NCBI GenBank assembly: GCA_963709585.1 | Contig: CAVPXI010000023.1 | Location: 64,001-128,000 of the forward strand | Reading direction: 5' to 3' | DNA from: Candidatus Dormiibacterota bacterium | GTDB taxonomy: Bacteria; Chloroflexota; Dormibacteria; Aeolococcales; Aeolococcaceae | Length of the DNA: 64,000 nt | In this document: piece by piece, positions 1-64,000 of the stretch | Layout of the letters: each line of letters starts with the position of its first letter | Position numbering within the stretch: the stretch's first letter is position 1 | The notes under the pieces: generated by a model | Seen by the model: only the letters and a program-made list of their open reading frames with translations | Told to the model about the DNA's origin: nothing | Databases searched by the model: none | Program-made: the position numbers and the translations under genes

Positions 1-211
1 AGAATCCCGCGCTACTGCGTTCGCGCAGTGACAATGCGACGGGTGCGGACAATCAGCAGGAAAGGCTGCTCAGCGTGAGCAGAATCCTCAGAGACCATAC
101 GCCGGACGGTTCACGCGAACTGAAGATATGGTCCCATCTGCATGGCGACATGCAGGGGAGCGCACCGCTAGTGCTCTCCCGCTCGAGCAACGATGTTTGG
201 GTAAGAGATTA
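1..211 (+). ncRNA. Group I intron (IB4-like) at 23S position L1931, 5' part outside window
   Basis: Q element AATCAGCAGG (51-60), R element TCAGAGACCATAC, S element AAGATATGGTCC (P7 GACCA/TGGTC compensatory to the usual GACTA/TAGTC), P9 hairpin CTGCATG-GCGA-CATGCAG plus P9.1/P9.2; exon resumes at A1932 (212). Confidence 0.9.
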
Positions 212-231
212 AGCGAAATTCCTTGTCGGGT

Positions 232-483
232 AAGTGAATAAACGAGCCCGTACCGGCTAATATCGGTGAAGCCCGAACGACAGCGTGCGGCTGTGCGAGG
301 GTGATACCGAGGGAAGTCGTCCAACCGAGTTGGATTGACCCTGTATCGACTGAGGCAATGTGCCGAAGGTTGTCACCCGCATCACACCGGTGGTGCAAAT
401 CCTTGTGGCAGCCAATACGCCGGCAAAGTCTAACGAGACTTTGAAGTTATAGTCAGTGCCTCCAGTAATGGAGGGAAGACATG
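232..483 (+). ncRNA. Group I intron (IA3-like) at 23S position L1951, 252 nt, no homing endonuclease ORF
   Basis: Inserted after CGGGT (U1951); P1 exon CGGGU pairs with guide GCCCG (U.G wobble); P AATATCGGTGAA, Q GATACCGAG, R TGTATCGACTG, S AAGTTATAGTCAG; terminal G at 483 followed by exon AAGTTCCGACC. Confidence 0.92.
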
Positions 484-762
484 AAGTTCCGACCCGCACG
501 AATGGCGTAACGAGATGGGCGCTGTCTCGGCCACGTACTCGGCGAAACTGAAGTACCTGTGAAGATACAGGTTACCCGCAGCAGGACGGAAAGACCCCGT
601 GGAGCTTTACTATAACTTGCCACTGAAATGGGGTCCAGCATGTAGAGGATAGCTGGGAGACTGTGAAGTCGGGCCGCTAGGTTCGGTGGAGTCAACCTTG
701 GAATACCAGCCTTGCTGGATTTTATTTCTAACCGGCGCCGTTATCCGGTGTCGGGACCGTGG

Positions 763-795
<33 letters not shown>

Positions 796-952
796 CAAAC
801 GGTAACGGAGGCGCCCAAAGGTTCCCTCAGCCTGGATGGAAATCAGGCCTTGGCGTGTAATGGCGTAAGGGAGCTTGACTGTGAGGCCGACAAGCCGAGC
901 AGGGACGAAAGTCGGGCATAGTGATCCGACGACTCTGAATGGAAAGGTCGTC

Positions 953-989
<37 letters not shown>

Positions 990-1019
990 GATCTTGCCCA
1001 AGAGTTCACATCGACGGCA

Positions 1020-1061
<42 letters not shown>

Positions 1062-1065
1062 GAGT

Positions 1066-1102
<37 letters not shown>

Positions 1103-1594
1103 TACGCGAGCTGGGTTTAGAACGTCGTGAGACAGTTCGGATCGTATCCGCTGTGGGCGCAGGAGATTTGAGGAGAGCTGACCTTAGTACGAGAGGACCG
1201 GGTTGGACGGACCGCTAGTGCACCAGTTGTTCTGCCAAGAGCATCGCTGGGTAGCCATGTCCGGATGGGATAAGCGCTGAAAGCATCTAAGTGCGAAGCC
1301 CACTCCAAGATAAGATCTCCCACCGGATAACCGGGTAAGACCCCAGAGAGACCATCTGGTTGATAGGCCGCGGGTGTAAGAGAGGTGACTCTTTGAGCTG
1401 AGCGGTACTAATCGGTCGAGGGCTTGACCTCCTATCCCACTTTTCAGCGACGAGTGGGATGGCGCCAATGGTGGCGCCGCAGGAAAGTGCAACGCCTGGC
1501 AGAGCGCTCGAGTAGCGCACTAGGATTCTCCGACGGAGAGCGCATGCGCTTCCGTGGACCAGAACTCGCATTCTCACTCGTCATGAGAGAGATA

Positions 1595-1711
1595 TCCGGT
1601 GATCATAGCGGTGGGGAAACACCTGTTCCCATCCCGAACACAGCAGTTAAGCCCACCAGCGCCGATGGTACTGCCCTGGCAACGGGGTGGGAGAGTAGGT
1701 CGTTGCCGGGT
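1595..1711 (+). rRNA. rrf: 5S rRNA
   Basis: CACCTGTTCCCATCCCGAACACAGCAGTTAAG...GCGCCGATGGTACTG...GGGAGAGTAGGTCGTTGCCGG; flanked by complementary GAGAGAGATA/TATCTCTCT processing stem. Confidence 0.97.
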
Positions 1712-1810
1712 ATCTCTCTTTTGTTTTCCGGGCTCTGAGGCGGATTTGTATATGAAACAGAGCAGGTAAGTGCTAAGGACATATAGCACGGCGCTAAAAG
1801 AGTAGATAAT
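1703..1810 (+). repeat. att junction 1 (5S 3' core plus element left-end motifs)
   Basis: Core 1703-1717; motif A AAACAGAGCAGGTAA at +52; motif B TAGCACGGCG at +81. Confidence 0.9.
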
Positions 1811-1817
1811 AGCGGCG

Positions 1818-2734
1818 ATGCCGAAGCGCGCCGCCGCCCCGCAGCTCACCCTCGAGGGCGCCTGGCAGAGCTTTGACCGCTCCCTCCGAGCCGAGGGACG
1901 ATCGCCCGAAACCCGGCGCGCCTATGCCCAATCGGTCGCTCAGTTCGGGGCCTATCTGCGCGACCGGAGCCTGGCGTCCGAGGTGGCCCTGATCGACCGC
2001 GGTGACCTCGAGAACTGGATCATCACCCTCCTCGACTCCCGCAAGCCCGCCACCGCAGCCACCCGTCACCACGCCCTGGCTCGCCTGTTCTCGTGGCTGG
2101 TGGCCGAGGGCGAACTGGATCGCTCCCCGATGGAGCGGATGGAAGTGCCGAAGGTCCCCGAGAATCCTCCGACCGTGCTGAGCATCGAGGACATGCGGCG
2201 CATCCTGGCGGTGTGCAAGGGCACCGAGTTCGATGAGCGCCGCGACGCGGCTATCTTGCGCGTGCTGGTCGATACCGGCCTGCGCCTCGCCGAGCTCACC
2301 GGCCTGACCTTGGATGACGTCGACCTCGATGAGGGGTTGGCAACAGTCACCGGCAAGGGCGGCGCCGCCGTGCCGTGCCACTCGGCGCGAAGTCGACGGC
2401 CGCACTCGACCGATACCTCAGGGTCCGCCACGCCCACCCGCACCATCGCAGCTCGCACCTTTGGCTCGGCCAGAAAGGTCCGCTGACCGCGACCGGGATG
2501 CGCCAGGTGGTGCAGCGCCGGGCGCGTCAGGCAGGGTTGGATCAGCGCATCTGGCCGCATCTGTTCCGGCATACCGGCGCACATCAATGGCTCGCCGCGG
2601 GTGGCTCCGAGGGCGACCTGATGAGCCTCTATGGGTGGCGATCGAGCGCGATGCTGCGCCGCTACGGCTCGTCAGCGGCAGCCGAGCGCGCCCGCAAAGC
2701 GCACGCCGACCTCTCGTTGGGCGACCGGGTATGA
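1818..2734 (+). CDS. Tyrosine recombinase/integrase (XerC/D-like), frameshift near 2365
   Basis: ORFs 1818-2486 and 2375-2734 join: SAM-like N-domain, TGLRLAEL (R), GKGG (K), HLFRH (HxxR), YGW, MLRRY (Y). Confidence 0.93.
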
Positions 2735-3099
2735 CCGGGCTGCTCGCCGCCCGGATGGGCAAGGACGGCGCCGCGGTGCTCTGTGGCCAACCGACCTGTC
2801 CGTGCGAGATCGGGAGGATGATGGGCGCGCATCTAGTCGTGGCGCGCGGCCTGGTCGAGGTCCGCGATCCCCTCGGCAAACCGTATGACCCGCCGTGCTA
2901 CGCCCAGCCTCGCAGTGTCGTCAAGCGTGTCCGCCACGCCGTGATCGCGGGGACGAGACCGACATTGCGGCCCAGGGTGCAAGCCGCGACGCCCGCGTGG
3001 ACCGTGGACCGCGTGGTCTTCCTGCCACAGCACCCGGAAGTGTGGGTGAAGTGCCCACGCTGCGGGAACCAGAGCAGGGTCCGCCCACGAGGTACCTAG
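2731..3099 (+). CDS. Hypothetical Zn-finger protein, coupled to the integrase
   Basis: ATGA overlap with integrase stop; CGQPTCPC and CPRCG motifs. Confidence 0.6.
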   Translation: MTGLLAARMGKDGAAVLCGQPTCPCEIGRMMGAHLVVARGLVEVRDPLGKPYDPPCYAQPRSVVKRVRHAVIAGTRPTLRPRVQAATPAWTVDRVVFLPQHPEVWVKCPRCGNQSRVRPRGT

Positions 3100-3101
3100 T
3101 A

Positions 3102-3127
3102 AGCACGGCGAACAAGACGCCGTGCTA
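3102..3127. promoter_or_regulatory. Inverted pair of att motif B (operator-like)
   Basis: AGCACGGCG-AACAAGA-CGCCGTGCT, the same 9-mer found at the att junctions. Confidence 0.6.
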
Positions 3128-3221
3128 GAGTACGTCCGTTCGTTATCAGTAGCGCCGGATCGTCGGCCTCTGCCCTTTGGCTTCCATCCCATCGCGGGAG
3201 TGAGCGGGGCGAGGTCACGGC

Positions 3222-3488
3222 ATGCCCCTCGATCCCGCTGCCCGAACGCTCCGAGCCCGCATTGGCGCTTTCGCCATGCACTCGAAACATCCCATCGAAG
3301 CGACAACTCGCGGCGGCCTGGACGCCGCCTGGCAACGCTTCGTTCTCGAGGTCGATCCGGACGGCTTACTGTCTGAGTCGGAGCGCACGCGGCGAGCCAA
3401 GGCTGCGCAGCGAGCTCATATGGCCAGGATCGCGCTTCGAAGTGTGCAAGCCCGACAGGCGGCGAAGTCTTCAGGAGAATCGGGGTGA
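3222..3488 (+). CDS. Small basic hypothetical protein of satellite-like elements
   Basis: VDPDGLLSESERTRRAKAAQRAHMARIALRS; stop overlaps next start. Confidence 0.7.
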   Translation: MPLDPAARTLRARIGAFAMHSKHPIEATTRGGLDAAWQRFVLEVDPDGLLSESERTRRAKAAQRAHMARIALRSVQARQAAKSSGESG

Positions 3489-5063
3489 TGGGCGAGGACC
3501 CTGCCAGGGGTCCCCTGCCCGACCACGACGACAACGCTGACGATAACACCGGCGCGGATGAGGCGTTGCTCGCGGCCGCGCAGCAAGTCATCGATAGGGG
3601 GTTAGATGTCGGTCCCAACCTCGCGGGGCTGACGCCCGAGGAACGGGCCAGCGCACTCGCGGCCTTCGCGCACGAGATCGTCCGGGTACCGCCTCCCCTC
3701 GCCGATGTGCTCGCGTCGACGTGCGAACTCCTGCGCCGCTACATCGTCCTACCTGCCGATCACTACTACCTGGTGGTCGCGCTCTGGATCCTGCACGCGC
3801 ACGCGATCACGGCAGCCGACACCACGCCGCGGCTGATCTTCAAGTCGCCCGAGAAGGAAAGCGGGAAAACCCGTTGCCTCGAGTGTCTCGACGCGCTGGT
3901 GCCGGCGCCGCTGCAGGTCATCAGCGTCACCACGGCCGCGATCTTCCGACTGCTCAAGGAGGAGCAGGTGACCGTGTTGTTTGACGAGGTGGACGCCATC
4001 TTCAATCCACGGGCGACCAACCAGGAGGATTTGAGGGCACTGTTGAACGCCGGGTATCGCCGCGGCGCGACGGTTGCTCGAAGTCGTCGGCGACGGTAAA
4101 CGGATGCGGGTCGAACGATTCCCGGTCTTTGCCGCCACCGCACTCGCCGCGATCGGCGATCTCCCCGACACGATCGAATCGCGGTCGATCATCGTCCCGA
4201 TGCGCCGGCGCGCACCCGATGAGACCGTGGCGAAGTTCCGTAGCCGCCAGGTCGCGCTCGAGGTCGTGGAATTGCGCGGCGACCTGGTCAACTGGGCATC
4301 GATTTATTCCGCGGAGCTCAGCAGAGCGGATCCTGTCATGCCGGACGGTCTTGAGGATCGGACCGAAGACTGCTGGGCGCCGCTGCTCGCCATCGCCGAC
4401 ATGGCCGGCGAGGAGTGGGGCGAGCGAGCCCGTGCAGCCGCACTGCTGATCGCCAAAGGTCGCGTCGCCGAGGATGCGTCCACAGGCGTCCGCCTGCTGG
4501 CCGATATCAAGACCGTCCTCGGCGACCGCGACCGCCTGTCCAGCGCCGGACTCTGCGCGATGCTCAACGCGCTCGAGGAATCGGGGTGGGGAGGATGGAA
4601 CGACGGCCGCGGCATCGGTCAACGTGACCTGGCGAAGCGGCTGAAGCGCTACTTCATTGAGTCGAAGAACATCAGGCTCGGTGACGGCTCGGTCCCGAAG
4701 GGTTACCTGCGCAGCGACTTTGACGATGCCTTCGCTCGCTACCTGCGCCTTCCTGCTCTTACAAGCGCTACAAGCGCTACAAGCGCTACGCAGGTTCGAA
4801 TTGACGTAGCGGACGTAGCGCCTGTAGCGGTTACTAGGGGAGAGAGAGAAGTCGGCCGGGAAGACGACGGTCACCCCACACAGGAGACATCCGCGACGCC
4901 GCTGGAGACGTTTCAACACCAGGTCGATGCAACGCTCACGAAGGTCAATGGACTGCAACCCGGCTGGCTTGAAGCCGATGATCAGCGCCGCCGCGAGTTG
5001 ATGGAGGCCGGCATGCGACACAAAGCGGAGCACAGTCGTCACACACATAGGAGGCACCCATGA
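3485..5063 (+). CDS. DUF3631-domain replication (primase/helicase-like) protein, frameshift near 4080
   Basis: ORFs 3485-4099 and 4074-5063; P-loop-like SPEKESGKT, VLFDEVD, LLNAGYRRG, DRTEDCWAPLLAIAD, KGYLRSDFDDAFARY. Confidence 0.85.
4760..4830. repeat. Convergent iteron-like arrays (putative origin of the element)
   Basis: (ACAAGCGCT)x3 giving CGCTAC x3 at 9-bp period, then GTAGCG x3 at 9-bp period in inverted orientation. Confidence 0.65.
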
Positions 5064-5314
5064 CTGACAAGCCCCAGAGCCCCAGTATGTTCACCCCTGA
5101 AGCCGCTGTCGCGACTGCCATCGCTCAGCTCGTCGACGTCTCCAACGGGCTCGGACTGATGGTCACCCTCGGGCGACACCTGGAGACTTCGGCCGCCAAC
5201 ACCGATGACATGCTGGACGCTCGGACGTACGTGCGCCGCGTGCAGGAGGCGCTGGCACACTGCCACGAGGCCGCCGACGCACTGCGAACCCTACTGCCGG
5301 CCAAGCCCGCGTGA
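5060..5314 (+). CDS. Hypothetical protein
   Basis: SD AGGAGG; ATGA overlap upstream and GTGA overlap downstream. Confidence 0.65.
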   Translation: MTDKPQSPSMFTPEAAVATAIAQLVDVSNGLGLMVTLGRHLETSAANTDDMLDARTYVRRVQEALAHCHEAADALRTLLPAKPA

Positions 5315-5685
5315 GCATCATGCGTCCGTGCCTCGATTGCGGCGCGCCGTACGAACCGCGGCGTGGCGTAGCACGTTGCCCACAGCATCAGCGTGAGTAC
5401 CGACGCACCCGTGAAGCACCCCTTTCGACGGCCGCCTGGCGCGCGCTCCGCGCCCGCAAGCTCAAGCGCAACCCGATCTGTGAGGACTGCGGACGACAGT
5501 GGGCTGTCCAGGTTCAGCACATCGTCCCACGGTCGATGGGCGGCGCCCTGCTGCCACCGCTGTCGGGACTGCGCGCCCTGTGTGTTGCCTGCCATGCGGT
5601 CTGGACAAACCGAGAGCGTCGCTGGGGCTACCGGCCGCCGCCAACTGTAGTGAACGACGACGACGAAGGACCGCGCGTCGCATGA
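5311..5685 (+). CDS. HNH endonuclease (terminase-associated, HK97 gp74-like)
   Basis: CLDCG...CPQH, WRALRARKLKRNPICEDCG, VQHIVPRSMGG, LCVACHAVWT. Confidence 0.85.
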   Translation: MSIMRPCLDCGAPYEPRRGVARCPQHQREYRRTREAPLSTAAWRALRARKLKRNPICEDCGRQWAVQVQHIVPRSMGGALLPPLSGLRALCVACHAVWTNRERRWGYRPPPTVVNDDDEGPRVA

Positions 5686-5850
5686 ACGCTGAGCATCGCA
5701 ACTCGCTTGAAAGCGCACAGCAAACCCCGAGGAATGGGGGGGCCAAATCCATCGCGTTTTTCCCTCCGGCGCGAACGCTGTTGGGCCACAATCCCGGTTA
5801 CACACTTTTCGCGATCGCAAAAGTCGTCGCACCAGGGGTGGGATGACCCC
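5686..5850 (+). other. Putative cos/packaging region
   Basis: Likely non-coding gap between HNH and TerL with GGGGGGG-CCAAATC, the usual cos position in HK97-type packaging modules (inference). Confidence 0.4.
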
Positions 5851-7302
5851 GTGAAAGCAGGCCCGAAAGCAGCCCCCACGGCCGAGCCGTTGACCTTTGA
5901 GGACCTTCCAGCGTCGGGTGGCGATCGGGTGGTTGCTTTCATCGAGCAGTACATCGTGCTGCCTCACGGGCGAGGGGCCAAGCGTCCGCTGGCGCTGCGT
6001 CCGTGGCAGCAGCGGATCATCCACGGCCTCTTTGACGAGCCGCGCCCGCGCCAGGGCCTGCTCAGCCTGCCACGTGGCAACGGCAAGACCACGCTCGCCG
6101 CGGCAATCGCTCTCTACGCCCTGTTTGGCGACGGCGAGGACTCGGCGCAAGTGCTCTGTGTAGCCTCGGATGAGCGCCAGGCCGCCATCCTATTTCGCAC
6201 TGCGCGGCGCATGATCGAGCTCGAGCCGCGACTGCTGGATCGCTGCCAGGTCTTCCAGGACCAGATTGTTGTGCCCTCCAGCGACGGGGTGCTTCGACCC
6301 TTGCCGGCTGAGAGCGCGGCCCTGCTGGGCTGGAATCCGAGCCTCTGTGTCGTCGACGAGTTGGCGGTCGTGACGGAGCGGGTGTGGGAGGCGGTGTCAG
6401 GCGCCGCCGGCAAGCGCGAGCGCAGTCTCACTCTGGCGATCTCCACCCCGCCCGAGAGCGTCGACAGCGTGATGTACGGCCTAGCCGAGCTTGGCCGCGA
6501 CGCTGACGACCCCAGTTTCTATTTCCAGGAGTTCTCCGCCCCCGCCGACTGCCTGATCGATGACGAGAGGGCGTGGGCAGTGGCTAACCCTGCGCTCGGC
6601 GATTTCCTGGCCATCGATGCGATGCGCAGCGTGCTGAGGACCATGCGTGAATCGACCTTTCGGCGCGCGCGTCTCGGTCAGTCGGTTTTTGGGAGCGAGA
6701 GTTGGATCAGCACCGAGCAGTGGAAGGCCGCGGCGGCCCCTGATCAGGAGATCCCTGAGGGCGCTGCGGTGTGTCTCGGCTTCGATGGATCCTTCTCCCG
6801 CGACGGGACTGCGCTGGTGGCCGTCTCTTGTGCGCGTCCGCACCACCTCCAGATAGTCGATCTCTGGGAGAAGACGTCCGACGACGGCCCGGCGTGGCGG
6901 GTGAGCACCGCCGATGTGGAGCAGGCGATCCGTGACGCCTGCACCACGTACCAGGTGCGGGCGATCGTGGCTGATCCGAGCTGGTGGGCGCAGACCATGC
7001 AAACGTTGGCGGGAGAGGGTCTTCCTGTGGTCGAGTTCCGGCCGAACTCGTCGCGGATGATTACCGCGAGCGAGAGATTCTACAAGGCGATTTGTGACGG
7101 CGACCTCAGCCACAGCGGCGAGCGCGACCTCACTCGCCACATCAGCAACGCGGTGCTACGGATGACGCCATCGGGACCGCGTGTCATGAAAGAGAGCAAG
7201 CAGAGTACCCGCCATGTTGACCTGGCCATCGCTGCGATCCTCGCGTACGACCAGGCGGCTCAGGTGGCACCCGAGCGCACGCCGCTGATCGCGTTCGTCT
7301 GA
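5851..7302 (+). CDS. terL: Terminase large subunit
   Basis: LRPWQ, Walker A PRGNGKTT, Walker B VVDEL, ISTP coupling motif, LGFDGSFSRDGT nuclease, VDLAIAAILAY; start GTG (VKAGPKA) inferred. Confidence 0.93.
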   Translation: MKAGPKAAPTAEPLTFEDLPASGGDRVVAFIEQYIVLPHGRGAKRPLALRPWQQRIIHGLFDEPRPRQGLLSLPRGNGKTTLAAAIALYALFGDGEDSAQVLCVASDERQAAILFRTARRMIELEPRLLDRCQVFQDQIVVPSSDGVLRPLPAESAALLGWNPSLCVVDELAVVTERVWEAVSGAAGKRERSLTLAISTPPESVDSVMYGLAELGRDADDPSFYFQEFSAPADCLIDDERAWAVANPALGDFLAIDAMRSVLRTMRESTFRRARLGQSVFGSESWISTEQWKAAAAPDQEIPEGAAVCLGFDGSFSRDGTALVAVSCARPHHLQIVDLWEKTSDDGPAWRVSTADVEQAIRDACTTYQVRAIVADPSWWAQTMQTLAGEGLPVVEFRPNSSRMITASERFYKAICDGDLSHSGERDLTRHISNAVLRMTPSGPRVMKESKQSTRHVDLAIAAILAYDQAAQVAPERTPLIAFV

Positions 7303-7352
7303 CATTTCTTTTGTTCAACGCTCGTTGCCGAAAACCACGCAAAGGAGAACCG

Positions 7353-7670
7353 ATGACTGACCGGATCAACGACCCGACCAAGCCGGGCTATTCCTGGATT
7401 GAGGTCAATCACCATGTCGCCGACATGGAGCAGGGCATCGCCGCCATCGTCGATGTGCGATGCCTGTTCGTCGGCCAGGACGGCAAGGTCGTCAACACGC
7501 CGGGAGTCGGCTTCCGGCTCGCCGACGCGGAAGCGCTTGCGGCTGACATTGTCGCCCACGCGCACGCGGCGTACCTCGAGGCCAGAGCTGCCGGCGGCGA
7601 CATGGAGGCCATCGAAGCGCTCGAGGAGGAAGCGCAGGGCTATGACGACGAGCGCAATTCTCGAAATTGA
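7353..7670 (+). CDS. Hypothetical protein (ORF-X; paralog at 11602)
   Basis: SD AAGGAG; C-terminus AYLEARAAGGDMEAIEAL...DDER resembles VHLEALADAGDAEAAELL...LDER of 11602-11925. Confidence 0.75.
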   Translation: MTDRINDPTKPGYSWIEVNHHVADMEQGIAAIVDVRCLFVGQDGKVVNTPGVGFRLADAEALAADIVAHAHAAYLEARAAGGDMEAIEALEEEAQGYDDERNSRN

Positions 7671-7687
7671 GGTGATACGATCAATTC

Positions 7688-7846
7688 ACGCTCCCGCGCT
7701 CACTGCTGAATGGCACTGAGCAGCCGCAAATCCGACAGCGTGTCGGTTTTGGGGGTAGGGACCGAAGGCGATACGCGCCGAGGCTGGCTGTGCCACCCGC
7801 GGAAGTAGCTGAACGGGCCGCGAAAGGCTCAATTTCAACGACTTCA
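7688..7846 (+). ncRNA. Candidate structured leader RNA of the capsid transcript
   Basis: Homologous to 12682-12820 with conserved stems and exchanged loops/hairpins; extended -10 TGATACGAT at 7673-7681. Confidence 0.65.
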
Positions 7847-7855
7847 ACGGGAGGC

Positions 7856-9331
7856 ATGAAAATGCCACGAGCACTCGCCGAGATTCGGCAAGAACAGACA
7901 CAACTGCGTGCGCGCGTCGGCCAACTGGTCGATGAGGCGCGCGAAATCGAAATCAAGCTCGAGGTCGACGGCGCCAACGACGGGCTCGAGGAGCGCAAAG
8001 CCAACGTGGAGCGCGGCAAGGCCAAGGCCAGCGCGCGACTGCAGGAGGTGGGCGCCGAGTACAGCGCGGCGATAACACGGATGGTCGAGAACGGCCAGAC
8101 GCAGACCGAGGCCGGCGTCAGCCTGGAGAACGCCTACACAGAGCGTCAGGACGACGACAGGACCGCGTCCATGGCGCCGCACCAGCGCCAGGCGGTCTCG
8201 GACGCCATGCGCGCCCTCGAGCGCCATCAGCGCGACGGTGTGCTGTTCACCACGGCGGCGGAGCGCATGGAGAATGTGGTTCGTCACGGTGACCCTACCG
8301 GCAGCACTGGGCGGTACATCGCCGCGGTGGGCGCGGACGCCTATGCGCGCGCGTTTGTCAAGCTGCTGACGTACGGCGACACGGCTGTGCTGCGCATGAC
8401 CTCTGAGGAACAGCAAGCCATGCAGCGCGTCAGCCAGGCCGAGTCCGAGCGCGCGATGTCCGACGGCACCACCACCGCCGGCGGATTCGGAATCCCGCTG
8501 ACAATTGATCCGACGATCAATTTGACGTCGTCGGGCGCGTTGTGTCCGGTCCGCGAGGTTGCGGACGTGCGCCAGATCGCCACCAACGAATTGCGCCTGG
8601 TGAGCGCTGACACGCCTGCGTCGGCATATGCAGCGGAATTGACCGAAGTGGCTGACGGCAGCCCGACTTTGGCGCAGCCGATCGCGGTCACCCAAAAAGG
8701 GCAGTCGTTTGTTCCATTTTCGATCGAGGTTGGGGCTGACTACCCTGGCCTGCAGAACGAGCTGCTCAAATTGCTCGCGGACGGTCGGGCGATATTGGAC
8801 AGTACGAAGATGCTTTCCGGCCTAGCAAGCGCCAACGAGCCGGTAGGCATCCTCGCCTCGACCGGCGGATTGACGACGTCGCAGCGCGTGCAAACGGCCG
8901 TTACTGGCACATTTGGCATCTCCGACGCGTACGCATTGCGAGAAGGCCTCGCCGCCACGCGGTTCTTTCAAAATGCGGTCTTTATGGCCCATCCGACCAC
9001 CATGGATGCGGCGTATCGACTGGTCGGCGGTGGGTCGACCACCGAGCCGCTGCCCATGCCTCAAGGCCGGAGCGGCCCGTTCGTCGGCACTCCGCAGTAC
9101 GGCTGGAATGCGATGGCAACCGGCACCACCACCGGTACCAAGATCCTCATCCTCGGCGACTGGAGCGGATACGTCGTCGCCGACAGGATTGGAGCTCAGG
9201 TTGAACTGGTGAGCCACCTGTTTGGAAGCGCGTCAAGGTTCCCAATCGGAGCTCGCGGGCTCTACTTCTACTGGCGCACGGGGACGTGTGTCCTGAAACC
9301 GAACGCATTTAGATATTTGGAAATGCGGTAA
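7856..9331 (+). CDS. Major capsid protein (HK97 fold) with N-terminal delta/scaffold coiled coil
   Basis: SD GGGAGG; RAMSDGTTTAGGFGIPLTID, AAELTEVADGSPT, VPFSIEV, EPVGIL, ILGDWS, PNAFRYL. Confidence 0.92.
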   Translation: MKMPRALAEIRQEQTQLRARVGQLVDEAREIEIKLEVDGANDGLEERKANVERGKAKASARLQEVGAEYSAAITRMVENGQTQTEAGVSLENAYTERQDDDRTASMAPHQRQAVSDAMRALERHQRDGVLFTTAAERMENVVRHGDPTGSTGRYIAAVGADAYARAFVKLLTYGDTAVLRMTSEEQQAMQRVSQAESERAMSDGTTTAGGFGIPLTIDPTINLTSSGALCPVREVADVRQIATNELRLVSADTPASAYAAELTEVADGSPTLAQPIAVTQKGQSFVPFSIEVGADYPGLQNELLKLLADGRAILDSTKMLSGLASANEPVGILASTGGLTTSQRVQTAVTGTFGISDAYALREGLAATRFFQNAVFMAHPTTMDAAYRLVGGGSTTEPLPMPQGRSGPFVGTPQYGWNAMATGTTTGTKILILGDWSGYVVADRIGAQVELVSHLFGSASRFPIGARGLYFYWRTGTCVLKPNAFRYLEMR

Positions 9332-9333
9332 CC

Positions 9334-10168
9334 ATGGCCGGACAGAGTCGCACCCTACGGGGACGTCGACTATGCAGATCCAGGTCTCCAAGCCGACAAG
9401 GTCAAGCGCTATCCGATCGATACCAAGGCGCACGCGAAGGCCGCGTGGACGCTCATCAACATGAGCTCGCACGCCTCGCAGTATTCGGCTGCGGACCTCG
9501 CGCTGGTCAAGGGCAGGATCCTGACGGCGTGTCATCACTTCGACGTCGAGGTGAGCGAGAACGCCCTGCCGCGCGAGGGGTTGATCCGGGCGCTCTCGGG
9601 CCTGGAGATCCGCGACGATGGCGGCGCGGATGGCAGTCCGGGGACATTGACCGGATACCTCGCGGTGTTCAATCAATGGAGCGAAATCAACTCGGCCCAC
9701 GAAGGTCACTTCATGGAGCGGATGGCGCCGGGATCGTTCGCCCGGACCATCGCTGACAACGCGTCACGCATGAAGGTCACCTTCAATCACGGTAAGGATC
9801 CGCAGTTGGGCGACAAGGTGCTGGGCATCCCCACCGTCCTCGAGGAGGACAGCCGCGGAGTGCGCTATGAGGTGCCGCTGTTCGACACATCATGGAATCG
9901 CGACCTTGCTCCCGGATTGAAGGCCGGCGCCTACGGCTCCAGCTTCCGGTTCAACGTGGCCGCCGACGACTACAACAAGAAGGCCAGGGTCGCTCCGCAC
10001 AACCCCAGAGGCTTGCCGGAGAGGACGGTCAAGGAAGTCCGCATGCAGGAGTTCGGCCCGGTCACCTTCCCCGCATACCCGGGCGCGACCGCGGGGATGC
10101 GCTCGCTGACGTCGCCCGCGCGCGGTCAATCCGTGTTCGAGGAGTTCCTACAGCTGATCGGAGGCTGA
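9334..10168 (+). CDS. HK97 prohead protease with N-terminal DUF6582-like domain, +1 frameshift near 9340
   Basis: Frame of 9461 extends upstream to PYGDVDYADPG...KRYPIDTKAHAKAAW; protease LTGYLAVFNQWSEI, FNHG, GSSFRF, EFGPVTFPAY. Confidence 0.88.
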
Positions 10169-10334
10169 GCGTCGTGAAGGCGGTGTCCGTCGGTTTCGTT
10201 CACTCCGGGCCGCGGCACCGTCTTCACGGCGCCAACCATGGGGGCGGTTGCGTCGGTTCGAAGGGCACACCCACTCCGGCCGACGCGCCGCCTTCCCGTC
10301 GACGAAGGCCGGCGCTGACGGCTACCATGCGGCG

Positions 10335-10583
10335 GTGAGCGATGCCCCTGACGATGAGATCGAGATCGGCTGGGAGAGCTATGGACCTGGCGATAAGCCT
10401 CGCGACCTGACGTTCACGTTCAGGGAGCGCGGCGTCCATCTCGGGTCGCGCGAGGTGGAGTGCGACGGAGATCGATACTTCATCGTGACGCGTCCCGACG
10501 GGAGCGTCCAGCGGTACCGCCAGAACCCGGAGTCAGGCAAGCTCGAAAAGGTCGACGAGATCCCCTGCGGTGATCCGGAGTGA
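10335..10583 (+). CDS. Hypothetical small acidic protein
   Basis: Open frame with GC-typical codon usage ending just before the att right-end motif. Confidence 0.55.
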   Translation: MSDAPDDEIEIGWESYGPGDKPRDLTFTFRERGVHLGSREVECDGDRYFIVTRPDGSVQRYRQNPESGKLEKVDEIPCGDPE

Positions 10584-10588
10584 GTAGC

Positions 10589-10765
10589 AAACAGAGCAGA
10601 TAATTCGGCCTCGCTCGCTCATGACACGCAAGATGCGAACGTCGTCATAGCACGGCGTACAGTCCCGGATACTTGCCGGGTATCTCTTTCTTGTTTACCG
10701 GCCCCTCGCGCGGTTTGGTATTCAAAACAGAGCAGGTAAGTGCTCGAGCCCCATAGCACGGCGCG
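10589..10765 (+). repeat. att junction 2 (right end of unit 1, left end of unit 2)
   Basis: Motif A at -84, motif B at -25, core 10673-10687, motif A at +52, motif B at +81. Confidence 0.9.
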
Positions 10766-10937
10766 TTCGTGCCGGCGACATCTGGCGAAGCCTGCCCGGG
10801 ACGCAGCAGTGGATCCAGTTGGTGTCGGTGTGGAACCATCAACCGCCGAGCTCGAGGGCGGATGGCGCCGAGTACCAGGTGGCCGCGTCATCCCGCCGCA
10901 CAACTCCGGGCTCACAGTCAGAGTTGATTGGGCGCCG

Positions 10938-11528
10938 TCAGCGAGCGTGCCAACCAGGTCCTTGCGCCCCGGTCGCGGAGACGGACTCTTGCCGCCGCTC
11001 GAGCTTGTCTTTGACGTTCCCGATTTGCCCACATCGTTGGCATTCGGTCACAGTCTCGATCAGATCGTAGTCCTGTTTGACCGCTTCCAATGTCGGACGA
11101 TGCGTAGACGAGCGCTGGTGCCAATCATGACCAAACACCTCGCAGCGCAACCGGAAAGGACTCCACCGCCCTCTCTCATATCGCGTCCGGAAAGGTTTGG
11201 GTGTTGCCAAAGTGACCGGGGCTGCCGTTGTCTCGCTGAGGAACGTTTGCAGATCGTTTGTATGACGGCGGATCTGCAGCCGAATGACTGTCGCGCTGCC
11301 AATGACGCCTGCGTAGACAAGCAATGTCCACCAGGGGGAAATAAAGAGGCTAGCGACGACGAGAACGAGCCCAATTCCCCCGACGAGGAGTCCGTCGAAT
11401 GTGTCTCGGATCTTCGCGACGCGGGGAAAGGGGGGGCGGTAGTCGGGCAGAAAGTACCAGCCGAGACCGCCCAGCACGAGTACCCATCCGAAGAGCGTCA
11501 CAGCCCACCAGGGGATCGTTCCAAGCAT
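10938..11528 (-). CDS. Membrane protein with C-terminal Zn-ribbon-like motif
   Basis: Three hydrophobic segments, then CEVFGHDW...CQRCG. Confidence 0.6.
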   Translation of the reverse strand: MLGTIPWWAVTLFGWVLVLGGLGWYFLPDYRPPFPRVAKIRDTFDGLLVGGIGLVLVVASLFISPWWTLLVYAGVIGSATVIRLQIRRHTNDLQTFLSETTAAPVTLATPKPFRTRYERGRWSPFRLRCEVFGHDWHQRSSTHRPTLEAVKQDYDLIETVTECQRCGQIGNVKDKLERRQESVSATGAQGPGWHAR

Positions 11529-11601
11529 GCGTTGGACTTTAAGCCTGCCGAAACCGATCTGCGAAAGACGTTGGAGCCCTTGTAACAAGGAGAACGAGCC
11601 C

Positions 11602-11925
11602 ATGACCGACGAAATTGACGAGATCACCAACCGCCCCGGCAGACCCCTGAGCACGCTGGAAGTCATCGGGCGGCAGGACCCGGAGCCCGCCGTGGTGCTC
11701 ATCCTGCGATTCAACCGTGGGGATGGCGTCATCGACACGATCAGGCTGGCCCACAGCCCGGAAGAGGCGCGCCGCCTGTCCGACTATCTGTTGGGGACCG
11801 CGGATGCGGTACACCTCGAGGCACTGGCCGACGCTGGCGATGCGGAGGCCGCGGAGCTGCTCGCCGAACTGAAGAGGCAGCTCGACGAGCGCGATCCGAT
11901 TCCCGAGTGGTACGCGGATCTGTAA
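11602..11925 (+). CDS. Hypothetical protein, paralog of ORF-X (7353)
   Basis: SD AAGGAG; similar length, N-terminus MTD.I....PG and C-terminus. Confidence 0.75.
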   Translation: MTDEIDEITNRPGRPLSTLEVIGRQDPEPAVVLILRFNRGDGVIDTIRLAHSPEEARRLSDYLLGTADAVHLEALADAGDAEAAELLAELKRQLDERDPIPEWYADL

Positions 11926-11982
11926 GCGCGATGAGGCACGGGTCACAAAGGCAAGCGGACAGTGTTGGGCTAGGCTTGCGCG

Positions 11983-12612
11983 ATGGCCCTGTCGGTGCGG
12001 ACCGTCATCCCTTTCTATCGGCTCGGGTTCGGCCTACTCGTGCTCGTGGCCATCCTTATACAGATGGTGTCGCTCGGCCAGTCGGGTGTCCTCGACCCGC
12101 TGCATTACCTCACCTACTTCACCAACCTCAGCAACATGATCGCGGCCGTCGTATTTATCGTTGGCGCGACGGGCTGGCGCTATGTGCGGTCACCCGCCTT
12201 CGACGTGGTGAGGGGCGGTGCGGTCGTGTACATGACCATCACGGGCGTCGTCTTTGCAGTCCTTTTGAGCGGTGTCAATGTCGATGCCCAACTGCGATGG
12301 GTCAACGATCTCATCCACCAGGTGTTTCCAATTGTTGTCCTTGCTGATTGGTTGCTCGACCCGCCCAAGGCACGGGTGACGCTCAGGCAAGGGGTGCTGT
12401 GGCTGACTTTCCCGGTCGCCTGGGCGGCATACGAACTGATCCGCGGAGCGACCTCGGGGAAGTATCACTATCCGTTCCTGAATCCGGTCAACGGCGGGTA
12501 CGGAAGCGTCGCCCTCTACGTGGTCGTGATCTCCGTATTCACGCTCATTGTCTCCGGAGTTGTCGTGTGGCTCGCAAACGCTCGGAGGCACCTCGAGCAC
12601 GAGCCCGCATAG
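11983..12612 (+). CDS. Pr6Pr (FAR-17a/AIG1-like) membrane protein
   Basis: YFTNLSN, HQVFP..VLADWL, YHYPFLNP; about six TM helices. Confidence 0.85.
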   Translation: MALSVRTVIPFYRLGFGLLVLVAILIQMVSLGQSGVLDPLHYLTYFTNLSNMIAAVVFIVGATGWRYVRSPAFDVVRGGAVVYMTITGVVFAVLLSGVNVDAQLRWVNDLIHQVFPIVVLADWLLDPPKARVTLRQGVLWLTFPVAWAAYELIRGATSGKYHYPFLNPVNGGYGSVALYVVVISVFTLIVSGVVVWLANARRHLEHEPA

Positions 12613-12681
12613 GAGAAACTCCCGGCCACATCTCCGGACGCTAAGAGAGAGCGCCGAACGATCCCGTGCTAAGATGAGCCT

Positions 12682-12820
12682 ACGATCCGCGTACCGCTGC
12701 TGAGCTGCACCGGACAGACGCCCGCGGCGGTGAGGACCGAAGGCTGCAAGCGCCGAGGCTGGAACGTCCACCCGCGGAAGTCATGTGAACGCCGCATTGG
12801 CGGCGACTTCGACGACTTTA
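12682..12820 (+). ncRNA. Second copy of the candidate capsid leader RNA
   Basis: GGACCGAAGGC...GCGCCGAGGCTGG-N5-CCACCCGCGGAAGT shared with 7759-7806; extended -10 TGCTAAGAT at 12667-12675. Confidence 0.65.
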
Positions 12821-12821
12821 C

Positions 12822-12875
12822 CTCGAAATCAAGTTGGACATCGACGGCGCAGACGCCGGCCTCGAGGAGTGGGAA
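12822..12875 (+). pseudogene. Capsid gene remnant
   Basis: Encodes LEIKLDIDGADAGLEE versus IEIKLEVDGANDGLEE in the capsid of unit 1. Confidence 0.7.
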
Positions 12876-13043
12876 TCGCGCCCTTCAGCGGAGGACGGTC
12901 CGCGCCCGACATTCAACGGTCCGGCCGGTATTCCTTCCCGACCTACTCGACGCGCGATCGGACGTGAGTTACGCTACGCACCTTTGGAGCTGGCGTCGTG
13001 GGGACGTTTAGCTGCGGAGAGCGTTCGACGCCTTTGGCGCGGC

Positions 13044-13072
13044 TGTAACCGCTGATGACTTGCTCCCGTTGA
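13044..13072 (+). promoter_or_regulatory. ECF-sigma-type promoter TGTAACC-N16-CGTTGA
   Basis: Same motif and spacing upstream of paralogs at 27569 and 29141. Confidence 0.65.
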
Positions 13073-13085
13073 CCGGGTAGCCGCC

Positions 13086-14004
13086 ATGAAACTCACCAAC
13101 GTCATCGGCACTGTGATCGCCGCGTTGAGCCTCGCGGCTGGTGGATCGACAGTCGCGCCGACTGTTTCTCCAACTTCCGCGCTAACTGTCGGGGCAACCG
13201 TAGCGCCGACTCCCAGCGCAACGCCCACCGCGACACCCACGCCAACTCCGATCGCCACGCCCACTCCGTCTGCAAGGCCTACGCCCGCACCGCCTGTGCT
13301 CGTGCTCGTCGAAACGTGCGATGGCTCCGCAAACGCTGACAACTATGGCAGCGTGACGTTCTCTGGTGACACACCCGGCTTCGACTTCGTAGTGTACGGT
13401 CCTGGGCGATTGGGTGGATGGGCAGGGGCAACGACAGCAGATGCAAGTGGCGACGGAACAGTCAGCGACCTTACTGCTGATGACTATGAGTTCAACAACT
13501 TCGCACCCGCCGATATGCCGGGAACACTCACCGGCTCGTTCGCCATCGTGGCGTGCCCGCCGACGCCCACGTATAGCGTCACACAGACATGCGCCGCCCC
13601 TGGTAGTGCTCAGGGCGGGAGCGTGATGATTACCTTCGCAGGTGGCACGCCTGACACCGTTGTTATTGACGGCAATACCGTGGACGTGACCGGCAACCCG
13701 TTCACCTATGGGCCCCTCACCGTGGGCGATCACAGGATCACCGTTGAAGGTTTCGTCTGGCCAGTCACCATTACCGCGTGCGTATCTACGCCGCACTTGA
13801 CCGTCACAGTCTGACGGTGCTCCGGGCCGCGTGGCATGGACCGGCACCAAGACGGGTGACACACTCTTTATCGGCGCCGGCGCGTTTTCCGTCACTCTTC
13901 CGACTGGCACCGGTGGCACGTCTGGACCACTCCCAGCTGGGACGTTCGACACCGAGAGTGGCAGCGGCACGTCAGCGCTCGGCGGCCCAAAACACAGTAG
14001 ATAA
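13086..14004 (+). CDS. Secreted Pro/Thr-linker protein with Cys-bracketed repeat domains (lipoprotein paralog), probable frameshift near 13812
   Basis: MKLTNVIGTVIAALSLAAGGST (lipobox Cys replaced by Gly); repeats TC..GSVTF...ACP; another frame continues DGAPGRVAWTG to a stop in att motif A. Confidence 0.7.
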
Positions 14005-14096
14005 TTCACCCACCGACGCTCGAGACACTCGAGATCGGAAAGCCGAGGTAGCACAGCGCTAAACCCGTGGATGGTTGCCGGGTATCTCTCTTTTTT
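13990..14096 (+). repeat. att junction 3 (right-end motifs only)
   Basis: Motif A AAACACAGTAGATAA at -85, motif B TAGCACAGCG at -26, core 14075-14089; downstream motifs absent. Confidence 0.88.
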
Positions 14097-14134
14097 ACTC
14101 CACGCCGAGGACTGGAACGTCGACTGCACGGTCG

Positions 14135-14444
14135 ACGGGATGACGTTCCCGAGGAGGAGTTACCGGACGTGACTGACGCTGCGCACGCTGTGGTCCAGGA
14201 GGCCAAAGACGCCGGCGTGTTTGTGTTCGCCGGCGGACTGCAGGACCACCAGGAAGCGAGCGTCGTGGCCATCGACGGGACGATCACCGACGGCCCGTAC
14301 CCGGAGAGCAAGCAGTTCCTCGGCGGATTCACAGTCGTCGACGTGCCCTCACGCGCCGAGGCGCTGGAGTGGGCTGCCAAGCTCGCGGTCGCCTGCCGAT
14401 GTGCTCAAGAGGTTCGCGAGATCCTGTTCGACCCGACCGTCTGA
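14135..14444 (+). pseudogene. YCII/DGPF family protein, 5'-truncated
   Basis: ITDGPYPESKQFLGGFTVVDVPSRAEALEWA; native N-terminus missing. Confidence 0.75.
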
Positions 14445-14500
14445 TCGCAGACCCTCAAGCGGATCAACGATCCCGCCGCCCTCCAAGACAACTGATCCTC

Positions 14501-14677
14501 AAACACAGCAGATAAGTGGGAGCCGTACGCTCGACCCACCCAGGATCAGAGTAGCCGAGGGCACAGCGCTAAACGCCTGGATGGTTGCCGGGTATCTCTC
14601 TCTTGTTTTCCGGCCTCTGGCGCTGTTCTGTATTCGAAACCGAGCAGGTAAGCGCTCAGGCGACATAGCACGGCGCC
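14501..14677 (+). repeat. att junction 4
   Basis: Motif A at -84, motif B at -26, core 14585-14599, motif A at +52, motif B at +81. Confidence 0.9.
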
Positions 14678-14728
14678 AAGCGAGGCGACCCCCCCAACGC
14701 TCCACATCGATCTGAGAGATTAGGCGCG

Positions 14729-15724
14729 ATGCTCAGATACATCGTCAGCCGCGTCCTGCAGGCGGTGCTGGTCGTCATCGGCGTCGCGACAGTGGTGTTC
14801 TTCCTCGAGCGTCTGATGCCCGGCGACCCGGGAAGGATCATGCTGGGACCGCGCCTCGGCCCGGCCCAGTGGGCGATCTACGACCATCAGAACGGGTTCG
14901 ACCAGCCGATCCCGGTCCAGTACATCGACTTCCTCGCGAATCTTTTCCACGGGAGGATCGCCTTCACGCCGCCGGGATTCGCCGACCAGATCGACCCCTT
15001 CGAGGGTGGCGTGGTCGACGTCGATCTCCAGTCGCTGGTTAAGGGACCGATGATCAACTCGCTGATCCTGACTGGTCTGTCGACACTGTTGGTGATAGCC
15101 CTCACCATCCCCATCGCCCTCTACGAAGCGGCACGGCGGCGCCGGCGTGGAGCGCACCTCTCAAACATCATCTCGATGACGCTGTACTCGATCCCGCCGT
15201 ACCTACTGGGCACGTGGCTCATCCTGGTTCTTGCGACGGATCTGAACTGGATCAATCTGAATACGCCGAATTGGAGCACGGGCGATGTACTCGCCGATCC
15301 GGCGGCGCTGATTCTCCCCACGCTGACCCTGTCAACGGGAACGGTCGCGCTGTTCACCCGCTATCTCCGGGCGTCGACGATCGATGAGCTGACCAAGGAC
15401 TACATCACAACGGCGCGAGCCAAGGGCGCCTCCCGCTCCCGAGTCAGCCTGCGCCATGCGCTCCCCAACGCTTCGTTACCGATCATCACCCTGCTCGGCA
15501 CGCGCCTTCCCCAGATCTTCGGTGCCCAGCTCGTCGTGGAGGTGCTTTTTGGATATCCGGGGCTGGGAACCACGCTGTGGAGCGCAGCGATGAATCACGA
15601 CTTCTACTCCATGCTGGGAGCAATCCTGATCGCTGGCGTTCTCACCACTCTCGGCTCGCTGATCACCGACTTGATCTACGCGGCGGTCGATCCTCGTATC
15701 CGATATGTCCATGCTCGGAGCTGA
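14729..15724 (+). CDS. Orphan peptide/nickel ABC transporter permease (OppB/DppB family)
   Basis: MLRYIVSRVLQ, PGDPG, GFDQPIPVQY, EAA-like DYITTARAKGAS, RHALPNA, DPRIRY. Confidence 0.92.
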   Translation: MLRYIVSRVLQAVLVVIGVATVVFFLERLMPGDPGRIMLGPRLGPAQWAIYDHQNGFDQPIPVQYIDFLANLFHGRIAFTPPGFADQIDPFEGGVVDVDLQSLVKGPMINSLILTGLSTLLVIALTIPIALYEAARRRRRGAHLSNIISMTLYSIPPYLLGTWLILVLATDLNWINLNTPNWSTGDVLADPAALILPTLTLSTGTVALFTRYLRASTIDELTKDYITTARAKGASRSRVSLRHALPNASLPIITLLGTRLPQIFGAQLVVEVLFGYPGLGTTLWSAAMNHDFYSMLGAILIAGVLTTLGSLITDLIYAAVDPRIRYVHARS

Positions 15725-15736
15725 TTCGCGCGCCCC

Positions 15737-15886
15737 AAAGACAGCAGATAATTCGGGCTCGCTCGCTAAGGACATGCAAGATACATAGCGTGCGATAGCA
15801 CGGCGCATAGTCCCGTATGCTTGCCGGTATCTCTCTTGTTTTCCTGGCAGCAACCGAGCTTGCGTTGTCGAAACTGAGTAGATAAC
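15737..15886 (+). repeat. att junction 5 (more diverged)
   Basis: Motif A at -84, motif B at -25, core TTGCCGGTATCTCT 15821-15834 (one G fewer), motif A AAACTGAGTAGATAA at +50. Confidence 0.85.
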
Positions 15887-16061
15887 TGACTCAGCGTCGA
15901 TCGCACACCGCTTGGGGAGTTGGTAACCACGCGTTGCTGCCTCCGACGGCTCTACGAGGGGCGGCGGGGCACCCGTAACCAGGGCGGCCATCGCTCGGTT
16001 CCCTCCGTGCAACCCGATCGTCTGACGACCCTCTGTACTGGCCTGAGGGAAAGGAGCACGG

Positions 16062-16960
16062 ATGAGATCCGCAGTCTTCGCTGGAGCCATCTTTGCAACG
16101 GTGCTCGCGTCAGGCTGTGCGAGCACCCCTGGCACAAACCTCGGCTCGCCGTCAGCGAGCGCCCGGGCGACCCAGCCGTCGTCGACGGCGCCATCAACCA
16201 CGCCAACCCCCGGCACACCGTCGTCGACCTGCTCGAAGGCGACGCCGCTCGATGCCGCAGTGGTGCTGACGGATTGGACGCATGCGCCGGGCTACACCGT
16301 GAACCTCGTGGCTGCAAACGGCTGCGTCATCGCATCGGCCACCGCCCGCACCTGGTCTGGATACTCGGCCACGGCCGGTCAGCCCGTCAGTCTGCCGACG
16401 AGCGAGTCCGCCACGCGCGTGTATTTCCTCGACGGCGATTCGACGCTGCGGTTTCTCGGCCTGGACGGCAGCAAAGGTGTCGCAGCCCAACTGCCCGGAT
16501 CCTCGAGCAGCAAGGTTGCGTTCAGTGTGAGTCCCGACAACACCCGCCTTGCCTTCTCGGTGATGAGTTGGGGTTCGGATGAGCGCCATTTCACGGAGCA
16601 GTCGTATGTCGAGGACCTCGCGACGGGCGCAGATCGCACGGAGCTCTTCACCCTGACTGGCGGCAATGTTGCAGAGGAGCCGATTGGATGGATAAACGGT
16701 GACATCGTGTTCGGCCTGCTGCTCTCGGCCAACCAATACGCTGCGGGTCCAACTCCGCCGATATTCGACGCCTACCACGTAGCGAACCCGCTCACCGGTA
16801 AGCGCCTGACCAGCATCTGCGCCGGGTCCGGCAACGCCTGGGTCTTCGACGGCGGTGACTACACGACACTGCCGACGAGGACAGCAGTGCTCTGTCGAGT
16901 CGGAGAGCAGTACCAGCCGGACGGAACCCTCGAGCTAGTTTCCTGGTCGGGAAGCCGGCG
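16062..16960 (+). CDS. Lipoprotein with beta-propeller-like domain (paralog of 26373), 3' end disrupted
   Basis: SD AAGGAG; lipobox ASGC; YFLDG...FSVSPDNTRLAF similar to YFLDG...FAVSPDQTTLVF; runs into a peptidase fragment. Confidence 0.7.
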
Positions 16961-16965
16961 ACCAT

Positions 16966-17313
16966 GTGAGCGTGTCGATTACCCGCGGTTCGAATGGCTG
17001 GACCATCACGGTGAAGGATCCCCGGTCGGGCACATTCACGACCGTAAAGGCCTACTCAGGCCCGGGTACCTCGGCGGAGTGGATCCAGGAGGCTCCCACC
17101 GTCGGCGGCCGCATCGCCACGCTTGCCAGATACGGCGAGGCGACCTTCGACCCGGGGACGGCGAATGGGAAGTCACCCGGCCTGGTCAGCAGCGATGGCG
17201 GAGTGATGGTCCAGAAGAGCATCCAGGTCTCGACACCTTCGGTGCCGGACAAGGACTTTGACGGGTTCAACATCAAGTACGCCAGCACCGCGCCGGCGGC
17301 TCCGTCGAGCTGA
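16966..17313 (+). pseudogene. C-terminal fragment of a G1 family glutamic peptidase
   Basis: SAEWIQEAP, LARYGEATF, STPS..D.DGFNIKY; N-terminal half absent. Confidence 0.7.
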
Positions 17314-17424
17314 CCCGACCCTCCTCCGTTCTTTCATTGCGGCTGCGGCGCTGGTCAGCATCTGTTTGTGACACTGCAGGTCCGTCGATCGGCGGTGCTC
17401 GCAACCGCGTAGACTTGAAGCGCG

Positions 17425-18775
17425 ATGAGAGGGGGTTCGGGAAGGTACGCGATCGCCTGCGGCGTCGCCATGGGATTCGCCCTGTCGATGACGGGTGGCG
17501 CCCTCGCGGATGCCGGGCAGTGGAACATCGTCGCGAGTACGCTCAACACCGGCGTCAATGGCATCGTGAGCGCAGTCGCCTGCGCCGGCACGACGTGCTG
17601 GGCGGTCGGCGGTCCCCAGAGCTACATCGCCAGCCAGCCCGGACCGGCTCTCTTGGAGGGCAACACCGGTAACGGGTGGTTCATCGCAAACGACCCGAGC
17701 CCCCTGATCGTCAACTCCTTGAATGCGGTTACCTGCGTGGATGCCGGCGATTGCTGGGCGGTGGGAGACGCAACCCCTGACCGGACCCTGATCGAGCACT
17801 ACTCGAACGGTGGGTGGACATATGAACCCAGCCCAGCGCTACCACCGGAAGCAACGCTCAACGGCGTGGCCTGCACCAGCCTCACCGACTGCTGGGCGGT
17901 GGGTGGCGACGGCCCGTCAGGCGCCGCCGGACATACCCTCGTCGAGCATTACGACGGGACCAGATGGATCGTGGTGAGTAGCCCCAACAGCAGCCCGAAC
18001 GACTTCCTCAACAGCGTCAGTTGCCCCGCTGCCAACGACTGCTGGGCGGTTGGGGACAACAACACCGATGCACTGTTCGTGGAGCATTACGACGGAACTG
18101 CCTGGACCGTAGATACCGCCCTCGCCGCAGTCGGCACGAACAACAATTTGAGCGGCGTGACTTGCGTCAGCGCCGCGGAGTGCTGGGCCGTCGGCTGGCA
18201 GGGCAACCCGATCGCCTCGTTCACGCAAACGGTCATCGAGCGGTACAACGGTGACGACTGGAGCACGGTGTCGAGTTCCCAACCCGCTGGGTGGATCGTG
18301 GGGCGTCAATTTCCTGAAGGGCGTGAGCTGCGACAGCAACGGAGTGTGCTGGGCGGTGGGGCAGAGCACAGGCGTCGAGGGCTACAACGCGCCGGGACAA
18401 TCGCTCATCGCCGAGTACACAGGCTCCGGAGACTGGACGGCGGTTGCCAACCCGGATCCAGGTCTCTCCGGTGACAATTTCAATGGCGTCGGATGCGGAA
18501 GCGCAGCATGTGTCGCGGGCGGCTCGGGCAGTAACGGTCCGCTGTTGGCGCAGGGTCCCCTTGGCCAGGAGTCCAAGGTCGGTACAACGGGTGGCGCTGC
18601 GTCCTTACCGCCGCCGGGCCTCTCGACCACCAGCGGTGACCCGGCCGTCCCCGATACCGGCGGAGCCGGGACTCCGTGGGCGGCGCTGGCGATTGCCGGC
18701 GGCTTGGCAGCGGTCATCACTGGCTTCCAGTTTCGCCGCCGACGCCTCGAGCGACCGACCATCAGCAAAGTCTGA
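17425..18775 (+). CDS. Secreted repeat protein with sortase-type C-terminal anchor, frameshift near 18280
   Basis: Signal peptide; about six LNxVxC...CWAVG...LIEHYDG repeats; VPDTG + TM + RRRR. Confidence 0.8.
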
Positions 18776-18830
18776 ACCGCCTCGGGGCAACGCCCCGGAT
18801 CAGCGGGACCCTCGATTAGACTCACCGCTC

Positions 18831-19371
18831 ATGGCTGACCTCGACGAGCAGGGTCGTCCGAAACCTCCCTCTGCAGCCGACGAGGCGGCAACCCTCGTGG
18901 GTTTCGTGGAGTTCCAGCGAGCGACCTTCGCGTGGAAGTGCGCAGGGCTCGACGCGGCCGGCCTGGGAACAAAGGTCGCCGCCTCGTCGATGACCTTGGG
19001 CGGGATGCTCAAGCACCTCGCATTGGTCGAGGACTACTGGTTCTCCCAGTGGCTGCACGGCCGAGACACGAGTCCGCCCTGGGACACCGTGGACTGGGAC
19101 GCAGACCCCGACTGGGACTGGCACTCGGCCGCGAAGGACACCCCCGAGCAGCTGCGTGCCCTCTGGCAGGACAACGTGGACCGCTCGCGCGCCCGGGTCG
19201 CTGAGGCTCTGGCCGGCGGCGGACTTCGAGCAGCTGGCCCGGCGCGCCGAGCCCAGCGGTGAGTCACCCAGCCTGCGCTGGATCATGTGCCACATGATCG
19301 AGGAGTACGCGCGGCACAACGGGCACGCAGACCTCATCCGCGAGGCCGTGGACGGGCAAACCGGGGAGTAG
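18831..19371 (+). CDS. DinB/DUF664 family protein, frameshift near 19215
   Basis: [18 protein letters not shown] and [29 protein letters not shown]. Confidence 0.88.
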
Positions 19372-19379
19372 GCGCCGGG

Positions 19380-20131
19380 TCAGTCCGGACCCAGCACGAA
19401 GTCGATGGGCTCTCGATACGCGACGCTCGCGCTGCTCACGCCGGCGGCAACAAGCTCGGGATGGGTGCGACGTGCGTCGGCCAGGACACCCTCGGGCAGT
19501 GATCGTGCGTCATACGTGCACACGATGGTCGCGGGGGACGAGGCGAGCGCCAGGTTCACGATTAACTCGTAGCGGAACCACTCCGCAACCTCGGCGTCGG
19601 ACCGGTCGGCCCACACCGCCTCGGCGAGGATCCGGACCCAGGGAGTTCCGCGCTCGAACCGCTCCCTCACGAACGAGAGGTATCCGCCCGCGGCGTCGCG
19701 AAGCGAGCGGTACCACTCCGACAAGTCCAGGAACTCAACCCGGTGCGCGTCGTCCCCAAGCGCCTCACGGAGCAGGTCGCCCTGCCACTTCGTCGGGACG
19801 CACAAGAACTCCCTCAGAGCGCGCGATACCCCCCAAAAGAAACGGGAGCGCGGACTCGAGATACTCGTCCTCCGATCCGTAGATGAGAACCCTGTGCCCG
19901 AGGAGCTGCGGAGATATGGTCGCGTCGCCCCCGACGAGGTAGTCGACGCTGACCCCGAGCGCACTCGCGAGCGCCACCAGGCTGCTGACGCGGACCTGCT
20001 GGCGCCGGCCGGATTCGATCTGGGCGATCGCCGCCCAGCTGAGGCCCGAGTGATACGCGAGAGCCTCGCGAGTTCCAGCCCTTACGCTCTCGCGCCGACC
20101 TGAGCGATCCACCGATCCGAGACGGGGCCAT
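19380..20131 (-). CDS. XRE-HTH plus MEDS-domain regulator, frameshifts near 20070 and 19810
   Basis: LRSARERKGW..REALAYHSGLSWAAIAQIESG (HTH); HRVLIYGSEDEYL, VRILAE, IVCTYD, RRTHP (MEDS). Confidence 0.8.
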
Positions 20132-20247
20132 GTGTCAATTCTCCACCCAACGGCGCGATCGCCGCGCTCGTTTCTGGGAGTATGTCATAAGACGCTGTCA
20201 TTTGACACGAGAGGCCGTCGGCAGCGACAATTACGACCAGAAAAGTC

Positions 20248-21351
20248 ATGGATCAGTCGATGGATCAGTCAACAGGACGGGCGGATCGCCACGCACGCTG
20301 GGTGTCGATGTGGCGGGAGGCCGTTCGCACGAGCCCCTTGGCGATCGGCCTCGTCGAACTAGCGACCACGCGCTTCGTCGAGATGTCGGACCGCGCCGCG
20401 GCGTTCCTCAGGACAACCCCAGAGAAGGCAGCCGGCCTCGACTACCTGTCGGTCACCGAGCGGCCGCGCGAGTCGGCGCAGACGTTCCGGCTGGTGCGAG
20501 AACGGATGCTCGACGGCATCAAGGGCCGGCGCCGGTTCCACCGACCGGACGGTTCGCTGGTCGAGCTGGAGGTGACCGGATGGGCAGTCCGCTCCAGCAC
20601 GGGGCCCGATCTGGGACTGTGGATCGCGTCCGAGCTCGCAGACGCAGAGCACGCTGTGGGTGAGGAGGAGGTCGCCGCTCCCGAGCCCTGGAGCCTGGCC
20701 GGTCCCGATTTTGAGGGCGCTCAGCTCACCCTCGACGACCACTGGCGCATCGCGCACATCAGCAGCAACGCTGGTGCCGTCCTTGGCCGGCCCCCGGCCG
20801 AGCTGTTCGGAAGCTCGATCATCGAGCTCACCCACATCGGCGACCTAGCCGCCCTGCTCCTTGGTTTCGCCCGGGCCACCACCGACCCCAGGACCGACGT
20901 ACGAATTCGGCTCCAGCAGGACCGCCGGCGGCGAGCGATTCGGGCGATGATCACCCGTCTGGAAGGCGACGGGACGGTACCGTTCTCGCTCATCGTGGCT
21001 CCGGCTGGTGAGCCCGAGGCGCAGGAGCCCAGCGGCGCGAGCCAGCTCGCCGGGCATCTTCGTCGCATCGCGTCCCAGATCGAGGCCGCGGGCATCCTCG
21101 CTCCCTTGATGCAGACGGCCGCCGCCCTCGGGGTTCCAGCAACGGCCGAGCTGTCGCCGCGCCAGTGGGAGATCGCCTCTCGCCTGGTCCAGGGCGACCG
21201 TGTGGCCACCATCGCCACCGAGATGTACCTGAGCCGGAGCACCGTCAGAAATCACCTCAGCGCGATCTTCCAGAAGTTCGGCGTCCATTCCCAGCCGGAA
21301 CTCCTCGCGCTCTGGCGTTCCTCTGGCCAGGGGAAACCACCGAGCGGCTGA
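20248..21351 (+). CDS. PAS-domain LuxR-family transcriptional regulator
   Basis: PAS-like segments; C-terminal LSPRQWEIA...IATEMYLSRSTVRNHLSAIFQKFGV. Confidence 0.88.
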   Translation: MDQSMDQSTGRADRHARWVSMWREAVRTSPLAIGLVELATTRFVEMSDRAAAFLRTTPEKAAGLDYLSVTERPRESAQTFRLVRERMLDGIKGRRRFHRPDGSLVELEVTGWAVRSSTGPDLGLWIASELADAEHAVGEEEVAAPEPWSLAGPDFEGAQLTLDDHWRIAHISSNAGAVLGRPPAELFGSSIIELTHIGDLAALLLGFARATTDPRTDVRIRLQQDRRRRAIRAMITRLEGDGTVPFSLIVAPAGEPEAQEPSGASQLAGHLRRIASQIEAAGILAPLMQTAAALGVPATAELSPRQWEIASRLVQGDRVATIATEMYLSRSTVRNHLSAIFQKFGVHSQPELLALWRSSGQGKPPSG

Positions 21352-21479
21352 CCGGCTCGCCGCGGTGCCGCGTGTACGCGACCGGACGGACGGCACCCTG
21401 GACGGGCGAGCATGATCTCCTCGATAAGGTATGCAGATTCCACGCTGGGGAGCGGGATGATGCCATCGGGACAGTGCCC

Positions 21480-21653
21480 ATGCGGATCCCCGACATCCCG
21501 GTCTTGCGTTGCGAAGGTTGCGGCGGAGATCGGTTCATTCCCTTGACCTTCCCCACCCGCGAGGGTGCGGGGAAAGCCGAGGCGAGCGCGCGTCCGACCG
21601 CCAAGTGCCTGACCTGCGGCTGGTCCTACACCGCCTCTCGCGCGCGGAAGTAG
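21480..21653 (+). CDS. Small Zn-ribbon protein
   Basis: CEGCGG...CLTCG in 57 aa. Confidence 0.55.
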   Translation: MRIPDIPVLRCEGCGGDRFIPLTFPTREGAGKAEASARPTAKCLTCGWSYTASRARK

Positions 21654-21690
21654 CAGCGGCCATCCACGTCCGGGTCTACTGCGCATCGGC

Positions 21691-22308
21691 GTGGCAGATC
21701 TCGATAGAGATCCGGACCAGTCGCCTCGAAAGAAGGACCATTGGCAGGTGGACGTCGACGATCGATTTCGCCAGATGCTCATCGATGCCGGCGACGCCGA
21801 GCGCGACGAGGACTCGCTCACCACGCTGGCGCAGCGCTACTCGTACGTCTTTCCCGATGACCGATCCCTCGCAGCGCTCGCCCGCCTCGGTCCGCTCGTC
21901 GAAATGGGCGCCGGTACCGGGTACTGGGCGTACCGGTTGCGCGCTCTCGGGACCGACGTCGTCGCATTCGACCAGGCGCCGCCGGATGGAGCGCGTCCGA
22001 ACCGCTACCACGCGACGACACCAACGTGGACCGAGGTCGTCGCCGGAGACCACACCATCCTGACGCGATACTCCGATCGGGCACTGCTGCTCTGCTGGCC
22101 GCCGCTCTTTTCGAGTCTCGGCGAGTCGCTGACCTACTACAGCGGGAATACCGTTGCGGTGATTGGGGACGGCGGCCATCGAACCGCGCGCGTGCGCGGC
22201 CTGAACGAGTCGTTCACACCGGTTTCGGTGTCCGAGGTGCAGGCGCTCGAGCCGTTCCCGGGACAGCAGCCCACGCTCAGCATCTGGCGGCGCCGGCCGA
22301 CGTCGTGA
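21691..22308 (+). CDS. SAM-methyltransferase-fold hypothetical protein
   Basis: LVEMGAGTGYWA, VVAFD, LLLCWPP. Confidence 0.75.
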   Translation: MADLDRDPDQSPRKKDHWQVDVDDRFRQMLIDAGDAERDEDSLTTLAQRYSYVFPDDRSLAALARLGPLVEMGAGTGYWAYRLRALGTDVVAFDQAPPDGARPNRYHATTPTWTEVVAGDHTILTRYSDRALLLCWPPLFSSLGESLTYYSGNTVAVIGDGGHRTARVRGLNESFTPVSVSEVQALEPFPGQQPTLSIWRRRPTS

Positions 22309-22324
22309 CGTTGTGCCGCCGCCC

Positions 22325-22552
22325 TCAGGTGGTGGGGCCTGGGCGCGGCACCACGGCAAGGCCGGCAGTTAGCACCACGATGCAGGCCAGGATCAGGGGC
22401 CAGTAACCGCCGATCGTCGTTTCGAGGTCGTGGGCCGCTTCGTGCGGGCCGCGCACCAGCCCGATCAGCACGGAGATCGAGAGGGCGACGATGATCACGA
22501 TCGTCACCGCCACGACCAGTGAAAAGAACAGCCGGCTGATTCCCCGTCGCAC
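22325..22552 (-). CDS. Small membrane protein
   Basis: Two hydrophobic helices. Confidence 0.55.
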   Translation of the reverse strand: MRRGISRLFFSLVVAVTIVIIVALSISVLIGLVRGPHEAAHDLETTIGGYWPLILACIVVLTAGLAVVPRPGPTT

Positions 22553-22609
22553 TACGACCCGCGAGGTTACAGGAGCTAGCCGACCTACTGCGGGCCGCGC
22601 CCGACGCGA

Positions 22610-23044
22610 TCAGCGCCGCGTGCCGGCGAGCTCCGCAGGTGACTCTTCCTTGACGTCGTGCGCGCCCTGCCGGGGGATATTCGATTCGGCCAGCAGCCGA
22701 ACCCAGACGCTGGGGTCGGAGGGTGGCGGACTCGGCGACGGGTCCGGGCCGGGCCCCCGGTCACCCTGGTCGTTATCCGCCGTCCCCGTCGGCGGCAGCA
22801 TGCAGGCAACGAAAAGGCCTGAGATCACCAGCCCCTCGAAGATGGCGATGGGCAGGACCTCAGCGGGAGATGCCCCGCTCAGGGCGCCGGCGACCACGAG
22901 GATCGTGAAGCAGAGAAGCAGCGCGGCCGCGGGCAGACCCCAGACGTATGCGCGATTTCCGCCGTTCGCATTGCGCAACTGCCGCTCGAGCCCGCGCACT
23001 CGATTCGTAGCTGTTCCCCAGACCTTCCGGAAGTGGCGTTCCAT
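22610..23044 (-). CDS. Membrane hypothetical protein
   Basis: Two TM helices and a Pro-rich tail. Confidence 0.55.
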   Translation of the reverse strand: MERHFRKVWGTATNRVRGLERQLRNANGGNRAYVWGLPAAALLLCFTILVVAGALSGASPAEVLPIAIFEGLVISGLFVACMLPPTGTADNDQGDRGPGPDPSPSPPPSDPSVWVRLLAESNIPRQGAHDVKEESPAELAGTRR

Positions 23045-23210
23045 GACCATCCTCTCAGAGCTGCCGTGTGCAGCATGGCACAGACGCCGAAGTGGCATCG
23101 GCCTGGCCCGGGGCCGGGTCGGCGCCTGTCAGTTACCAGGGTCGCCGTGAGCATCCGTCTGTAGAATGACCGAGCTGCGTGCGCGCATCGGGGCGCGTGC
23201 CGGCCGCCGT

Positions 23211-23297
23211 GCCGAGGTGGTGGAATTGGTAGACACGCTAGCTTGAGGGGCTAGTGAGGGCAACCTTGTAAGGGTTCGAGTCCCTTCCTCGGCACCA
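23211..23297 (+). tRNA. tRNA-Leu(GAG)
   Basis: Acceptor GCCGAGG/CCTCGGC-ACCA, anticodon arm CTAGC-TTGAGGG-GCTAG, long variable arm, GGTTCGAGTCC. Confidence 0.97.
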
Positions 23298-23396
23298 CAT
23301 GACCGGTTTCATATTCGGCCGACACTCCGCGGGCGACCCGGTCGGTCGGCTGTCGGTGAGGTCGTCCCCGAGCCGTAACGCCCCTACACTCAGCCG

Positions 23397-26344
23397 GTGG
23401 TCCGAAAGACCGTGACGATTCTCTTCGCTGACGTGACGGGATCCACGGCGATGGGGGAGCAGAGCGATCCAGAGGCGTTGCGCCGGGTTATGACGCGCTT
23501 CTTCGAGGTGTCACGAGCCACGCTCGAACGGCACGGTGCGACTGTCGAGAAGTTCATCGGTGACGCCGTGATGGCCGTGTTCGGTGTCCCGGCCGTTCAC
23601 GAGGATGACGCGCTGCGTGCGGCTCGCGCGGCACTCGAGCTGCGCCGCAACGTGGCGGCCCTTGGCATCCAGCTGCGCATCGGGATCAACACCGGGGAAG
23701 TCGTTGCCGAGGCGGGCGAGACACTCGTCACCGGGGACGCCGTCAACGTCGCCGCGCGGCTCGAGCAGGGTGCATCCCCGGGTGAGATCCTGCTCGGCGA
23801 CGCAACGTACCGCTTTGCGCGCGAAGCGGTGCGCGCGACGGCGGTTGCTCCTCTGAACGCGAAAGGAAAGAGCCAGCCGGTCGCGGCGTGGCGGCTGGTC
23901 GATGTCCTCGACGACGCGCCGGCATTCACGCGCAGGATCGACGCGCCCTTCGTCGGCCGTGGCGATGAGCTTGCCCGGTTCACAGCCGCGTTCGAGAGCG
24001 TCGTTCGGACGAATGCCGCACGGCGCTTCACGCTGCTCGGCGCACCGGGAATCGGCAAGTCACGCCTCGCGCGGGAGCTCGTGCAACACGTATGGGTCCG
24101 AGCGCGTGTTGTCGTCGGCCGTTGCCAAGCCTACGGCGAAGGGATCACGTACCTGCCGCTCGCGGAGATGGTCCGAATGACCGCCGGCACGCAGCGCGAT
24201 GCGATTGCCGCCGTCGCGGGGGACGAACTCGTGGCCGATCGCATCGCGGCGGCGCTCGGTGTCGGCGGCGTTGCCGGTACGAAGGAGGAGACCCAGTGGG
24301 CGGCTCGGCGCTATCTCGAGGTGCTCGCCGCGGACCGGCCCCTCCTCGTCGTCCTCGACGATCTGCACTGGGCCGAGCCGACGTTCCTCGACCTCGTGGA
24401 ATACGTCGCGGACTTCGCCACTGCGCCGATATTGCTTCTGTGCACCGGGCGCGTCGAGCTGCTCGACGCGAGGCCGGCCTGGACTGGGCCGCGTCCGAAC
24501 GCCGACGTACTCGTGCTCGAACCACTCTCGGCCGAGGAGGCGGCCGAGCTCGCGGGAGACCTTGATGAGGAGACGCGCCAGCGCATTCTCGACGCCGCCG
24601 AGAGGAATCCGTTATTCGTCGAACAGCTCGTCGCGCTTCGGGCGCAGGCCCACGGCGACGTCGGTATCCCTCCGACGCTCCAGGCGCTGCTCGCGGCGCG
24701 CCTCGACTCCCTCGCGCCGGCCGAACGAACGGTGGTCGAGCGCGCCTCGGTGGAAAGGCCGGCTGTTCCACCGCGGCTCCGTCACTGATCTGGTTCCTGC
24801 GGACGTGCGGACCGGTGTCGGCGCCGTCCTCCTGGCCCTCGTGCGCAAGGAGTTCGTCCGTCCCGATCGCGCTCAGTTTCCTGGCGACGACGGATATCGA
24901 TTCACACATGTCCTTCTGTGACGCTGCATATGAGGCGATGTCGAAGCAGCTGCGGGCGGACCTGCACGAGGGGCTCTTCGACTGGCTTCGGCGCGTCGCG
25001 CCGGAAAGGGTTGGCGAGATGGAAGAGATCCTGGCCTACCACCTCGAGCGCTCCGCGCTCTATCGCAACGAGCTCGACCTGCCGGACGACAATCATGCCG
25101 GGCAGCGCGCGGCGGAGCTGCTGGCACGTTCGGGCACGCGCGCCTACGACCGCGGCGACCTGTCAGCGGCCCAGAACCTGCTCAGCCGCGCCGTTTCGCT
25201 TCTGCCGCCAGGGAATCCGATCCGCGTCCGGGCTTTGCCGCTGCTCGCCGTCGCGATCCTCGATGCAGCCGCCGGGATGGAACGGGCGCTCGGCCTCGTC
25301 GCGCAGGCGCTCGAGGAGAGCCGCGCTGCCGGCGACCGCGCCGCCGAGGTGAGTGCGTGGGCGATCCAACAGCTCGTGCGATTGCAGAGCGTTCCGGACA
25401 CCGACACCGCGAGCATCCATCGTGAGCTCGAGCTGCGCGCGCCTGAGATCGAGCGCCTCGGCGACGGACGTGCGCTCGTCTATCTGCGCCGGCTCGAGCT
25501 CGTGATCGCGCTCAGCGAGCTCTCCGACCTGGATTCGGCAGCCGGGCGGCTGCTCGCCGCGGCGCGCGACGCTGGCGATCGCCCGAGCGCGCTCCAGGCG
25601 ATATTGTTCCTCACCGCGTCAGTCGTGGTGGACACGATCCCTGTCGACGAGGCACTTTTGATGACGCGGCGGCGGTTCAGGGCGCTTGCGCAGGGGCCTG
25701 TCGAGGAAGCTGCGGTCGACGACATCGAGGGGCTCCTGCGGGCGATGAGGGGCGAGTTCGATGAGGGCCGCCGGCTGATCCGAAAGGCGCGTGCCACCTT
25801 CTCAGAGTTCGGGTTGCGGTTGACCGATGTGGCGACGGCGCGGGACGAGGCGCTCGTCGAGCACTACGCCGGGGAAGCAGCCGCCGTCGAGCGCTTGCTC
25901 CGTTCTGCCTGTGACGAACTGCGGTCTGTCGGCGAGACAGGCTACCTGTCGACCGACGTCGACGAGCTCGCGGACGCGCTCCACGATCTCGGGCGGCACG
26001 CCGAGGCGGAAGAGGCAAGTCGCGAGAGCGAGCGCCTGGCGCAGCCGACGGACGCGGCGGCCCATGTGCAGTGGCGGGGGGTCCGCGCGAAACTGCTCGC
26101 CCGACAAGGCGAGGGCGACGAGGCGGTACGGCTCGTGCGCGAGTCAATCGAGTGGGCCGGCAAGAGGCCCGAGGAGGTCGGCAACGCATATGCCAACCTC
26201 GCCGAGATCTGGCGGCTCGGCGGGGATTTGGATCGCGCAGCAGAGGCACTCGAACGCGCCATTGCGATGTACGAGCAGAAGGGGATCGTGCCGATGGCTG
26301 AACGCATGCGCAGCCAACTGGAGGAGCTGCGCTCGAGACCCTAG
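23397..26344 (+). CDS. Adenylate/guanylate cyclase - AAA ATPase - TPR protein, frameshifts near 24750 and 24915
   Basis: ILFADVTGST, EKFIGDAVMAVFG, GDAVNVAARL, GAPGIGKS, LDDLHWA, C-terminal TPR-like helices. Confidence 0.9.
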
Positions 26345-26372
26345 CGCTCGAAGGTGTCGGCGAAGCGACTGG

Positions 26373-27569
26373 CTACGCCAGTGGGATGTGGGCAGGGAGC
26401 ACCCCGAGAGCTCCTACCGCCGGGGCGGGCGAGATCTTGGTGCGGCCTGTGAACGCAGGTGAGAGCAACCAGGTCGCTCCTTGTTCCGGGTACTGGTTAT
26501 CCCACCCGACCAGACGATCGTCGGGGAGCCACACCTCCGGCGCGAAATTCCGTACGGTGGAAACTGTCTTTTTGGTGCTCAGATCCACGACTGTAGTCAC
26601 GTAATACCCGGAGTCGAAGATCCCCACGTAGGCGGCATACGCCAGGTAGCGTCCGTCGCCCGACACGCTCACCGGACCGTACGCCGCTGCGTTTGCAGGG
26701 TGCAGGGCAATCGTCTCGGTGCCCGAGTTGCGCACTACTATCAAGCTCGAGTCCCCATCCGCGACGCACACCGAGCCGGGTGCGACTGTCGCGGGACAGA
26801 GATACCCTCCCCAGGCGTTGTTGATCGGGGTCTGCACGAGCGTTCGCGTCGTTGGATTGAACGTGGCTTGGGCGCAACCAGTGAATTGGAGGAACGGACC
26901 GACTCCGCCGAGTCCTTTGCACTGCTCCGCAACCGAGATTCCGGCAGTGCTCCACGCGAAAGGCATCAGGACCTCGCCGCCGTTGTCGCTGTTATTGGCG
27001 TCGTCGTAAACCATGGTCGCGGATGCTGCGGTGCCACCCGTGGGCTCGGTCCAGAGCTGCGAGTGATCGGTGGGCGCACCGTTGTCGAAGGTCATTGCCA
27101 AGGGGATGCCGAACACCAGCGTTGTCTGGTCGGGCGACACGGCAAACGTGGTGTACCCCTGGAGATCCGCCGCAGTGACTGTGGTCTTCACCTGCGGCAC
27201 CTGACCCACGACCGAGACGGTGCCGGATCTCCCGAACGCCTTCACGGTGGTGCCGTCGAGGAAGTAGACATCATCGGATCCGACGTAGTACGCGTGGCCG
27301 TCGACACCTCCGGGGTCTTCGACCGTGGCGACTATGCTGCCGTTCTCACCGACTAGGCTGAGTTGCAGAGCAGTCTTGGAATTCCCGGCTGCGGTCACCG
27401 CCAGCGGCGGGGGAGTGGGGGATGGCGCCGGCACGGGCGTTGCGGTCGGCTCAGGGGTTGAAGCGACCGTCGTCGCGGGCGTCGGGGTTACCGTCGGAGC
27501 GACTGTCGATCCACAAGCTGCGAGGCCAAGAGTGGCGATCGCAGTGCCGATGATGGTTGTGCGTTTCAT
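26373..27569 (-). CDS. Lipoprotein with Pro/Thr linker and beta-propeller-like domain
   Basis: MKRTTIIGTAIATLGLAACGST lipobox; VSPDQ and VSGDGRYLAY TolB-like motifs. Confidence 0.85.
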   Translation of the reverse strand: MKRTTIIGTAIATLGLAACGSTVAPTVTPTPATTVASTPEPTATPVPAPSPTPPPLAVTAAGNSKTALQLSLVGENGSIVATVEDPGGVDGHAYYVGSDDVYFLDGTTVKAFGRSGTVSVVGQVPQVKTTVTAADLQGYTTFAVSPDQTTLVFGIPLAMTFDNGAPTDHSQLWTEPTGGTAASATMVYDDANNSDNGGEVLMPFAWSTAGISVAEQCKGLGGVGPFLQFTGCAQATFNPTTRTLVQTPINNAWGGYLCPATVAPGSVCVADGDSSLIVVRNSGTETIALHPANAAAYGPVSVSGDGRYLAYAAYVGIFDSGYYVTTVVDLSTKKTVSTVRNFAPEVWLPDDRLVGWDNQYPEQGATWLLSPAFTGRTKISPAPAVGALGVLPAHIPLA

Positions 27570-27713
27570 GTCTGCTGCGCCACCACCAAACCCACCAGCG
27601 TGCTGGCCGGTTCAGGGACCCCAGCTGCACTCCCTCTAGAACTCATGATGGATGCCATACCCACTCAACGGGAACACGTCATCCACGGTTACATCCGCGC
27701 GAACGCGTCGAAC
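27563..27713 (-). repeat. Promoter/5'UTR module duplicated at 29135-29283
   Basis: Shared blocks AGCTGCACT.CCTCTAGAACTCATGA, CCCACTCAACGGGAACACG, GGTTACATCCGCGC. Confidence 0.85.
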
Positions 27714-27838
27714 GTCCCCGCACTCGATGCCCAACCTCACGGGAGATCGACCGCACAATGCGTGACGCCGAGCCGTGGCTATCTCGAAGGGGCTTCCGGC
27801 TGATCTCCGCCGCGCTGGGATCCCGCTAGGATCTGATC

Positions 27839-28726
27839 GTGCCCCGCGCGCGCGTCAACGGCCTCGAGCTCGAGTACGACAGCTTCGGCGATCCCGGGGC
27901 CACGCCGCTGCTCCTTGTGATGGGGCTCTCGTACCAGATGATCGAATGGGATGACGCCCTCTGCGAGCTGATCGCCCGTCGCGGATTCCGGGTGACGCGG
28001 TTCGATAACCGCGATGTCGGTCTCTCCACCAAGCTCGACGCGCTCGGGCCGCCGGACATCATGGCGTTGTTCGGTGGCACGGGACACCCTCCGTACTCGC
28101 TGGACGACATGGCCGGCGATGCGATCGGCCTCCTCGATGCGCTTGGCGTCGAGGCGACACATGTCGTGGGCGTGTCGATGGGAGGGATGATCGCGCAGTT
28201 GATCGCGATCAACTACCCCGAGCGGGTGCTGAGCCTCACCTCGATCATGTCGACGGTGGGCGGTCCCAATGTCGTGCAGGCCGAGCCCGCCGTCGGTGCC
28301 GCTTTGCTCGCTCCGCCAGGACGGACTCGAGAGGAACGAGTGGAGCGCTCGCTGGCCAACCGGCGCCTGATCTTCGGCGCGGGGATGCCGTTCGACGAGG
28401 ATCGAGCGCGGCGGAAGGCGGAGCGCGCAGTCGATCGCTGCTTCTACCCCGACGGTGGCATGCGTCAGCTCGCGGCGATCTTCGCCGCTCCGAACAGGAC
28501 CGCTGGGCTCGGGCGGCTGAGCATCCCGACGCTGGTCATCCATGGAGAGCACGACCCGCTCGTGCCACCCGCGAACGGGCGTCAGACGGCGGCGGCCCTG
28601 CCGCGCGCCCGGCTCATCATGATCCCGGGCATGGGCCACGCCCTGCCCGACCACGTGTGGCCGCAGATCGTCGATGCGATCGCTGCAGTCACCGTTTCAT
28701 CTACCCGGGGCAAGCCGGGATGGTGA
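27839..28726 (+). CDS. Alpha/beta hydrolase
   Basis: FDNRDVGLS, GVSMGG, HGEHDPLV, GMGH. Confidence 0.92.
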   Translation: MPRARVNGLELEYDSFGDPGATPLLLVMGLSYQMIEWDDALCELIARRGFRVTRFDNRDVGLSTKLDALGPPDIMALFGGTGHPPYSLDDMAGDAIGLLDALGVEATHVVGVSMGGMIAQLIAINYPERVLSLTSIMSTVGGPNVVQAEPAVGAALLAPPGRTREERVERSLANRRLIFGAGMPFDEDRARRKAERAVDRCFYPDGGMRQLAAIFAAPNRTAGLGRLSIPTLVIHGEHDPLVPPANGRQTAAALPRARLIMIPGMGHALPDHVWPQIVDAIAAVTVSSTRGKPGW

Positions 28727-29141
28727 ACGTGCCGCGAGCAACAAACGCGACCTTCGGATCGTCCCAAACACTCCACGACCAACGCCCAACGGTCACGGGC
28801 CCATAGGTAACGGTGGGGAACTTCAGGATTTCGGGATCAGAGCCCCACCCCATCCATTCTCCGGGCTTCACTCCATGGAACGTGACGGTCCCACCCTGGG
28901 CTGTGCCAGCCACACCACACGTAGTCGTCACTGTGACGCCGAGCTTAGGCTTGGAGGCCGGAGCAGGCGTTGCAGTCGGCGTAGCTGTCGGGGCGGTCGT
29001 CGGCGCTACTGTCGGAGCGACGGTCGGGACGACGGTTAGCGCCAGGGTTGGCCGTGCACTCGGCCGCGTAACTGCCGTCGAGCCACATGCTGCGAGGCCA
29101 ACGGCGGCGATCGTCGTGCCGATGATGAATGTGAGTTTCAT
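28701..29141 (-). CDS. Lipoprotein with one Cys-bracketed domain (paralog of 13086)
   Basis: MKLTFIIGTTIAAVGLAACGST; TCGVAGTAQGGTVTF...TYGPVTVG...IPAC. Confidence 0.8.
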   Translation of the reverse strand: MKLTFIIGTTIAAVGLAACGSTAVTRPSARPTLALTVVPTVAPTVAPTTAPTATPTATPAPASKPKLGVTVTTTCGVAGTAQGGTVTFHGVKPGEWMGWGSDPEILKFPTVTYGPVTVGRWSWSVWDDPKVAFVARGTFTIPACPG

Positions 29142-29283
29142 GTCTGCTGCCCCTCCTCTACACGGACCGTCGTCCTGGCCGGTGCAGGATCCTAGCTGCA
29201 CTTCCTCTAGAACTCATGACGGGTGACACACCCACTCAACGGGAACACGCCATCGACGGTTACATCCGCGCAAATGCGTCGAA
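29135..29283 (-). repeat. Promoter/5'UTR module, second copy
   Basis: See 27563-27713; TGTAACC-N16-CGTTGA on minus strand at 29264-29236. Confidence 0.85.
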
Positions 29284-29402
29284 AGTTCTCCCTTGGGTGA
29301 CCTGACTCGCGCGCTGCGGCCGAGGATAGGATGACCGCCGACGGCCCTCGGCTATCAGGTGGGCCGAAGAGCCTGCAGTGAACGCGCCGGCGCGCAAGGA
29401 GA

Positions 29403-29930
29403 GTGGACGTGGCCGGTCATCCCGAAAGCGAAGCCGACGACGAAATGTTGCGGGCCTTTTTGCGCGGCCAGCGCGAATCGATGTTGGCGATCGTCGAGGG
29501 GCTGGACGAGGAGGCCTGGCACCGCTCCGTCGTGCCCACAGGCTGGACGCCGGCCGGGATGCTCGAGCACCTGGGCGGCGCTGAGTGGCACTGGTTCCAA
29601 GGCGTCGTTTTGGGCAAGCAGCCGGATTTGCCAGGCGACATCGCCGAGGATCAGCCGCCGTACGACCCCACGACGGTGGTGTTCACAACTGACGCGCCCT
29701 CGGCGGAGGTCGTCACCTTCTACCGCGACCAGTGCGCGCAGTCCGAGGCGGTGCTGGCGACCACCGCCCTTTCGGCGCGACCACTAGGCGAGCACGGGCT
29801 TGGTGGATTCGAGCCACCGAATGTTCGCTGGATCGTGTTGCACATGATCGAGGAGACGGCGCGGCATGCCGGGCATCTGGACATCGCGAGGGAGCTCCTC
29901 GACGGCACGACCCGGCTGGGTGGCCGCTGA
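29403..29930 (+). CDS. DinB/DUF664 family protein
   Basis: GMLEHLGGAEWHWF, RWIVLHMIEETARHAGHLDIARELLDG. Confidence 0.88.
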   Translation: MDVAGHPESEADDEMLRAFLRGQRESMLAIVEGLDEEAWHRSVVPTGWTPAGMLEHLGGAEWHWFQGVVLGKQPDLPGDIAEDQPPYDPTTVVFTTDAPSAEVVTFYRDQCAQSEAVLATTALSARPLGEHGLGGFEPPNVRWIVLHMIEETARHAGHLDIARELLDGTTRLGGR

Positions 29931-29977
29931 CAACTCGCAGAATCGGCGATTCACCAGTCATAACGAGGAGGACCACC

Positions 29978-30541
29978 ATGGCATCGATCGATGAAGCGAC
30001 CGCGTTCCGGCGTGCCAGCGAGAGTTTCGTGGAGCGAGCTCGAACGATCGGCCAGGAACAGTGGTCGGGACCGACGCCGTGCACGGACTGGGATGTGAGG
30101 ACGCTCGTGAATCACATTGCCGGTGAGTACCTCTGGGTACCGGAGATGTTGGCTGGTAAGACGATCGCGGAGGTCGGCGATCGTCTCGACGGTGACGTGC
30201 TCGGCGATGATCCACTGCGGAGGCTGATCGACGCTCGGAACGCCGCGCTCGCAGCCATCGATGGCCCGGGAGCTGTGGAGACCACGGTCCACCTGTCATT
30301 CGGTGACCTGCCCGCCGAGGCGTACGTGCAGCAGATGGCGCTCGACAGCGTGATCCACTCATGGGACCTCGCGCGCGGTATCGGTGCCGACGATGCGCTC
30401 GACCCCGAGCTCGTCGACCACTGCTATGCGGATCTGAAGGGAAGCGCTGAAGCCTGGAGGTCTGCAGGAGTTTTCGGCCCGGAGACGCCTCCCGCCGACG
30501 ATTCGACCCAGGCCAAACTCCTCGCGCTGACCGGCCGATAA
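29978..30541 (+). CDS. TIGR03086-family (MDMPI/DinB-like) metal-binding protein
   Basis: SD GAGGAGG; PTPCTDWDVRTLVNH, IHSWDLA, LLALTGR. Confidence 0.88.
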   Translation: MASIDEATAFRRASESFVERARTIGQEQWSGPTPCTDWDVRTLVNHIAGEYLWVPEMLAGKTIAEVGDRLDGDVLGDDPLRRLIDARNAALAAIDGPGAVETTVHLSFGDLPAEAYVQQMALDSVIHSWDLARGIGADDALDPELVDHCYADLKGSAEAWRSAGVFGPETPPADDSTQAKLLALTGR

Positions 30542-30589
30542 ATCCGCCGGGGATTACCCCGCTGCGGTCGGGAGGCGCGGCTAGGATCC

Positions 30590-30811
30590 AGTCCCTAAGC
30601 CACCACGCTGACTGTGTCGATGAGCGATCCGACGATGTGGAGTGACTGGGACGGCCACAGTGGGACAGCTGAGCCAGCGGGGTTCGCCGCTGCGGTTAGC
30701 AGCGTCACCGCGGTCGGCCTGTCTTTTGGCGGCGGCTGCTTCTTCGAGAATGGTATCGGGACCACAGACGGCTCGGGTACCTTCACCCTCAACAACTTCA
30801 CCGTGGGCTGA
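30590..30811 (+). pseudogene. C-terminal fragment of a secreted hypothetical protein
   Basis: Coding-like stretch VGLSFGGGCFFENGIG without a credible 5' part. Confidence 0.4.
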
Positions 30812-30973
30812 ACGTAACGGCGTAACCCGTTCTGAATGGAGCCTCTGGCAGCGCACCAGGGGCTCCTATTCACGCGGACCGAACGCGGTCGGGAATCGCC
30901 CCTCCGCAAGGTCTGATGCGGCCCTGCGGAACCCACCGCTGGCTTCTGTCGGATGCCGCCAGGCTAGCCAGGG

Positions 30974-31964
30974 TCAGGAGGTGTAGGCGGGATTCAAGAC
31001 GGTAGCGTCAAACGTGTAAGTGCCACCAATGTTGTTCCACCAATTGGTCCACGCTGCACCGCGTGCGTGGCACGAAGCGGTCGGGGTTGCTCTATAGACC
31101 GCTAGCACGACAGTTGTGGTGCAGGTTGCGAGTCTCCCCCCGGACGAGTTCGTGATCGTCATGGTCACTGTCGCGGTACCACTTCCAGCGTCTGAACCGA
31201 CGACCGCCGTGAGGGTGCAACCCGCACTGTTGCAGCCGTGGGCATCCACCGAGGAGATGTAGAAGTGCGGCGGCATGGTCACGAGGTCTGGCGTGACGTA
31301 GTCGGTCGGAATCGCAATCGTGACTGGAGAGTTGAAGCCGTCGAAGATGATGTCCACGTCTGAGAACCTGCCAACCAGATAGTGCGCGGCGGTGGTGATC
31401 TCCAGGATGTTGTGAGGAGTCGACGCTGCGAGAACGACGCTGCCCGAGGCATCGCTGAGCCGTATCCCCGCGCGCCCGTGCGAGTGCTTGCCCGAAGTCC
31501 GAGTGAGACCCGTGCGTCCGGACAGGAATGTCGACTCCAAAAGGCCGGGGCTGAGTATTGCCAGCACCGCGGCAGCCGACGCTGAGCCACCAGTCCGAAA
31601 CCACGGCGGCCCCTTCAGACTGGCCGCCAGCGTAGCGACGCTCGGGAACCCCGCGGTCACGAAAGGCGCCAGCGAATCAAAGTACGTGGCCCCGTCTGCG
31701 GAGACGAACGGTGAATCCGCGCCGTCGAGGGTGAGGGTACCGGAAGCGTTGCTGTTGTGGAGCATCGACGCTTGCACCGAGCCATCGAGCCCGTCAACAG
31801 TGAATGACCCCTCGACCTGCGTCGACTGAAGTGCCATAAGCGATTGCACGCCCCGCGGCCAGAAGCTGGCTCGGGGTCACGGACGGAACGGTGGGCTTGC
31901 TTGCGCATGCGGCCATCGCCAGAACCAGGCCAACGCCGACTGCGACCCTGCGCGTAGCCCTCAT
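30974..31964 (-). CDS. Lipoprotein (LppX/LprAFG-like N-domain), frameshift near 31850
   Basis: MRATRRVAVGVGLVLAMAAC lipobox in one frame, body in ORF 30974-31849. Confidence 0.65.
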
Positions 31965-32164
31965 AGTCCTCTTGCCCTCCCTCGGTGAGGTGCCAGGTGG
32001 CGACCGCTGCCGCGATTCTGCACCCCGCGGACGAAATGTGAGTCCACTTTCAGGACCTTCGATATGATCCTGCCAAGCCGAGTCGGTGAAATCGCGGTAT
32101 TGAAACGACCTTGAGCGATACCTCGGCACCACCCATCGCGTGAGGCCATGTAAGGGGTTGGCGC

Positions 32165-32821
32165 TTGTTCAGGCACCACCAAGAGAAGAAGGCGTACGAG
32201 GACTACCAGGCCAAGCTCGCCGCGTGGCAGGAGCAGCGCGACGCGTACGCGAACCTCGTGACCATGGCTCAGACCTATGCCGGTGAGCCCTCGTCGGACA
32301 TCATGCTGAAACCCGCCGAGGCAGTCTTTGCCACCGTGACCAGCGTCGCGCTGGTCGAGGACCGGCGCGGCGCCGGCCAATGGAAGGGCCGGTCACAGGG
32401 CTTCTCAATTCCCGTCGCGAGCATCCACGGACGCTCGATCCGGTACCGCGTCGGGACCTCGAGAGGCCATTTCGTCCAGGGCGCGCCGTCGCCGACTGCC
32501 ATCGACGTCGGTACGGCATACATCACGAACCAGCGGGTGATCTTCCAGGGAGCCAAACAGACGCGCGAGTGCCTGTACGCCAAGCTGGTCGGATTTCAGC
32601 ACGACGACGCGCAGGGGCAGACCATCTTCTCGGTGTCGAACCGACAGAAACCGACCTGCCTCCACTACGGATCGAGCCTGTCCGGTTGGTTCGACTTTCG
32701 CCTCGACCTGGCGATCGCCCACTACCGGGGCACCGTTGCCGCGATGACCGAGGGTGTAGAGGCGGACCTGGCCGCGCTCGATGCCGGCATGCCGGTCCCG
32801 CCGCCGCCACCGAAGTCGTGA
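32165..32821 (+). CDS. Conserved hypothetical protein (PH-like)
   Basis: IDVGTAYITNQRVIFQGAKQTRE; strong codon bias. Confidence 0.75.
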   Translation: MFRHHQEKKAYEDYQAKLAAWQEQRDAYANLVTMAQTYAGEPSSDIMLKPAEAVFATVTSVALVEDRRGAGQWKGRSQGFSIPVASIHGRSIRYRVGTSRGHFVQGAPSPTAIDVGTAYITNQRVIFQGAKQTRECLYAKLVGFQHDDAQGQTIFSVSNRQKPTCLHYGSSLSGWFDFRLDLAIAHYRGTVAAMTEGVEADLAALDAGMPVPPPPPKS

Positions 32822-32872
32822 TCAGACTGAGCGAAGCGCCGTCGCCGTCGCGAACGTCATGATCGCTCGACT

Positions 32873-33448
32873 GTGACGTCACACACGGAAAGCGCCGATC
32901 CGATAGCGCCGCTGGTGCGGTCGCTCCTCGACGAGATCGGTGAGGACGCCGCCCGCCCCGGCCTGATCCACACGCCGGCACGGGTGGCCGCGAGCCTGCG
33001 ATTCCTGCTCAGCGGCTATGCGCTCAATGTGGACGACGTCGTGCACGGCGCGATCTTCGAGGAGCCCTACTCGGAGATGGTGGTGGTCAAGGACATCGAG
33101 GTCTACAGCCTCTGCGAGCATCACCTGTTGCCGTTCTTCGGCAAGGCCCACGTGGCCTACATCCCGGACGGACGGATCATCGGACTCAGCAAGATTCCAC
33201 GCCTCGTCGACATGTTCGCCCGCCGCCTCCAGGTCCAGGAGCGGCTCACCATGCAGATCGGCGACGCGCTCCAGTCGGTCCTCGCTCCTCAGGGGGCCGG
33301 GGTCGTGATCGAGGCGACCCACCTGTGCATGGCGATGCGCGGCGTCCAGAAGCAGAACAGCTCGGCGGTGACCTCGTCGCTCACCGGCTGCTTCCGCGAC
33401 GACGACAAATCGCGAAGCGAGTTCCTCACGCTGATCGGCCACCGGTAA
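32873..33448 (+). CDS. folE: GTP cyclohydrolase I
   Basis: [37 protein letters not shown]. Confidence 0.97.
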
Positions 33449-33458
33449 GGGCGCGGGC

Positions 33459-33674
33459 TCAGCTCGCCCCGACGGCGACCACCTCGAGCCACACGAGCAG
33501 CACTCCGAACGCGAACATCACCGTACCGAGCGCCATGTGTGCCCAGCGGATCGGCTGCCGGCCTCGACGGGTGCCGATGATCCGGCTGTAGATCGTCAGC
33601 CCGATGATGCCGAGGCCACCGGCGACCAGCATGGTCGCGGGCACGCCGATGATCGCGCCGAGCACCCCATTCAT
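33459..33674 (-). CDS. Small membrane protein
   Basis: Two TM helices. Confidence 0.55.
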   Translation of the reverse strand: MNGVLGAIIGVPATMLVAGGLGIIGLTIYSRIIGTRRGRQPIRWAHMALGTVMFAFGVLLVWLEVVAVGAS

Positions 33675-33729
33675 GCGGGCAGCCTACGTGGTCGGCGGGC
33701 GCGGACGTGCCCGCCCGTACCATGGACTG

Positions 33730-34836
33730 ATGCCCACCCGAGCCCTCAGCACCGCCGGCGAGACCGCGGTGATCGATACGCTCGCGCGCCTCGGCGAGCC
33801 TGCCTGGCGCGCGCGTCAGATTCAGGCCGCCGTCTGGCAGCCGTTCGTCGGCGACTTCGAGGCGATGCTTCAGCTCCCGGCACCGCTGCGGCGCGCCCTG
33901 GGCGGCGAATTCGAGTTCTCGACGGTGACCGTCGCCACCGAGGTGCTCGCTGACGCCGGGGAGACGATCAAGCTTCTCTGCCGTCTCGGCGACGGCCAGA
34001 CCGTCGAGACGGTCGCGATGGAAACGCCCGCGCGGGCCGACTCGCGCCGCCGCTCGACCGTGTGCGTCAGCAGCCAGGTGGGCTGCGCTGTCGGCTGCCC
34101 CTTCTGCGCCACCGGCCACATGGGGTTGCGCCGCAACTGCACGGCCGCCGAGATCGTGGACCAGGTGCGCGCCGCATCGAGCGCGCTGCAGCGGCGCGGC
34201 ATGGGGCCGGTGACCCACATCGTATACATGGGAATGGGGGAGCCCCTCGCCAACGTTGCCGCCACCCTCGAATCGCTGCGCGTGCTCACCGCCGACGCAG
34301 GCATCAGCGCGCGCCGGATCACCGTCTCCACGAGCGGCGTGGCACCGGGCATCGAGCAGCTCGCGGCATCCGGCATATCGGTGACGCTCGCTGTCTCGCT
34401 GCACGCAGCGACCGACGAGCTGCGCGATCGCCTCGTCCCGATCAACCGGACGTATCCGCTCGGTCTCGTCCTCGGCACCGCCTCGCGCTACGCGGAGCGG
34501 AGCGGGCGCCGGATCAGCTTCGAGTGGTGCCTGATCGGTGGCGTGAACGATTCGATCGAGCAGGCCGAGGGTCTTCGCGACCTTGCCCGTCGCGCTCAGG
34601 CGCACATCAACGTGATCCCCATGAACCGTATCGAGGGCAGCCCGTGGGGGCCGCCGGAGCCCGAGGTGGCCCGCCGCTTTCTCGGCGCACTCCGAGGCGC
34701 GCGTGTGACCGTCCGCGACACTCGCGGCGGCGACGCGGATGCGGCCTGCGGCCAGCTCCGGGCCGACCTCGAGGCACGCCGACTGCTCCGTCCCGACGGC
34801 ACGCTGTCACCGCCTCGGGTGCCGGCCCGAGCGTGA
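33730..34836 (+). CDS. rlmN: 23S rRNA m2A2503 radical SAM methyltransferase
   Basis: [35 protein letters not shown]. Confidence 0.93.
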
Positions 34837-35936
34837 CCGGCGCGCGCAGCGTCGACGAGGCGCTGATGGACGCCGCCCTTGCCGCCGCCCGATCGGCCGA
34901 CTACGCCACCGGTCCCAATCCCATGGTCGGCTGCGTCGTCGCGAGGGAAGGGGAGGTGATCGCCACCGGGTTCCACCGCAAGGCCGGTCATCCCCACGCC
35001 GAGGTCGAAGCACTCGCGGTCGCCGGTGATCGCGCCCGCGGCGCCGACGTGTACGTCACGCTCGAGCCCTGCGCGCACCACGGACGCACACCGCCCTGCG
35101 TCGATGCGGTGATCGCGGCCGCGCCGCGCCGAGTGGTTGTTGCCATGAGCGACCCGAACCCGCTCGTCTCCGGGCGGGGCGTCGATGCGCTGCGCGCCGC
35201 CGGGATCACCGTCGAGGTCGGCGTCCGCGAGGCCGAGGGCCGACGGCTCAATGAGTTCTATGTCAAGCACATCACCACCGGACTCCCCTTTGTCACGGCC
35301 AAATTCGCCGCCTCGCTCGACGGCAGGATCGCGACCGCCGGAGGCGAATCGCGATGGATCACCTCCGACGCATCGCGCGCCGTCGCGCATCGCCTCCGCC
35401 ACAGCCACGATGCCGTGCTGGTGGGCATCAACACCGTGCTCACGGACGACCCTGCATTGACCGCCCGCTTCGAAGGCGGCCGCTCGCCGCTGCGGGTCGT
35501 CGCCGACAGCGACCTCCGCATTCCCGACGGTGCTCGCGTGCTCCAATCCGGGGTTGGCGCCGCGCTGATCGCGACCACCGCGCGGGCGAGTCCCGAACGC
35601 ATAGCGCAACTCCGCGCCTCAGGCGTCGACGTCGAAGTAGTCGATCAGGGACCGGGTGGCGTCGATCTCCGCGCCCTGATGACGTTGCTCGGATCGCGGG
35701 ATGTGATCAGCGTGCTGGTCGAGGGCGGCGCCGGCGTCCTCGGAAGCGCCTTCGATGCGGGCATCGTGGACAAGGTGGTGGCCATGCTCGCGCCGAGGAT
35801 CATCGGCGGTGCCGGCGCTCCGGGTGCGGTCGGCGGCGCCGGGGTTCCGAGCCTCGCGGCGTCGCCGCTCCTCGCCGACGTCTCCGTCGAGACCGCGGGT
35901 CCCGATCTCATCGTGACCGGATACTGTGTACGCTGA
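34833..35936 (+). CDS. ribD: Riboflavin biosynthesis deaminase/reductase
   Basis: [38 protein letters not shown]. Confidence 0.96.
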
Positions 35937-35954
35937 GATCGAGGAATAAGCAGA

Positions 35955-36576
35955 GTGTTCAGCGGGATCGTCGAAACCCTCGGCACGGTACGGGCGCGCA
36001 CGCCCGGGCGGATCGAGATCTTGCCGCGCACAGCGTTCGCGCACCTCGAGCTTGGTGAAAGCATCGCCGTCAACGGCGCCTGCCTCACTGTCGCGACGGT
36101 AGACGGCCACGCCTTCGCGGCCGACGTCATGCCCGAGACACTGCACCGCACCACGCTTGGGGAGCTGACCGAGGGCGCGACGGTCAACCTCGAACGGGCG
36201 CTCAAATTCGGTGACCGAGTCGGCGGCCACACGGTGTCCGGTCACGTGGACTTCAACCGGCATCGTGACCGCGCTGGGGGAGGATGCCAACGCCCGCTGG
36301 GTGACCATCGCAACACCCGACGACATCATCGATCTGGTCGCTGAAAAAGGATCCATCGCCGTCGACGGCATCAGCCTCACCGTCGTCGATGTGTTCGAAG
36401 CGGCGTTCACGGTGTCACTGATTCCCGTGACCCTCGCCCAGACGGTCGCAGGCGCCTGGAGAGTGGCGACACGCGTGAACCTCGAGGCCGACCTGATCGC
36501 CCGCTACGTTGCGCGGACGCTTTCCGCACGAGACCGCCGCGCCACTTTCGCCACCACCGCAGCCCACGAGGGATGA
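35955..36576 (+). CDS. ribE: Riboflavin synthase, frameshift near 36255
   Basis: MFSGIVE, SIAVNGACLT, GGHTVSGHVD, KGSIAVDGISLT, VNLEAD. Confidence 0.93.
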
Positions 36577-37805
36577 CCGCGATGAGCCTGGCCGCCGTCG
36601 ACGACGCGATCGAGGACATCCGCGCCGGCAAGTTCGTGATCATCGTCGATGACGAGGACCGCGAGAACGAAGGAGATCTCGCAATCGCCGCCGACCGGAT
36701 CACGCCCGAAGCGGTCAACTTCATGGCGACGCACGGGCGCGGGCTCATCTGCGTGCCGGTCGAAGGCTGGCGCCTCGACGAGCTCGGCGTCGGCGCGATG
36801 GTCGACGACAACACCTCCAGATTTGGCACCGCGTTCACCGTCACCGTCGAGGCGATCGGCCACGGGGTGACCACCGGGATCAGCGCCTTCGATCGCGCCA
36901 CGACCATCCGCCTGCTCTGCGACGAGCACGCCAAGCCCAGCGACTTCGCCAAGCCGGGCCACACCTTTCCGCTCCGGGCGGCGGCGGGAGGTGTGCTCGA
37001 ACGCGCCGGCCAGACCGAGGCGATCGTCGATCTGTGCAAGCTGGCCGGGCGCTTTCCCGCCGGGGTCATCTGCGAGGTGATGCGCGCCGACGGCCGCATG
37101 GCCCGGCGTCCCGACCTCGATGCCTTCGCTGCCGAGCACTCGATCAAGATCGTGGCCGTCAACGACATCATCGCGTACCGGCGGCGCAACGAGCGGCTCG
37201 TCGAGCGAGGCGCGACCACGACGCTGCCGACCGAGTACGGCACGGTTGTCGCGTACGCGTACGAGGATGTGATCACGGATGTCACCCACGTCGCACTCGT
37301 CTGGGGTGACGTGCGCGGCGAGGAGCCGGTCCTGGTGCGCGTGCACAGCGAGTGCCTCACCGGCGACGTCTTCGGTTCGCAGCGCTGCGACTGTCAGGCG
37401 CAGTTGCACAAGGCGATGGCGATCATCTCGGAGGCGGGGCGCGGAGTCCTCGTGTACCTGCGTCAGGAGGGCCGCGGCATCGGCCTCATGGACAAGCTGC
37501 GCGCCTATGCGCTGCAGGATCGCGGGCTCGACACGGTCGAGGCGAACCTCAGCCTGGGGCTGCCGATCGACAAGCGCGACTACGGCATCGGCACCCAGAT
37601 CCTGTCCGATATCGGCGTCAAGCGCATGGTCGTGCTGACCAACAACCCGCGGAAGTATTACGGCCTCAGCGGCTACGGGCTCGAGGTCACCGACCAGATC
37701 CCGCTGGTGATCCCCGCGACCACGCACAACGAGCGCTACCTGCGTGCCAAGCAAGACAAGCTCGGGCACAGTCTGGATTTGGACGATGCCGTCGACGCGA
37801 TATGA
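36573..37805 (+). CDS. ribBA: DHBP synthase / GTP cyclohydrolase II
   Basis: [37 protein letters not shown]. Confidence 0.97.
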
Positions 37806-38337
37806 CGCCGACGGCGGCGCAGCCGGCGCACCGATCGAGCGTGCGCGCGTCCACACCGGCAGTCTCGACGCGACCGGCATGCGCATTGCCATCGTGGTCT
37901 CGCGCTTCAACGACATCATCTCCACGCGACTCCTCGAGGGCGCGGTCGAGGCGCTGCGGGATCACGGGGTCGCCGGTGACATCGACGTGGTGTGGGTTCC
38001 CGGGGCGTTCGAGATCCCGATTGCGGCGCGCGAGCTGGCGCAGCTCGGCGCGGTCGACGCGGTGGTCTGCCTTGGCGCGGTGATTCGCGGTGACACCGCT
38101 CATTTCGACTACGTCGCCGGTGAAGCCGCCCAGGGAATCGCGTCGGTGCACGCCACCACGGGCGTGCCCGCGACCTTCGGCGTACTGACCGTCGACACCG
38201 TTGAGCAGGCAACCGATCGCGCCGGCGGCAAGCATGGGAACAAGGGCGCCGAGGCTGCGGTCACCGCGATCGAGATGGTGTCGCTGCTTCGCGAACTGCG
38301 CCGGCCGCGGACGGCCGAGCAGCGCGCGGCTTCATGA
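37786..38337 (+). CDS. ribH: Lumazine synthase
   Basis: [31 protein letters not shown]; start uncertain. Confidence 0.96.
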
Positions 38338-39296
38338 GCGCGGCGGCGCGGGTCGTCTCCCTGCTCCCCAGCGCCACCGAGATCCTCTTCGCCATCGGCG
38401 CCGGCGACCGCGTCGTCGGGGTCACCCACGAGTGCGATCATCCCGACGCCGCACGCCATCTGCCCGCAGTGACGTCGAGCCTGCTCGCGACCGGCGGAAC
38501 GGCTCCGGGCGACATCGATCGCCACATTCACGCGGCGCGTCACGCCGGGTCGAGCATCTACCGGCTCGACGAAGCAGCGCTCGCGCCACTCGAACCCGAT
38601 CTCATCGTCACCCAGGAGCTGTGCGACGTCTGCGCGGTCGCATACAGCCAGGTCAGGCGGGCGGTGCGCCGCCTGCCCGGCGACGTCCCCGTCCTGTCGC
38701 TCGAACCGCGCTCGGTGGAGGAGATCTGCGCCTCTGTGGAGGAGGTCGGCGTGGCCACCGGGTATACCGACGGGGCGAATCGCACCGCCGCGTCAATGCG
38801 AACGCGGGTCGCGGAAATCGCCGCCCTCGATTCGCCGGAGCCGCGCCCGCGGGTGGTCTGTATCGAATGGACCGACCCGCTCATGGTCGGTGGCCACTGG
38901 GTGCCCGAGATGGTCCGTCTTGCGGGCGGTCTCGACGTCCTCGGTGACGAGGAAGCGCCGTCCCGGTACGTCTCGTGGGACGAGGTGGTCGATGCGCAGC
39001 CCCAGGTCATGATCGTGATGCCCTGCGGGTACGACCTTGTGAAAACCCTCGAGCTGGTGCCGGAGGTTGCCGCCCGTCCGGGATTCGACGAGCTCGAGGC
39101 CGTACGCACCGGCCGTGTTGTCGCGGTGGACGGCTCCGCGTACTTCAGCCGCCCCGGACCGCGGATCGTCCAGGGCCTCGAGATCCTCGCCGCGGCAGTC
39201 CGCGCCGAGCCGGGCGATCCGGCCCCAGAAGGCGCCGCCTACTGGAACCAGCCGGCGACGTCGAGAATGGCGTTGATCGAACCGAGCGGGTTGTAG
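38334..39296 (+). CDS. Cobalamin/iron-siderophore-binding (BtuF-like) protein
   Basis: [36 protein letters not shown]. Confidence 0.85.
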
Positions 39297-42200
39297 AGCT
39301 TCACGTTGCCCGCCGTGGTTCCGGTCTGAGCGAGGCTGGTGATCGCCAGGTTGGCAATGACCTCGCCGGCGGTCGGGTTGAGGTCCGAAGCCCTGGGCGG
39401 AGAAGCCTCATCGCTGGGATACAGGGTGAGGTAGGTTGCCGACGATCCCGCAACGCCGGTGAGGTTGGCGACGAACGCCAACGGTTTCATCGCTGGTGCG
39501 GTCCAGGTCGGCACCGCCACAATGCCCGCGACGTGGACGAGTTCGCTGAAGTTGGCGCCCAACGGCTGGTTCTGGCACCGCGTCCCGAACGATGGGCGCG
39601 TGTCGCAAATCCGCGTCGGCGGGACCGAGTAGAAGAGGGCGCCGGGGGATGCGCTCGACGTACCGAACCAGCCGTTGTTATCGATGAGGAAGTTGATCTT
39701 CCCTGCGGCCGAGTACAGGCAGATATCCTGCTTCGGACCGAGGTTCGAGATCACCCGGACGGGCAGACTGGTCCCGGGTGCGGGGTTGACGTTGGAGAAG
39801 CTTGGAGCCCTGGTCGGGCAGGCATCGGCGGATGTCGGGACCGCAACCGAGAGGTAGGTGTACGCCGTCCCACCGGTCGCGGTGAGATTGAATGCCGCCG
39901 CTGCGGCACTCCCGTCCGAGGGGATCGAGGGCGTGGTCGATGGGGCGCCGGGCGGCAAACCGGAGAGGGTCACATGACGCCAGACGCCGCCCACCAGGGG
40001 AGCGCTGATGAATCCGGTCGCCGTCGAACAGAGCGTGCCTCCGCGCGAATCGCAGATCCGCAGTGGTGGAATGGCGTGGAAGGCACCGGCTGACAAGCCG
40101 GCCGGGGCCGCGAAATAGCCTTCGACGTCGACGATCACGTCAACGCTACCGACGGCGTTGAACAGACTGATCTGCCCACCGATGCCCAAGCGCACGATCG
40201 CCAGGTTGGACTCGACCTTGCCTCCGGCGAGACTGAGGTTCGTGGCAACCGGCTGCGACCCACCCGCCGGGAAGGCGATCACGTAGGTGCCGCTGCTGCT
40301 GTGGTTGATGGCCGTGATGTTCACCACCACCGCCTGCGCGGTGGTTGACACCGGCCCGCCGGTGATCTGAGCGGTGATGGTTTCGTGTCCGGTGCCCAGC
40401 GTGCCCTTTCCGACGGTATTGCACTGGTTGGACGCGATTCCGGGAGCCACCTTTCTCGTGTCACAGGTTCGGATGGGGTTGACCGCGGTGTACGCACCGG
40501 CAGCGACGAACGTGTACTGGTCCGCGGGAGGAGCCACGTTGGACGTACCGCCAGGCGTCACCACCCTGATATCCACCGTGCCCGCTGCGACTTGCGGCGT
40601 GTAGACAACGAGTGTGGTCTGTTCCAATCTGTGAAAAGCATCCGTTGGCCGACCCGGGGCACGGGTATGCGCTGGCGCCTGACACGTCTTTTGTGCCGAA
40701 GAGGATGTCGGTGGCGCCGAACCCCAGGCTGGGATTCCCGAAGTTCGAGCCGAAGATCGCGACATACGAGCCGCCGCCGGCTGCCCCGTACTTCGGCGAC
40801 ACGGTCAGGACGTTCGGAAAGACCGCGACGTACGTGTAGACGTTCCCGGAGGCCACCGGGCTGGTGCCGCCGGAAGTTGTGACGGTGATGTGGATCTGGC
40901 CGGTGCCAGCAGGAAGAAGCTGGACTGTGATCGAGGTCACGCTGGTGACCGTGAAGCAAGGCCCGGTCGGTGATGTTATGCAGCTGGCGACAGCCGTCGA
41001 TCCGACGGTAACTTGGGAGACGATCGAGCTGCCGGCCGCCTCGAAGTCAGTTCCGGTAAGGGTGACGGTGTTGCCGCCGGCGGATGCTCCCGCGTTTGGC
41101 GAGACTCCGGTCACAGTGGGAATTGGGGCGACGAACGTATAGGACAAACCCGCGGTGGTGCCGCCCAGCGTCACTACATCGACATTGAAGGGCCCGGGCG
41201 TGCTTGGTGGCATAGTCACGGTGATCTGGATATCACTGTCGACGGTGAAGCAGGGCGCTGACGGGCACGGTTTTAGATCGATGGAACCGACGTTCACATC
41301 GGTCGCCCCGGTGAAATTCGTCCCCCCCAGAACCACGCTGTTGCCACCCGCGGTCGACCCGGTTGACGGTGTAACGCTCGTCAACGTCGGCGCCGGGGTC
41401 ACGTAGAAGTACGTGATACTGCTAGTTGTCCCACCTCCCGTCACCACGTCGACAGGAACACCACCCGCAGCGTGCGCAAGAACACCGGTGACCGTGATCT
41501 GAGAGTCGGTGTCGACCGTGAAACACGGTGACGTGCACGGCTGCGTGATGTCGGTGGCCCCAAAGTTCACGTCGGTCGCCCCGGTGAAGTTCGTCCCCCC
41601 CAGAACCACGCTGTTGCCACCCGTGGTGAACCCAGTTGACGGGGTGAGGCTCGTCAACGTCGGCGCCGGGGTCACGTAGAAGTACGTGACACTGTTGCTT
41701 GTCCCACTTCCCGTCACCACGTCGACAGGAACTCCGCCCGCAGCGTGCGCGAGAACGCCGGTGACCGTGATCTGAGAGTCGGTGTCGACCGTGAAACACG
41801 GTGACGTGCACGGCTGCGTGATGTCGGTGGCCCCAAAGTTCACGTCGGTCGCCCCGGTGAAGTTCGCCCCCCCCAGGACCACGCTGTTGCCACCCGTGGT
41901 GAACCCAGTTGACGGGGTGAGGCTCGTCAACGTCGGGGCCGGCGCCACGTAGGTGTACGTCAGGTTTCCCGACGTACCACTCGGCGTCACCACGTTGACG
42001 CTAACGGGGCCCGCAGAGCCCCCAGGGATGCCCATAACGGTGATCTGTGTATCGCTATCGATGTTGAAACAGGGCGACGTCCCGCAGGGCGTGACGTTAA
42101 TGTCGACGCCCCCAAAGTTCACGTCGGTCGCAGTCAAAAATCCACCACTCGCATCCGACGCGATGACGACATTGGTGCCCCCCGCGGTCGGGCCGGACGA

Positions 42201-42392
42201 TGGGGTGAGGCTCATCAACACTGGCTGATTGAACAGATCTAGGCGAGCGTTCGAAGCTGCGCGTGGCCCCACTGGGTGCGCGGCCGAGTGCGAGATCGAG
42301 GTCGGCCCCGGCTGGCCCGCCGACGCGGCAATCGTCACGCCAGCGAATGCCGCAAAACACGCTCCGCCGAGCACGAACCCGCCCACCCTCAT
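39239..42392 (-). CDS. Secreted IPT/TIG repeat protein with C-terminal surface domains, frameshift near 40620
   Basis: Signal peptide; repeats PTLTSLTPSTG.T.GGNSV.LGG.NF; C-terminal P.RICDTR and DV.GYF motifs. Confidence 0.85.
41290..41945 (-). repeat. Near-identical 273-bp tandem repeats encoding IPT domains
   Basis: TCGTCAACGTCGG at 41378, 41651 and 41924. Confidence 0.9.
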
Positions 42393-42452
42393 CGTCTTCC
42401 CTCCAACCGCCTCTCTGTAGAGGCGATGGTACCGGGAAGGGAAAGCCGGCTG

Positions 42453-42644
42453 CTAGCCGCGAGCCGCCTTCGCCTGGGTGCGCAGGCAGCGGGTGCAGAC
42501 CTTGGCCCGCACCTCCTTGCCCTTGACTGCGAGATGGGTGACGTGCAGGTTGGGCAGGAATCGACGCTTCGTATGCACCTTGGAATGGCTCACGTTGTTC
42601 CCGGTCATCGGGCCCTTTCCGCAGATATCGCAGCGCTGGGACAT
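42453..42644 (-). CDS. rpmB: 50S ribosomal protein L28
   Basis: [26 protein letters not shown]...VCTRCL. Confidence 0.96.
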
Positions 42645-42803
42645 GATGTCTCTCATGGGTCGGAACGCGCATCTGGGACGCGCCCGGTCTGGCGTACTAG
42701 AATTCGGCCGGAGCCACGATGGCTGCGCCCGGCGGCCTCCGGGAATGAACCGGGGCCGGTCGCCGAGGATACCACAGGCCCTCAATCGGGCTTACGGAGA
42801 TAC

Positions 42804-43199
42804 GTGAAAGGCAAGGTCCGGGCGTCCGACGCACTGTCGCGCACCGCCTCCCTGGGAAGAATCGAGGTCTCGCCCCGAGTGGTGGCGTCGATCGTCGGCC
42901 ACGCGGCCAACGAGTGCTACGGCATCGTCGGCATGGCCGCACAGGGCCTTCGCGACGGTATCGCCGAACGGCTGAACCGTGAGAACGTCCACCGCGGTGT
43001 CGAGATCCAGACGACGCCCGACGGGCTCGTCATCGAGCTCTACGTGATCGTGGAATACGGCACCCGTATCAGCGAGGTGGCGCACAACCTGATGAGTGCG
43101 GTGAGCTACTCCGTCGAGAAGACGCTGGGCCTGCCCGTGGTCGCGGTGAACGTGAACGTCCAGGGAATTCACGCGGAGGGCGACGGTGTCCGCCACTAG
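42804..43199 (+). CDS. Asp23/Gls24 family protein (YloU-like)
   Basis: ECYGIVGMA, YVIVEYGTRISEVA, VNVNVQGI. Confidence 0.92.
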   Translation: MKGKVRASDALSRTASLGRIEVSPRVVASIVGHAANECYGIVGMAAQGLRDGIAERLNRENVHRGVEIQTTPDGLVIELYVIVEYGTRISEVAHNLMSAVSYSVEKTLGLPVVAVNVNVQGIHAEGDGVRH

Positions 43200-44958
43200 G
43201 CCCGCGCCGGAGCTGGCGGTGCTCCGCGAACCGCTGCGCCAGATCGGCGGCGAGCAGGTCCTCGCCGGGCTCACCGCCGCGCTCTCGTGGCTGGAGGCCA
43301 ACCAGCAGGAGATCAACGACCTCAACGTGTTCCCGGTCCCCGACGGCGACACGGGTTCGAACATGTACCTGACCCTGCGCTCGGCGGTGGAGGAGGCGCG
43401 CGACGCCCCCAACCCCGAGGCGGCGGACTCGGTGCTTGCCGCCGCTGCCCACGGCTCGCTCATGGGGGCTCGCGGGAACAGCGGCGTCATCCTCTCGCAG
43501 ATCCTCCGCGGCTTTGCCCAGGGGGCGGCCCAGCGCTCTCGCCTTGACGCCCGCGGGGTGGCGCTGGCGATCACCGAGGCCTCCGCCGTCGCGTACCGCG
43601 CCGTCATGAAACCCACCGAGGGCACGATCCTCACGGTCATTCGGGACGCCGCCTCCGCCGCTGACGCCACCGCAGCAACCACCGACGACATCAGGGTCAT
43701 CCTCGACCGTGTGGTCACCGAAGCGCACGCGGCCGTCGAACGCACTACCGATCAACTCCAGGTGCTCCGTGACGCGAACGTCGTTGACGCCGGCGGCTTC
43801 GGCCTGGCGGTGATCCTCGAAGGTTTCGCGCGGGCGGTCGGCGATGCGCAACCCGCCGCCGCGCCGCCGGCGCTGCTCCGCCGCTCGGGCGAGCCGGCAC
43901 TTCGGCTCCCGCCGCGGCCCGGTGACATGGAGGCGACGGGCTCAGCGGTGCCGCGTCGTGGCGCGGCTGCGATCGCCCCGCGCGAGCAGGGGTGGGGCTA
44001 CTGCACCGAGTTTTTGATCAACGGCCCCGGCCTCGACGTCGACGCCATCCGGACCGAGCTCTCCGCGCTCGGCGAATCGGCGCTCGTGGTCGGAGACCCG
44101 GAGCTGGTGCGCGTCCATATCCACACCGGCGACCCCGCCGGCCTGATCGCCGCGGCGTCCTCTCGCGGACGCATGAGCAAGCTCAAGGTCGAGGACATGT
44201 CCGCCCAGCACCACGGCGTGCTCGAGCGTGCCGACGCCAGCGAGGCGGAGGCGGACGCAACCGCGACGCCCGCGGCCGCGACGCGCCCGCAGGCAGGCCC
44301 CAAGCCGATCGGCGTTGCCAGCGTGGCACCGGGTGATGGGTTCCGCGAGATCATGGGAAGCCTTGGTGCCGACAGCATCGTGAGTGGCGGCCAGAGCATG
44401 AACCCCTCCATCGAGGATCTGCTCAAGGGCGTGCTCGCGGTCAACGCCGAGAACGTCATCCTGCTGCCCAACAACGGCAACGTGATTCTCACCGCCGAGC
44501 AGGTGGATCCCCTTGCAGAGGGATGCGAGGTGCGGGTCGTGCCGACCAGAAATCTCCCCCAGGGCATCAGCGCGCTGCTCGCATTCGACCCCGCTGCCAG
44601 CCTCGAGGAGAACAGCGAGCGCATGCTGGCGGCGATCGCGACCGTGCGAGCGGTGGAGGTGACCCACGCGGTCCGCGATTCGAAGGTCAACGGGCACCGC
44701 ATCAAGGTCGGCAATGTGATCGCCGTCGTCGACGACGAGATCACCGAGGTCGGCAGCGACTACCTCGGTGTCATCGACGCGGTGCTGCGTGCGCAGACGG
44801 TAAAGCCGGAATTGGTCACCGTCTACCGCGGTCAGGAGGTCAGCGAGGACGACGCCGAGGCCTTGATCGCGCACCTGCGCGAATCGCATCAGGGGACCGA
44901 GTTCGAGCTGCAGACGGGAGGACAGGAGCACTACCCATACGTGCTCTCGCTGGAGTGA
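43186..44958 (+). CDS. fakA: DAK2-domain fatty acid kinase subunit A (YloV)
   Basis: LNVFPVPDGDTGSNM, GARGNSGVILSQ, GYCTEF, GGQSMNPS. Confidence 0.92.
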   Translation: MSATRPAPELAVLREPLRQIGGEQVLAGLTAALSWLEANQQEINDLNVFPVPDGDTGSNMYLTLRSAVEEARDAPNPEAADSVLAAAAHGSLMGARGNSGVILSQILRGFAQGAAQRSRLDARGVALAITEASAVAYRAVMKPTEGTILTVIRDAASAADATAATTDDIRVILDRVVTEAHAAVERTTDQLQVLRDANVVDAGGFGLAVILEGFARAVGDAQPAAAPPALLRRSGEPALRLPPRPGDMEATGSAVPRRGAAAIAPREQGWGYCTEFLINGPGLDVDAIRTELSALGESALVVGDPELVRVHIHTGDPAGLIAAASSRGRMSKLKVEDMSAQHHGVLERADASEAEADATATPAAATRPQAGPKPIGVASVAPGDGFREIMGSLGADSIVSGGQSMNPSIEDLLKGVLAVNAENVILLPNNGNVILTAEQVDPLAEGCEVRVVPTRNLPQGISALLAFDPAASLEENSERMLAAIATVRAVEVTHAVRDSKVNGHRIKVGNVIAVVDDEITEVGSDYLGVIDAVLRAQTVKPELVTVYRGQEVSEDDAEALIAHLRESHQGTEFELQTGGQEHYPYVLSLE

Positions 44959-44959
44959 G

Positions 44960-45796
44960 GTGATCCATCTCGTCACCGACAGCACGTCCGACATCTCCCC
45001 GTCGGATGCGAAAGCCCTGGGGGTCCACGTGGTGCCGTTGATCGTGCGATTCGGCGAGGAGCAGTACCGCGACGGCGTTGATATCGACGCCGATCAGTTC
45101 TACGCAAAGCTGGCAGACGCCGGTGTGCATCCCACGACGTCGCAGCCGTCGCCCGACGTTTTCGCGACGCTGTACAGGACGCTGCTCGCCGATCCGGATG
45201 ACCACGTCGTCGGGCTGCACATCTCGTCGAAGATGAGCGGGACGCTGCAATCGGCGACGCTTGCGGCGCAGGGGTTCGACTCCGGTCGCATCCACCTCGT
45301 CGACACCGAGAGCGTGAGCGGCGGTCTCCAGTTGCTCGTGCGCGCGGCGCTCGACGACATCAAGGCCGGCGACCCACCGAACGTGGTCACGGACAAGGCG
45401 ACCCGGCGTCGCAGCAAGGTGACCATCCTGGTGCTGCTCGACACCCTCACCTACCTGCATCGCGGCGGGCGGATCGGCCGTGCCCAGGCGTTCGTCGGCA
45501 GCCTGCTCAACGTCAAACCGCTGATCGGGGTGCGCGACGGCGAGGTCGTCCCGCTCGCCCGTTTGCGCAGCCGGTCCAAGGGCATCGACATGATCGTCGA
45601 GCATGTGCGTGGCTGCTTGCCGCTGCGCAGCCTGGCCGAGTTTCACGCGGCGGCCGCCGAGTCGATGGTCGACCTCGAGGCGCGGCTGGGTGCGGCAGTC
45701 ACCAATGTCACCGCCGTGCTTGGACGGATAGGGCCGGTCGTCGGCGCGTACAGCGGGCCGGGTGGCCTCGGAGTCGCCTGCCTCGGCGCGGACTAA
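44960..45796 (+). CDS. DegV/FakB fatty-acid-binding protein
   Basis: VTDSTSD, PTTSQPS, ISSKMSGT, GGRIG. Confidence 0.93.
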   Translation: MIHLVTDSTSDISPSDAKALGVHVVPLIVRFGEEQYRDGVDIDADQFYAKLADAGVHPTTSQPSPDVFATLYRTLLADPDDHVVGLHISSKMSGTLQSATLAAQGFDSGRIHLVDTESVSGGLQLLVRAALDDIKAGDPPNVVTDKATRRRSKVTILVLLDTLTYLHRGGRIGRAQAFVGSLLNVKPLIGVRDGEVVPLARLRSRSKGIDMIVEHVRGCLPLRSLAEFHAAAAESMVDLEARLGAAVTNVTAVLGRIGPVVGAYSGPGGLGVACLGAD

Positions 45797-45819
45797 TCGG
45801 GCAGGCCTGCCACGATGGA

Positions 45820-47910
45820 ATGGCTGTGAGTTCGCACGTGGTTTCGCTCGTGACCCCGACGTACGTGCCGCTCGACCTCGACCTGCCCATGTTCCGGATC
45901 ACCGGAATCGGCCCGCGTCAGGCGCAGCGGCTCGAGAAGCTGGGCATCAGCACCGTCCGAGACCTGCTGTTCCACCTGCCCCGGCGTTACGAGGACACCC
46001 GCGAAACCGTGCCGCTGCGAGCCCTGCAACCGGGCATCGTGCAGACGGCGCACGTCCGCATTCGCAACGTGAGCTCGAGACGGAGCCCGTACAAGAAGAT
46101 GGTGCTCGTCGAGGCGACCCTCGAGGACGATGGTGCGGTGGCGACGGCGGTGTGGTTCAACCAGCCATTTCTCACCCGCCAGCTGCAGCCGGGGATGGAG
46201 TTGATGGTCAGCGGCAAGGTCGAGATGTCGAGGACCGGGTTGACCTTTCGCAATCCAGCCTTCGAGCGCGCCGGTAAAGACCAGCACCACGTCGGCACCC
46301 TCGCGCCGGTGTACCCGGAAACCGACGGGATCACGTCGCGCTTCCTGCGCACACGCATCGAGCCGCTCCTGGGGCTCGCAACCCAGGTGCCCGACCGTCT
46401 GCCGCCGTCGATTCGCGATGCCGAAGGCCTGATGCCGATCGCCGAGGCGCTCTACCAGGTGCATGTGCCCGACACTCTCGCGACTGCGGCCCGGGCTCGC
46501 GAGCGGATCGCGTTCGAGGAGCTCTTCCTGCTCCAGGTTGCGGCTGAGCGCGCCCGGCGGCGGCGCATGAGCGGGCCAGGGGTGATCGTCGGTTACGACA
46601 TCGAGCTGGCACGACGCTTCGTCGCGACCCTGCCCTTCAAGCTCACCGACGGGCAGCGCGTCGCCGCCCACGAGATTCTCACCGACCTCGCCGCGCCCGG
46701 CCCCATGAACCGGCTGCTCCAGGGCGACGTCGGCAGCGGCAAGACCGTGGTCGCGGCCCTGGCAGCCCTGATGACCCACCACGCCGGCTTTCAGACCGCG
46801 GTCATGGCGCCCACCGAGATCCTGGCGCGGCAGCATCACGCGACGCTCGACACCCTGCTGACACAGCACGGCCTCCCGCCCCGCCTGCTCGTCGGCAGCA
46901 CCTCCGCGGCCACGCGCCGGGAGATCCTGGCCGGTCTGGCCGGCGGCCACGATTCGCTCATTGTTGGAACCCACGCGCTGATCGAGGACGACGTCGCGAT
47001 GGCCAACCTCGGCCTGGTCGTGGTCGACGAGCAGCATCGCTTCGGCGTCGCCCAGCGGCAGCGCCTTCGACAGACCTCGGGAGCGATGCCCAACTACCTG
47101 GCGATGACCGCCACCCCGATCCCTCGCTCGCTGTCGAACACGCTCTACGGCGACGTCGATCTCAGCGAGTTGCGCGAGATGCCGCCAGGTCGGCGCACCG
47201 TCGAAACCCGCGTGGTCCCGGCGCACGAGCGGGCAGGCGCCTACGAGTTCGTCCGAGCCGAGGCGGTCAAGGGGCGCCAGGCGTTCGTCATCTGCCCGCT
47301 CATCGAGGAGTCCGACAAGCTCGGTGCGCGCAGCGCGACCGCCGAGTTCGAGCGGCTGAGCACCACGGTCTTTCCCGACCTGCGTGTCGAGCTGCTGCAT
47401 GGACGCATGCCGGCGCGGGAGAAGGCCACGCGGATGGATCGGTTCGTGCGCGGGGACGCCGACATCCTCGTGGCCACCAGCGTGGTCGAGGTCGGCGTGG
47501 ACGTCCCCAATGCGACCGTCATGGTGATCGAGGGCGCCGAGCGATTCGGGCTCGCGCAGCTGCACCAGTTTCGAGGTCGCGTGGGACGAGCTCAGCACCA
47601 GTCGTACTGCCTGCTCTTCGAGGGCGGGATCGATGAGGAGGGCTCGCAGCGGCTCGCCGCCGTGGCGGCAACCGACAGCGGTTTCGAGCTTGCGGAGCGT
47701 GACCTCCAGCTGCGCGGACCCGGGCAGATCGTCGGCCTGCGCCAGCACGGACTTCCCGAGATGCTCGCCGCCGACCTTCTCGACGTGGCGTTGGCCAAGC
47801 GCGCCCGGCAGGCCGCGCTTGCATCGCTCGACCACGACGCCGATCTCTCCGCCTGGAAACCGCTCTCGGACGCGATGAACGGCTACCGGGCGGTCTTCGA
47901 CATCGATTAA
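45820..47910 (+). CDS. recG: ATP-dependent DNA helicase RecG
   Basis: RLLQGDVGSGKT, DEQHRFG, TATPIPR, QLHQFRGRVGR. Confidence 0.97.
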   Translation: MAVSSHVVSLVTPTYVPLDLDLPMFRITGIGPRQAQRLEKLGISTVRDLLFHLPRRYEDTRETVPLRALQPGIVQTAHVRIRNVSSRRSPYKKMVLVEATLEDDGAVATAVWFNQPFLTRQLQPGMELMVSGKVEMSRTGLTFRNPAFERAGKDQHHVGTLAPVYPETDGITSRFLRTRIEPLLGLATQVPDRLPPSIRDAEGLMPIAEALYQVHVPDTLATAARARERIAFEELFLLQVAAERARRRRMSGPGVIVGYDIELARRFVATLPFKLTDGQRVAAHEILTDLAAPGPMNRLLQGDVGSGKTVVAALAALMTHHAGFQTAVMAPTEILARQHHATLDTLLTQHGLPPRLLVGSTSAATRREILAGLAGGHDSLIVGTHALIEDDVAMANLGLVVVDEQHRFGVAQRQRLRQTSGAMPNYLAMTATPIPRSLSNTLYGDVDLSELREMPPGRRTVETRVVPAHERAGAYEFVRAEAVKGRQAFVICPLIEESDKLGARSATAEFERLSTTVFPDLRVELLHGRMPAREKATRMDRFVRGDADILVATSVVEVGVDVPNATVMVIEGAERFGLAQLHQFRGRVGRAQHQSYCLLFEGGIDEEGSQRLAAVAATDSGFELAERDLQLRGPGQIVGLRQHGLPEMLAADLLDVALAKRARQAALASLDHDADLSAWKPLSDAMNGYRAVFDID

Positions 47911-47931
47911 CGTGCGCCGGCTCGCCGCCCC

Positions 47932-48537
47932 ATGCCAGTGCGTCTGAAGACCGGACCGAAGCACTTGGCGCAGACCCGGATCACCGCCGGCGAATGGCGC
48001 GGTCGCGTCGTCAGCACCCCGTCCGGACGCGAGGTCCGCCCGACCCGCGCGATGGTGCGCCAGTCGGTCTACGACATCCTCGGCGCACGCGTGGTCGGCG
48101 CTCGGATGCTCGACCTCTATGCGGGCGCCGGCACGGTCGGCTTCGAGGCATTGTCGCGAGGAGCGGCGACGGTGACGTTCGTCGAGCGCCATCGCGAGGC
48201 GCTCGTGCTGATCGCCAGCACCGCCGAGCGTTTCGGTTGCCGCGACCGATGCAGTCTCGTCGGCGCCGACGTGCCGCGCTGGCTTCGCGGCGCGTCGGCG
48301 CAGACCGAGGAAGCCGACCTCTGTTACGTCGACGCGCCATACCGGGACCCCGAGCTGGAACGCGTGCTCGAATTGCTCGGTGCGGCCCCACCACGTCTTG
48401 TCGTGTGCGAACATCACCGCGCCCGCGAAATTCCCGAGCACATCGGCAACCTCACACGGTTCCGCGAGGCGCGTTACGGCCTGACCACCATCAGCTTCCT
48501 GCAGCGAGACGCTGCACCATCGGACGGAACAGCGTGA
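47932..48537 (+). CDS. rsmD: 16S rRNA m2G966 methyltransferase
   Basis: RITAGEWRGR, VRPT, LDLYAGAG, EALSRGA, DAPY. Confidence 0.9.
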   Translation: MPVRLKTGPKHLAQTRITAGEWRGRVVSTPSGREVRPTRAMVRQSVYDILGARVVGARMLDLYAGAGTVGFEALSRGAATVTFVERHREALVLIASTAERFGCRDRCSLVGADVPRWLRGASAQTEEADLCYVDAPYRDPELERVLELLGAAPPRLVVCEHHRAREIPEHIGNLTRFREARYGLTTISFLQRDAAPSDGTA

Positions 48538-49046
48538 GCGAGCGCATCGCCGTGTACCCCGGCAGCTTCGATCCGGTGACGTTCGGGCACCTCGACATCC
48601 TCGACCGCGCCGCGGCGATCTTCGACCAGGTGGTCGTCGGGGTCCTCGAGAATCCAGGCAAGACACCACTGTTCACCGCTGCGGAACGGGTCGACATGCT
48701 CCGGGCGTGCCTCGAGTCGAGGTCGCGGATCGAGGTGACCACCTTCGACGGGCTCACCGTGGAGTTCGCTGCCGGCACGGGCGCGATCGCGATCGTGCGC
48801 GGACTGCGGGTGATCAGCGACTTCGAGTCCGAGTTCCAGATGGCTCTGATGAACCGGCGCCTCAACCCGGCGGTGAACACCGTTTTCCTGATGACCTCGT
48901 TCTCCAATGTCTTCATCTCCTCCTCATTGATCAAGGAGGTGTGCCGCCTCGGCGGCAACGTCAGCGAGATGGCGCCCCCGGTGAGCGTGGAGGCGATGCG
49001 CCGGCGGTTCGCCGAACAGCGCGAAGAAGAGGCACGAACCAGTTGA
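48534..49046 (+). CDS. coaD: Phosphopantetheine adenylyltransferase
   Basis: YPGSFDPVTFGHLD, VRGLR, ISSSLIKE. Confidence 0.97.
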   Translation: MSERIAVYPGSFDPVTFGHLDILDRAAAIFDQVVVGVLENPGKTPLFTAAERVDMLRACLESRSRIEVTTFDGLTVEFAAGTGAIAIVRGLRVISDFESEFQMALMNRRLNPAVNTVFLMTSFSNVFISSSLIKEVCRLGGNVSEMAPPVSVEAMRRRFAEQREEEARTS

Positions 49047-49579
49047 CTGATCATCCCGAGAACGCCGATCCCACCGTGATCGACCTCGTCGATCAACTCG
49101 AGGAGCTGGTCAGCACCGGCCGGCGGGTGCCATTCACCGCCGGCGTGCTCGTGAACGAGGACGAGGTGCTGGAGCTCATCGACCGCACCCGGCTCGGACT
49201 TCCCGACGAGTTGATGCAGGCGCGCCATCTCCTCGATGACCAGCGCCGCGTCGTCGTGGAGGCCGAGCAGGAGGCCGAACGGATCCTCTCGCGCGCGGAG
49301 ACCGAATCGGCGCGCATCGTTGCCGAGGCGGAGGCCCGCGTGGCAGTCATGGTCGGCGATCACGCCATCGCCGACCAGGCACGGGAGCATGCCGCCACCG
49401 TGCTCGCCGAGGCGGAGGAACGGGCCGCCAAGACCTGCAGCGAGGCCGACGCCTACGCCCGTGAGGTGATGCTCCGTCTCGAGGACCAGTTGATGCGGGC
49501 GGCCACCACGGTCCGCAAGGGCATCGACGCGCTGCCGAGTGAGGGTGGATCGCGTCGCAAACGCCGGGAGCGCGAATAG
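49043..49579 (+). CDS. Conserved coiled-coil protein (ATP synthase b/DivIVA-like) usually downstream of coaD
   Basis: LEELV...RVPF, LPDEL, repeated AE..AERI..A helices. Confidence 0.8.
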   Translation: MTDHPENADPTVIDLVDQLEELVSTGRRVPFTAGVLVNEDEVLELIDRTRLGLPDELMQARHLLDDQRRVVVEAEQEAERILSRAETESARIVAEAEARVAVMVGDHAIADQAREHAATVLAEAEERAAKTCSEADAYAREVMLRLEDQLMRAATTVRKGIDALPSEGGSRRKRRERE

Positions 49580-49675
49580 CGTCTCGGGTCGCGTACACCG
49601 GACGCACCGCTATACTGGCCGCACCCACTGGCCGCGCCGCCGTTTGCGTGCGCGCCGTCCCCGGAGAAACCGAGC

Positions 49676-49852
49676 ATGCCGCTTCCCAAGCAAAAGATCT
49701 CAAAGCGCCGCCGCGACTTTCGGCGCTCGCACCACGCCCTGGAAATGCCGACGCTGTCACCGTGCCCGCGCTGCCGTCAGCCGCGCATCCCGCATCGCGT
49801 CTGTCCGAACTGCGGCTACTATCACGGCCGCGAAGTGGTCGTCACCGAGTAG
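49676..49852 (+). CDS. rpmF: 50S ribosomal protein L32 (not in ORF track)
   Basis: MPLPKQKISKRRRDFRRSHH...CPRC...PHRVCPNCGYYHGREV. Confidence 0.95.
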   Translation: MPLPKQKISKRRRDFRRSHHALEMPTLSPCPRCRQPRIPHRVCPNCGYYHGREVVVTE

Positions 49853-49865
49853 CCATCCGGTCTTG

Positions 49866-50789
49866 GTGACCCGCGTCGCACTCTGCTTTCCCGGACAAGG
49901 CAGCCAAGCCGCCGGAATGGCGGACGGGTTGACCGGCCTCCCTATCGCCGCCGAAATGCTCGATGCGGCGCACGCTTCCGGCCTCGATCTGCGCGCGGCG
50001 CTCTCCGGCGACGACGACCACCTCCGCCCCACGGAGGTCGCGCAACCCGCGCTCCTCTTCGTCGAATGCGCGCTGCGCAGCACCTTGCCTGCTGACCTCG
50101 ATGTTGTCGCGGTCGCGGGGCACAGCGTCGGCGAGTACGCTGCCGCGGTCGCCGCCCATGCGCTGCAACCTGCAGACGCGATGCGTATCGTCATCGAGCG
50201 CGGTCGGGCGATGGCGGCGATGCACGAGGGAACGATGTGCGCATTGATCGGCATCGACGTCGATACCGCGACCGCGGTCTGCGACGAGACGCAGCGCGAG
50301 ACGGGAGCGATCGTGGTCGTCGCCAATCACAACGCGCCTGGTCAACTGGTGATCAGCGGCTCTGTCGCCGGCGTTGACGCGGCCGCGAAGCTGGCACTCA
50401 CACGGGGTGCGCGGCGCGCGATTCCGCTCAATGTGAGCGGTGCATTCCATTCGCCGTTGATGAGCGCAGCGGCAACCGCATTCGGTGCGGTGCTCGACGG
50501 TGTGTCAATCGCCGACCCGCATCCACCGGTGGTGTGCAACGTCGATGCACGTGACGTGCGTTCCGCCGCCGAGCTGCGGGAACGGCTGCGCGCACAGCTC
50601 ACGTCTCCGGTGCTCTGGATCGATTGCGTTCACCGGCTCGTGGAACTCGGCGCCGAGTTCCTCGTTGAAGTCGGCCCCGGCAGCGTGCTGAGCGGGCTGG
50701 CTCGGCGCATCGCGCCGGATGTGCGCACGGTGTCGGTGAACACTCCGGACGCCGCCGTGCGGCTCGATGCTGCGGTCGTCGCGGGGTGA
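49866..50789 (+). CDS. fabD: Malonyl-CoA:ACP transacylase
   Basis: FPGQGSQ, GHSVGE, VSGAFHS, EVGPG. Confidence 0.96.
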   Translation: MTRVALCFPGQGSQAAGMADGLTGLPIAAEMLDAAHASGLDLRAALSGDDDHLRPTEVAQPALLFVECALRSTLPADLDVVAVAGHSVGEYAAAVAAHALQPADAMRIVIERGRAMAAMHEGTMCALIGIDVDTATAVCDETQRETGAIVVVANHNAPGQLVISGSVAGVDAAAKLALTRGARRAIPLNVSGAFHSPLMSAAATAFGAVLDGVSIADPHPPVVCNVDARDVRSAAELRERLRAQLTSPVLWIDCVHRLVELGAEFLVEVGPGSVLSGLARRIAPDVRTVSVNTPDAAVRLDAAVVAG

Positions 50790-51544
50790 GCGAGACGCGC
50801 GCGCTCGAAGGCAGGCGAGCCCTGGTGACCGGCGCATCGCGCGGCATCGGCAGGGCGACGGCGGTGGCGCTGGCGCGGGCGGGCGCGGCCGTGGCCGTGG
50901 GCTACTCGGCGCACCCGGAGGATGCCGAAGCCGTGGTCGCCGCGCTGAGCACCGACCACAATGCGATCGCCGTCGCGCTGGGCGCCGACCTCGCCGATCC
51001 GAGCGCCGCCGCGGGGCTCGTGGAACAGACCGTGAAGGCGCTCGGTGGGCTCGACATCGTTGTCAACAACGCCGGGATCGCTCGGGACAACCTGGCGATG
51101 CGCCTCAGCGACGACGACTGGGACGCGGTGATCGCCATCGATCTGACCGCAGCCTTCCACATCTGCCGCGCCGCGCTCCGGCCCATGCTCCGCCAGCGAT
51201 TCGGCCGCATCGTCAACGTTTCGAGCATCTCCGGTGTCATCGGCAACGCCGGACAGTCCAACTACTCGGCCGCGAAGGCCGGCCTGATCGGGCTCACCAA
51301 GTCGCTGGCGCGCGAGGTCGCGAGCCGCGACATCACCGTCAACGCGGTGGCCCCCGGTTTCATCGAAACCGAGATGACCACGTCGCTCGGTGACGCCGTC
51401 CGGGCGTCGGCGATCGCCGCGATTCCCAAGGGGCGGATGGGGACCGCGGACGAGGTCGCCGCAGCGATCGCCTTTCTCGTCCTGCCGGAGTCCGGGTACA
51501 TCACCGGTCACGTGCTCCACGTCGACGGCGGTCTCGCAGCGTGA
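50786..51544 (+). CDS. fabG: 3-oxoacyl-ACP reductase
   Basis: TGASRGIG, NNAG, YSAAK, VAPGFIET. Confidence 0.96.
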   Translation: MSETRALEGRRALVTGASRGIGRATAVALARAGAAVAVGYSAHPEDAEAVVAALSTDHNAIAVALGADLADPSAAAGLVEQTVKALGGLDIVVNNAGIARDNLAMRLSDDDWDAVIAIDLTAAFHICRAALRPMLRQRFGRIVNVSSISGVIGNAGQSNYSAAKAGLIGLTKSLAREVASRDITVNAVAPGFIETEMTTSLGDAVRASAIAAIPKGRMGTADEVAAAIAFLVLPESGYITGHVLHVDGGLAA

Positions 51545-51703
51545 GCGACGGCGGCGCCCCCGTTGACAGCGAAAGCCCACCGGAACGCATCATCGACGGC
51601 GCCTCGGGACCCTTCGCGTGGCGTCCCCCCGCTCCTGACGCTATCGTTTCGCCCCAGACTGATGCGGCACCTGCCGCAACCACCCAATCACAAGGAACGC
51701 CTG

Positions 51704-51952
51704 ATGCCAGATCTAACCTTCGACCGGTTCAAGGCGATCGTCGCCGATCAACTCGGCGTGGAGACCGAGCAGGTGACGCCGGAGGCGTCGTTCGTGGAGG
51801 ACCTGAACGCGGACTCGCTCGACCTGGTCGAGCTGATCATGGCGTTCGAGGAGGAGTACCAGATGGAGATCTCGGACGAGGACGCGGAGAAGATCGGGAC
51901 AGTCGGCCAAGCCTGGGACTACATCCAGGAGAAGGTGGGGGCGACAACCTAG
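51704..51952 (+). CDS. acpP: Acyl carrier protein
   Basis: [17 protein letters not shown]. Confidence 0.96.
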
Positions 51953-53153
51953 CCCCGCCGGCGCAGGCCCCGACGGCCGTCGCGCCGGCCAAAAGTCCGG
52001 CGGAAAAAGTCCGGCGGAAAAGAGCCCGGCGGCCGTTCGAGCGCCCAAGCAGCCGCCGGCGCCCAAGCAGACGCCGTCGCCGCTCGGAGAGGCGGACCTC
52101 GAGCGCCTGCGCGAGCTCCAGAAGCGGATCGGGATCCAGTTCCGCAACCAGGAGTTGCTCCGCGAGGCGATGACCCACGCCTCCTGGAACAACGAGCACG
52201 GCGAGCAGGCCGGCCCCGGGCATGACAACGAGCGGCTCGAGTACCTCGGCGACGCCGTCCTCGAGCTCGTGGTCGGCGATTACCTCTTCCGGCGCTTCCC
52301 CACGTACGACGAAGGTCAGCTGACCCAGCTCCGCGCCGCGCTGGTCAACACCACCTCGCTGGCACGCCTCGGCGAGCGCCTCGAGCTCGGCGAGACGCTG
52401 CTGATGGGACGGGGAGCGGTCAAGACGGGCGCCCGCAAGCTTCCCTCGCTGCTCGCGAACGCCTTCGAGGCGATGATCGGCGCCATCTTTCTCGACCAGG
52501 GCTACCGAGCGGCGACCAAGGTCTTCCTGCAGAACATCGGCGACCTCGCCGAGTGGAGCGACGAGAACTTCAAGGGCCAGCTCCAGCAGGCGTCGCAGGA
52601 CCGCACCGGGGACACCCCGCACTATCGGGTGGTCGCAACCGGCGGCCCCGGCCACAAGCGTGAGTACACCGCCGAGGTACTGCTCGGCGACCGGGTCGGT
52701 GGGACCGGGCGCGGTCCGACCAAACAGGCCGCCGAGCAGGCGGCCGCGCGCGATGCGCTCGACAAGCTGAGCGAGACCGGACGGGGCGGCGCTGCGGCCG
52801 CCGTTGGCGCGGCGCGCGACGCCGCCAAGACGGTGGCGTCGGAGCCTGCGCGTGTCCGCCGCCGCGTCGCCGAGGTCGCCGCGGATCGTGGCGCCACGCC
52901 GCGCCGTCGCCGCGGACGCTCTGGATCTCGTCCTGCCGACGCGCTGACCCCGACGGCTGAGACGTCGGCTCCGAAGCGGAGCCGGAGCCTGCTGACGACC
53001 CTGCGCCACGCCGCCGAGGCTCTCGTCGGTCGCCAGCCGGCGCCGCCGCAGCCACCCACGCCCGAGGCCGCCGCACCGCCCCCGCGCCGCCGTCGCGGGC
53101 GCCGGGGCGGTCGAGGCCGCGGCGGCGGGAGCACACCGACGGTCGAGCAGTGA
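51950..53153 (+). CDS. rnc: Ribonuclease III with low-complexity extensions; start uncertain, frameshift near 52010
   Basis: NERLEYLGDAVL, FEAMIGAIFLD, dsRBD KQAAEQAAA. Confidence 0.92.
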
Positions 53154-53232
53154 GCACCAGATCTTGGGGCCGGGAGATCACTCCGGCCCAAGATGTTGAC
53201 GTGCTGCGCTCCACACGTGGACAATCGGCCCG

Positions 53233-56200
53233 ATGAGGCTCCGGCGGATCACCCTGTCCGGGTTCAAGACGTTCGCGGCTCGCAGCGAGGTGCTCTTCGA
53301 CCCGGGGATCACCGCGATCGTCGGACCCAACGGGAGCGGCAAGAGCAACCTCGTCGATGCGGTGCGCTGGGCGCTCGGCGAGACCAACGCCCGCGAGCTG
53401 CGCGGACAGCGCATGGACGAGGTCATCTATGCCGGCGGCGGCGGCCGTCAGCGGATGGGCGTGGCCCAGGTCGAGCTGGTCATCGACAACGAGGAGGGCA
53501 CGCTGCCATCCGAGGACCCCGAGGTCTCGCTCAGCCGGCGGGTCGCGCGTGGGGACCGTGATACCGAATTCCGCATCAACGGCGATCACGCTCGCCTCCG
53601 TGACCTCGAGCGTCTGCTCGGCGGCACGGGGCTGACCCAGAACGGCTACGCGGTGGTTGTGCAGAACGATATCGACGGCATCATCGAGGCAACTCCGGCG
53701 CAGCGTAGGACGCTCGTTGAGCAGGCGGCCGGGGTCCGGGCATTGCGCGCGGCCTGCGAAGAGGCCTCGCGCCGGTTGGACGGCGCCGACGTCATTATTC
53801 GACGCCTGACCGACCTCCTCGACGACGCGGCTCCGCGGCTTGAGGAGTTGAGCGAACAGTCGGTCGCCGCAGTCGAGCTGCGCACCATGAGCCTCCGGCT
53901 TACCGAGCTGCGCGGGAGCCTCGCCCACGAGGAGTGGCGCGCCGCGAGAGCGAGCCTCAAGCTCGCCCGCCGGCGCCTGGAACAGGCGCTCGGGCGCTGC
54001 GAGGCCGCCGCCGAAGCGGACGCCGCGTTCACCAACCGGTCGGATGCGGCACGCCGGCGCCTCGAGGCGGCGCGTGCGGCTCGCGACCTGGCGGCGCGCC
54101 GGCTCGAGGACGCCCGCATCCAGGTCGAACGCGGGGAGGGTCTGCAGCGGCGTTACGCAGACCGGCTCCGCTCCGCGGTCGCCCAGCGCGGCGTGGCGGT
54201 CGCCGACCTGGACGCGATCGCGCCCGAGGTCCACGCGGCGACGGCGGCCCTCGCCGGCATCGACGCCGGCGATGAGCACCGCACCTGGGAGCTGCTCGAG
54301 CGCGAGGCGGCCGGCTCCGCGTCATGGCCACAGAGGCTGCCGCCGAGGCGGAGATCGAGGAGGAGCGCTTCGCGGCCGCTGCCGCCGCCCTCGCCGCTGC
54401 GGAGGCCGAGCTGACGGCCGCGGGCGCGGAGGGCCGCGGGGCGATCGTGCGAGCCGAACTGGCGACCGCAGCCGCGAACGCCCTTGTCGTCGAAGCCGAG
54501 ACCGCGGCGACGAACATCGCCGACCTCGGAACGTCGCTCGCCGCCCAACTGGCCGCGGCCAACGAGGCCGCGATGCAGGCTCGCCAGACGGCTGCGAAGG
54601 TTGGCGGCGCGCGCGCCGCCGTCGACGCCGCCTGGGAGGCTGTCAATGCCGCCGACCGGGCGGTCGCCGACGCGGCGGGCGAAGCTCGCCAGGCGCTGGC
54701 GACACTAGCCACGGCTCGGGGCCGCCTCAGTGGCGCCACCGCCGACGGCGGGATCGCGCGCGCCGTCGCCGCCGGATCGCTGAACGCTCGGCGCCTGGTC
54801 GACTGCCTGCGGGTCACCGACGATGCGCTCGCCGGCGCCGTGGCGGCGGCGCTGGAGGAGAACCTCGGGGCATGGGTGGTCGATGACCTCGGCGTTGCCG
54901 CAGCGTTCCTGGATCGCGAAGGACCGCGCGAACGGCTCATCCGCGCCGGCCTCGACGCGATCATCGAGCCGCCGGCGCCCGCGCCGTACACGCTTCTCTC
55001 CGGGGCGGTCAACGTCGCTGCCGGCGCGGCCGGCGCGGTGAGCCACCTGCTCCGCGGCGTGTGGGTCGCTCCTGACATGGAGTCGGCCGACCAGGCCTTC
55101 GCCCGTGGGGCGTCGCTCGCGGTCCTCCGCGACGGCACCGTCGTCTCGCCCTCGGGGCTGCGCGGCGGGCGCGCCGTCGACACCATCGAGCTGGCTCGCG
55201 AGGAACGCGTGGCGGCGGCCAACGCCGAGCGCGCCGAGCGAGTCGAAGCCTCGGCGGTTGCCGCGGCGGCCAACGCCCGCGATCGCCTCAACGACCTGGA
55301 CCAGGCGCTCTCCGTGGCCGTGGACGCCGATCGCGCGGCGCGCGCAGCCGAGGCGGCGGCCGCGGCACTCGCCGTCGGCGCCCGGCAGGCGCTCGACGCG
55401 GCCACTGTCGCGGCGGAGCGCGCCGCGGCACTGCTGGTCACTCGCAGAGCCGAAGCGAGCGCGGCGATCGAGGCGCAATCGGTCGCCGATCATCAGCTGG
55501 CGGCGATCGGCGAGCGCCACACCGCGCTCGAGACGGCGGCCGGCGTCGCGGCGGCGCAGGCTCGCCAGGGTCGCGCCGCGGCCGAGACCGCCAGACTGGC
55601 GGCCGACGAGGCCGAGCTCGTGCTCTCCCGCGCGAAGGCCGAGGGCGCCCACGTCGAGGAGCGGCGCGAGGCCGCCCGCCGGGCTCTCGACGCCGCGCGG
55701 TCGCGCCTGGCCGCGGCCGAGACCAGACGGCTCATCGCCGAGGGGGAGGCGCTCGCCGCGATCGTGCACGGCCTCCGGGGCCGGGCCGAGGCCGCGGCCG
55801 CGGCGCTCGAGCTGTCAGCCGCCCAGCAGGAGCACGACCTCGTCGCCTTGCCCATCGCTGAGCTCGAGCTCGCCGTGCTCGCGCTCGAGACCGAGCACGC
55901 AGAGGTCGCCGTGGCGGTGGCGCGAGCGGGGGACGAGCTCCAGGCCGCCGAGCACGAGGTCACCGCCTGCGAAGCCGCGGTCGCCGAGCATGCGGATACG
56001 GTTCGCGATCTGAGTGACGACAACTCCGGTGAGCTTGATCCTGCCGCGGCGGAACGTGCCGAGCGCGAGATCATCCGCCTCGAGCGTCGCATCGCCGCGC
56101 TCGGTGCCGTCAACGCGCTCGCACCCGAGCAGCACGAGGCGCTCGGCGCGCGGGTGATCACCATCGCCACGCAGCGGGACGACCTGGCCGGAGCTGGCGC

Positions 56201-56783
56201 CAACGTGCGCGCCATGGCTCGCCAGCTCGAGCGCGAGATCGAAAAGCGATTCGACACGGTGTTCGGCGCCGTCTCGTTCCACTTCCAGGAGCTCTACGCG
56301 GAGCTGTTCCCGGGAGGCAGGGCAACGCTGCGCCTCGAGGATCCCGAGCCACCGTCCCTCGACCTCGAGGGTGAGGGGCCGCCCCCGGCGGAGCGTCGCC
56401 CCGGCGTCGAGATCCTCGCCCAACCGCCGGGCAAGCGTCAGACCCCGCTTCGGTCGCTCAGCGGCGGCGAGCGCGCCCTGACCGCGCTCGCCGTGGTGCT
56501 GGCCCTGCAACAGGTGAATCCCAGCCCGTTCTACGTCTTCGACGAGGTCGACGCCGCCCTCGACGACAGCAACGTGCTCCGCTTCACCAGGCTGCTGCGC
56601 CGGCTCGGTGCGAGGCAGCAGTTCCTCGTGGTGACCCACAACCACCTCACCATGGCCGCGGCCGACGCGCTCTGGGGCGTGACCATCGACGCCGATGGCA
56701 CGAGCTCGGTGCTCGGGGTCCGGTTCGACGAGGCGGAGTCCATGGCCACCCCGACGGCCGCGCTGCACCGGGTGGCGGGATGA
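53233..56783 (+). CDS. smc: Chromosome segregation protein SMC, frameshift near 54320
   Basis: GFKTF, GPNGSGKSN, Ala-rich coiled coils, LSGGE, FDEVDAALD. Confidence 0.93.
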
Positions 56784-56807
56784 TCCCGACGATCGCCGAG
56801 CCCCGCG

Positions 56808-57758
56808 ATGCCTGACGAGGTCGTCGCCCCGGTTCGGCGAAGCGCGTGGTGGCGACGCGTGTCCGGCCGCATGGACCAGGCGTCGAGTGCCTTCAGCGCC
56901 GAGATGCACGGGCTCGCGCTCCCGGGACGAAAGCTCGACGACGCCTTCTACGACGACCTCACCGAGGTGCTCATCGCCGCCGACTGCGGCGTCGAGCTGT
57001 CCGAACGCCTCACGGCCGCGCTCCGCCAGCGGGCACGGCGCGAGAAGCTCGGCGATGCGGCCGAGGCGATCGCGGCGCTCAAGGCGGAGATCCTCTCGGT
57101 CATGGGCGCCTATGACCGCTCGCTCAGGCTCACCGAGGTGCCGAGCGTGATCCTCGTCGTGGGGGTCAACGGGAGCGGCAAGACGACCACGATCGGCAAG
57201 CTCGCGTACCGCCTGCGCGAGGAGGGTCGGACCTCGCTGATCGCCGCAGCCGACACGTACCGGGCTGCCGCGATCGACCAGATGCGCGTCTGGGCGGATC
57301 GCGCCGGCACCGACATAGTCGCCCATCAGCCCGGCGCCGACCCCGGTGCGGTGGTGTACGACGCCATCCAGGCCGCCCAGGCTCGACGCATCGACGTGGT
57401 CCTGGTCGACACCGCGGGGCGCCTGCACACCAAGGTCAACCTCATGGCGGAGCTGGGCAAGATCCGCCGGGTGGTCGAGCGGCTGCTGCCCGAGGCGCCC
57501 CAAGAGGTGCTCCTGGTCGTCGACGCGACCACGGGTATGAACGCGATGCGCCAGGCGCTCGCCTTCCACGAGACGACCAGGCTGACCGGGCTGGTGATCA
57601 CCAAGCTCGACGGCAGCGCGCGCGGCGGGACGCTGCTGGCAGTGGAGGAGCAGCTCAAGGTGCCCGTCAAGCTCGTCGGCCTTGGCGAGGGCCTCGACGA
57701 TCTCAATGTCTTCGACCCCGCCGCCTACCTCGACGCTATCTTCGGCTCTTCCCCTTGA
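56808..57758 (+). CDS. ftsY: SRP receptor FtsY
   Basis: GVNGSGKTTTIGKLA, DTAGRL, TKLDGSARGG. Confidence 0.97.
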   Translation: MPDEVVAPVRRSAWWRRVSGRMDQASSAFSAEMHGLALPGRKLDDAFYDDLTEVLIAADCGVELSERLTAALRQRARREKLGDAAEAIAALKAEILSVMGAYDRSLRLTEVPSVILVVGVNGSGKTTTIGKLAYRLREEGRTSLIAAADTYRAAAIDQMRVWADRAGTDIVAHQPGADPGAVVYDAIQAAQARRIDVVLVDTAGRLHTKVNLMAELGKIRRVVERLLPEAPQEVLLVVDATTGMNAMRQALAFHETTRLTGLVITKLDGSARGGTLLAVEEQLKVPVKLVGLGEGLDDLNVFDPAAYLDAIFGSSP

Positions 57759-57783
57759 CATGGTGGTGAGTACTCACTACCAT
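57755..57783 (+). promoter_or_regulatory. Sigma70 promoter enclosing a palindromic TetR operator
   Basis: TTGACA-N17-TACCAT around TGGTGAGTACTCACTA (57764-57779). Confidence 0.75.
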
Positions 57784-57791
57784 ACTGATTC

Positions 57792-58364
57792 ATGACCCCG
57801 ACCGCCGCCCCCGAGCGCCTCACCGCCCCCGAACGTCGCGAGCAGATCCTCGAAGCCGCAGTGACCGTTTTTGCGGAGCGCGGGTACGAGGGTGCCTCCA
57901 CCGACGTGATCGCGCGCATGGCCGGCATCTCGCAGCCGTATCTCTTCCGCCTCTTCGGCACCAAGCGCGAGTTGATCATCGCCACCATCAAGCGCTGCTT
58001 CGCCGACACCGAGTTGCTCTTCCTTCTCGCCGCCGACGGGCTCGCGGGTGAGGAGGCGCTCGCTGCGATGGGGGAGGCGTACATCGACGAGATCCGGAGA
58101 AGCCCGCTCAGGTTGCGTGCTCAGCTGCAGTCGTACGCGGCGTGCGACGACGCGGCGATTCGGGCCGTGGTCGCCGCGGGGTTCGGCGAGCTCGTACGCC
58201 TGGCGGGACAGCTGACCGGTCTCGACTCGACGCGGCTGAGCTCGTTCTTCGCCCAGGGGATGCTGCTCAACGTCCTCGCGATGATGGGTCAGATCGACGA
58301 GCCCCAGGCATGGGCGATGCGGCTCATCGAAGGCTGCGCGATGAACGCGAAGTTGGGCATGTAA
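57792..58364 (+). CDS. TetR family regulator
   Basis: ILEAAVTVFAERGY, IARMAGISQPYLFRLFGTK. Confidence 0.93.
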   Translation: MTPTAAPERLTAPERREQILEAAVTVFAERGYEGASTDVIARMAGISQPYLFRLFGTKRELIIATIKRCFADTELLFLLAADGLAGEEALAAMGEAYIDEIRRSPLRLRAQLQSYAACDDAAIRAVVAAGFGELVRLAGQLTGLDSTRLSSFFAQGMLLNVLAMMGQIDEPQAWAMRLIEGCAMNAKLGM

Positions 58365-58392
58365 TGGCCGCATTTTTTTTGCCCCTCGATGT

Positions 58393-58408
58393 GAGTGAGT
58401 AATCACTA
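58393..58408. promoter_or_regulatory. Second TetR operator upstream of the MFS gene
   Basis: GAGTGAGTAATCACTA, near match to 57764-57779. Confidence 0.7.
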
Positions 58409-58453
58409 GAACACGGTAGCGAACAGAACAACATGTCAAGGAGGAACGGCATC

Positions 58454-59869
58454 ATGGCTCGACGGTCTGCGGTCATCTGGACATTTGCGATCACCTCGAT
58501 TGCGTTGTTCATGGTCACCCTCGACAACCTGGTTGTGACCACCGCGCTGCCGGTGATCCGGCACGATCTCAACGCCAACCTGCAGCAGTTGGAGTGGACG
58601 ATCAACGCGTACACGCTGACCTTTGCGGTCCTTCTGCTCACCGGCGCCGCGCTCGGCGATCGCTTCGGCCGGCGTCGAATCTTCTCAATCGGCCTCGCCA
58701 TCTTCACGGTCGGTTCGGCCGCGTCCGCGCTGGCGACGAGTCCGACCATGCTGATCGTCGCGCGTGCCGTGCAGGGAGCAGGCGCCGCGATGGTGACACC
58801 ATTGACACTAACCATCCTGAGTGCCGCGGTGCCGGCGAATCGTCGCGGGGTCGCGCTCGGCGCCTGGGGAGGCATCGGTGGCCTCGCGGTCGCGGTCGGA
58901 CCGATCGTCGGTGGCGCCATCGTCCAGGGCATCTCCTGGCACTGGATCTTCTGGGTGAACGTCCCGATCGGCTTGCTGCTCGCGCCGCTGGCGCGCATCC
59001 GGTTGAGTGAGACGCGTGGCGCCGACCGCCATCTCGACCTGGGCGGTCTGGTGATTGCCAGCGGTGGCCTGTTCGCGATCGTCTGGGGCCTGGTCCGGGC
59101 CAATCAGCAGGGATGGACGAGCCCGGAGATCCTCGGGACGCTCGCCGTCGGCATCGCCCTGATGGTGGGGTTCGTCATCTATGAGCTCCGCTCGCGCGCG
59201 CCGATGCTGCCCATCCGCTACTTCAACAACCGGACCTTCAGTGGTGCCAACGCCGCCTCGCTGTTCATGTTCTTCGGCATGTTCGGCAGCGTCTTCCTGC
59301 TCGCTCAGTTCTTCCAGACGGTGCAGGGACTCTCGCCGCTGAGTGCGGGATTGCGAATCCTTCCGTGGACGGCGATGCCGATCATCGTGGCGCCGGCCGC
59401 GGGTGCGCTCTCCGACCGCATCAACGGGCGCACGCTGATGGCGATCGGCCTGGCGCTTCAGGCCACCGGGCTCATCTGGATCGGCCACGTCGTGACCCCC
59501 ACGGCGCCGTACTCGGCATTCATCGTGCCCTTCATCCTCAGCGGTATCGGCATGGGCATGTTCTTCGCACCGGTGGCGAACGTTGTGCTCGGTTCGGTGC
59601 GGGCCAGCGAGGAGGGGAAGGCGTCGGGCGCGAACAACGCCATCCGAGAGCTCGGCGGCGTGCTCGGCGTGACCGTGCTCGCATCCATCTTCGCCCACTG
59701 GGGCGGCTACGTCTCCGGGGCGAGCTTCGTGGCGGGACTCACTCCCGCGGTCACCGTCGGCGGGGCGGTGGTTGCGGTGGGAGCGGTCGCGGCAGCGTTG
59801 ATTCCCGCGCGCAAGCGGGTGGCGTCAGCCGAGACCGCACCGCGGATCGAGGAACCCGTCGCCGCGTAA
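58454..59869 (+). CDS. DHA2 (EmrB/QacA) MFS efflux transporter
   Basis: LDNLVVTTALP, GDRFGRRR, WHWIFWVNVPIG. Confidence 0.94.
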   Translation: MARRSAVIWTFAITSIALFMVTLDNLVVTTALPVIRHDLNANLQQLEWTINAYTLTFAVLLLTGAALGDRFGRRRIFSIGLAIFTVGSAASALATSPTMLIVARAVQGAGAAMVTPLTLTILSAAVPANRRGVALGAWGGIGGLAVAVGPIVGGAIVQGISWHWIFWVNVPIGLLLAPLARIRLSETRGADRHLDLGGLVIASGGLFAIVWGLVRANQQGWTSPEILGTLAVGIALMVGFVIYELRSRAPMLPIRYFNNRTFSGANAASLFMFFGMFGSVFLLAQFFQTVQGLSPLSAGLRILPWTAMPIIVAPAAGALSDRINGRTLMAIGLALQATGLIWIGHVVTPTAPYSAFIVPFILSGIGMGMFFAPVANVVLGSVRASEEGKASGANNAIRELGGVLGVTVLASIFAHWGGYVSGASFVAGLTPAVTVGGAVVAVGAVAAALIPARKRVASAETAPRIEEPVAA

Positions 59870-59989
59870 GGCGACTCAGCCTGGAAGCCGGCGGCCCGAG
59901 CGTCGGTGGTGTTGCGCCACGGAGTTCGGTCGCCGGCTTCGGCATGTCCTGGCGGCCAATTCGGACGGATCGGGTAGCATGTCAAGGTC

Positions 59990-60313
59990 TTGCCCTTGAC
60001 AGATCGCTCCGTCGCCCCCCAAGCGCTCTCCTCGCGCGTCTTGCAGGAGCGCCTGCTCGACGTCTACGGCGCCATGCTCACCGAGCACCAGCGCGATGCG
60101 TGCCGGCTCCACCTTCACGAGGACTGGTCGTTCACGGAGCTGGCCGAGCACTTCGCCTGCACGCGCAGCGGCGCACACGATCTCGTCCGACGCGCGCTGG
60201 CGCAGCTCGAGCATTTCGAGGAGCGCCTCGGCCACGCAGCGGAGCTCGACCGCCGTGACCGCATCGAGGCCGGCCTCCGCGCCCGCCTCGCCACGACGCC
60301 GGTGAGCGCCTGA
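59990..60313 (+). CDS. ylxM: YlxM-like HTH protein
   Basis: LLDVYGAMLTEHQ, EDWSFTELAE, directly upstream of ffh. Confidence 0.85.
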   Translation: MPLTDRSVAPQALSSRVLQERLLDVYGAMLTEHQRDACRLHLHEDWSFTELAEHFACTRSGAHDLVRRALAQLEHFEERLGHAAELDRRDRIEAGLRARLATTPVSA

Positions 60314-60315
60314 CC

Positions 60316-61702
<1,387 letters not shown>

Positions 61703-61715
61703 AAGGAGCACGACA

Positions 61716-62318
61716 TTGGTCAAGATCAGGTTGAAGCGAATGGGCACCACCAAACGCCCGGTGTACCGGCTGGTGGTCGCGGATTCGCGCAGCCCGCGCG
61801 ACGGCAGATTCATCGAGTCGATCGGCTTCTACGACCCACTGCCCAATCCGGCGGTGGTGACCATCGACGCCGAGCGCGTGCAGCTCTGGTTGCGCCGCGG
61901 CGCACGTCCAAGCGACAGCGCGCGCCAACTCCTTGTCAAAGAAGGCATTCTCGCCGCGCGTCCCTTCAAGATCACCCCTCGAGTCACACCCCCCGAGCCC
62001 GAAACTCCGGCAAAGGAACCCGCCGCCACCGCCGCCGCGGCTGCACCAGCAGCAGAGGTTGAGACCGCTCCCGTCGCCGCCGACGATGCAGTCGAACCAG
62101 CAGCCGAGACCGAGACAGCAGCTTCCCTTGCCGCCGATGATGCAACGGCGCCTGCAGCCCCGGATGAGCCGGCGATAGATGAGCCGTCCCCACTATCGGG
62201 CGAAGCGGCACCAGACGAGGCGGGTGGCGTCGCGGGGGGGAGCCCCGACGCGCCAAAAGCGCGGCGGGGAGGGGTCCCCGCGACGACAGGACCCGCCGCC
62301 CAATCCGAGGACGCATGA
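61716..62318 (+). CDS. rpsP: 30S ribosomal protein S16 with acidic Ala/Pro tail
   Basis: [27 protein letters not shown]. Confidence 0.96.
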
Positions 62319-62560
62319 CCGACTACGCAGACCTCACAAGATTCATCGCCGAGCGAATCGTCTCCAATCCCGCGGCCGTCACCGTCGACTCACGTCCCCG
62401 AGGCCGGAGCACGATCGTCACGCTGCATGTCGCTGAACAGGACATGGGCAAGCTCATCGGCAAGACCGGACGCAACATCGAGGCCGTGCGCGCGGTGGTG
62501 CGCGCCGCGGGGTTGCGTCATCACCAGCGCGTGCAGGTGGAGTTGAAAGACCTGCGGTGA
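62315..62560 (+). CDS. khpA: KH-domain RNA-binding protein
   Basis: [13 protein letters not shown] between rpsP and rimM. Confidence 0.9.
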
Positions 62561-63081
62561 CCGGCAGCCGTCCTTCCGCCCCAGCCAAGCTGCGCGCCGC
62601 GCAGGTCCTTCGCGCGCACGGCGTGCGCGGGGAGGTACGGGCTGAGCCGATCGGCGGCGACCCGAGCCGTTTCACCCCCGGCACGAAGCTCGAGACCGAG
62701 GACGGCGCGCGATCGCTCACGGTGCGCACGGCGCGACCGGGACCGGGAAACGCGGTGCTCCTCGGCTTCGACGAGATCACCTCCGCAAACGATGCCGCGC
62801 TGCTGCGCGGTGTCTACCTCTGCGTCGATGTCGAGGCGGCGCGCCCGCTCCCCGACGGCGAATGGTTCGTCTGGCAGCTCGTCGGGCTCCGCGTGCTCGA
62901 CACCAGCGGCGCCGACGTCGGCATCGTCGACGATGTCGAAGCGGGTGTGGGCAACGATGTGCTGGTCATCCGCGACGACACCGGCGTGCACCGGTTGCCC
63001 ATGGCGCGTGATTACGTAACCGCCGTCGAGGTCGCGTCGGGCACGATCACGGTCACGCCGTGGACCGAGGAGACGGTGTGA
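62557..63081 (+). CDS. rimM: Ribosome maturation factor RimM
   Basis: AHGVRGEV, LVGLRV, GNDVLVI. Confidence 0.92.
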   Translation: MTGSRPSAPAKLRAAQVLRAHGVRGEVRAEPIGGDPSRFTPGTKLETEDGARSLTVRTARPGPGNAVLLGFDEITSANDAALLRGVYLCVDVEAARPLPDGEWFVWQLVGLRVLDTSGADVGIVDDVEAGVGNDVLVIRDDTGVHRLPMARDYVTAVEVASGTITVTPWTEETV

Positions 63082-63788
63082 TCCGCTTTCACGTGCTCAC
63101 GATCTTCCCCGAGGTATTCCCGGGTCCTCTTGGTATCGGTGTGGTCGGGCGCGCGCTCGCAGCCGGCGACGTCGACCTGCGAGTGCACGACCTGCGCGAG
63201 CACACCGAGGGCCGGCATCGCCAGGTGGACGACGAGCCGTTCGGTGGCGGTGCGGGCATGGTGTTCAAGCCCGAACCGGTGATTCGCGCGGTGCGCGCGC
63301 TGCGTGACGCCGAGCCCGACGTCCGCTGCATCCTGCTCTCACCCCAGGGGCGGTTATTCGACCAGGGCGTCGCTCGTGAGCTTGCCGCGGAGCGCTCGGT
63401 GCTGCTCGTCTGCGGCCGGTACCAGGGCGTCGATCAGCGTGCGCGCGACGAGATCGGCGAGGAGCTGTCCGTCGGGGACTACGTGCTCAGCGGCGGTGAG
63501 GTCGCTGCAATGGCCGTCATCGAGGCGAGCGCCCGGCTCGTGCCCGGCGTCGTCGGTTCTCCGGAATCACTTGGTGACGAGACATTCTCGGATGGTGCCG
63601 GTGGCGGCTTCGAGGCACCGCTGTACACACGCCCGGCCGACTTCGAAGGACGGTCGGTGCCCGATGTCCTGCGCGAGGGCAATCACGCTGCGATCGCGGC
63701 GTGGCGTCGCGACGAAAGCACGAGACGGACCGGGCTGCAGCGCCCCGATCTGATACGGTCTGGCCCAAGGCCCGGAGGAACAACGTGA
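63078..63788 (+). CDS. trmD: tRNA m1G37 methyltransferase
   Basis: [32 protein letters not shown]. Confidence 0.96.
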
Positions 63789-64000
63789 ATGTCATCGATC
63801 TGCTCAAGCGCGAGCAGGAAAAACCGCAAGTCCCCATCCTGCGTTCTGGCGACACCGTTCGCGTGCACGTCAAGGTGGTTGAAGGAACCCGCGAGCGCAT
63901 CCAGGTCTTTGAGGGCGTCGTGATCGCACTCAAGGGCAAGGTCGGGCTCGCGACCAGCTTCACCGTGCGTCGCATCGCTCACGGTGTCGGTGTCGAGCGG
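63785..64000 (+). CDS. rplS: 50S ribosomal protein L19 (truncated by window end)
   Basis: [40 protein letters not shown]. Confidence 0.96.

Follow-up and report, generated by a model that had tools for sequence, protein, structure and literature searches.

Stable-RNA genes are classic landing sites of integrative elements. At the attachment sites of streptococcal ICEs and IMEs, integrase-less units flanked by att sites (CIMEs), which are deletion derivatives of ICEs, lie beside an integrase-bearing element, and recombination between the outer sites moves the composite. For small phage-like elements the comparators are capsid-encoding phage satellites (cf-PICI) and the small actinobacterial prophage-like elements of the phiRv1/phiRv2 type.

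At ssrA of Dehalococcoides, as far as the available text of McMurdie et al. 2011 (PMC3146451) describes it, tandem islands are located downstream of a single-copy essential small-RNA gene and bounded by short direct repeats of its 3' end. A further conserved motif lies just upstream of the repeat and the integration module adjoins attL. Sixteen islands carry an integration module and 15 do not; for those 15, cis-mobilization through accretion was proposed. Island content is strain-specific and distal regions appear fixed (PMC3146451). The TIGER/Islander resource reports tRNA/tmRNA genes (33.8%), coding sequences and intergenic regions as targets and excludes islands below 2 kb; the accessible part of its description mentions no rRNA targets (PMC12424338). 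The literature searched offered no report of a bacterial 5S rRNA gene serving as attachment site, the examples there being tRNA and tmRNA genes, nor of mobile elements in Candidatus Dormibacterota.

We analysed a window of 64,000 nucleotides from an uncultured soil bacterium of this phylum. Behind the single 5S rRNA gene of this bacterium is a row of mobile units: a small phage-like element that encodes an integrase and several one-gene units that do not, each ending in a copy of the 5S tail.

Results

The 5S rRNA gene is located at 1595-1711 on the plus strand (Rfam RF00001, 107.3 bits), with 23S-5S upstream of the array. Four exact copies of its 15-nt tail TTGCCGGGTATCTCT start at 1703, 10673, 14075 and 14585, compared to 0.04 expected by chance; none of 100 shuffles reached four. 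Of the five-fold recurrence in the original prediction these four copies stood, while the fifth at 15821-15834 (+) is real but one G short (TTGCCGG-TATCTCT). Because the Rfam boundaries of the 5S are 1595 and 1711, the core consists of the last 9 nt of the gene, which form its left part, and 6 nt past the gene end. Copy 1 (1703-1717) is the attL-type junction between 5S and unit 1. Like copies 2 (10673-10687), 3 (14075-14089) and 4 (14585-14599) it is an exact 15-mer on the plus strand. The units measure 8,970, 3,402, 510 and 1,236 bp, and direct repeats of the target gene 3' end bound each unit as in tandem islands.

The genome is a metagenome-type assembly of 3.52 Mb in 24 contigs, and an assembly artefact around the rRNA repeat had been raised with the original prediction. 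A 261-kb contig contains the rrn operon in its interior, and the units differ in sequence from one another. Moreover, the identical layout was present in the single-contig 3.3-Mb genome G019 and in contigs of many independent records. The probability that mis-assembly generated the array is thus negligible.

Two motifs accompany the cores. A genome-wide scan with the motif A pattern yielded seven matches in 3.52 Mb, every one at this locus on the plus strand (1755, 10589, 10725, 13990, 14501, 14637 and 15871). In addition, 15737 marks a degenerate eighth copy. Motif B (1784, 10648, 10754, 14049, 14666, 15796; degenerate copy at 14560) is, like A, absent elsewhere in the 3.5-Mb genome. Cores and arms are non-random and, within the genome, unique to the locus. 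The predicted spacing was confirmed. Cores 2-5 have motif A at -84/-85 and motif B at -25/-26 on their upstream side; on the downstream side of cores 1, 2 and 4 the offsets are +52 (A) and +81 (B). Core 3 lacks both motifs downstream, and core 5 has an A (15871) with a decayed B behind it.

The motifs are part of an arm of about 100 bp before the core with the order A...CGCTCG...GAGAT...B...CCCGGAT. An nhmmer profile detected this arm at 19 of 19 internal junctions of the arrays, 15 times in full length (88-110 bits) and four times in part. The arms are about 75-85% alike, and the invariant boxes are kept in 15 junctions of nine species, which suggests selection for protein binding. RNAalifold on 15 arms yielded -7.2 and -4.5 kcal/mol for the two strands and no supported helix, i.e. 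no conserved fold. In several genomes a P'-like arm also follows the only or the last core; therefore, the P'-like arm may be native flank.

A terminator-like hairpin with a T-run is present at each junction, e.g. CCCGG-N7-CCGGG and a T-rich run, scored terminator-like, at 10664-10680. In cassette-free relatives a classical hairpin terminator directly follows the 5S. The repeats might then be regulatory or terminator modules, i.e. copies of the 5S end with its T-run spread by duplication, instead of recombination sites. We consider this very unlikely: the region has hardly more terminator-like sites than chance would give (10 compared to 7.8 expected, no enrichment), integrases adjoin the junctions, cassette homology between species begins exactly at the core, and about 100 bp of conserved arm boxes would be superfluous for a terminator.

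As predicted, unit 1 (9 kb) turned out to be a phage-satellite-like element with an integrase, the gene assignments resting on Pfam, PHROG and NCBIfam. Its integrase-proximal arm (P', 1718-1817, +) contains A (1755-1769), B (1784-1793) and a third A-like box at 1795-1809, where the arm stops 8 nt before the ATG of a Xer-like tyrosine integrase (1818-2734, +). About 100 nt separate the integrase start from the 5S core. In the window the integrase frame is interrupted by a 1-nt frameshift near 2359 (frames 1818-2486 and 2333-2734); a contig of metagenome X1 (depth 5.4) carries one additional C after 2359 and the integrase in frame. The N-terminal piece (1818-2483) matched PF02899 (Phage_int_SAM_1) and positions 3-66 of PF00589 (Phage_integrase), and the C-terminal piece (2333-2731) positions 63-170 of PF00589. 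Thus the catalytic domain and the N-terminal SAM-like core-binding domain of a tyrosine recombinase are both present. Comparison with XerD (PDB 1a0p) gave an E of 6e-16, and matches to NCBIfam XerD/XerC-like models were below the cut-offs. In the translation, read by eye without structural alignment, GLRLAEL in the N-terminal piece as well as HLFRH, GW and RRY are visible.

Integrase homologues away from 5S genes had been named as evidence against the prediction. Part of that evidence was found: the nearest homologues (38-41% identity) start likewise beside tRNA genes and not beside 5S genes. Because they are distant, this suggests a switch of target specific to the lineage.

Further genes of unit 1, all on the plus strand, encode a DUF3631 protein as the replication-module candidate (4074-5060; PF12307, E 2e-52), an HNH endonuclease (5311-5682; Pfam; PHROG 144, E 5e-20), a large terminase (5707-7299; Pfam TerL_ATPase and TerL_nuclease; PHROG 9, E 3.5e-97), an N-terminally extended major capsid protein of the HK97 type (7790-9328; Pfam Phage_capsid; TIGR01554, 97 bits) and a DUF6582 plus prohead serine protease (S78) protein (9332-10165; Pfam; PHROG 80). 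The distal arm (P) and core copy 2 occupy 10584-10700 (+; nhmmer arm profile, 108 bits). An integrase, a replication module and a partial packaging and head set within about 10 kb correspond to the gene content of a phage satellite. No portal, tail or lysis families were detected by Pfam, PHROG and NCBIfam, some ORFs being of unknown family. IMG/VR contained no close relative of unit 1; the best TerL match was 36% identical and located on a 4.2-kb contig.

Within the array of the window the recombinase is confined to unit 1, as Pfam detected none in units 2-4, in line with the prediction that the later units lack an integrase. Unit 2 (10688-14074, +; 3.4 kb) has a P' arm (A 10725, B 10754), a P arm (13983-14074) and a gene for a Pr6Pr-family membrane protein (11983-12609); its other ORFs have no family and no remnants of unit-1 proteins were found in it. 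Unit 3 (14090-14584, +; 0.5 kb) carries a gene with a YCII domain (Pfam) that extends to 14441 and lacks its 5' end, and a P arm from 14495; the P' arm is missing. It is 84.5% identical to unit 1 of G024, where the homology begins 29 nt inside the ORF. Unit 4 (14600-15820, +; 1.2 kb) has a P' arm (A 14637, B 14666), a P arm from 15732 and a full-length orphan OppB/NikB-type ABC permease (14729-15724; Pfam BPD_transp_1 and BPD_transp_1_N; NCBIfam) that is tightly flanked by B (14666) and A (15737). The stretch 15835-17300 (+) is probably a fifth unit, judged by its decayed P' arm (A 15871) and a 399-aa gene (16062-17261) which G003 and G117 have as a bounded cassette; the right end of the unit is not recognisable.

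In metagenome X1 another contig (depth 17.6) matches the window up to 1726 and resumes at 10647, skipping 8,920 bases of unit 1, with the bases of the joint not read. The depth of unit 1 in X1 was 0-4 compared to 12-22 downstream. The X1 contigs break at repeats, and no circular or empty-site junctions were resolved in them.

The use of the 5S 3' end as an attachment site and the tandem accretion of units, both part of the original prediction, were examined in 42 genomes of the genus, 31 of which had a 5S match. Both are supported by repeated core and arm junctions with the same architecture in 10-11 of the 42 genomes, integrases at junctions, and 18 metagenome loci. Ten congeners including the window genome (G000) have at least two core copies on the 5S contig, and one more has a degenerate copy. 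The tail did not occur twice on one contig in any of 119 other genomes of the order. A 123-nt query of 5S plus the 6 core bases beyond was 100% identical throughout in 28 of the 31 matching congeners, G000 included.

The first unit of G019 encodes a second, unrelated tyrosine recombinase, the ATG of which is located 23 nt from arm motif A. Neither integrase has a detectable arm-binding domain (Pfam, NCBIfam), both being simple Xer-like enzymes. Integrase-bearing and integrase-less units with common att sites occur in one array in G000 and G019. Pfam searches of GC3-filtered ORFs detected no integrase of either type in 9 of 11 congeneric arrays and in the contig DNA of all 18 metagenome loci. 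The small units are 0.5-2.2 kb long with one or two genes each. Across arrays their cargo is diverse and accessory, and Pfam-supported genes occur in either orientation, those for SDR, patatin, GMC oxidoreductase, glyoxalase, phosphoesterase and dynamin being antisense.

Cassette content and order differ among relatives; invariant cargo, which would have spoken against the prediction, was not seen. Cassettes are 91-97% identical between species compared to 71-77% for the chromosomal flanks. An SDR+TetR cassette at position 2 of G019 is 95.4-95.6% identical to that at position 1 of G020, G012 and G129 with flanks of 72.6-77%, and homology begins at the first base of the core. Similarly, L077 (position 1) and G117 (position 2) have in common a methyltransferase cassette with an identity of 97.3%; its homology begins at the core, and the far flank is 71.5% identical. 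Values for a 425-aa cassette are 91.3% (flank 71.4%) and for the YCII cassette 81-84.5% (flank 65-70%). Because the cassettes are more alike than their flanks and occupy differing array positions, we conclude from sequence comparison that they move horizontally. New units appear at the 5S-proximal position.

Exchange of cassettes may be mainly homologous, with DNA taken up from relatives as donor, the invariant 23S-5S as left homology arm, and the arm/core repeats of about 120 bp or conserved genes on the right, so that site-specific integration only seeded the repeats. The near-invariance of 5S plus core and the similarity of the arms fit this view, as does the lack of an integrase in most arrays. 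Furthermore, between G012 and G020 the cassette body is about 93% alike and homology falls just past the stop codon while the arms differ; therefore the arm is not always inherited with the body. Site-less modules past the last core (GMC oxidoreductase, glyoxalase, patatin; 87-94% identity) are also shuffled between species. However, exact 15-bp copies of the 5S tail beside non-5S arms and two different integrases exactly at junctions are left unexplained, and the invariant arm boxes speak for protein binding. On balance we regard predominantly homologous exchange as unlikely.

The original prediction further envisaged an integron-like gene-capture platform, with minimal units mobilised in trans by the satellite integrase and possibly expressed by rrn read-through. 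In such a platform the 5S core would be attI and arm plus core attC, a chromosomal or satellite-borne integrase would act in trans on single cassettes, and expression would come from the rrn promoter. The tight packing of one or two genes between sites, as with the unit 4 permease, newcomers next to the 5S and the diverse accessory cargo are in agreement with it. Yet, scores for integron-integrase models were far below the cut-offs (TIGR02249, 39 versus 265 bits; NF011946, 22 versus 435). With the rrn operon upstream, the site has no integrase fixed next to it. Unlike attC, an imperfect palindrome with little sequence conservation, the arm shows a conserved sequence, and no common fold was detected in it. 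Expression by rrn read-through was not supported either, given cargo on both strands and a terminator-like hairpin with T-run at each core. An integron-like platform of this kind is quite improbable. Membership in the integrons was rejected because an integrase next to a fixed site, an attC fold and co-oriented cassettes with one promoter were all lacking.

Discussion

The region from the single-copy 5S gene to the conserved genes ahead of tRNA-Leu is, in our view, a likely hot spot of integration that grows by accretion. A tyrosine recombinase would join a circular element, the attachment site of which shares 15 bp with the 5S tail, to the core. This would regenerate the 5S end and place a second core at the distal border of the insert, behind the arm of about 100 bp that the element itself brings. 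Repeated insertion, mostly at the 5S-proximal core, would stack units head to tail. Unit 1 would bring the integrase, while units 2-4 and the decayed fifth keep arm and core without a recombinase, two of the integrase-less units also the integrase-proximal arm, and hence should still be substrates. They might move together with a neighbouring integrase-bearing element by recombination of non-adjacent cores (accretion, cis-mobilisation), or the integrase might be supplied in trans. Distal, older units would lose their sites and become fixed. Catalysis by the integrases, the position of the crossover, the route of mobilisation and transfer between cells are inferred here.

A cassette-exchange system on the 5S tail is possible but doubtful. 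Single-gene cassettes, each ending in a protein-binding arm of about 100 bp and a 15-bp copy of the 5S tail, would be inserted and removed singly by non-resident Xer-like integrases from satellite-like elements, tentatively an integron with a nomadic, transiently delivered integrase. The locus would then supply candidate enzymes and sites.

What is new here is the 5S target, cassettes of 0.5-2 kb and two unrelated integrases on one site. In this uncultured soil phylum the 5S site is in use across a whole genus. It appears to serve at least two unrelated integrases, and its units start at 0.5 kb. Because the 15-bp core, the arm with its invariant boxes and a natural in-frame integrase allele are defined, testable parts, the locus is a tractable model for the movement of integrase-less cargo between species. 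Possibly it holds a new integrase/att pair aimed at a universally conserved gene.

Unit 1 resembles cf-PICI and phiRv1/phiRv2-type elements in its size of about 9 kb and its set of integrase, replication-type protein, HNH, TerL, HK97 capsid and prohead protease, and differs from them by its site in a 5S rRNA gene and its Candidatus Dormibacterota host. With the CIMEs the array shares integrase-less att-flanked units beside an integrase-bearing element, but most units here are without a trace of element genes and look like one- or two-gene cargo. Ordered small cassettes each closed by a recombination site, the newest nearest the fixed site, and diverse cargo are reminiscent of integrons, whereas a resident intI, folded attC, common orientation and a common promoter are absent. 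Integration at a stable-RNA 3' end with regeneration of the gene and tandem arrays are shared with the tyrosine-integrase islands of tRNA/tmRNA genes, as the accessible description of TIGER/Islander presents them (PMC12424338). Because that resource excludes islands below 2 kb, its design would overlook units in the range of 0.5-1.9 kb such as occur here, and any pipeline with this limit would leave units of 0.5 kb unreported (PMC12424338).

Judged by analogy, the nearest counterpart among known systems is a tandem of site-specific islands that includes integrase-less, cis-mobilizable derivatives, such as the one at ssrA of Dehalococcoides. According to the available text on the latter, tandem units, repeats of the target-gene 3' end, integrase-less members and an upstream conserved motif are common to both. 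The target is tmRNA there and 5S rRNA here, and the enzyme a CcrB-like serine recombinase there and a Xer-like tyrosine recombinase here (PMC3146451). Unlike the Dehalococcoides islands as described in that text, the array behind the 5S gene has units down to 0.5 kb and a single gene, an arm of about 100 bp and two unrelated integrases at one site.

A repeated 5S rRNA tail with conserved arms

The window opens inside the 23S rRNA gene (1-1431), and the 5S rRNA gene lies at 1595-1711 (Rfam, 107 bits). The core, the 15-mer TTGCCGGGTATCTCT, comprises the last 9 nt of the 5S gene and the next 6 nt. It occurs in four exact copies in the window, including those at 10673, 14075 and 14585, with 0.04 expected, and a scan of the whole genome (3.52 Mb, 24 contigs) confined exact copies to the array locus. 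Motif A matched seven times genome-wide, always within the array locus and on the + strand, and motif B accompanied it at the predicted offsets. With a profile of the arm to the left of the core (nhmmer), the array locus gave four strong matches (88-108 bits) and the rest of the genome gave no strong ones. Exact matches, motif scan and arm profile thus confirm the repeated 5S tail with its motifs A and B. The original prediction of five cores holds as to their number, but the copy at 15821 has one G missing, and box A at 15737 and box B at 14560 are degenerate. A search for decayed arms farther downstream yielded just three weak partial nhmmer matches away from junctions, at 15867-15905 of the window, 3276-3336 of the related genome G017 and 297-343 of G016.

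The 5S site itself is highly conserved in the genus. A 123-nt query of the 5S gene and the six core bases beyond it matched 31 congeners, 28 of them end to end at 100% identity, and the single-contig genomes G019 and G126 contain one copy each. Species-specific sequence starts straight after the core. In ten of 42 genus genomes, the window genome among them, the core occurs two to five times on the 5S contig, always on one strand; one more genome, G121, has a degenerate copy. The exact 13-mer is present at least twice on one contig in eight genomes of the genus and in none of 119 genomes from the other 27 genera of the order, though the tail itself is conserved there. All 19 internal junctions across 11 genomes of the genus carry the arm (15 full-length, 4 partial). 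The arm alignment has the invariant boxes AAAcAgAGcAGATAA, CGCTCG, gAGAT, TAGCACgGCGC and AGTCCCGGATGC, in this order, before the core and CT.TTGTTTTCC behind it; the right-hand arm reads GTATTCGAA.CTGAGcAGgTAA ... TAGCACgGCGC at many junctions. Metagenome contigs provided 18 further loci. Eight of 11 stretches with the arm pattern in public contigs are labelled Candidatus Dormibacteraeota or Dormiibacterota, and the other three belong to one Chloroflexota contig (two stretches) and one Saccharimonadales contig. The 5S array is a real and well-supported feature.

Several properties of the rrn operons were seen in passing. The 23S genes far exceed the Rfam model of 2,925 positions. The 1,431 nt of the window correspond to model positions 1913-2925, and the full gene spans 3.7 kb in G019 (L021:4215-7917) and 4.0 kb in G003 (L022:8447-12453); thus the 23S genes contain large insertions. 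In G003 a group I intron match (61.6 bits; L022:7069-7696) is located where the 16S gene ends and the spacer begins. In relatives, the 16S-23S spacer contains two tRNA genes (L021:8136-8297; L022:8060-8222), and an SRP RNA gene precedes the rrn operon at a distance of a few kb. The single-core genomes G006, G014, G021, G126 and G128 (L034, L037, L030, L040 and L026) have a classical terminator, a GC hairpin with a T-run, directly after the 5S tail, and right-hand-arm-like sequence follows the 5S terminator in G014 and some other single-core genomes. G012 is the sole congener with two 5S matches (C11:108786-108908 and C13:2352-2474) and has a cassette at the C13 copy only; this could be due to a second rrn operon or a mixed bin.

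Content of the array

Unit 1 (1718-10672, about 9 kb) has all its assigned genes on the + strand. They encode an Xer-like tyrosine recombinase, a DUF3631 protein, an HNH nuclease, a large terminase, an HK97-type capsid protein and a fusion of DUF6582 and prohead protease. No portal, tail or lysis families were detected among the remaining ORFs. Judged by its genes, unit 1 is a putative 9-kb satellite-like or mini-prophage element; in IMG/VR its relatives were limited to one weak integrase fragment and one TerL match of 36%. The integrase is broken near 2359 by a 1-nt frameshift within the run GGCGGCGCCGCC, and HLFRH, GW and RRY are visible in the downstream frame. Because in a contig of the public sequencing run X1 (98% identical, depth 5.4) one more C follows 2359 and would unite both pieces in frame, the break is either strain-specific or an assembly error.

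Units 2 to 4 have no recombinase. Unit 2 (3.4 kb) encodes a membrane protein of the Pr6Pr family; its other ORFs had no family assignment. We rejected the reading that this unit is a satellite in decay: its DNA resembles unit 1 in two short stretches, but this had no support at the protein level, and tblastn with 11 unit 1 proteins gave no match in 10688-21700 at E 1e-3. Unit 3 (0.5 kb) holds a YCII gene whose 5' end was lost along with the left arm. In unit 4 (1.2 kb) both arms closely flank a full-length orphan OppB/NikB-type ABC permease; the gene (14729-15724) is apparently intact, and partner permease, ATPase and binding protein are absent nearby. Core 5 is followed by a decayed left arm and a gene for a 399-aa protein. 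Since this gene is a properly bounded cassette in G003 and G117, the array continues beyond 15886, with its sites decayed there.

The cargo in relatives, encoded on both strands, includes SDR plus TetR, YCII, SAM methyltransferase, glyoxalase, RibD_C, GMC oxidoreductase, beta-helix protein, patatin and phosphoesterase genes, and a 10.7-kb unit with dynamin-like, IclR, MFS and Na/H-exchanger genes. G019 has the sole other array with a recombinase. Its first unit (5.5 kb) ends in a tyrosine recombinase that is read away from the arm, with the ATG 23 nt from motif A, and is only 27% identical to the window integrase. A tblastn search of 29 further loci with either integrase matched nothing but the G019 gene itself; the Pfam search of cargo covered GC3-filtered ORFs, which a recombinase of another kind could escape. 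The G019-type recombinase is found in five of 42 genus genomes, in the other four elsewhere on the chromosome. For the nearest homologues of the window integrase (38-41%), four of five loci have the gene starting immediately next to a tRNA gene, one of the four being from an unpublished genome. Motifs A and B were dismissed as family-wide integrase arm sites, as they are absent from all 10 homologue loci of both integrases.

Evidence for movement

The comparison of cassette content and order among relatives, suggested with the original prediction, revealed the same cassettes at different array positions and more alike than their flanks. The SDR+TetR cassette, second in G019 and first in G020, G012 and G129, is 95.4-95.6% identical with flanks at 72.6-77%. 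A methyltransferase cassette is first in the locus L077 and second in G117, behind a 425-aa protein cassette (97.3%; far flank 71.5%). In both cassettes homology starts at the first base of the core. The 425-aa protein cassette is shared by G003 and G117 (91.3%; flank 71.4%), and the YCII cassette of unit 3 by G024, G011, G007 and G012 (81-84.5%; flank 65-70%). GMC oxidoreductase, behind the last core in G003 and in unit 1 of G011, is 87.4% identical (flank 72%).

Public runs add data on unit 1. One X1 contig at chromosomal depth (17.6) matches the window to 1726 and resumes from 10647, skipping 8,920 bases of unit 1; the letters between its two sides are not given. X1 depth is 0-4 over the skipped part and 12-22 downstream. 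Thus most of the X1 population either has no unit 1 or has other DNA in its place. In runs X2, X4 and X5 unit 1 is covered thinly or not at all, but no contig there bridges the unit, so this was not counted as evidence; the small-share runs X6-X13 were likewise left aside as a guide to habitat. Another X1 contig (depth 15.2) has a go-back joint 14678>14579 with six letters between, where a B-box match is joined to a core. This is probably an arm-core junction absent from the window, and its difference from all four junctions there suggests that the X1 population contains one more unit, missing from the assembly. The joints 1720>14622, 14096>14614 and 10696>15868 were discarded as rearrangements; their short sides (21-26 nt) begin within repeats and so show arm variants only. 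No circular or deletion junctions were resolved in the assembled contigs of four public runs.

Mechanism of array formation

We consider it probable that the array arose by tandem site-specific integration at the 5S tail. Tyrosine recombinases would insert units in tandem, and units without an integrase would persist as recombination substrates, moving either by accretion, in cis with a neighbour that bears an integrase, or by an enzyme supplied in trans. Candidate enzymes are present at the 5S array. Crossover is placed within the shared 15 bp since the 7 nt before CCGGG differ, being GTCGTTG in the 5S gene and ATGCTTG or similar in the arms. Copies of one and the same cassette differ by T or C 3-4 nt past the core, depending on whether they are linked to the 5S gene or to an arm; this was discarded as a crossover marker, as it is inconsistent across junctions. 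Distal units decay, which is shown by the truncated YCII gene, the gap in core 5 and the site-less modules farther on.

Different arms on one cassette body would not be predicted by site-specific exchange at the core. Yet the SDR+TetR bodies of G012 (L059 2200-2330) and G020 (L058 2210-2350) are about 93% identical with clearly different arms, and homology falls about 25 nt past the TetR stop codon, so that the arm is not always inherited with the cassette body. This leaves room for homologous exchange between the repeats as a partial alternative, as does right-hand-arm-like sequence behind the sole or last core of several genomes, which may represent either last cassettes minus their right ends or native flank. 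Furthermore, no arm-binding domain that would account for boxes A and B was detected in either integrase. We nevertheless regard homologous exchange as rather unlikely.

The integron-like platform of the original prediction is more doubtful still and survives as an analogy only. Three defining features fail: there is no resident intI at the site, the cassettes have no common orientation, and in neither strand of 15 arms did RNAalifold find a supported fold of the attC kind. Expression of the cassettes by rrn read-through, considered possible before, is unlikely to be the general case, given that cargo genes occupy both strands and that CCCGG-N7-CCGGG with a T-run is present at every junction.

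Comparison with known systems

Our literature search turned up no relevant paper that treats the 5S gene as an att site or deals with mobile elements of Dormibacterota; most subscription journals lay outside it, so absence from print is unproven. The TIGER/Islander announcement excludes islands below 2 kb, and the passages found do not mention rRNA (PMC12424338). The closest described system we found is the ssrA island array of Dehalococcoides (PMC3146451). Its islands lie in tandem, and a 20-bp repeat of the 3' end of the tmRNA gene, with a conserved motif before it, delimits them; 16 carry an integration module, and the 15 that lack one were proposed to be mobilizable in cis (PMC3146451). 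Compared to the ssrA islands, the 5S array differs in its target, 5S rRNA, and in enzyme class, has very small single-gene units and a long conserved arm, and combines two unrelated integrases at one site.

What the first reader, a model, noticed from the sequence alone, without database searches (positions are those of the whole stretch)
7673..7855. Candidate novel structured leader RNA upstream of the capsid gene, conserved in two diverged copies
Seen: 7688-7846 aligns with 12682-12820. Both begin ACG 7 nt after an extended -10 box (TGATACGAT, TGCTAAGAT) and share a closing stem CCGCG/CGCGG, hairpins GGT-N4-ACC, GGC-N7-GCC and TGG-N5-CCA with different loops, and a 3' arm GAAGT..TGAA-[hairpin]-TTCR..ACTTY whose inner hairpin is fully exchanged (GGGCC/GGCTC versus GCCGC/GCGGC). 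It ends just before the capsid SD and survives in unit 2 although the capsid there is deleted. I do not recognise the family. Inference: cis-regulator (helper sensing, antitermination, autoregulation) or a trans-acting/packaging RNA.
Basis: partly seen in the sequence, partly recalled or inferred. Interest (0 to 1): 0.8.

Follow-up and report, generated by a model that had tools for sequence, protein, structure and literature searches.

The report
New folded leader RNA before capsid gene
The stretch in front of the capsid gene of a small phage-satellite-like island encodes a previously undescribed folded RNA whose shape is kept by compensating mutations, and it probably controls when the island makes its capsid protein.

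Summary
A ~175-nt leader (window ~7688-7861, + strand) lies between a conserved extended -10 box and the capsid ribosome-binding site. A second full copy lies at 12678-12821 in a decayed neighbouring unit.

A covariance model built from six sequences found two held-out relatives, plus ten metagenome loci that were picked only by capsid similarity. 17 of the 18 matches abut a capsid start.

On 15 distinct sequences, 95.5% of cells pair and 17 of 37 pairs change on both sides. Shuffles give 4.0 +/- 1.6 (0 of 500 reach 17); slid partners give 1-3.

The fold is a three-way junction (P0-P1-P2) followed by hairpins P3, P4 and P5. Its closing stem and its GGT/ACC hairpin are not supported, and it missed the junction.

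The 5' strand of P0 also covaries with the ribosome-binding site, so I read the RNA as a translational on/off switch for the capsid-protease module. That mechanism is inferred. A background control makes the site-masking only moderately unusual, and no RNA data were available.

The RNA was found in only one bacterial family, in 8 of 117 genomes.

The parts
7353..7670 (+). Small acidic protein gene (about 105 aa from the internal Met; the ORF as listed starts at 7311). Its stop lies just before the promoter.
   Evidence: It is homologous by blastp to the ORFs just upstream of the RNA in L054, L033, L052/L053 and L051. It has no Pfam or PHROGs family and no useful Atlas lead.
7673..7681 (+). Extended -10 promoter box of copy 1
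   Evidence: One of 7 matches to TGNTANNNT in the window. The same box lies at a fixed distance in 12 of 15 members. No -35/-10 promoter was found by the simple scan. That this is the promoter is inferred.
7688..7861 (+). Leader RNA, copy 1. The start is inferred at about 7688; the RNA ends at the base before the capsid ATG.
   Evidence: R1 scores 141.6 bits over 7684-7861 and R2 scores 130.5 bits. The region is non-coding: no frame is open in all members.
7689..7695 (+). P0 5' strand. It is also complementary to the ribosome-binding site (anti-SD 1).
   Evidence: The fold of the 5' domain shows it. It pairs with 7758-7764. The alternative pairing with the SD region is 90% paired, reached by 1 of 500 shuffles.
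7698..7721 (+). P1 hairpin: 5 outer pairs, a 1x1 C/C internal loop, and 3-4 inner pairs
   Evidence: 98.2% of cells are paired. Three pairs change on both sides, all three in this window copy.
7724..7754 (+). P2, a variable hairpin. It is about 15-20 nt longer here than in other members.
   Evidence: Per-sequence folds show a hairpin of differing sequence at this place in most members.
7758..7764 (+). P0 3' strand (G-rich, resembles a ribosome-binding site)
   Evidence: The lengths of the C run and the G run change together among members.
7767..7779 (+). P3 hairpin
   Evidence: 90.7% paired, with one pair changed on both sides.
7782..7797 (+). P4 hairpin
   Evidence: 93.8% paired, and 4 of 6 pairs change on both sides.
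7792..7802 (+). C-rich tract: the P4 3' strand plus the linker. It is a second possible anti-SD.
   Evidence: It pairs with the SD in most minimum-energy folds. Duplex energy with the SD region is -13.5 kcal/mol here.
7802..7845 (+). P5 arm: outer stem, P5a, and the exchangeable apical hairpin P5b
   Evidence: Helices 5-7 are 97.7-100% paired, and 8 of their 15 pairs change on both sides. The apical part is absent in G117, G061 and L066.
7850..7854 (+). Shine-Dalgarno sequence of the capsid gene
   Evidence: Read from the sequence; it lies 7 nt before the ATG at 7862. It is paired in the minimum-energy fold, and freeing it costs 13.2 kcal/mol.
7853..7866 (+). Small hairpin (P6) spanning the end of the SD and the start codon
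   Evidence: Seen in the folds. Other members have a hairpin of different sequence at the same place. No formal test was made.
7862..9331 (+). HK97-type major capsid protein gene (489 aa)
   Evidence: Pfam Phage_capsid, E = 9.5e-20. The start was set by homologues.
9461..10168 (+). Prohead serine protease gene
   Evidence: Pfam Peptidase_S78, E = 1.1e-23. PHROG 80.
12667..12675 (+). Extended -10 box of copy 2
12678..12821 (+). Leader RNA, copy 2. All helices are kept, but the SD and the start codon are deleted.
   Evidence: R1 scores 136 bits and R2 scores 133.3 bits.
12823..12869 (+). Remnant of the capsid N-terminus in unit 2
   Evidence: 83% identical to 7947-7993.

Best explanation
This is a cis-acting regulatory leader of the capsid-protease module of a small satellite-like island.

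HOW I THINK IT WORKS
1. Transcription starts about 7 nt after a conserved extended -10 box.
2. The first ~75 nt fold into a three-way junction: P0 closes P1 and P2. Hairpins P3, P4 and P5 follow, then the ribosome-binding site.
3. The 5' strand of P0 can pair in two ways. It can pair with the G-rich strand after P2, which closes the junction. Or it can pair with the ribosome-binding site about 140 nt downstream.
4. A second C-rich tract (the P4 3' strand plus linker) can also cover the site.
5. My reading is a two-state switch. When the junction is held closed, the site is free and capsid is translated. Otherwise the site is masked.

SHOWN: the RNA, its fold, its link to the capsid start, and both alternative pairings.

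INFERRED: that the pairings act as a switch, and that some factor sets the state. That factor could be a helper-phage or induction-specific protein, the capsid/scaffold protein itself, or a small molecule.
For: FAMILY AND POSITION
- Model R1 was built from 6 sequences. Over 38 sources it gave 18 matches at E <= 4.2e-5. These include the two held-out genomes, G117 (50.4 bits) and G061 (43.3 bits), and 10 of the 19 metagenome loci chosen only by capsid similarity.
- 17 of the 18 abut a capsid start, and the 18th abuts a capsid remnant. All lie on the capsid strand.

FOLD
- On 15 distinct rows, 95.5% of 491 cells pair. Shuffles give 88.0 +/- 0.6 and slid partners give 32-51%.
- 17 of 37 pairs change on both sides. 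Shuffles give 4.0 +/- 1.6 (0 of 500 reach 17) and slid partners give 1-3.
- RNAalifold run de novo recovers P1, P3, P4, P5, P5a and P5b.
- The junction is the unconstrained minimum-energy fold of the 5' domain in 7 of 14 members. P0 differs in sequence and length among members while staying paired.

SWITCH
- The 5' strand paired with the SD region is 90% paired, against 84.5 +/- 1.4 in shuffles (1 of 500 reach it). Its covariation score is 0.255 against 0.159, and slid partners give 38-76%.
- The two duplexes are close in energy in the window's genus.
- The SD is paired in the minimum-energy fold of 13 of 13 intact members. Freeing it costs 4.7-13.2 kcal/mol.

PROMOTER, CODING AND CONSERVATION
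- The -10 box is conserved.
- The leader is non-coding.
- Its DNA identity is about that of the capsid coding sequence and well above that of the 240 nt upstream.
Against: - No expression data exist, so the transcript, its 5' end and its strand are inferred.
- The strand test is weak: 10 G-U cells against 9 A-C cells. Five of the A-C cells come from a known misalignment of P0.
- Site masking is only moderately unusual. In 21 other SD-preceded long ORFs of the window, freeing the site costs a median of 4.9 kcal/mol (range 0-12.6), and 57% reach 4.7. The family median is 7.6. Only the window's capsid gene stands out, as the highest of the 21.
- Two different anti-SD tracts are possible, and folding picks one or the other by member.
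- G016 and L051 have weak P4-tract duplexes, at -4.2 and -7.0 kcal/mol. L066 has almost no 5'-strand duplex, at -0.7.
- All three double changes in P1 come from one sequence, the window copy.
- The members are close relatives from one family. Alignment A7 was fitted to the model, which leans the counts towards the structure.
- P0 could not be counted cleanly by column because its register shifts between members.
Confidence: 0.5

Rival explanations
1. It is a processive antitermination RNA of the HK022 put or conAn type. The nascent leader would bind RNA polymerase, alone or with a protein, and let it read through terminators in the late operon.
For: The folded domain begins at the inferred first base of the transcript, right after the promoter. 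It heads a morphogenesis operon of a mobile element. Precedents exist: putRNA (PMC9378689) and conAn (PMC8191782). For both I saw only the search listing and the start of the abstract.
Against: No terminator-like site lies in the leader. None lies inside the capsid-protease unit on the + strand; the only ones follow the protease stop and the 5S-like repeat. The simple scan needs a T run, so terminators of another type would be missed. This reading does not explain why the 5' strand covaries with the ribosome-binding site.
Confidence: 0.12
2. It is a constitutive structural leader. It would protect the capsid mRNA from 5' decay, or it would be a processing site (for example for RNase III on the long P5 arm), with no switching.
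For: It has stable hairpins at the 5' end and a long P5 arm of about 15 pairs in most members.
Against: A protective hairpin needs no conserved 150-nt multi-helix fold with a junction. The long P5 arm is missing in 3 of 14 members that still keep the rest. Covariation with the ribosome-binding site is not expected for a stabiliser.
Confidence: 0.13
3. It is a trans-acting RNA: a small regulatory RNA or decoy, or a packaging RNA of the phi29 pRNA type, which also has a three-way junction.
For: Copy 2 keeps its promoter and every helix although its capsid gene is gone. No portal gene was found among the island's ORFs that I scanned.
Against: 17 of 18 matches run straight into a capsid ribosome-binding site. 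No terminator ends the RNA. The one other orphan, in G008, is decayed: it has lost P1, P2 and the promoter. No Rfam family, pRNA included, matches. Copy 2 may simply be a recent deletion.
Confidence: 0.07
4. It is a DNA-level site: a packaging (cos/pac) site, or an operator made of inverted repeats.
For: It lies within 400 bp downstream of the terminase gene in the window. A-C cells are nearly as many as G-U cells.
Against: In other loci no terminase lies upstream within the DNA held, and the neighbours there are different genes. Operators keep their sequence, whereas here helices change sequence and keep pairing. Five nested or adjacent helices with variable loops are not an operator pattern. 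The P1 motif is no commoner elsewhere in five genomes than its reversed control.
Confidence: 0.04

Closest known systems
Translational riboswitches and other leaders that mask the ribosome-binding site by alternative pairing
   Same: It has a conserved, covarying sensor-like domain at the 5' end. One strand of the closing helix can also pair with the ribosome-binding site.
   Different: No ligand is known. The competing partners lie about 140 nt apart with three hairpins between them. A second anti-SD tract exists. No Rfam riboswitch model matches.
Autoregulatory mRNA leaders bound by the protein they encode, such as ribosomal-protein leaders. Post-transcriptional autoregulation of the phage P22 scaffolding protein is recalled from memory; my search did not surface a paper on it.
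   Same: It is a structured leader directly before a structural gene whose product must be made in balance with its partners. The RNA was found only with capsids that share the long N-terminal part.
   Different: Binding was not tested. L056 and L057 share the capsid N-terminus at about 45% identity but lack this RNA.
HK022 putRNA (PMC9378689, listing and abstract start) and the conAn RNA-protein system of conjugative elements (PMC8191782, listing and abstract start)
   Same: Each is a folded RNA at the very start of a transcript of a mobile element, ahead of late or transfer genes.
   Different: No terminators were found downstream. This RNA is larger, with five to six helices, and it ends at a ribosome-binding site with which it covaries.
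Structured leaders before the capsid genes of enterobacterial capsid-forming PICIs, as described in earlier notes of this scan (unchecked AI notes)
   Same: The place and the apparent logic are the same: a conserved folded leader between a promoter and a satellite capsid gene, hiding the ribosome-binding site.
   Different: There is no sequence similarity (one search found no look-alike). Those notes describe terminator-like hairpins, and none is seen here. The hosts belong to another phylum.
Mycobacterial phiRv1/phiRv2-type small prophage-like elements, grouped with PICI satellites by de Sousa et al. 2023 (PMC10085698, passages read)
   Same: For the element, not the RNA: integrase, DUF3631 protein, terminase, capsid and prohead protease in about 9 kb, with no tail genes found.
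   Different: The gene order I give for phiRv2 is recalled, not checked. The only phiRv2 RNA my search surfaced is ncRv12659 at the Rv2660c locus (PMC3861185, listing and abstract start), which is not a capsid leader.

Membership tests
Any Rfam 15 family | The covariance-model score reaches the family's gathering score | tested here: not met
   The whole window at gathering score gave only LSU rRNA, 5S rRNA and a tRNA. The permissive scans of both copies gave a best E of 0.97, from snoRNA models. In six other members nothing lay on the RNA.
Riboswitch with a translational expression platform | A conserved aptamer-like domain whose fold is supported by covariation | tested here: met
Riboswitch with a translational expression platform | Mutually exclusive pairings, one of which masks the ribosome-binding site | tested here: inconclusive
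   Both pairings exist and both covary. But the cost of freeing the site overlaps the background of the window's other genes.
Riboswitch with a translational expression platform | Specific binding of a small molecule | not testable with these tools
   This needs in-line probing or binding assays.
put-type or conAn-type antiterminator RNA | Terminators downstream that the modified polymerase reads through | tested here: not met
   The simple scan found none in the leader or inside the capsid-protease unit on the + strand. Terminators without a T run would be missed.
put-type or conAn-type antiterminator RNA | Direct action of the RNA on RNA polymerase | not testable with these tools
   This needs in vitro transcription.
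phi29-type packaging RNA | A free-standing RNA that is not part of an mRNA leader, and a match to the family model | tested here: not met
   17 of 18 matches run into a capsid ribosome-binding site. There is no Rfam match.
Terminator/antiterminator attenuator | A hairpin followed by a T run before the gene | tested here: not met
   There are 0 terminator-like sites on the + strand in 7500-8000 and in 12500-13000.
Phage satellite of the PICI / phiRv type (for the element) | An integrase with flanking direct repeats, a replication-type gene, and packaging or capsid genes without tail genes | tested here: met
   Integrase, split by a frameshift. Repeats of the 5S 3' end at 1702, 10672, 14074 and 14584. 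DUF3631, HNH, TerL, capsid and protease. No portal or tail family was found among the ORFs scanned.
Phage satellite of the PICI / phiRv type (for the element) | Mobilisation by a helper phage | not testable with these tools
   No helper was identified. The capsid search found one match in the window's own genome, which is the island itself.

The most novel reading that the evidence does not exclude
The leader is the sensor by which a phage satellite detects that a helper phage is active. A helper-made protein, or a small molecule specific to infection, would bind the three-way junction and lock P0. That would free the ribosome-binding site, so the satellite makes its own capsid only when a helper is there to supply the rest of the virion. 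Together with the unrelated leaders noted earlier before enterobacterial satellite capsid genes, this would make RNA-level gating of capsid synthesis a general satellite strategy that arose more than once.
Probability: 0.22. Interest if true: 0.85.

Novelty: new variant of a known kind. Interest (0 to 1): 0.6.

Why it matters
How satellites time the production of their own capsids is poorly understood. The known controls are proteins acting on promoters.

A conserved, covarying RNA placed exactly between a plain-looking promoter and the capsid ribosome-binding site points to control after transcription starts. It gives a compact object of about 135-175 nt that can be probed, mutated and tested with reporters.

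It is also a new bacterial RNA family with a three-way junction and near-invariant junction bases. RNAs of that kind have often turned out to bind a specific partner.

Its reach is narrow: one family of mostly uncultured bacteria plus soil-type metagenome contigs. That limits its general weight, unless the parallel with the enterobacterial satellite leaders holds.

Tried and rejected
- Rfam at gathering and at permissive thresholds found no family.
- A viral-collection scan with a pattern built on P1 gave 5 hits, all chance matches in GC-rich coding DNA.
- The viral collection searched with the capsid alignment gave 3 distant loci without the RNA.
- In the cultured-phage collection, the capsid is only 28-35% identical to Gordonia, Rhodococcus and Mycobacterium phages. 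The RNA has no blastn match there.
- Sequencing runs: no RNA holder was listed.
- The G035 triple hit is an unrelated 177-nt tandem repeat.
- Weak model hits in the window's own genome (C13 at 26 bits, C4 at 23 bits) lie inside ORFs of 930 and 497 aa, so I took them as chance.
- Filters-off search of 16 loci with more distant capsids (54.7 kb) gave a best E of 0.12, not at a capsid start.
- Adding the outer pairs of P0 to the column count was dropped, because the register shifts between members.
- The P1 motif is not enriched elsewhere: its counts in five genomes match the reversed control.
- The small upstream protein gave no family and no useful Atlas lead.
- Earlier scan notes by place and by sequence returned nothing.
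- Literature searches for a described capsid leader in satellites or actinobacterial prophages surfaced none. One search failed on a term format. The supplements of the papers were not opened.

Full report
WHAT IS THERE

The window opens with the 3' part of a 23S rRNA gene and a 5S rRNA gene (1595-1711). A roughly 9-kb island follows. It holds these genes:
- a tyrosine integrase split by a frameshift (1818-2734);
- a DUF3631 protein (4074-5063);
- an HNH endonuclease (5311-5685);
- a large terminase (5707-7302);
- a small acidic protein (7353-7670);
- an HK97-type capsid protein (7862-9331);
- a prohead protease (9461-10168).

No portal or tail family was found among the ORFs I scanned. The last bases of the 5S gene and its downstream flank recur at 10672, 14074 and 14584. 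The island therefore looks like the first of a tandem array inserted at the 3' end of 5S rRNA.

The finding lies in the 190-nt gap between the small protein gene and the capsid gene. Its second copy lies in the next unit.

THE OBSERVATION

The two copies align. An extended -10 box precedes each, at 7673-7681 and 12667-12675. That box is rare here: TGNTANNNT occurs 7 times in 64 kb on both strands, against a shuffle mean of 14.7.

Unit 2 shares only the leader and 47 nt of the capsid N-terminus with unit 1. About 100 nt, including the ribosome-binding site and the start codon, are missing from it.

Folding energy alone is not telling: z = -2.57 for copy 1 and +0.55 for copy 2. Rfam has nothing. 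The gathering scan of the window found only rRNAs and a tRNA, and the permissive scans of both copies gave only noise at E >= 0.97.

RELATIVES

By DNA search, 4 of 42 genomes of the genus hold the leader, the window's own included.

A capsid-protein search of 374 genomes of the class found 15 with a relative. The 300 nt upstream of the six closest capsid relatives (three in the window's genus; G069, G117 and G061 in two others) showed the leader too, in diverged form in the last three.

I then aligned six capsid proteins and used that alignment to fetch loci from metagenomes. This choice does not depend on the RNA. It returned 19 loci.

I built model R1 from six leaders, leaving out G117 and G061. 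Over 38 sources it gave 18 matches at E <= 4.2e-5:
- both held-out genomes, at 50.4 and 43.3 bits;
- 10 of the 19 metagenome loci.

17 of the 18 end at a capsid start, and the other is copy 2. Fifteen rows are distinct; L054 equals G017, L065 equals G007, and L052 equals L053.

Where the RNA was not found:
- Nine metagenome loci lacked a match. Two of them (L061, L063) hold no upstream DNA and cannot be judged.
- Eight genomes with more distant capsids lacked it.
- A filters-off search of 16 such loci gave nothing better than E = 0.12.

With model R2 the distribution was as follows:
- 8 of 117 genomes of the family have the RNA. One of them (G008) is a decayed copy without P1, P2, promoter or capsid.
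- 0 of 117 genomes of the other families in the class sample have it.
- 0 of 150 genomes in the phylum sample have it, apart from the window's genome.

G117 and G061 are unpublished genomes. The held-out test, the compact form of the RNA and part of the P0 and P4 evidence rest on them, and nothing from them may be published without their depositors' leave.

THE FOLD

The consensus has these parts:
- **P0**: a helix of 4-7 pairs that closes a three-way junction.
- **P1**: nearly invariant in sequence, with a C/C internal loop.
- **P2**: a hairpin of variable sequence and length, 15-20 nt longer in the window copy.
- **P3**, then **P4**.
- **P5**: an arm whose apical part (P5a, P5b) is absent in G117, G061 and L066.
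- The ribosome-binding site follows, 7 nt before the ATG.

On alignment A7 the 37 modelled pairs are 95.5% paired. Shuffles give 88.0 +/- 0.6 and slid partners give 32-51%. Seventeen pairs change on both sides; shuffles give 4.0 +/- 1.6 (0 of 500 reach 17) and slid partners give 1-3.

Caveats on these counts:
- The alignment was fitted to the model.
- The sequences are relatives from one family.
- All three double changes in P1 come from the window copy.

Independent support:
- RNAalifold run de novo recovers P1, P3, P4, P5, P5a and P5b.
- P0 and P2 are poorly served by column counts because of indels. Folded alone, the 5' domain gives the junction as its minimum-energy fold in 7 of 14 members. 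P0 then differs in sequence and length while staying paired; its C run and G run are 3 and 3, 2 and 2, or 4 and 5 nt long in different members.

The leader is non-coding. No frame is free of stops in all members, and three members have stops in all three frames.

Its DNA identity between members is about that of the capsid coding sequence and well above that of the 240 nt upstream.

CONTEXT

A prohead protease follows the capsid in the window, L050, L053, L054 and L030. It was not found in the DNA held for L032, L033 and L052.

The upstream neighbours vary:
- a homologous small acidic protein in the window, L033, L051, L052/L053 and L054;
- an HNH gene further up in L052;
- a TacA/GNAT pair in L050.

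Only the window has a terminase just upstream, among the stretches held. The promoter and leader thus head a self-contained capsid module.

Related elements in G016, G069 and G117 lie 3.5-5.7 kb from a tRNA gene, not from a 5S gene.

De Sousa et al. 2023 (PMC10085698, passages read) group the comparable mycobacterial phiRv1/phiRv2 elements with PICI satellites.

HOW IT MAY WORK

In the minimum-energy folds of 13 of 13 intact members (leader plus 15 nt of coding sequence), the ribosome-binding site is paired. Freeing it costs 4.7-13.2 kcal/mol.

Its partner is one of two C-rich tracts:
- **The tract just 5' of P5.** This is also the 3' strand of P4, so P4 and this pairing exclude each other. 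Duplexes run from -4.2 to -13.5 kcal/mol, and in L066 the helix is a perfect 12 pairs.
- **The 5' strand of P0.** RNAalifold chooses this pairing over P0. It is 90% paired, which 1 of 500 shuffles reach. It holds compensating changes: where the bases after the core of the site differ (L051, G117), the 5' strand differs to match. The two duplexes open to the 5' strand are close in energy in the window's genus.

One strand that covaries with two partners is what a two-state switch looks like.

Against over-reading this: in 21 other SD-preceded long ORFs of the window, freeing the site costs a median of 4.9 kcal/mol, and 57% reach 4.7. The window's capsid gene is the highest of the 21. Masking is therefore shifted upward but is not exceptional across the family.

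No terminator-like site lies in the leader or inside the capsid-protease unit. No RNA run was listed for this stretch.

COMPARISON AND NOVELTY

It works most like a translational riboswitch or a protein-bound autoregulatory leader, but it belongs to no described family. I searched the literature four times and found no description of a capsid leader RNA in satellites or in actinobacterial prophages. I did not open any supplements.

Earlier notes of this scan (unchecked AI notes) describe unrelated leaders that hide the ribosome-binding site before the capsid genes of enterobacterial capsid-forming PICIs. If those hold, RNA-level gating of satellite capsid genes may be a recurrent solution.

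VERDICT

It is a real, new, narrowly distributed structured leader RNA. Cis control of capsid translation is the best-supported role. What sets its state is unknown.

Noticed in passing
window 1702-1802, 10672-10772, 14074-14101, 14584-14684: The last bases of the 5S rRNA gene and its downstream flank are repeated three more times. The islands therefore appear to form a tandem array inserted at the 3' end of a 5S rRNA gene, which is an unusual attachment site. Related elements in G016, G069 and G117 lie near tRNA genes instead.
   Followed up: partly
window 1818-2734: The island's tyrosine integrase is split by a frameshift. Catalytic-domain positions 3-66 lie in one frame and positions 70-170 in another. 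This could be decay or an assembly error.
   Followed up: partly
window 1-1431: The 23S rRNA alignment to the Rfam model shows two large insertions, of about 190 and 253 nt, near model positions 1930-1990.
   Followed up: no
L056 2270-2465 and L057 1700-1894: A sister clade of capsids (about 45% identical) has its own conserved non-coding stretch of about 180 nt before the capsid start. The two are alike but cannot be aligned to this RNA with confidence. With only two sequences, no covariation test was possible.
   Followed up: partly
window 7353-7670; L033, L051, L052, L053, L054: A conserved small acidic protein of about 105-124 aa, with no known family, ends just before the promoter of the leader in most loci.
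   Followed up: partly
L082 1501-1628 (G008): This is a decayed copy of the leader. P1 and P2 are deleted, it has no -10 box, and no capsid gene follows, yet the 3' arm and the ribosome-binding site are nearly intact.
   Followed up: yes
L050 1315-2243: A TacA-type antitoxin gene and a GNAT acetyltransferase gene, a likely toxin-antitoxin pair, sit directly upstream of the leader in this metagenome element.
   Followed up: no
window 10588-10679, 13989-14080, 15736-15827: A 92-nt repeat precedes each 5S-like repeat. A further copy lies beyond an ABC-transporter permease gene (14729-15724). Its meaning for the array's borders is unclear.
   Followed up: no
L053 3599-4552, L054 2682-3785: In these loci the prohead protease is fused to a DUF6582 domain at its N-terminus. 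The window's protease shows only a faint DUF6582 match.
   Followed up: no
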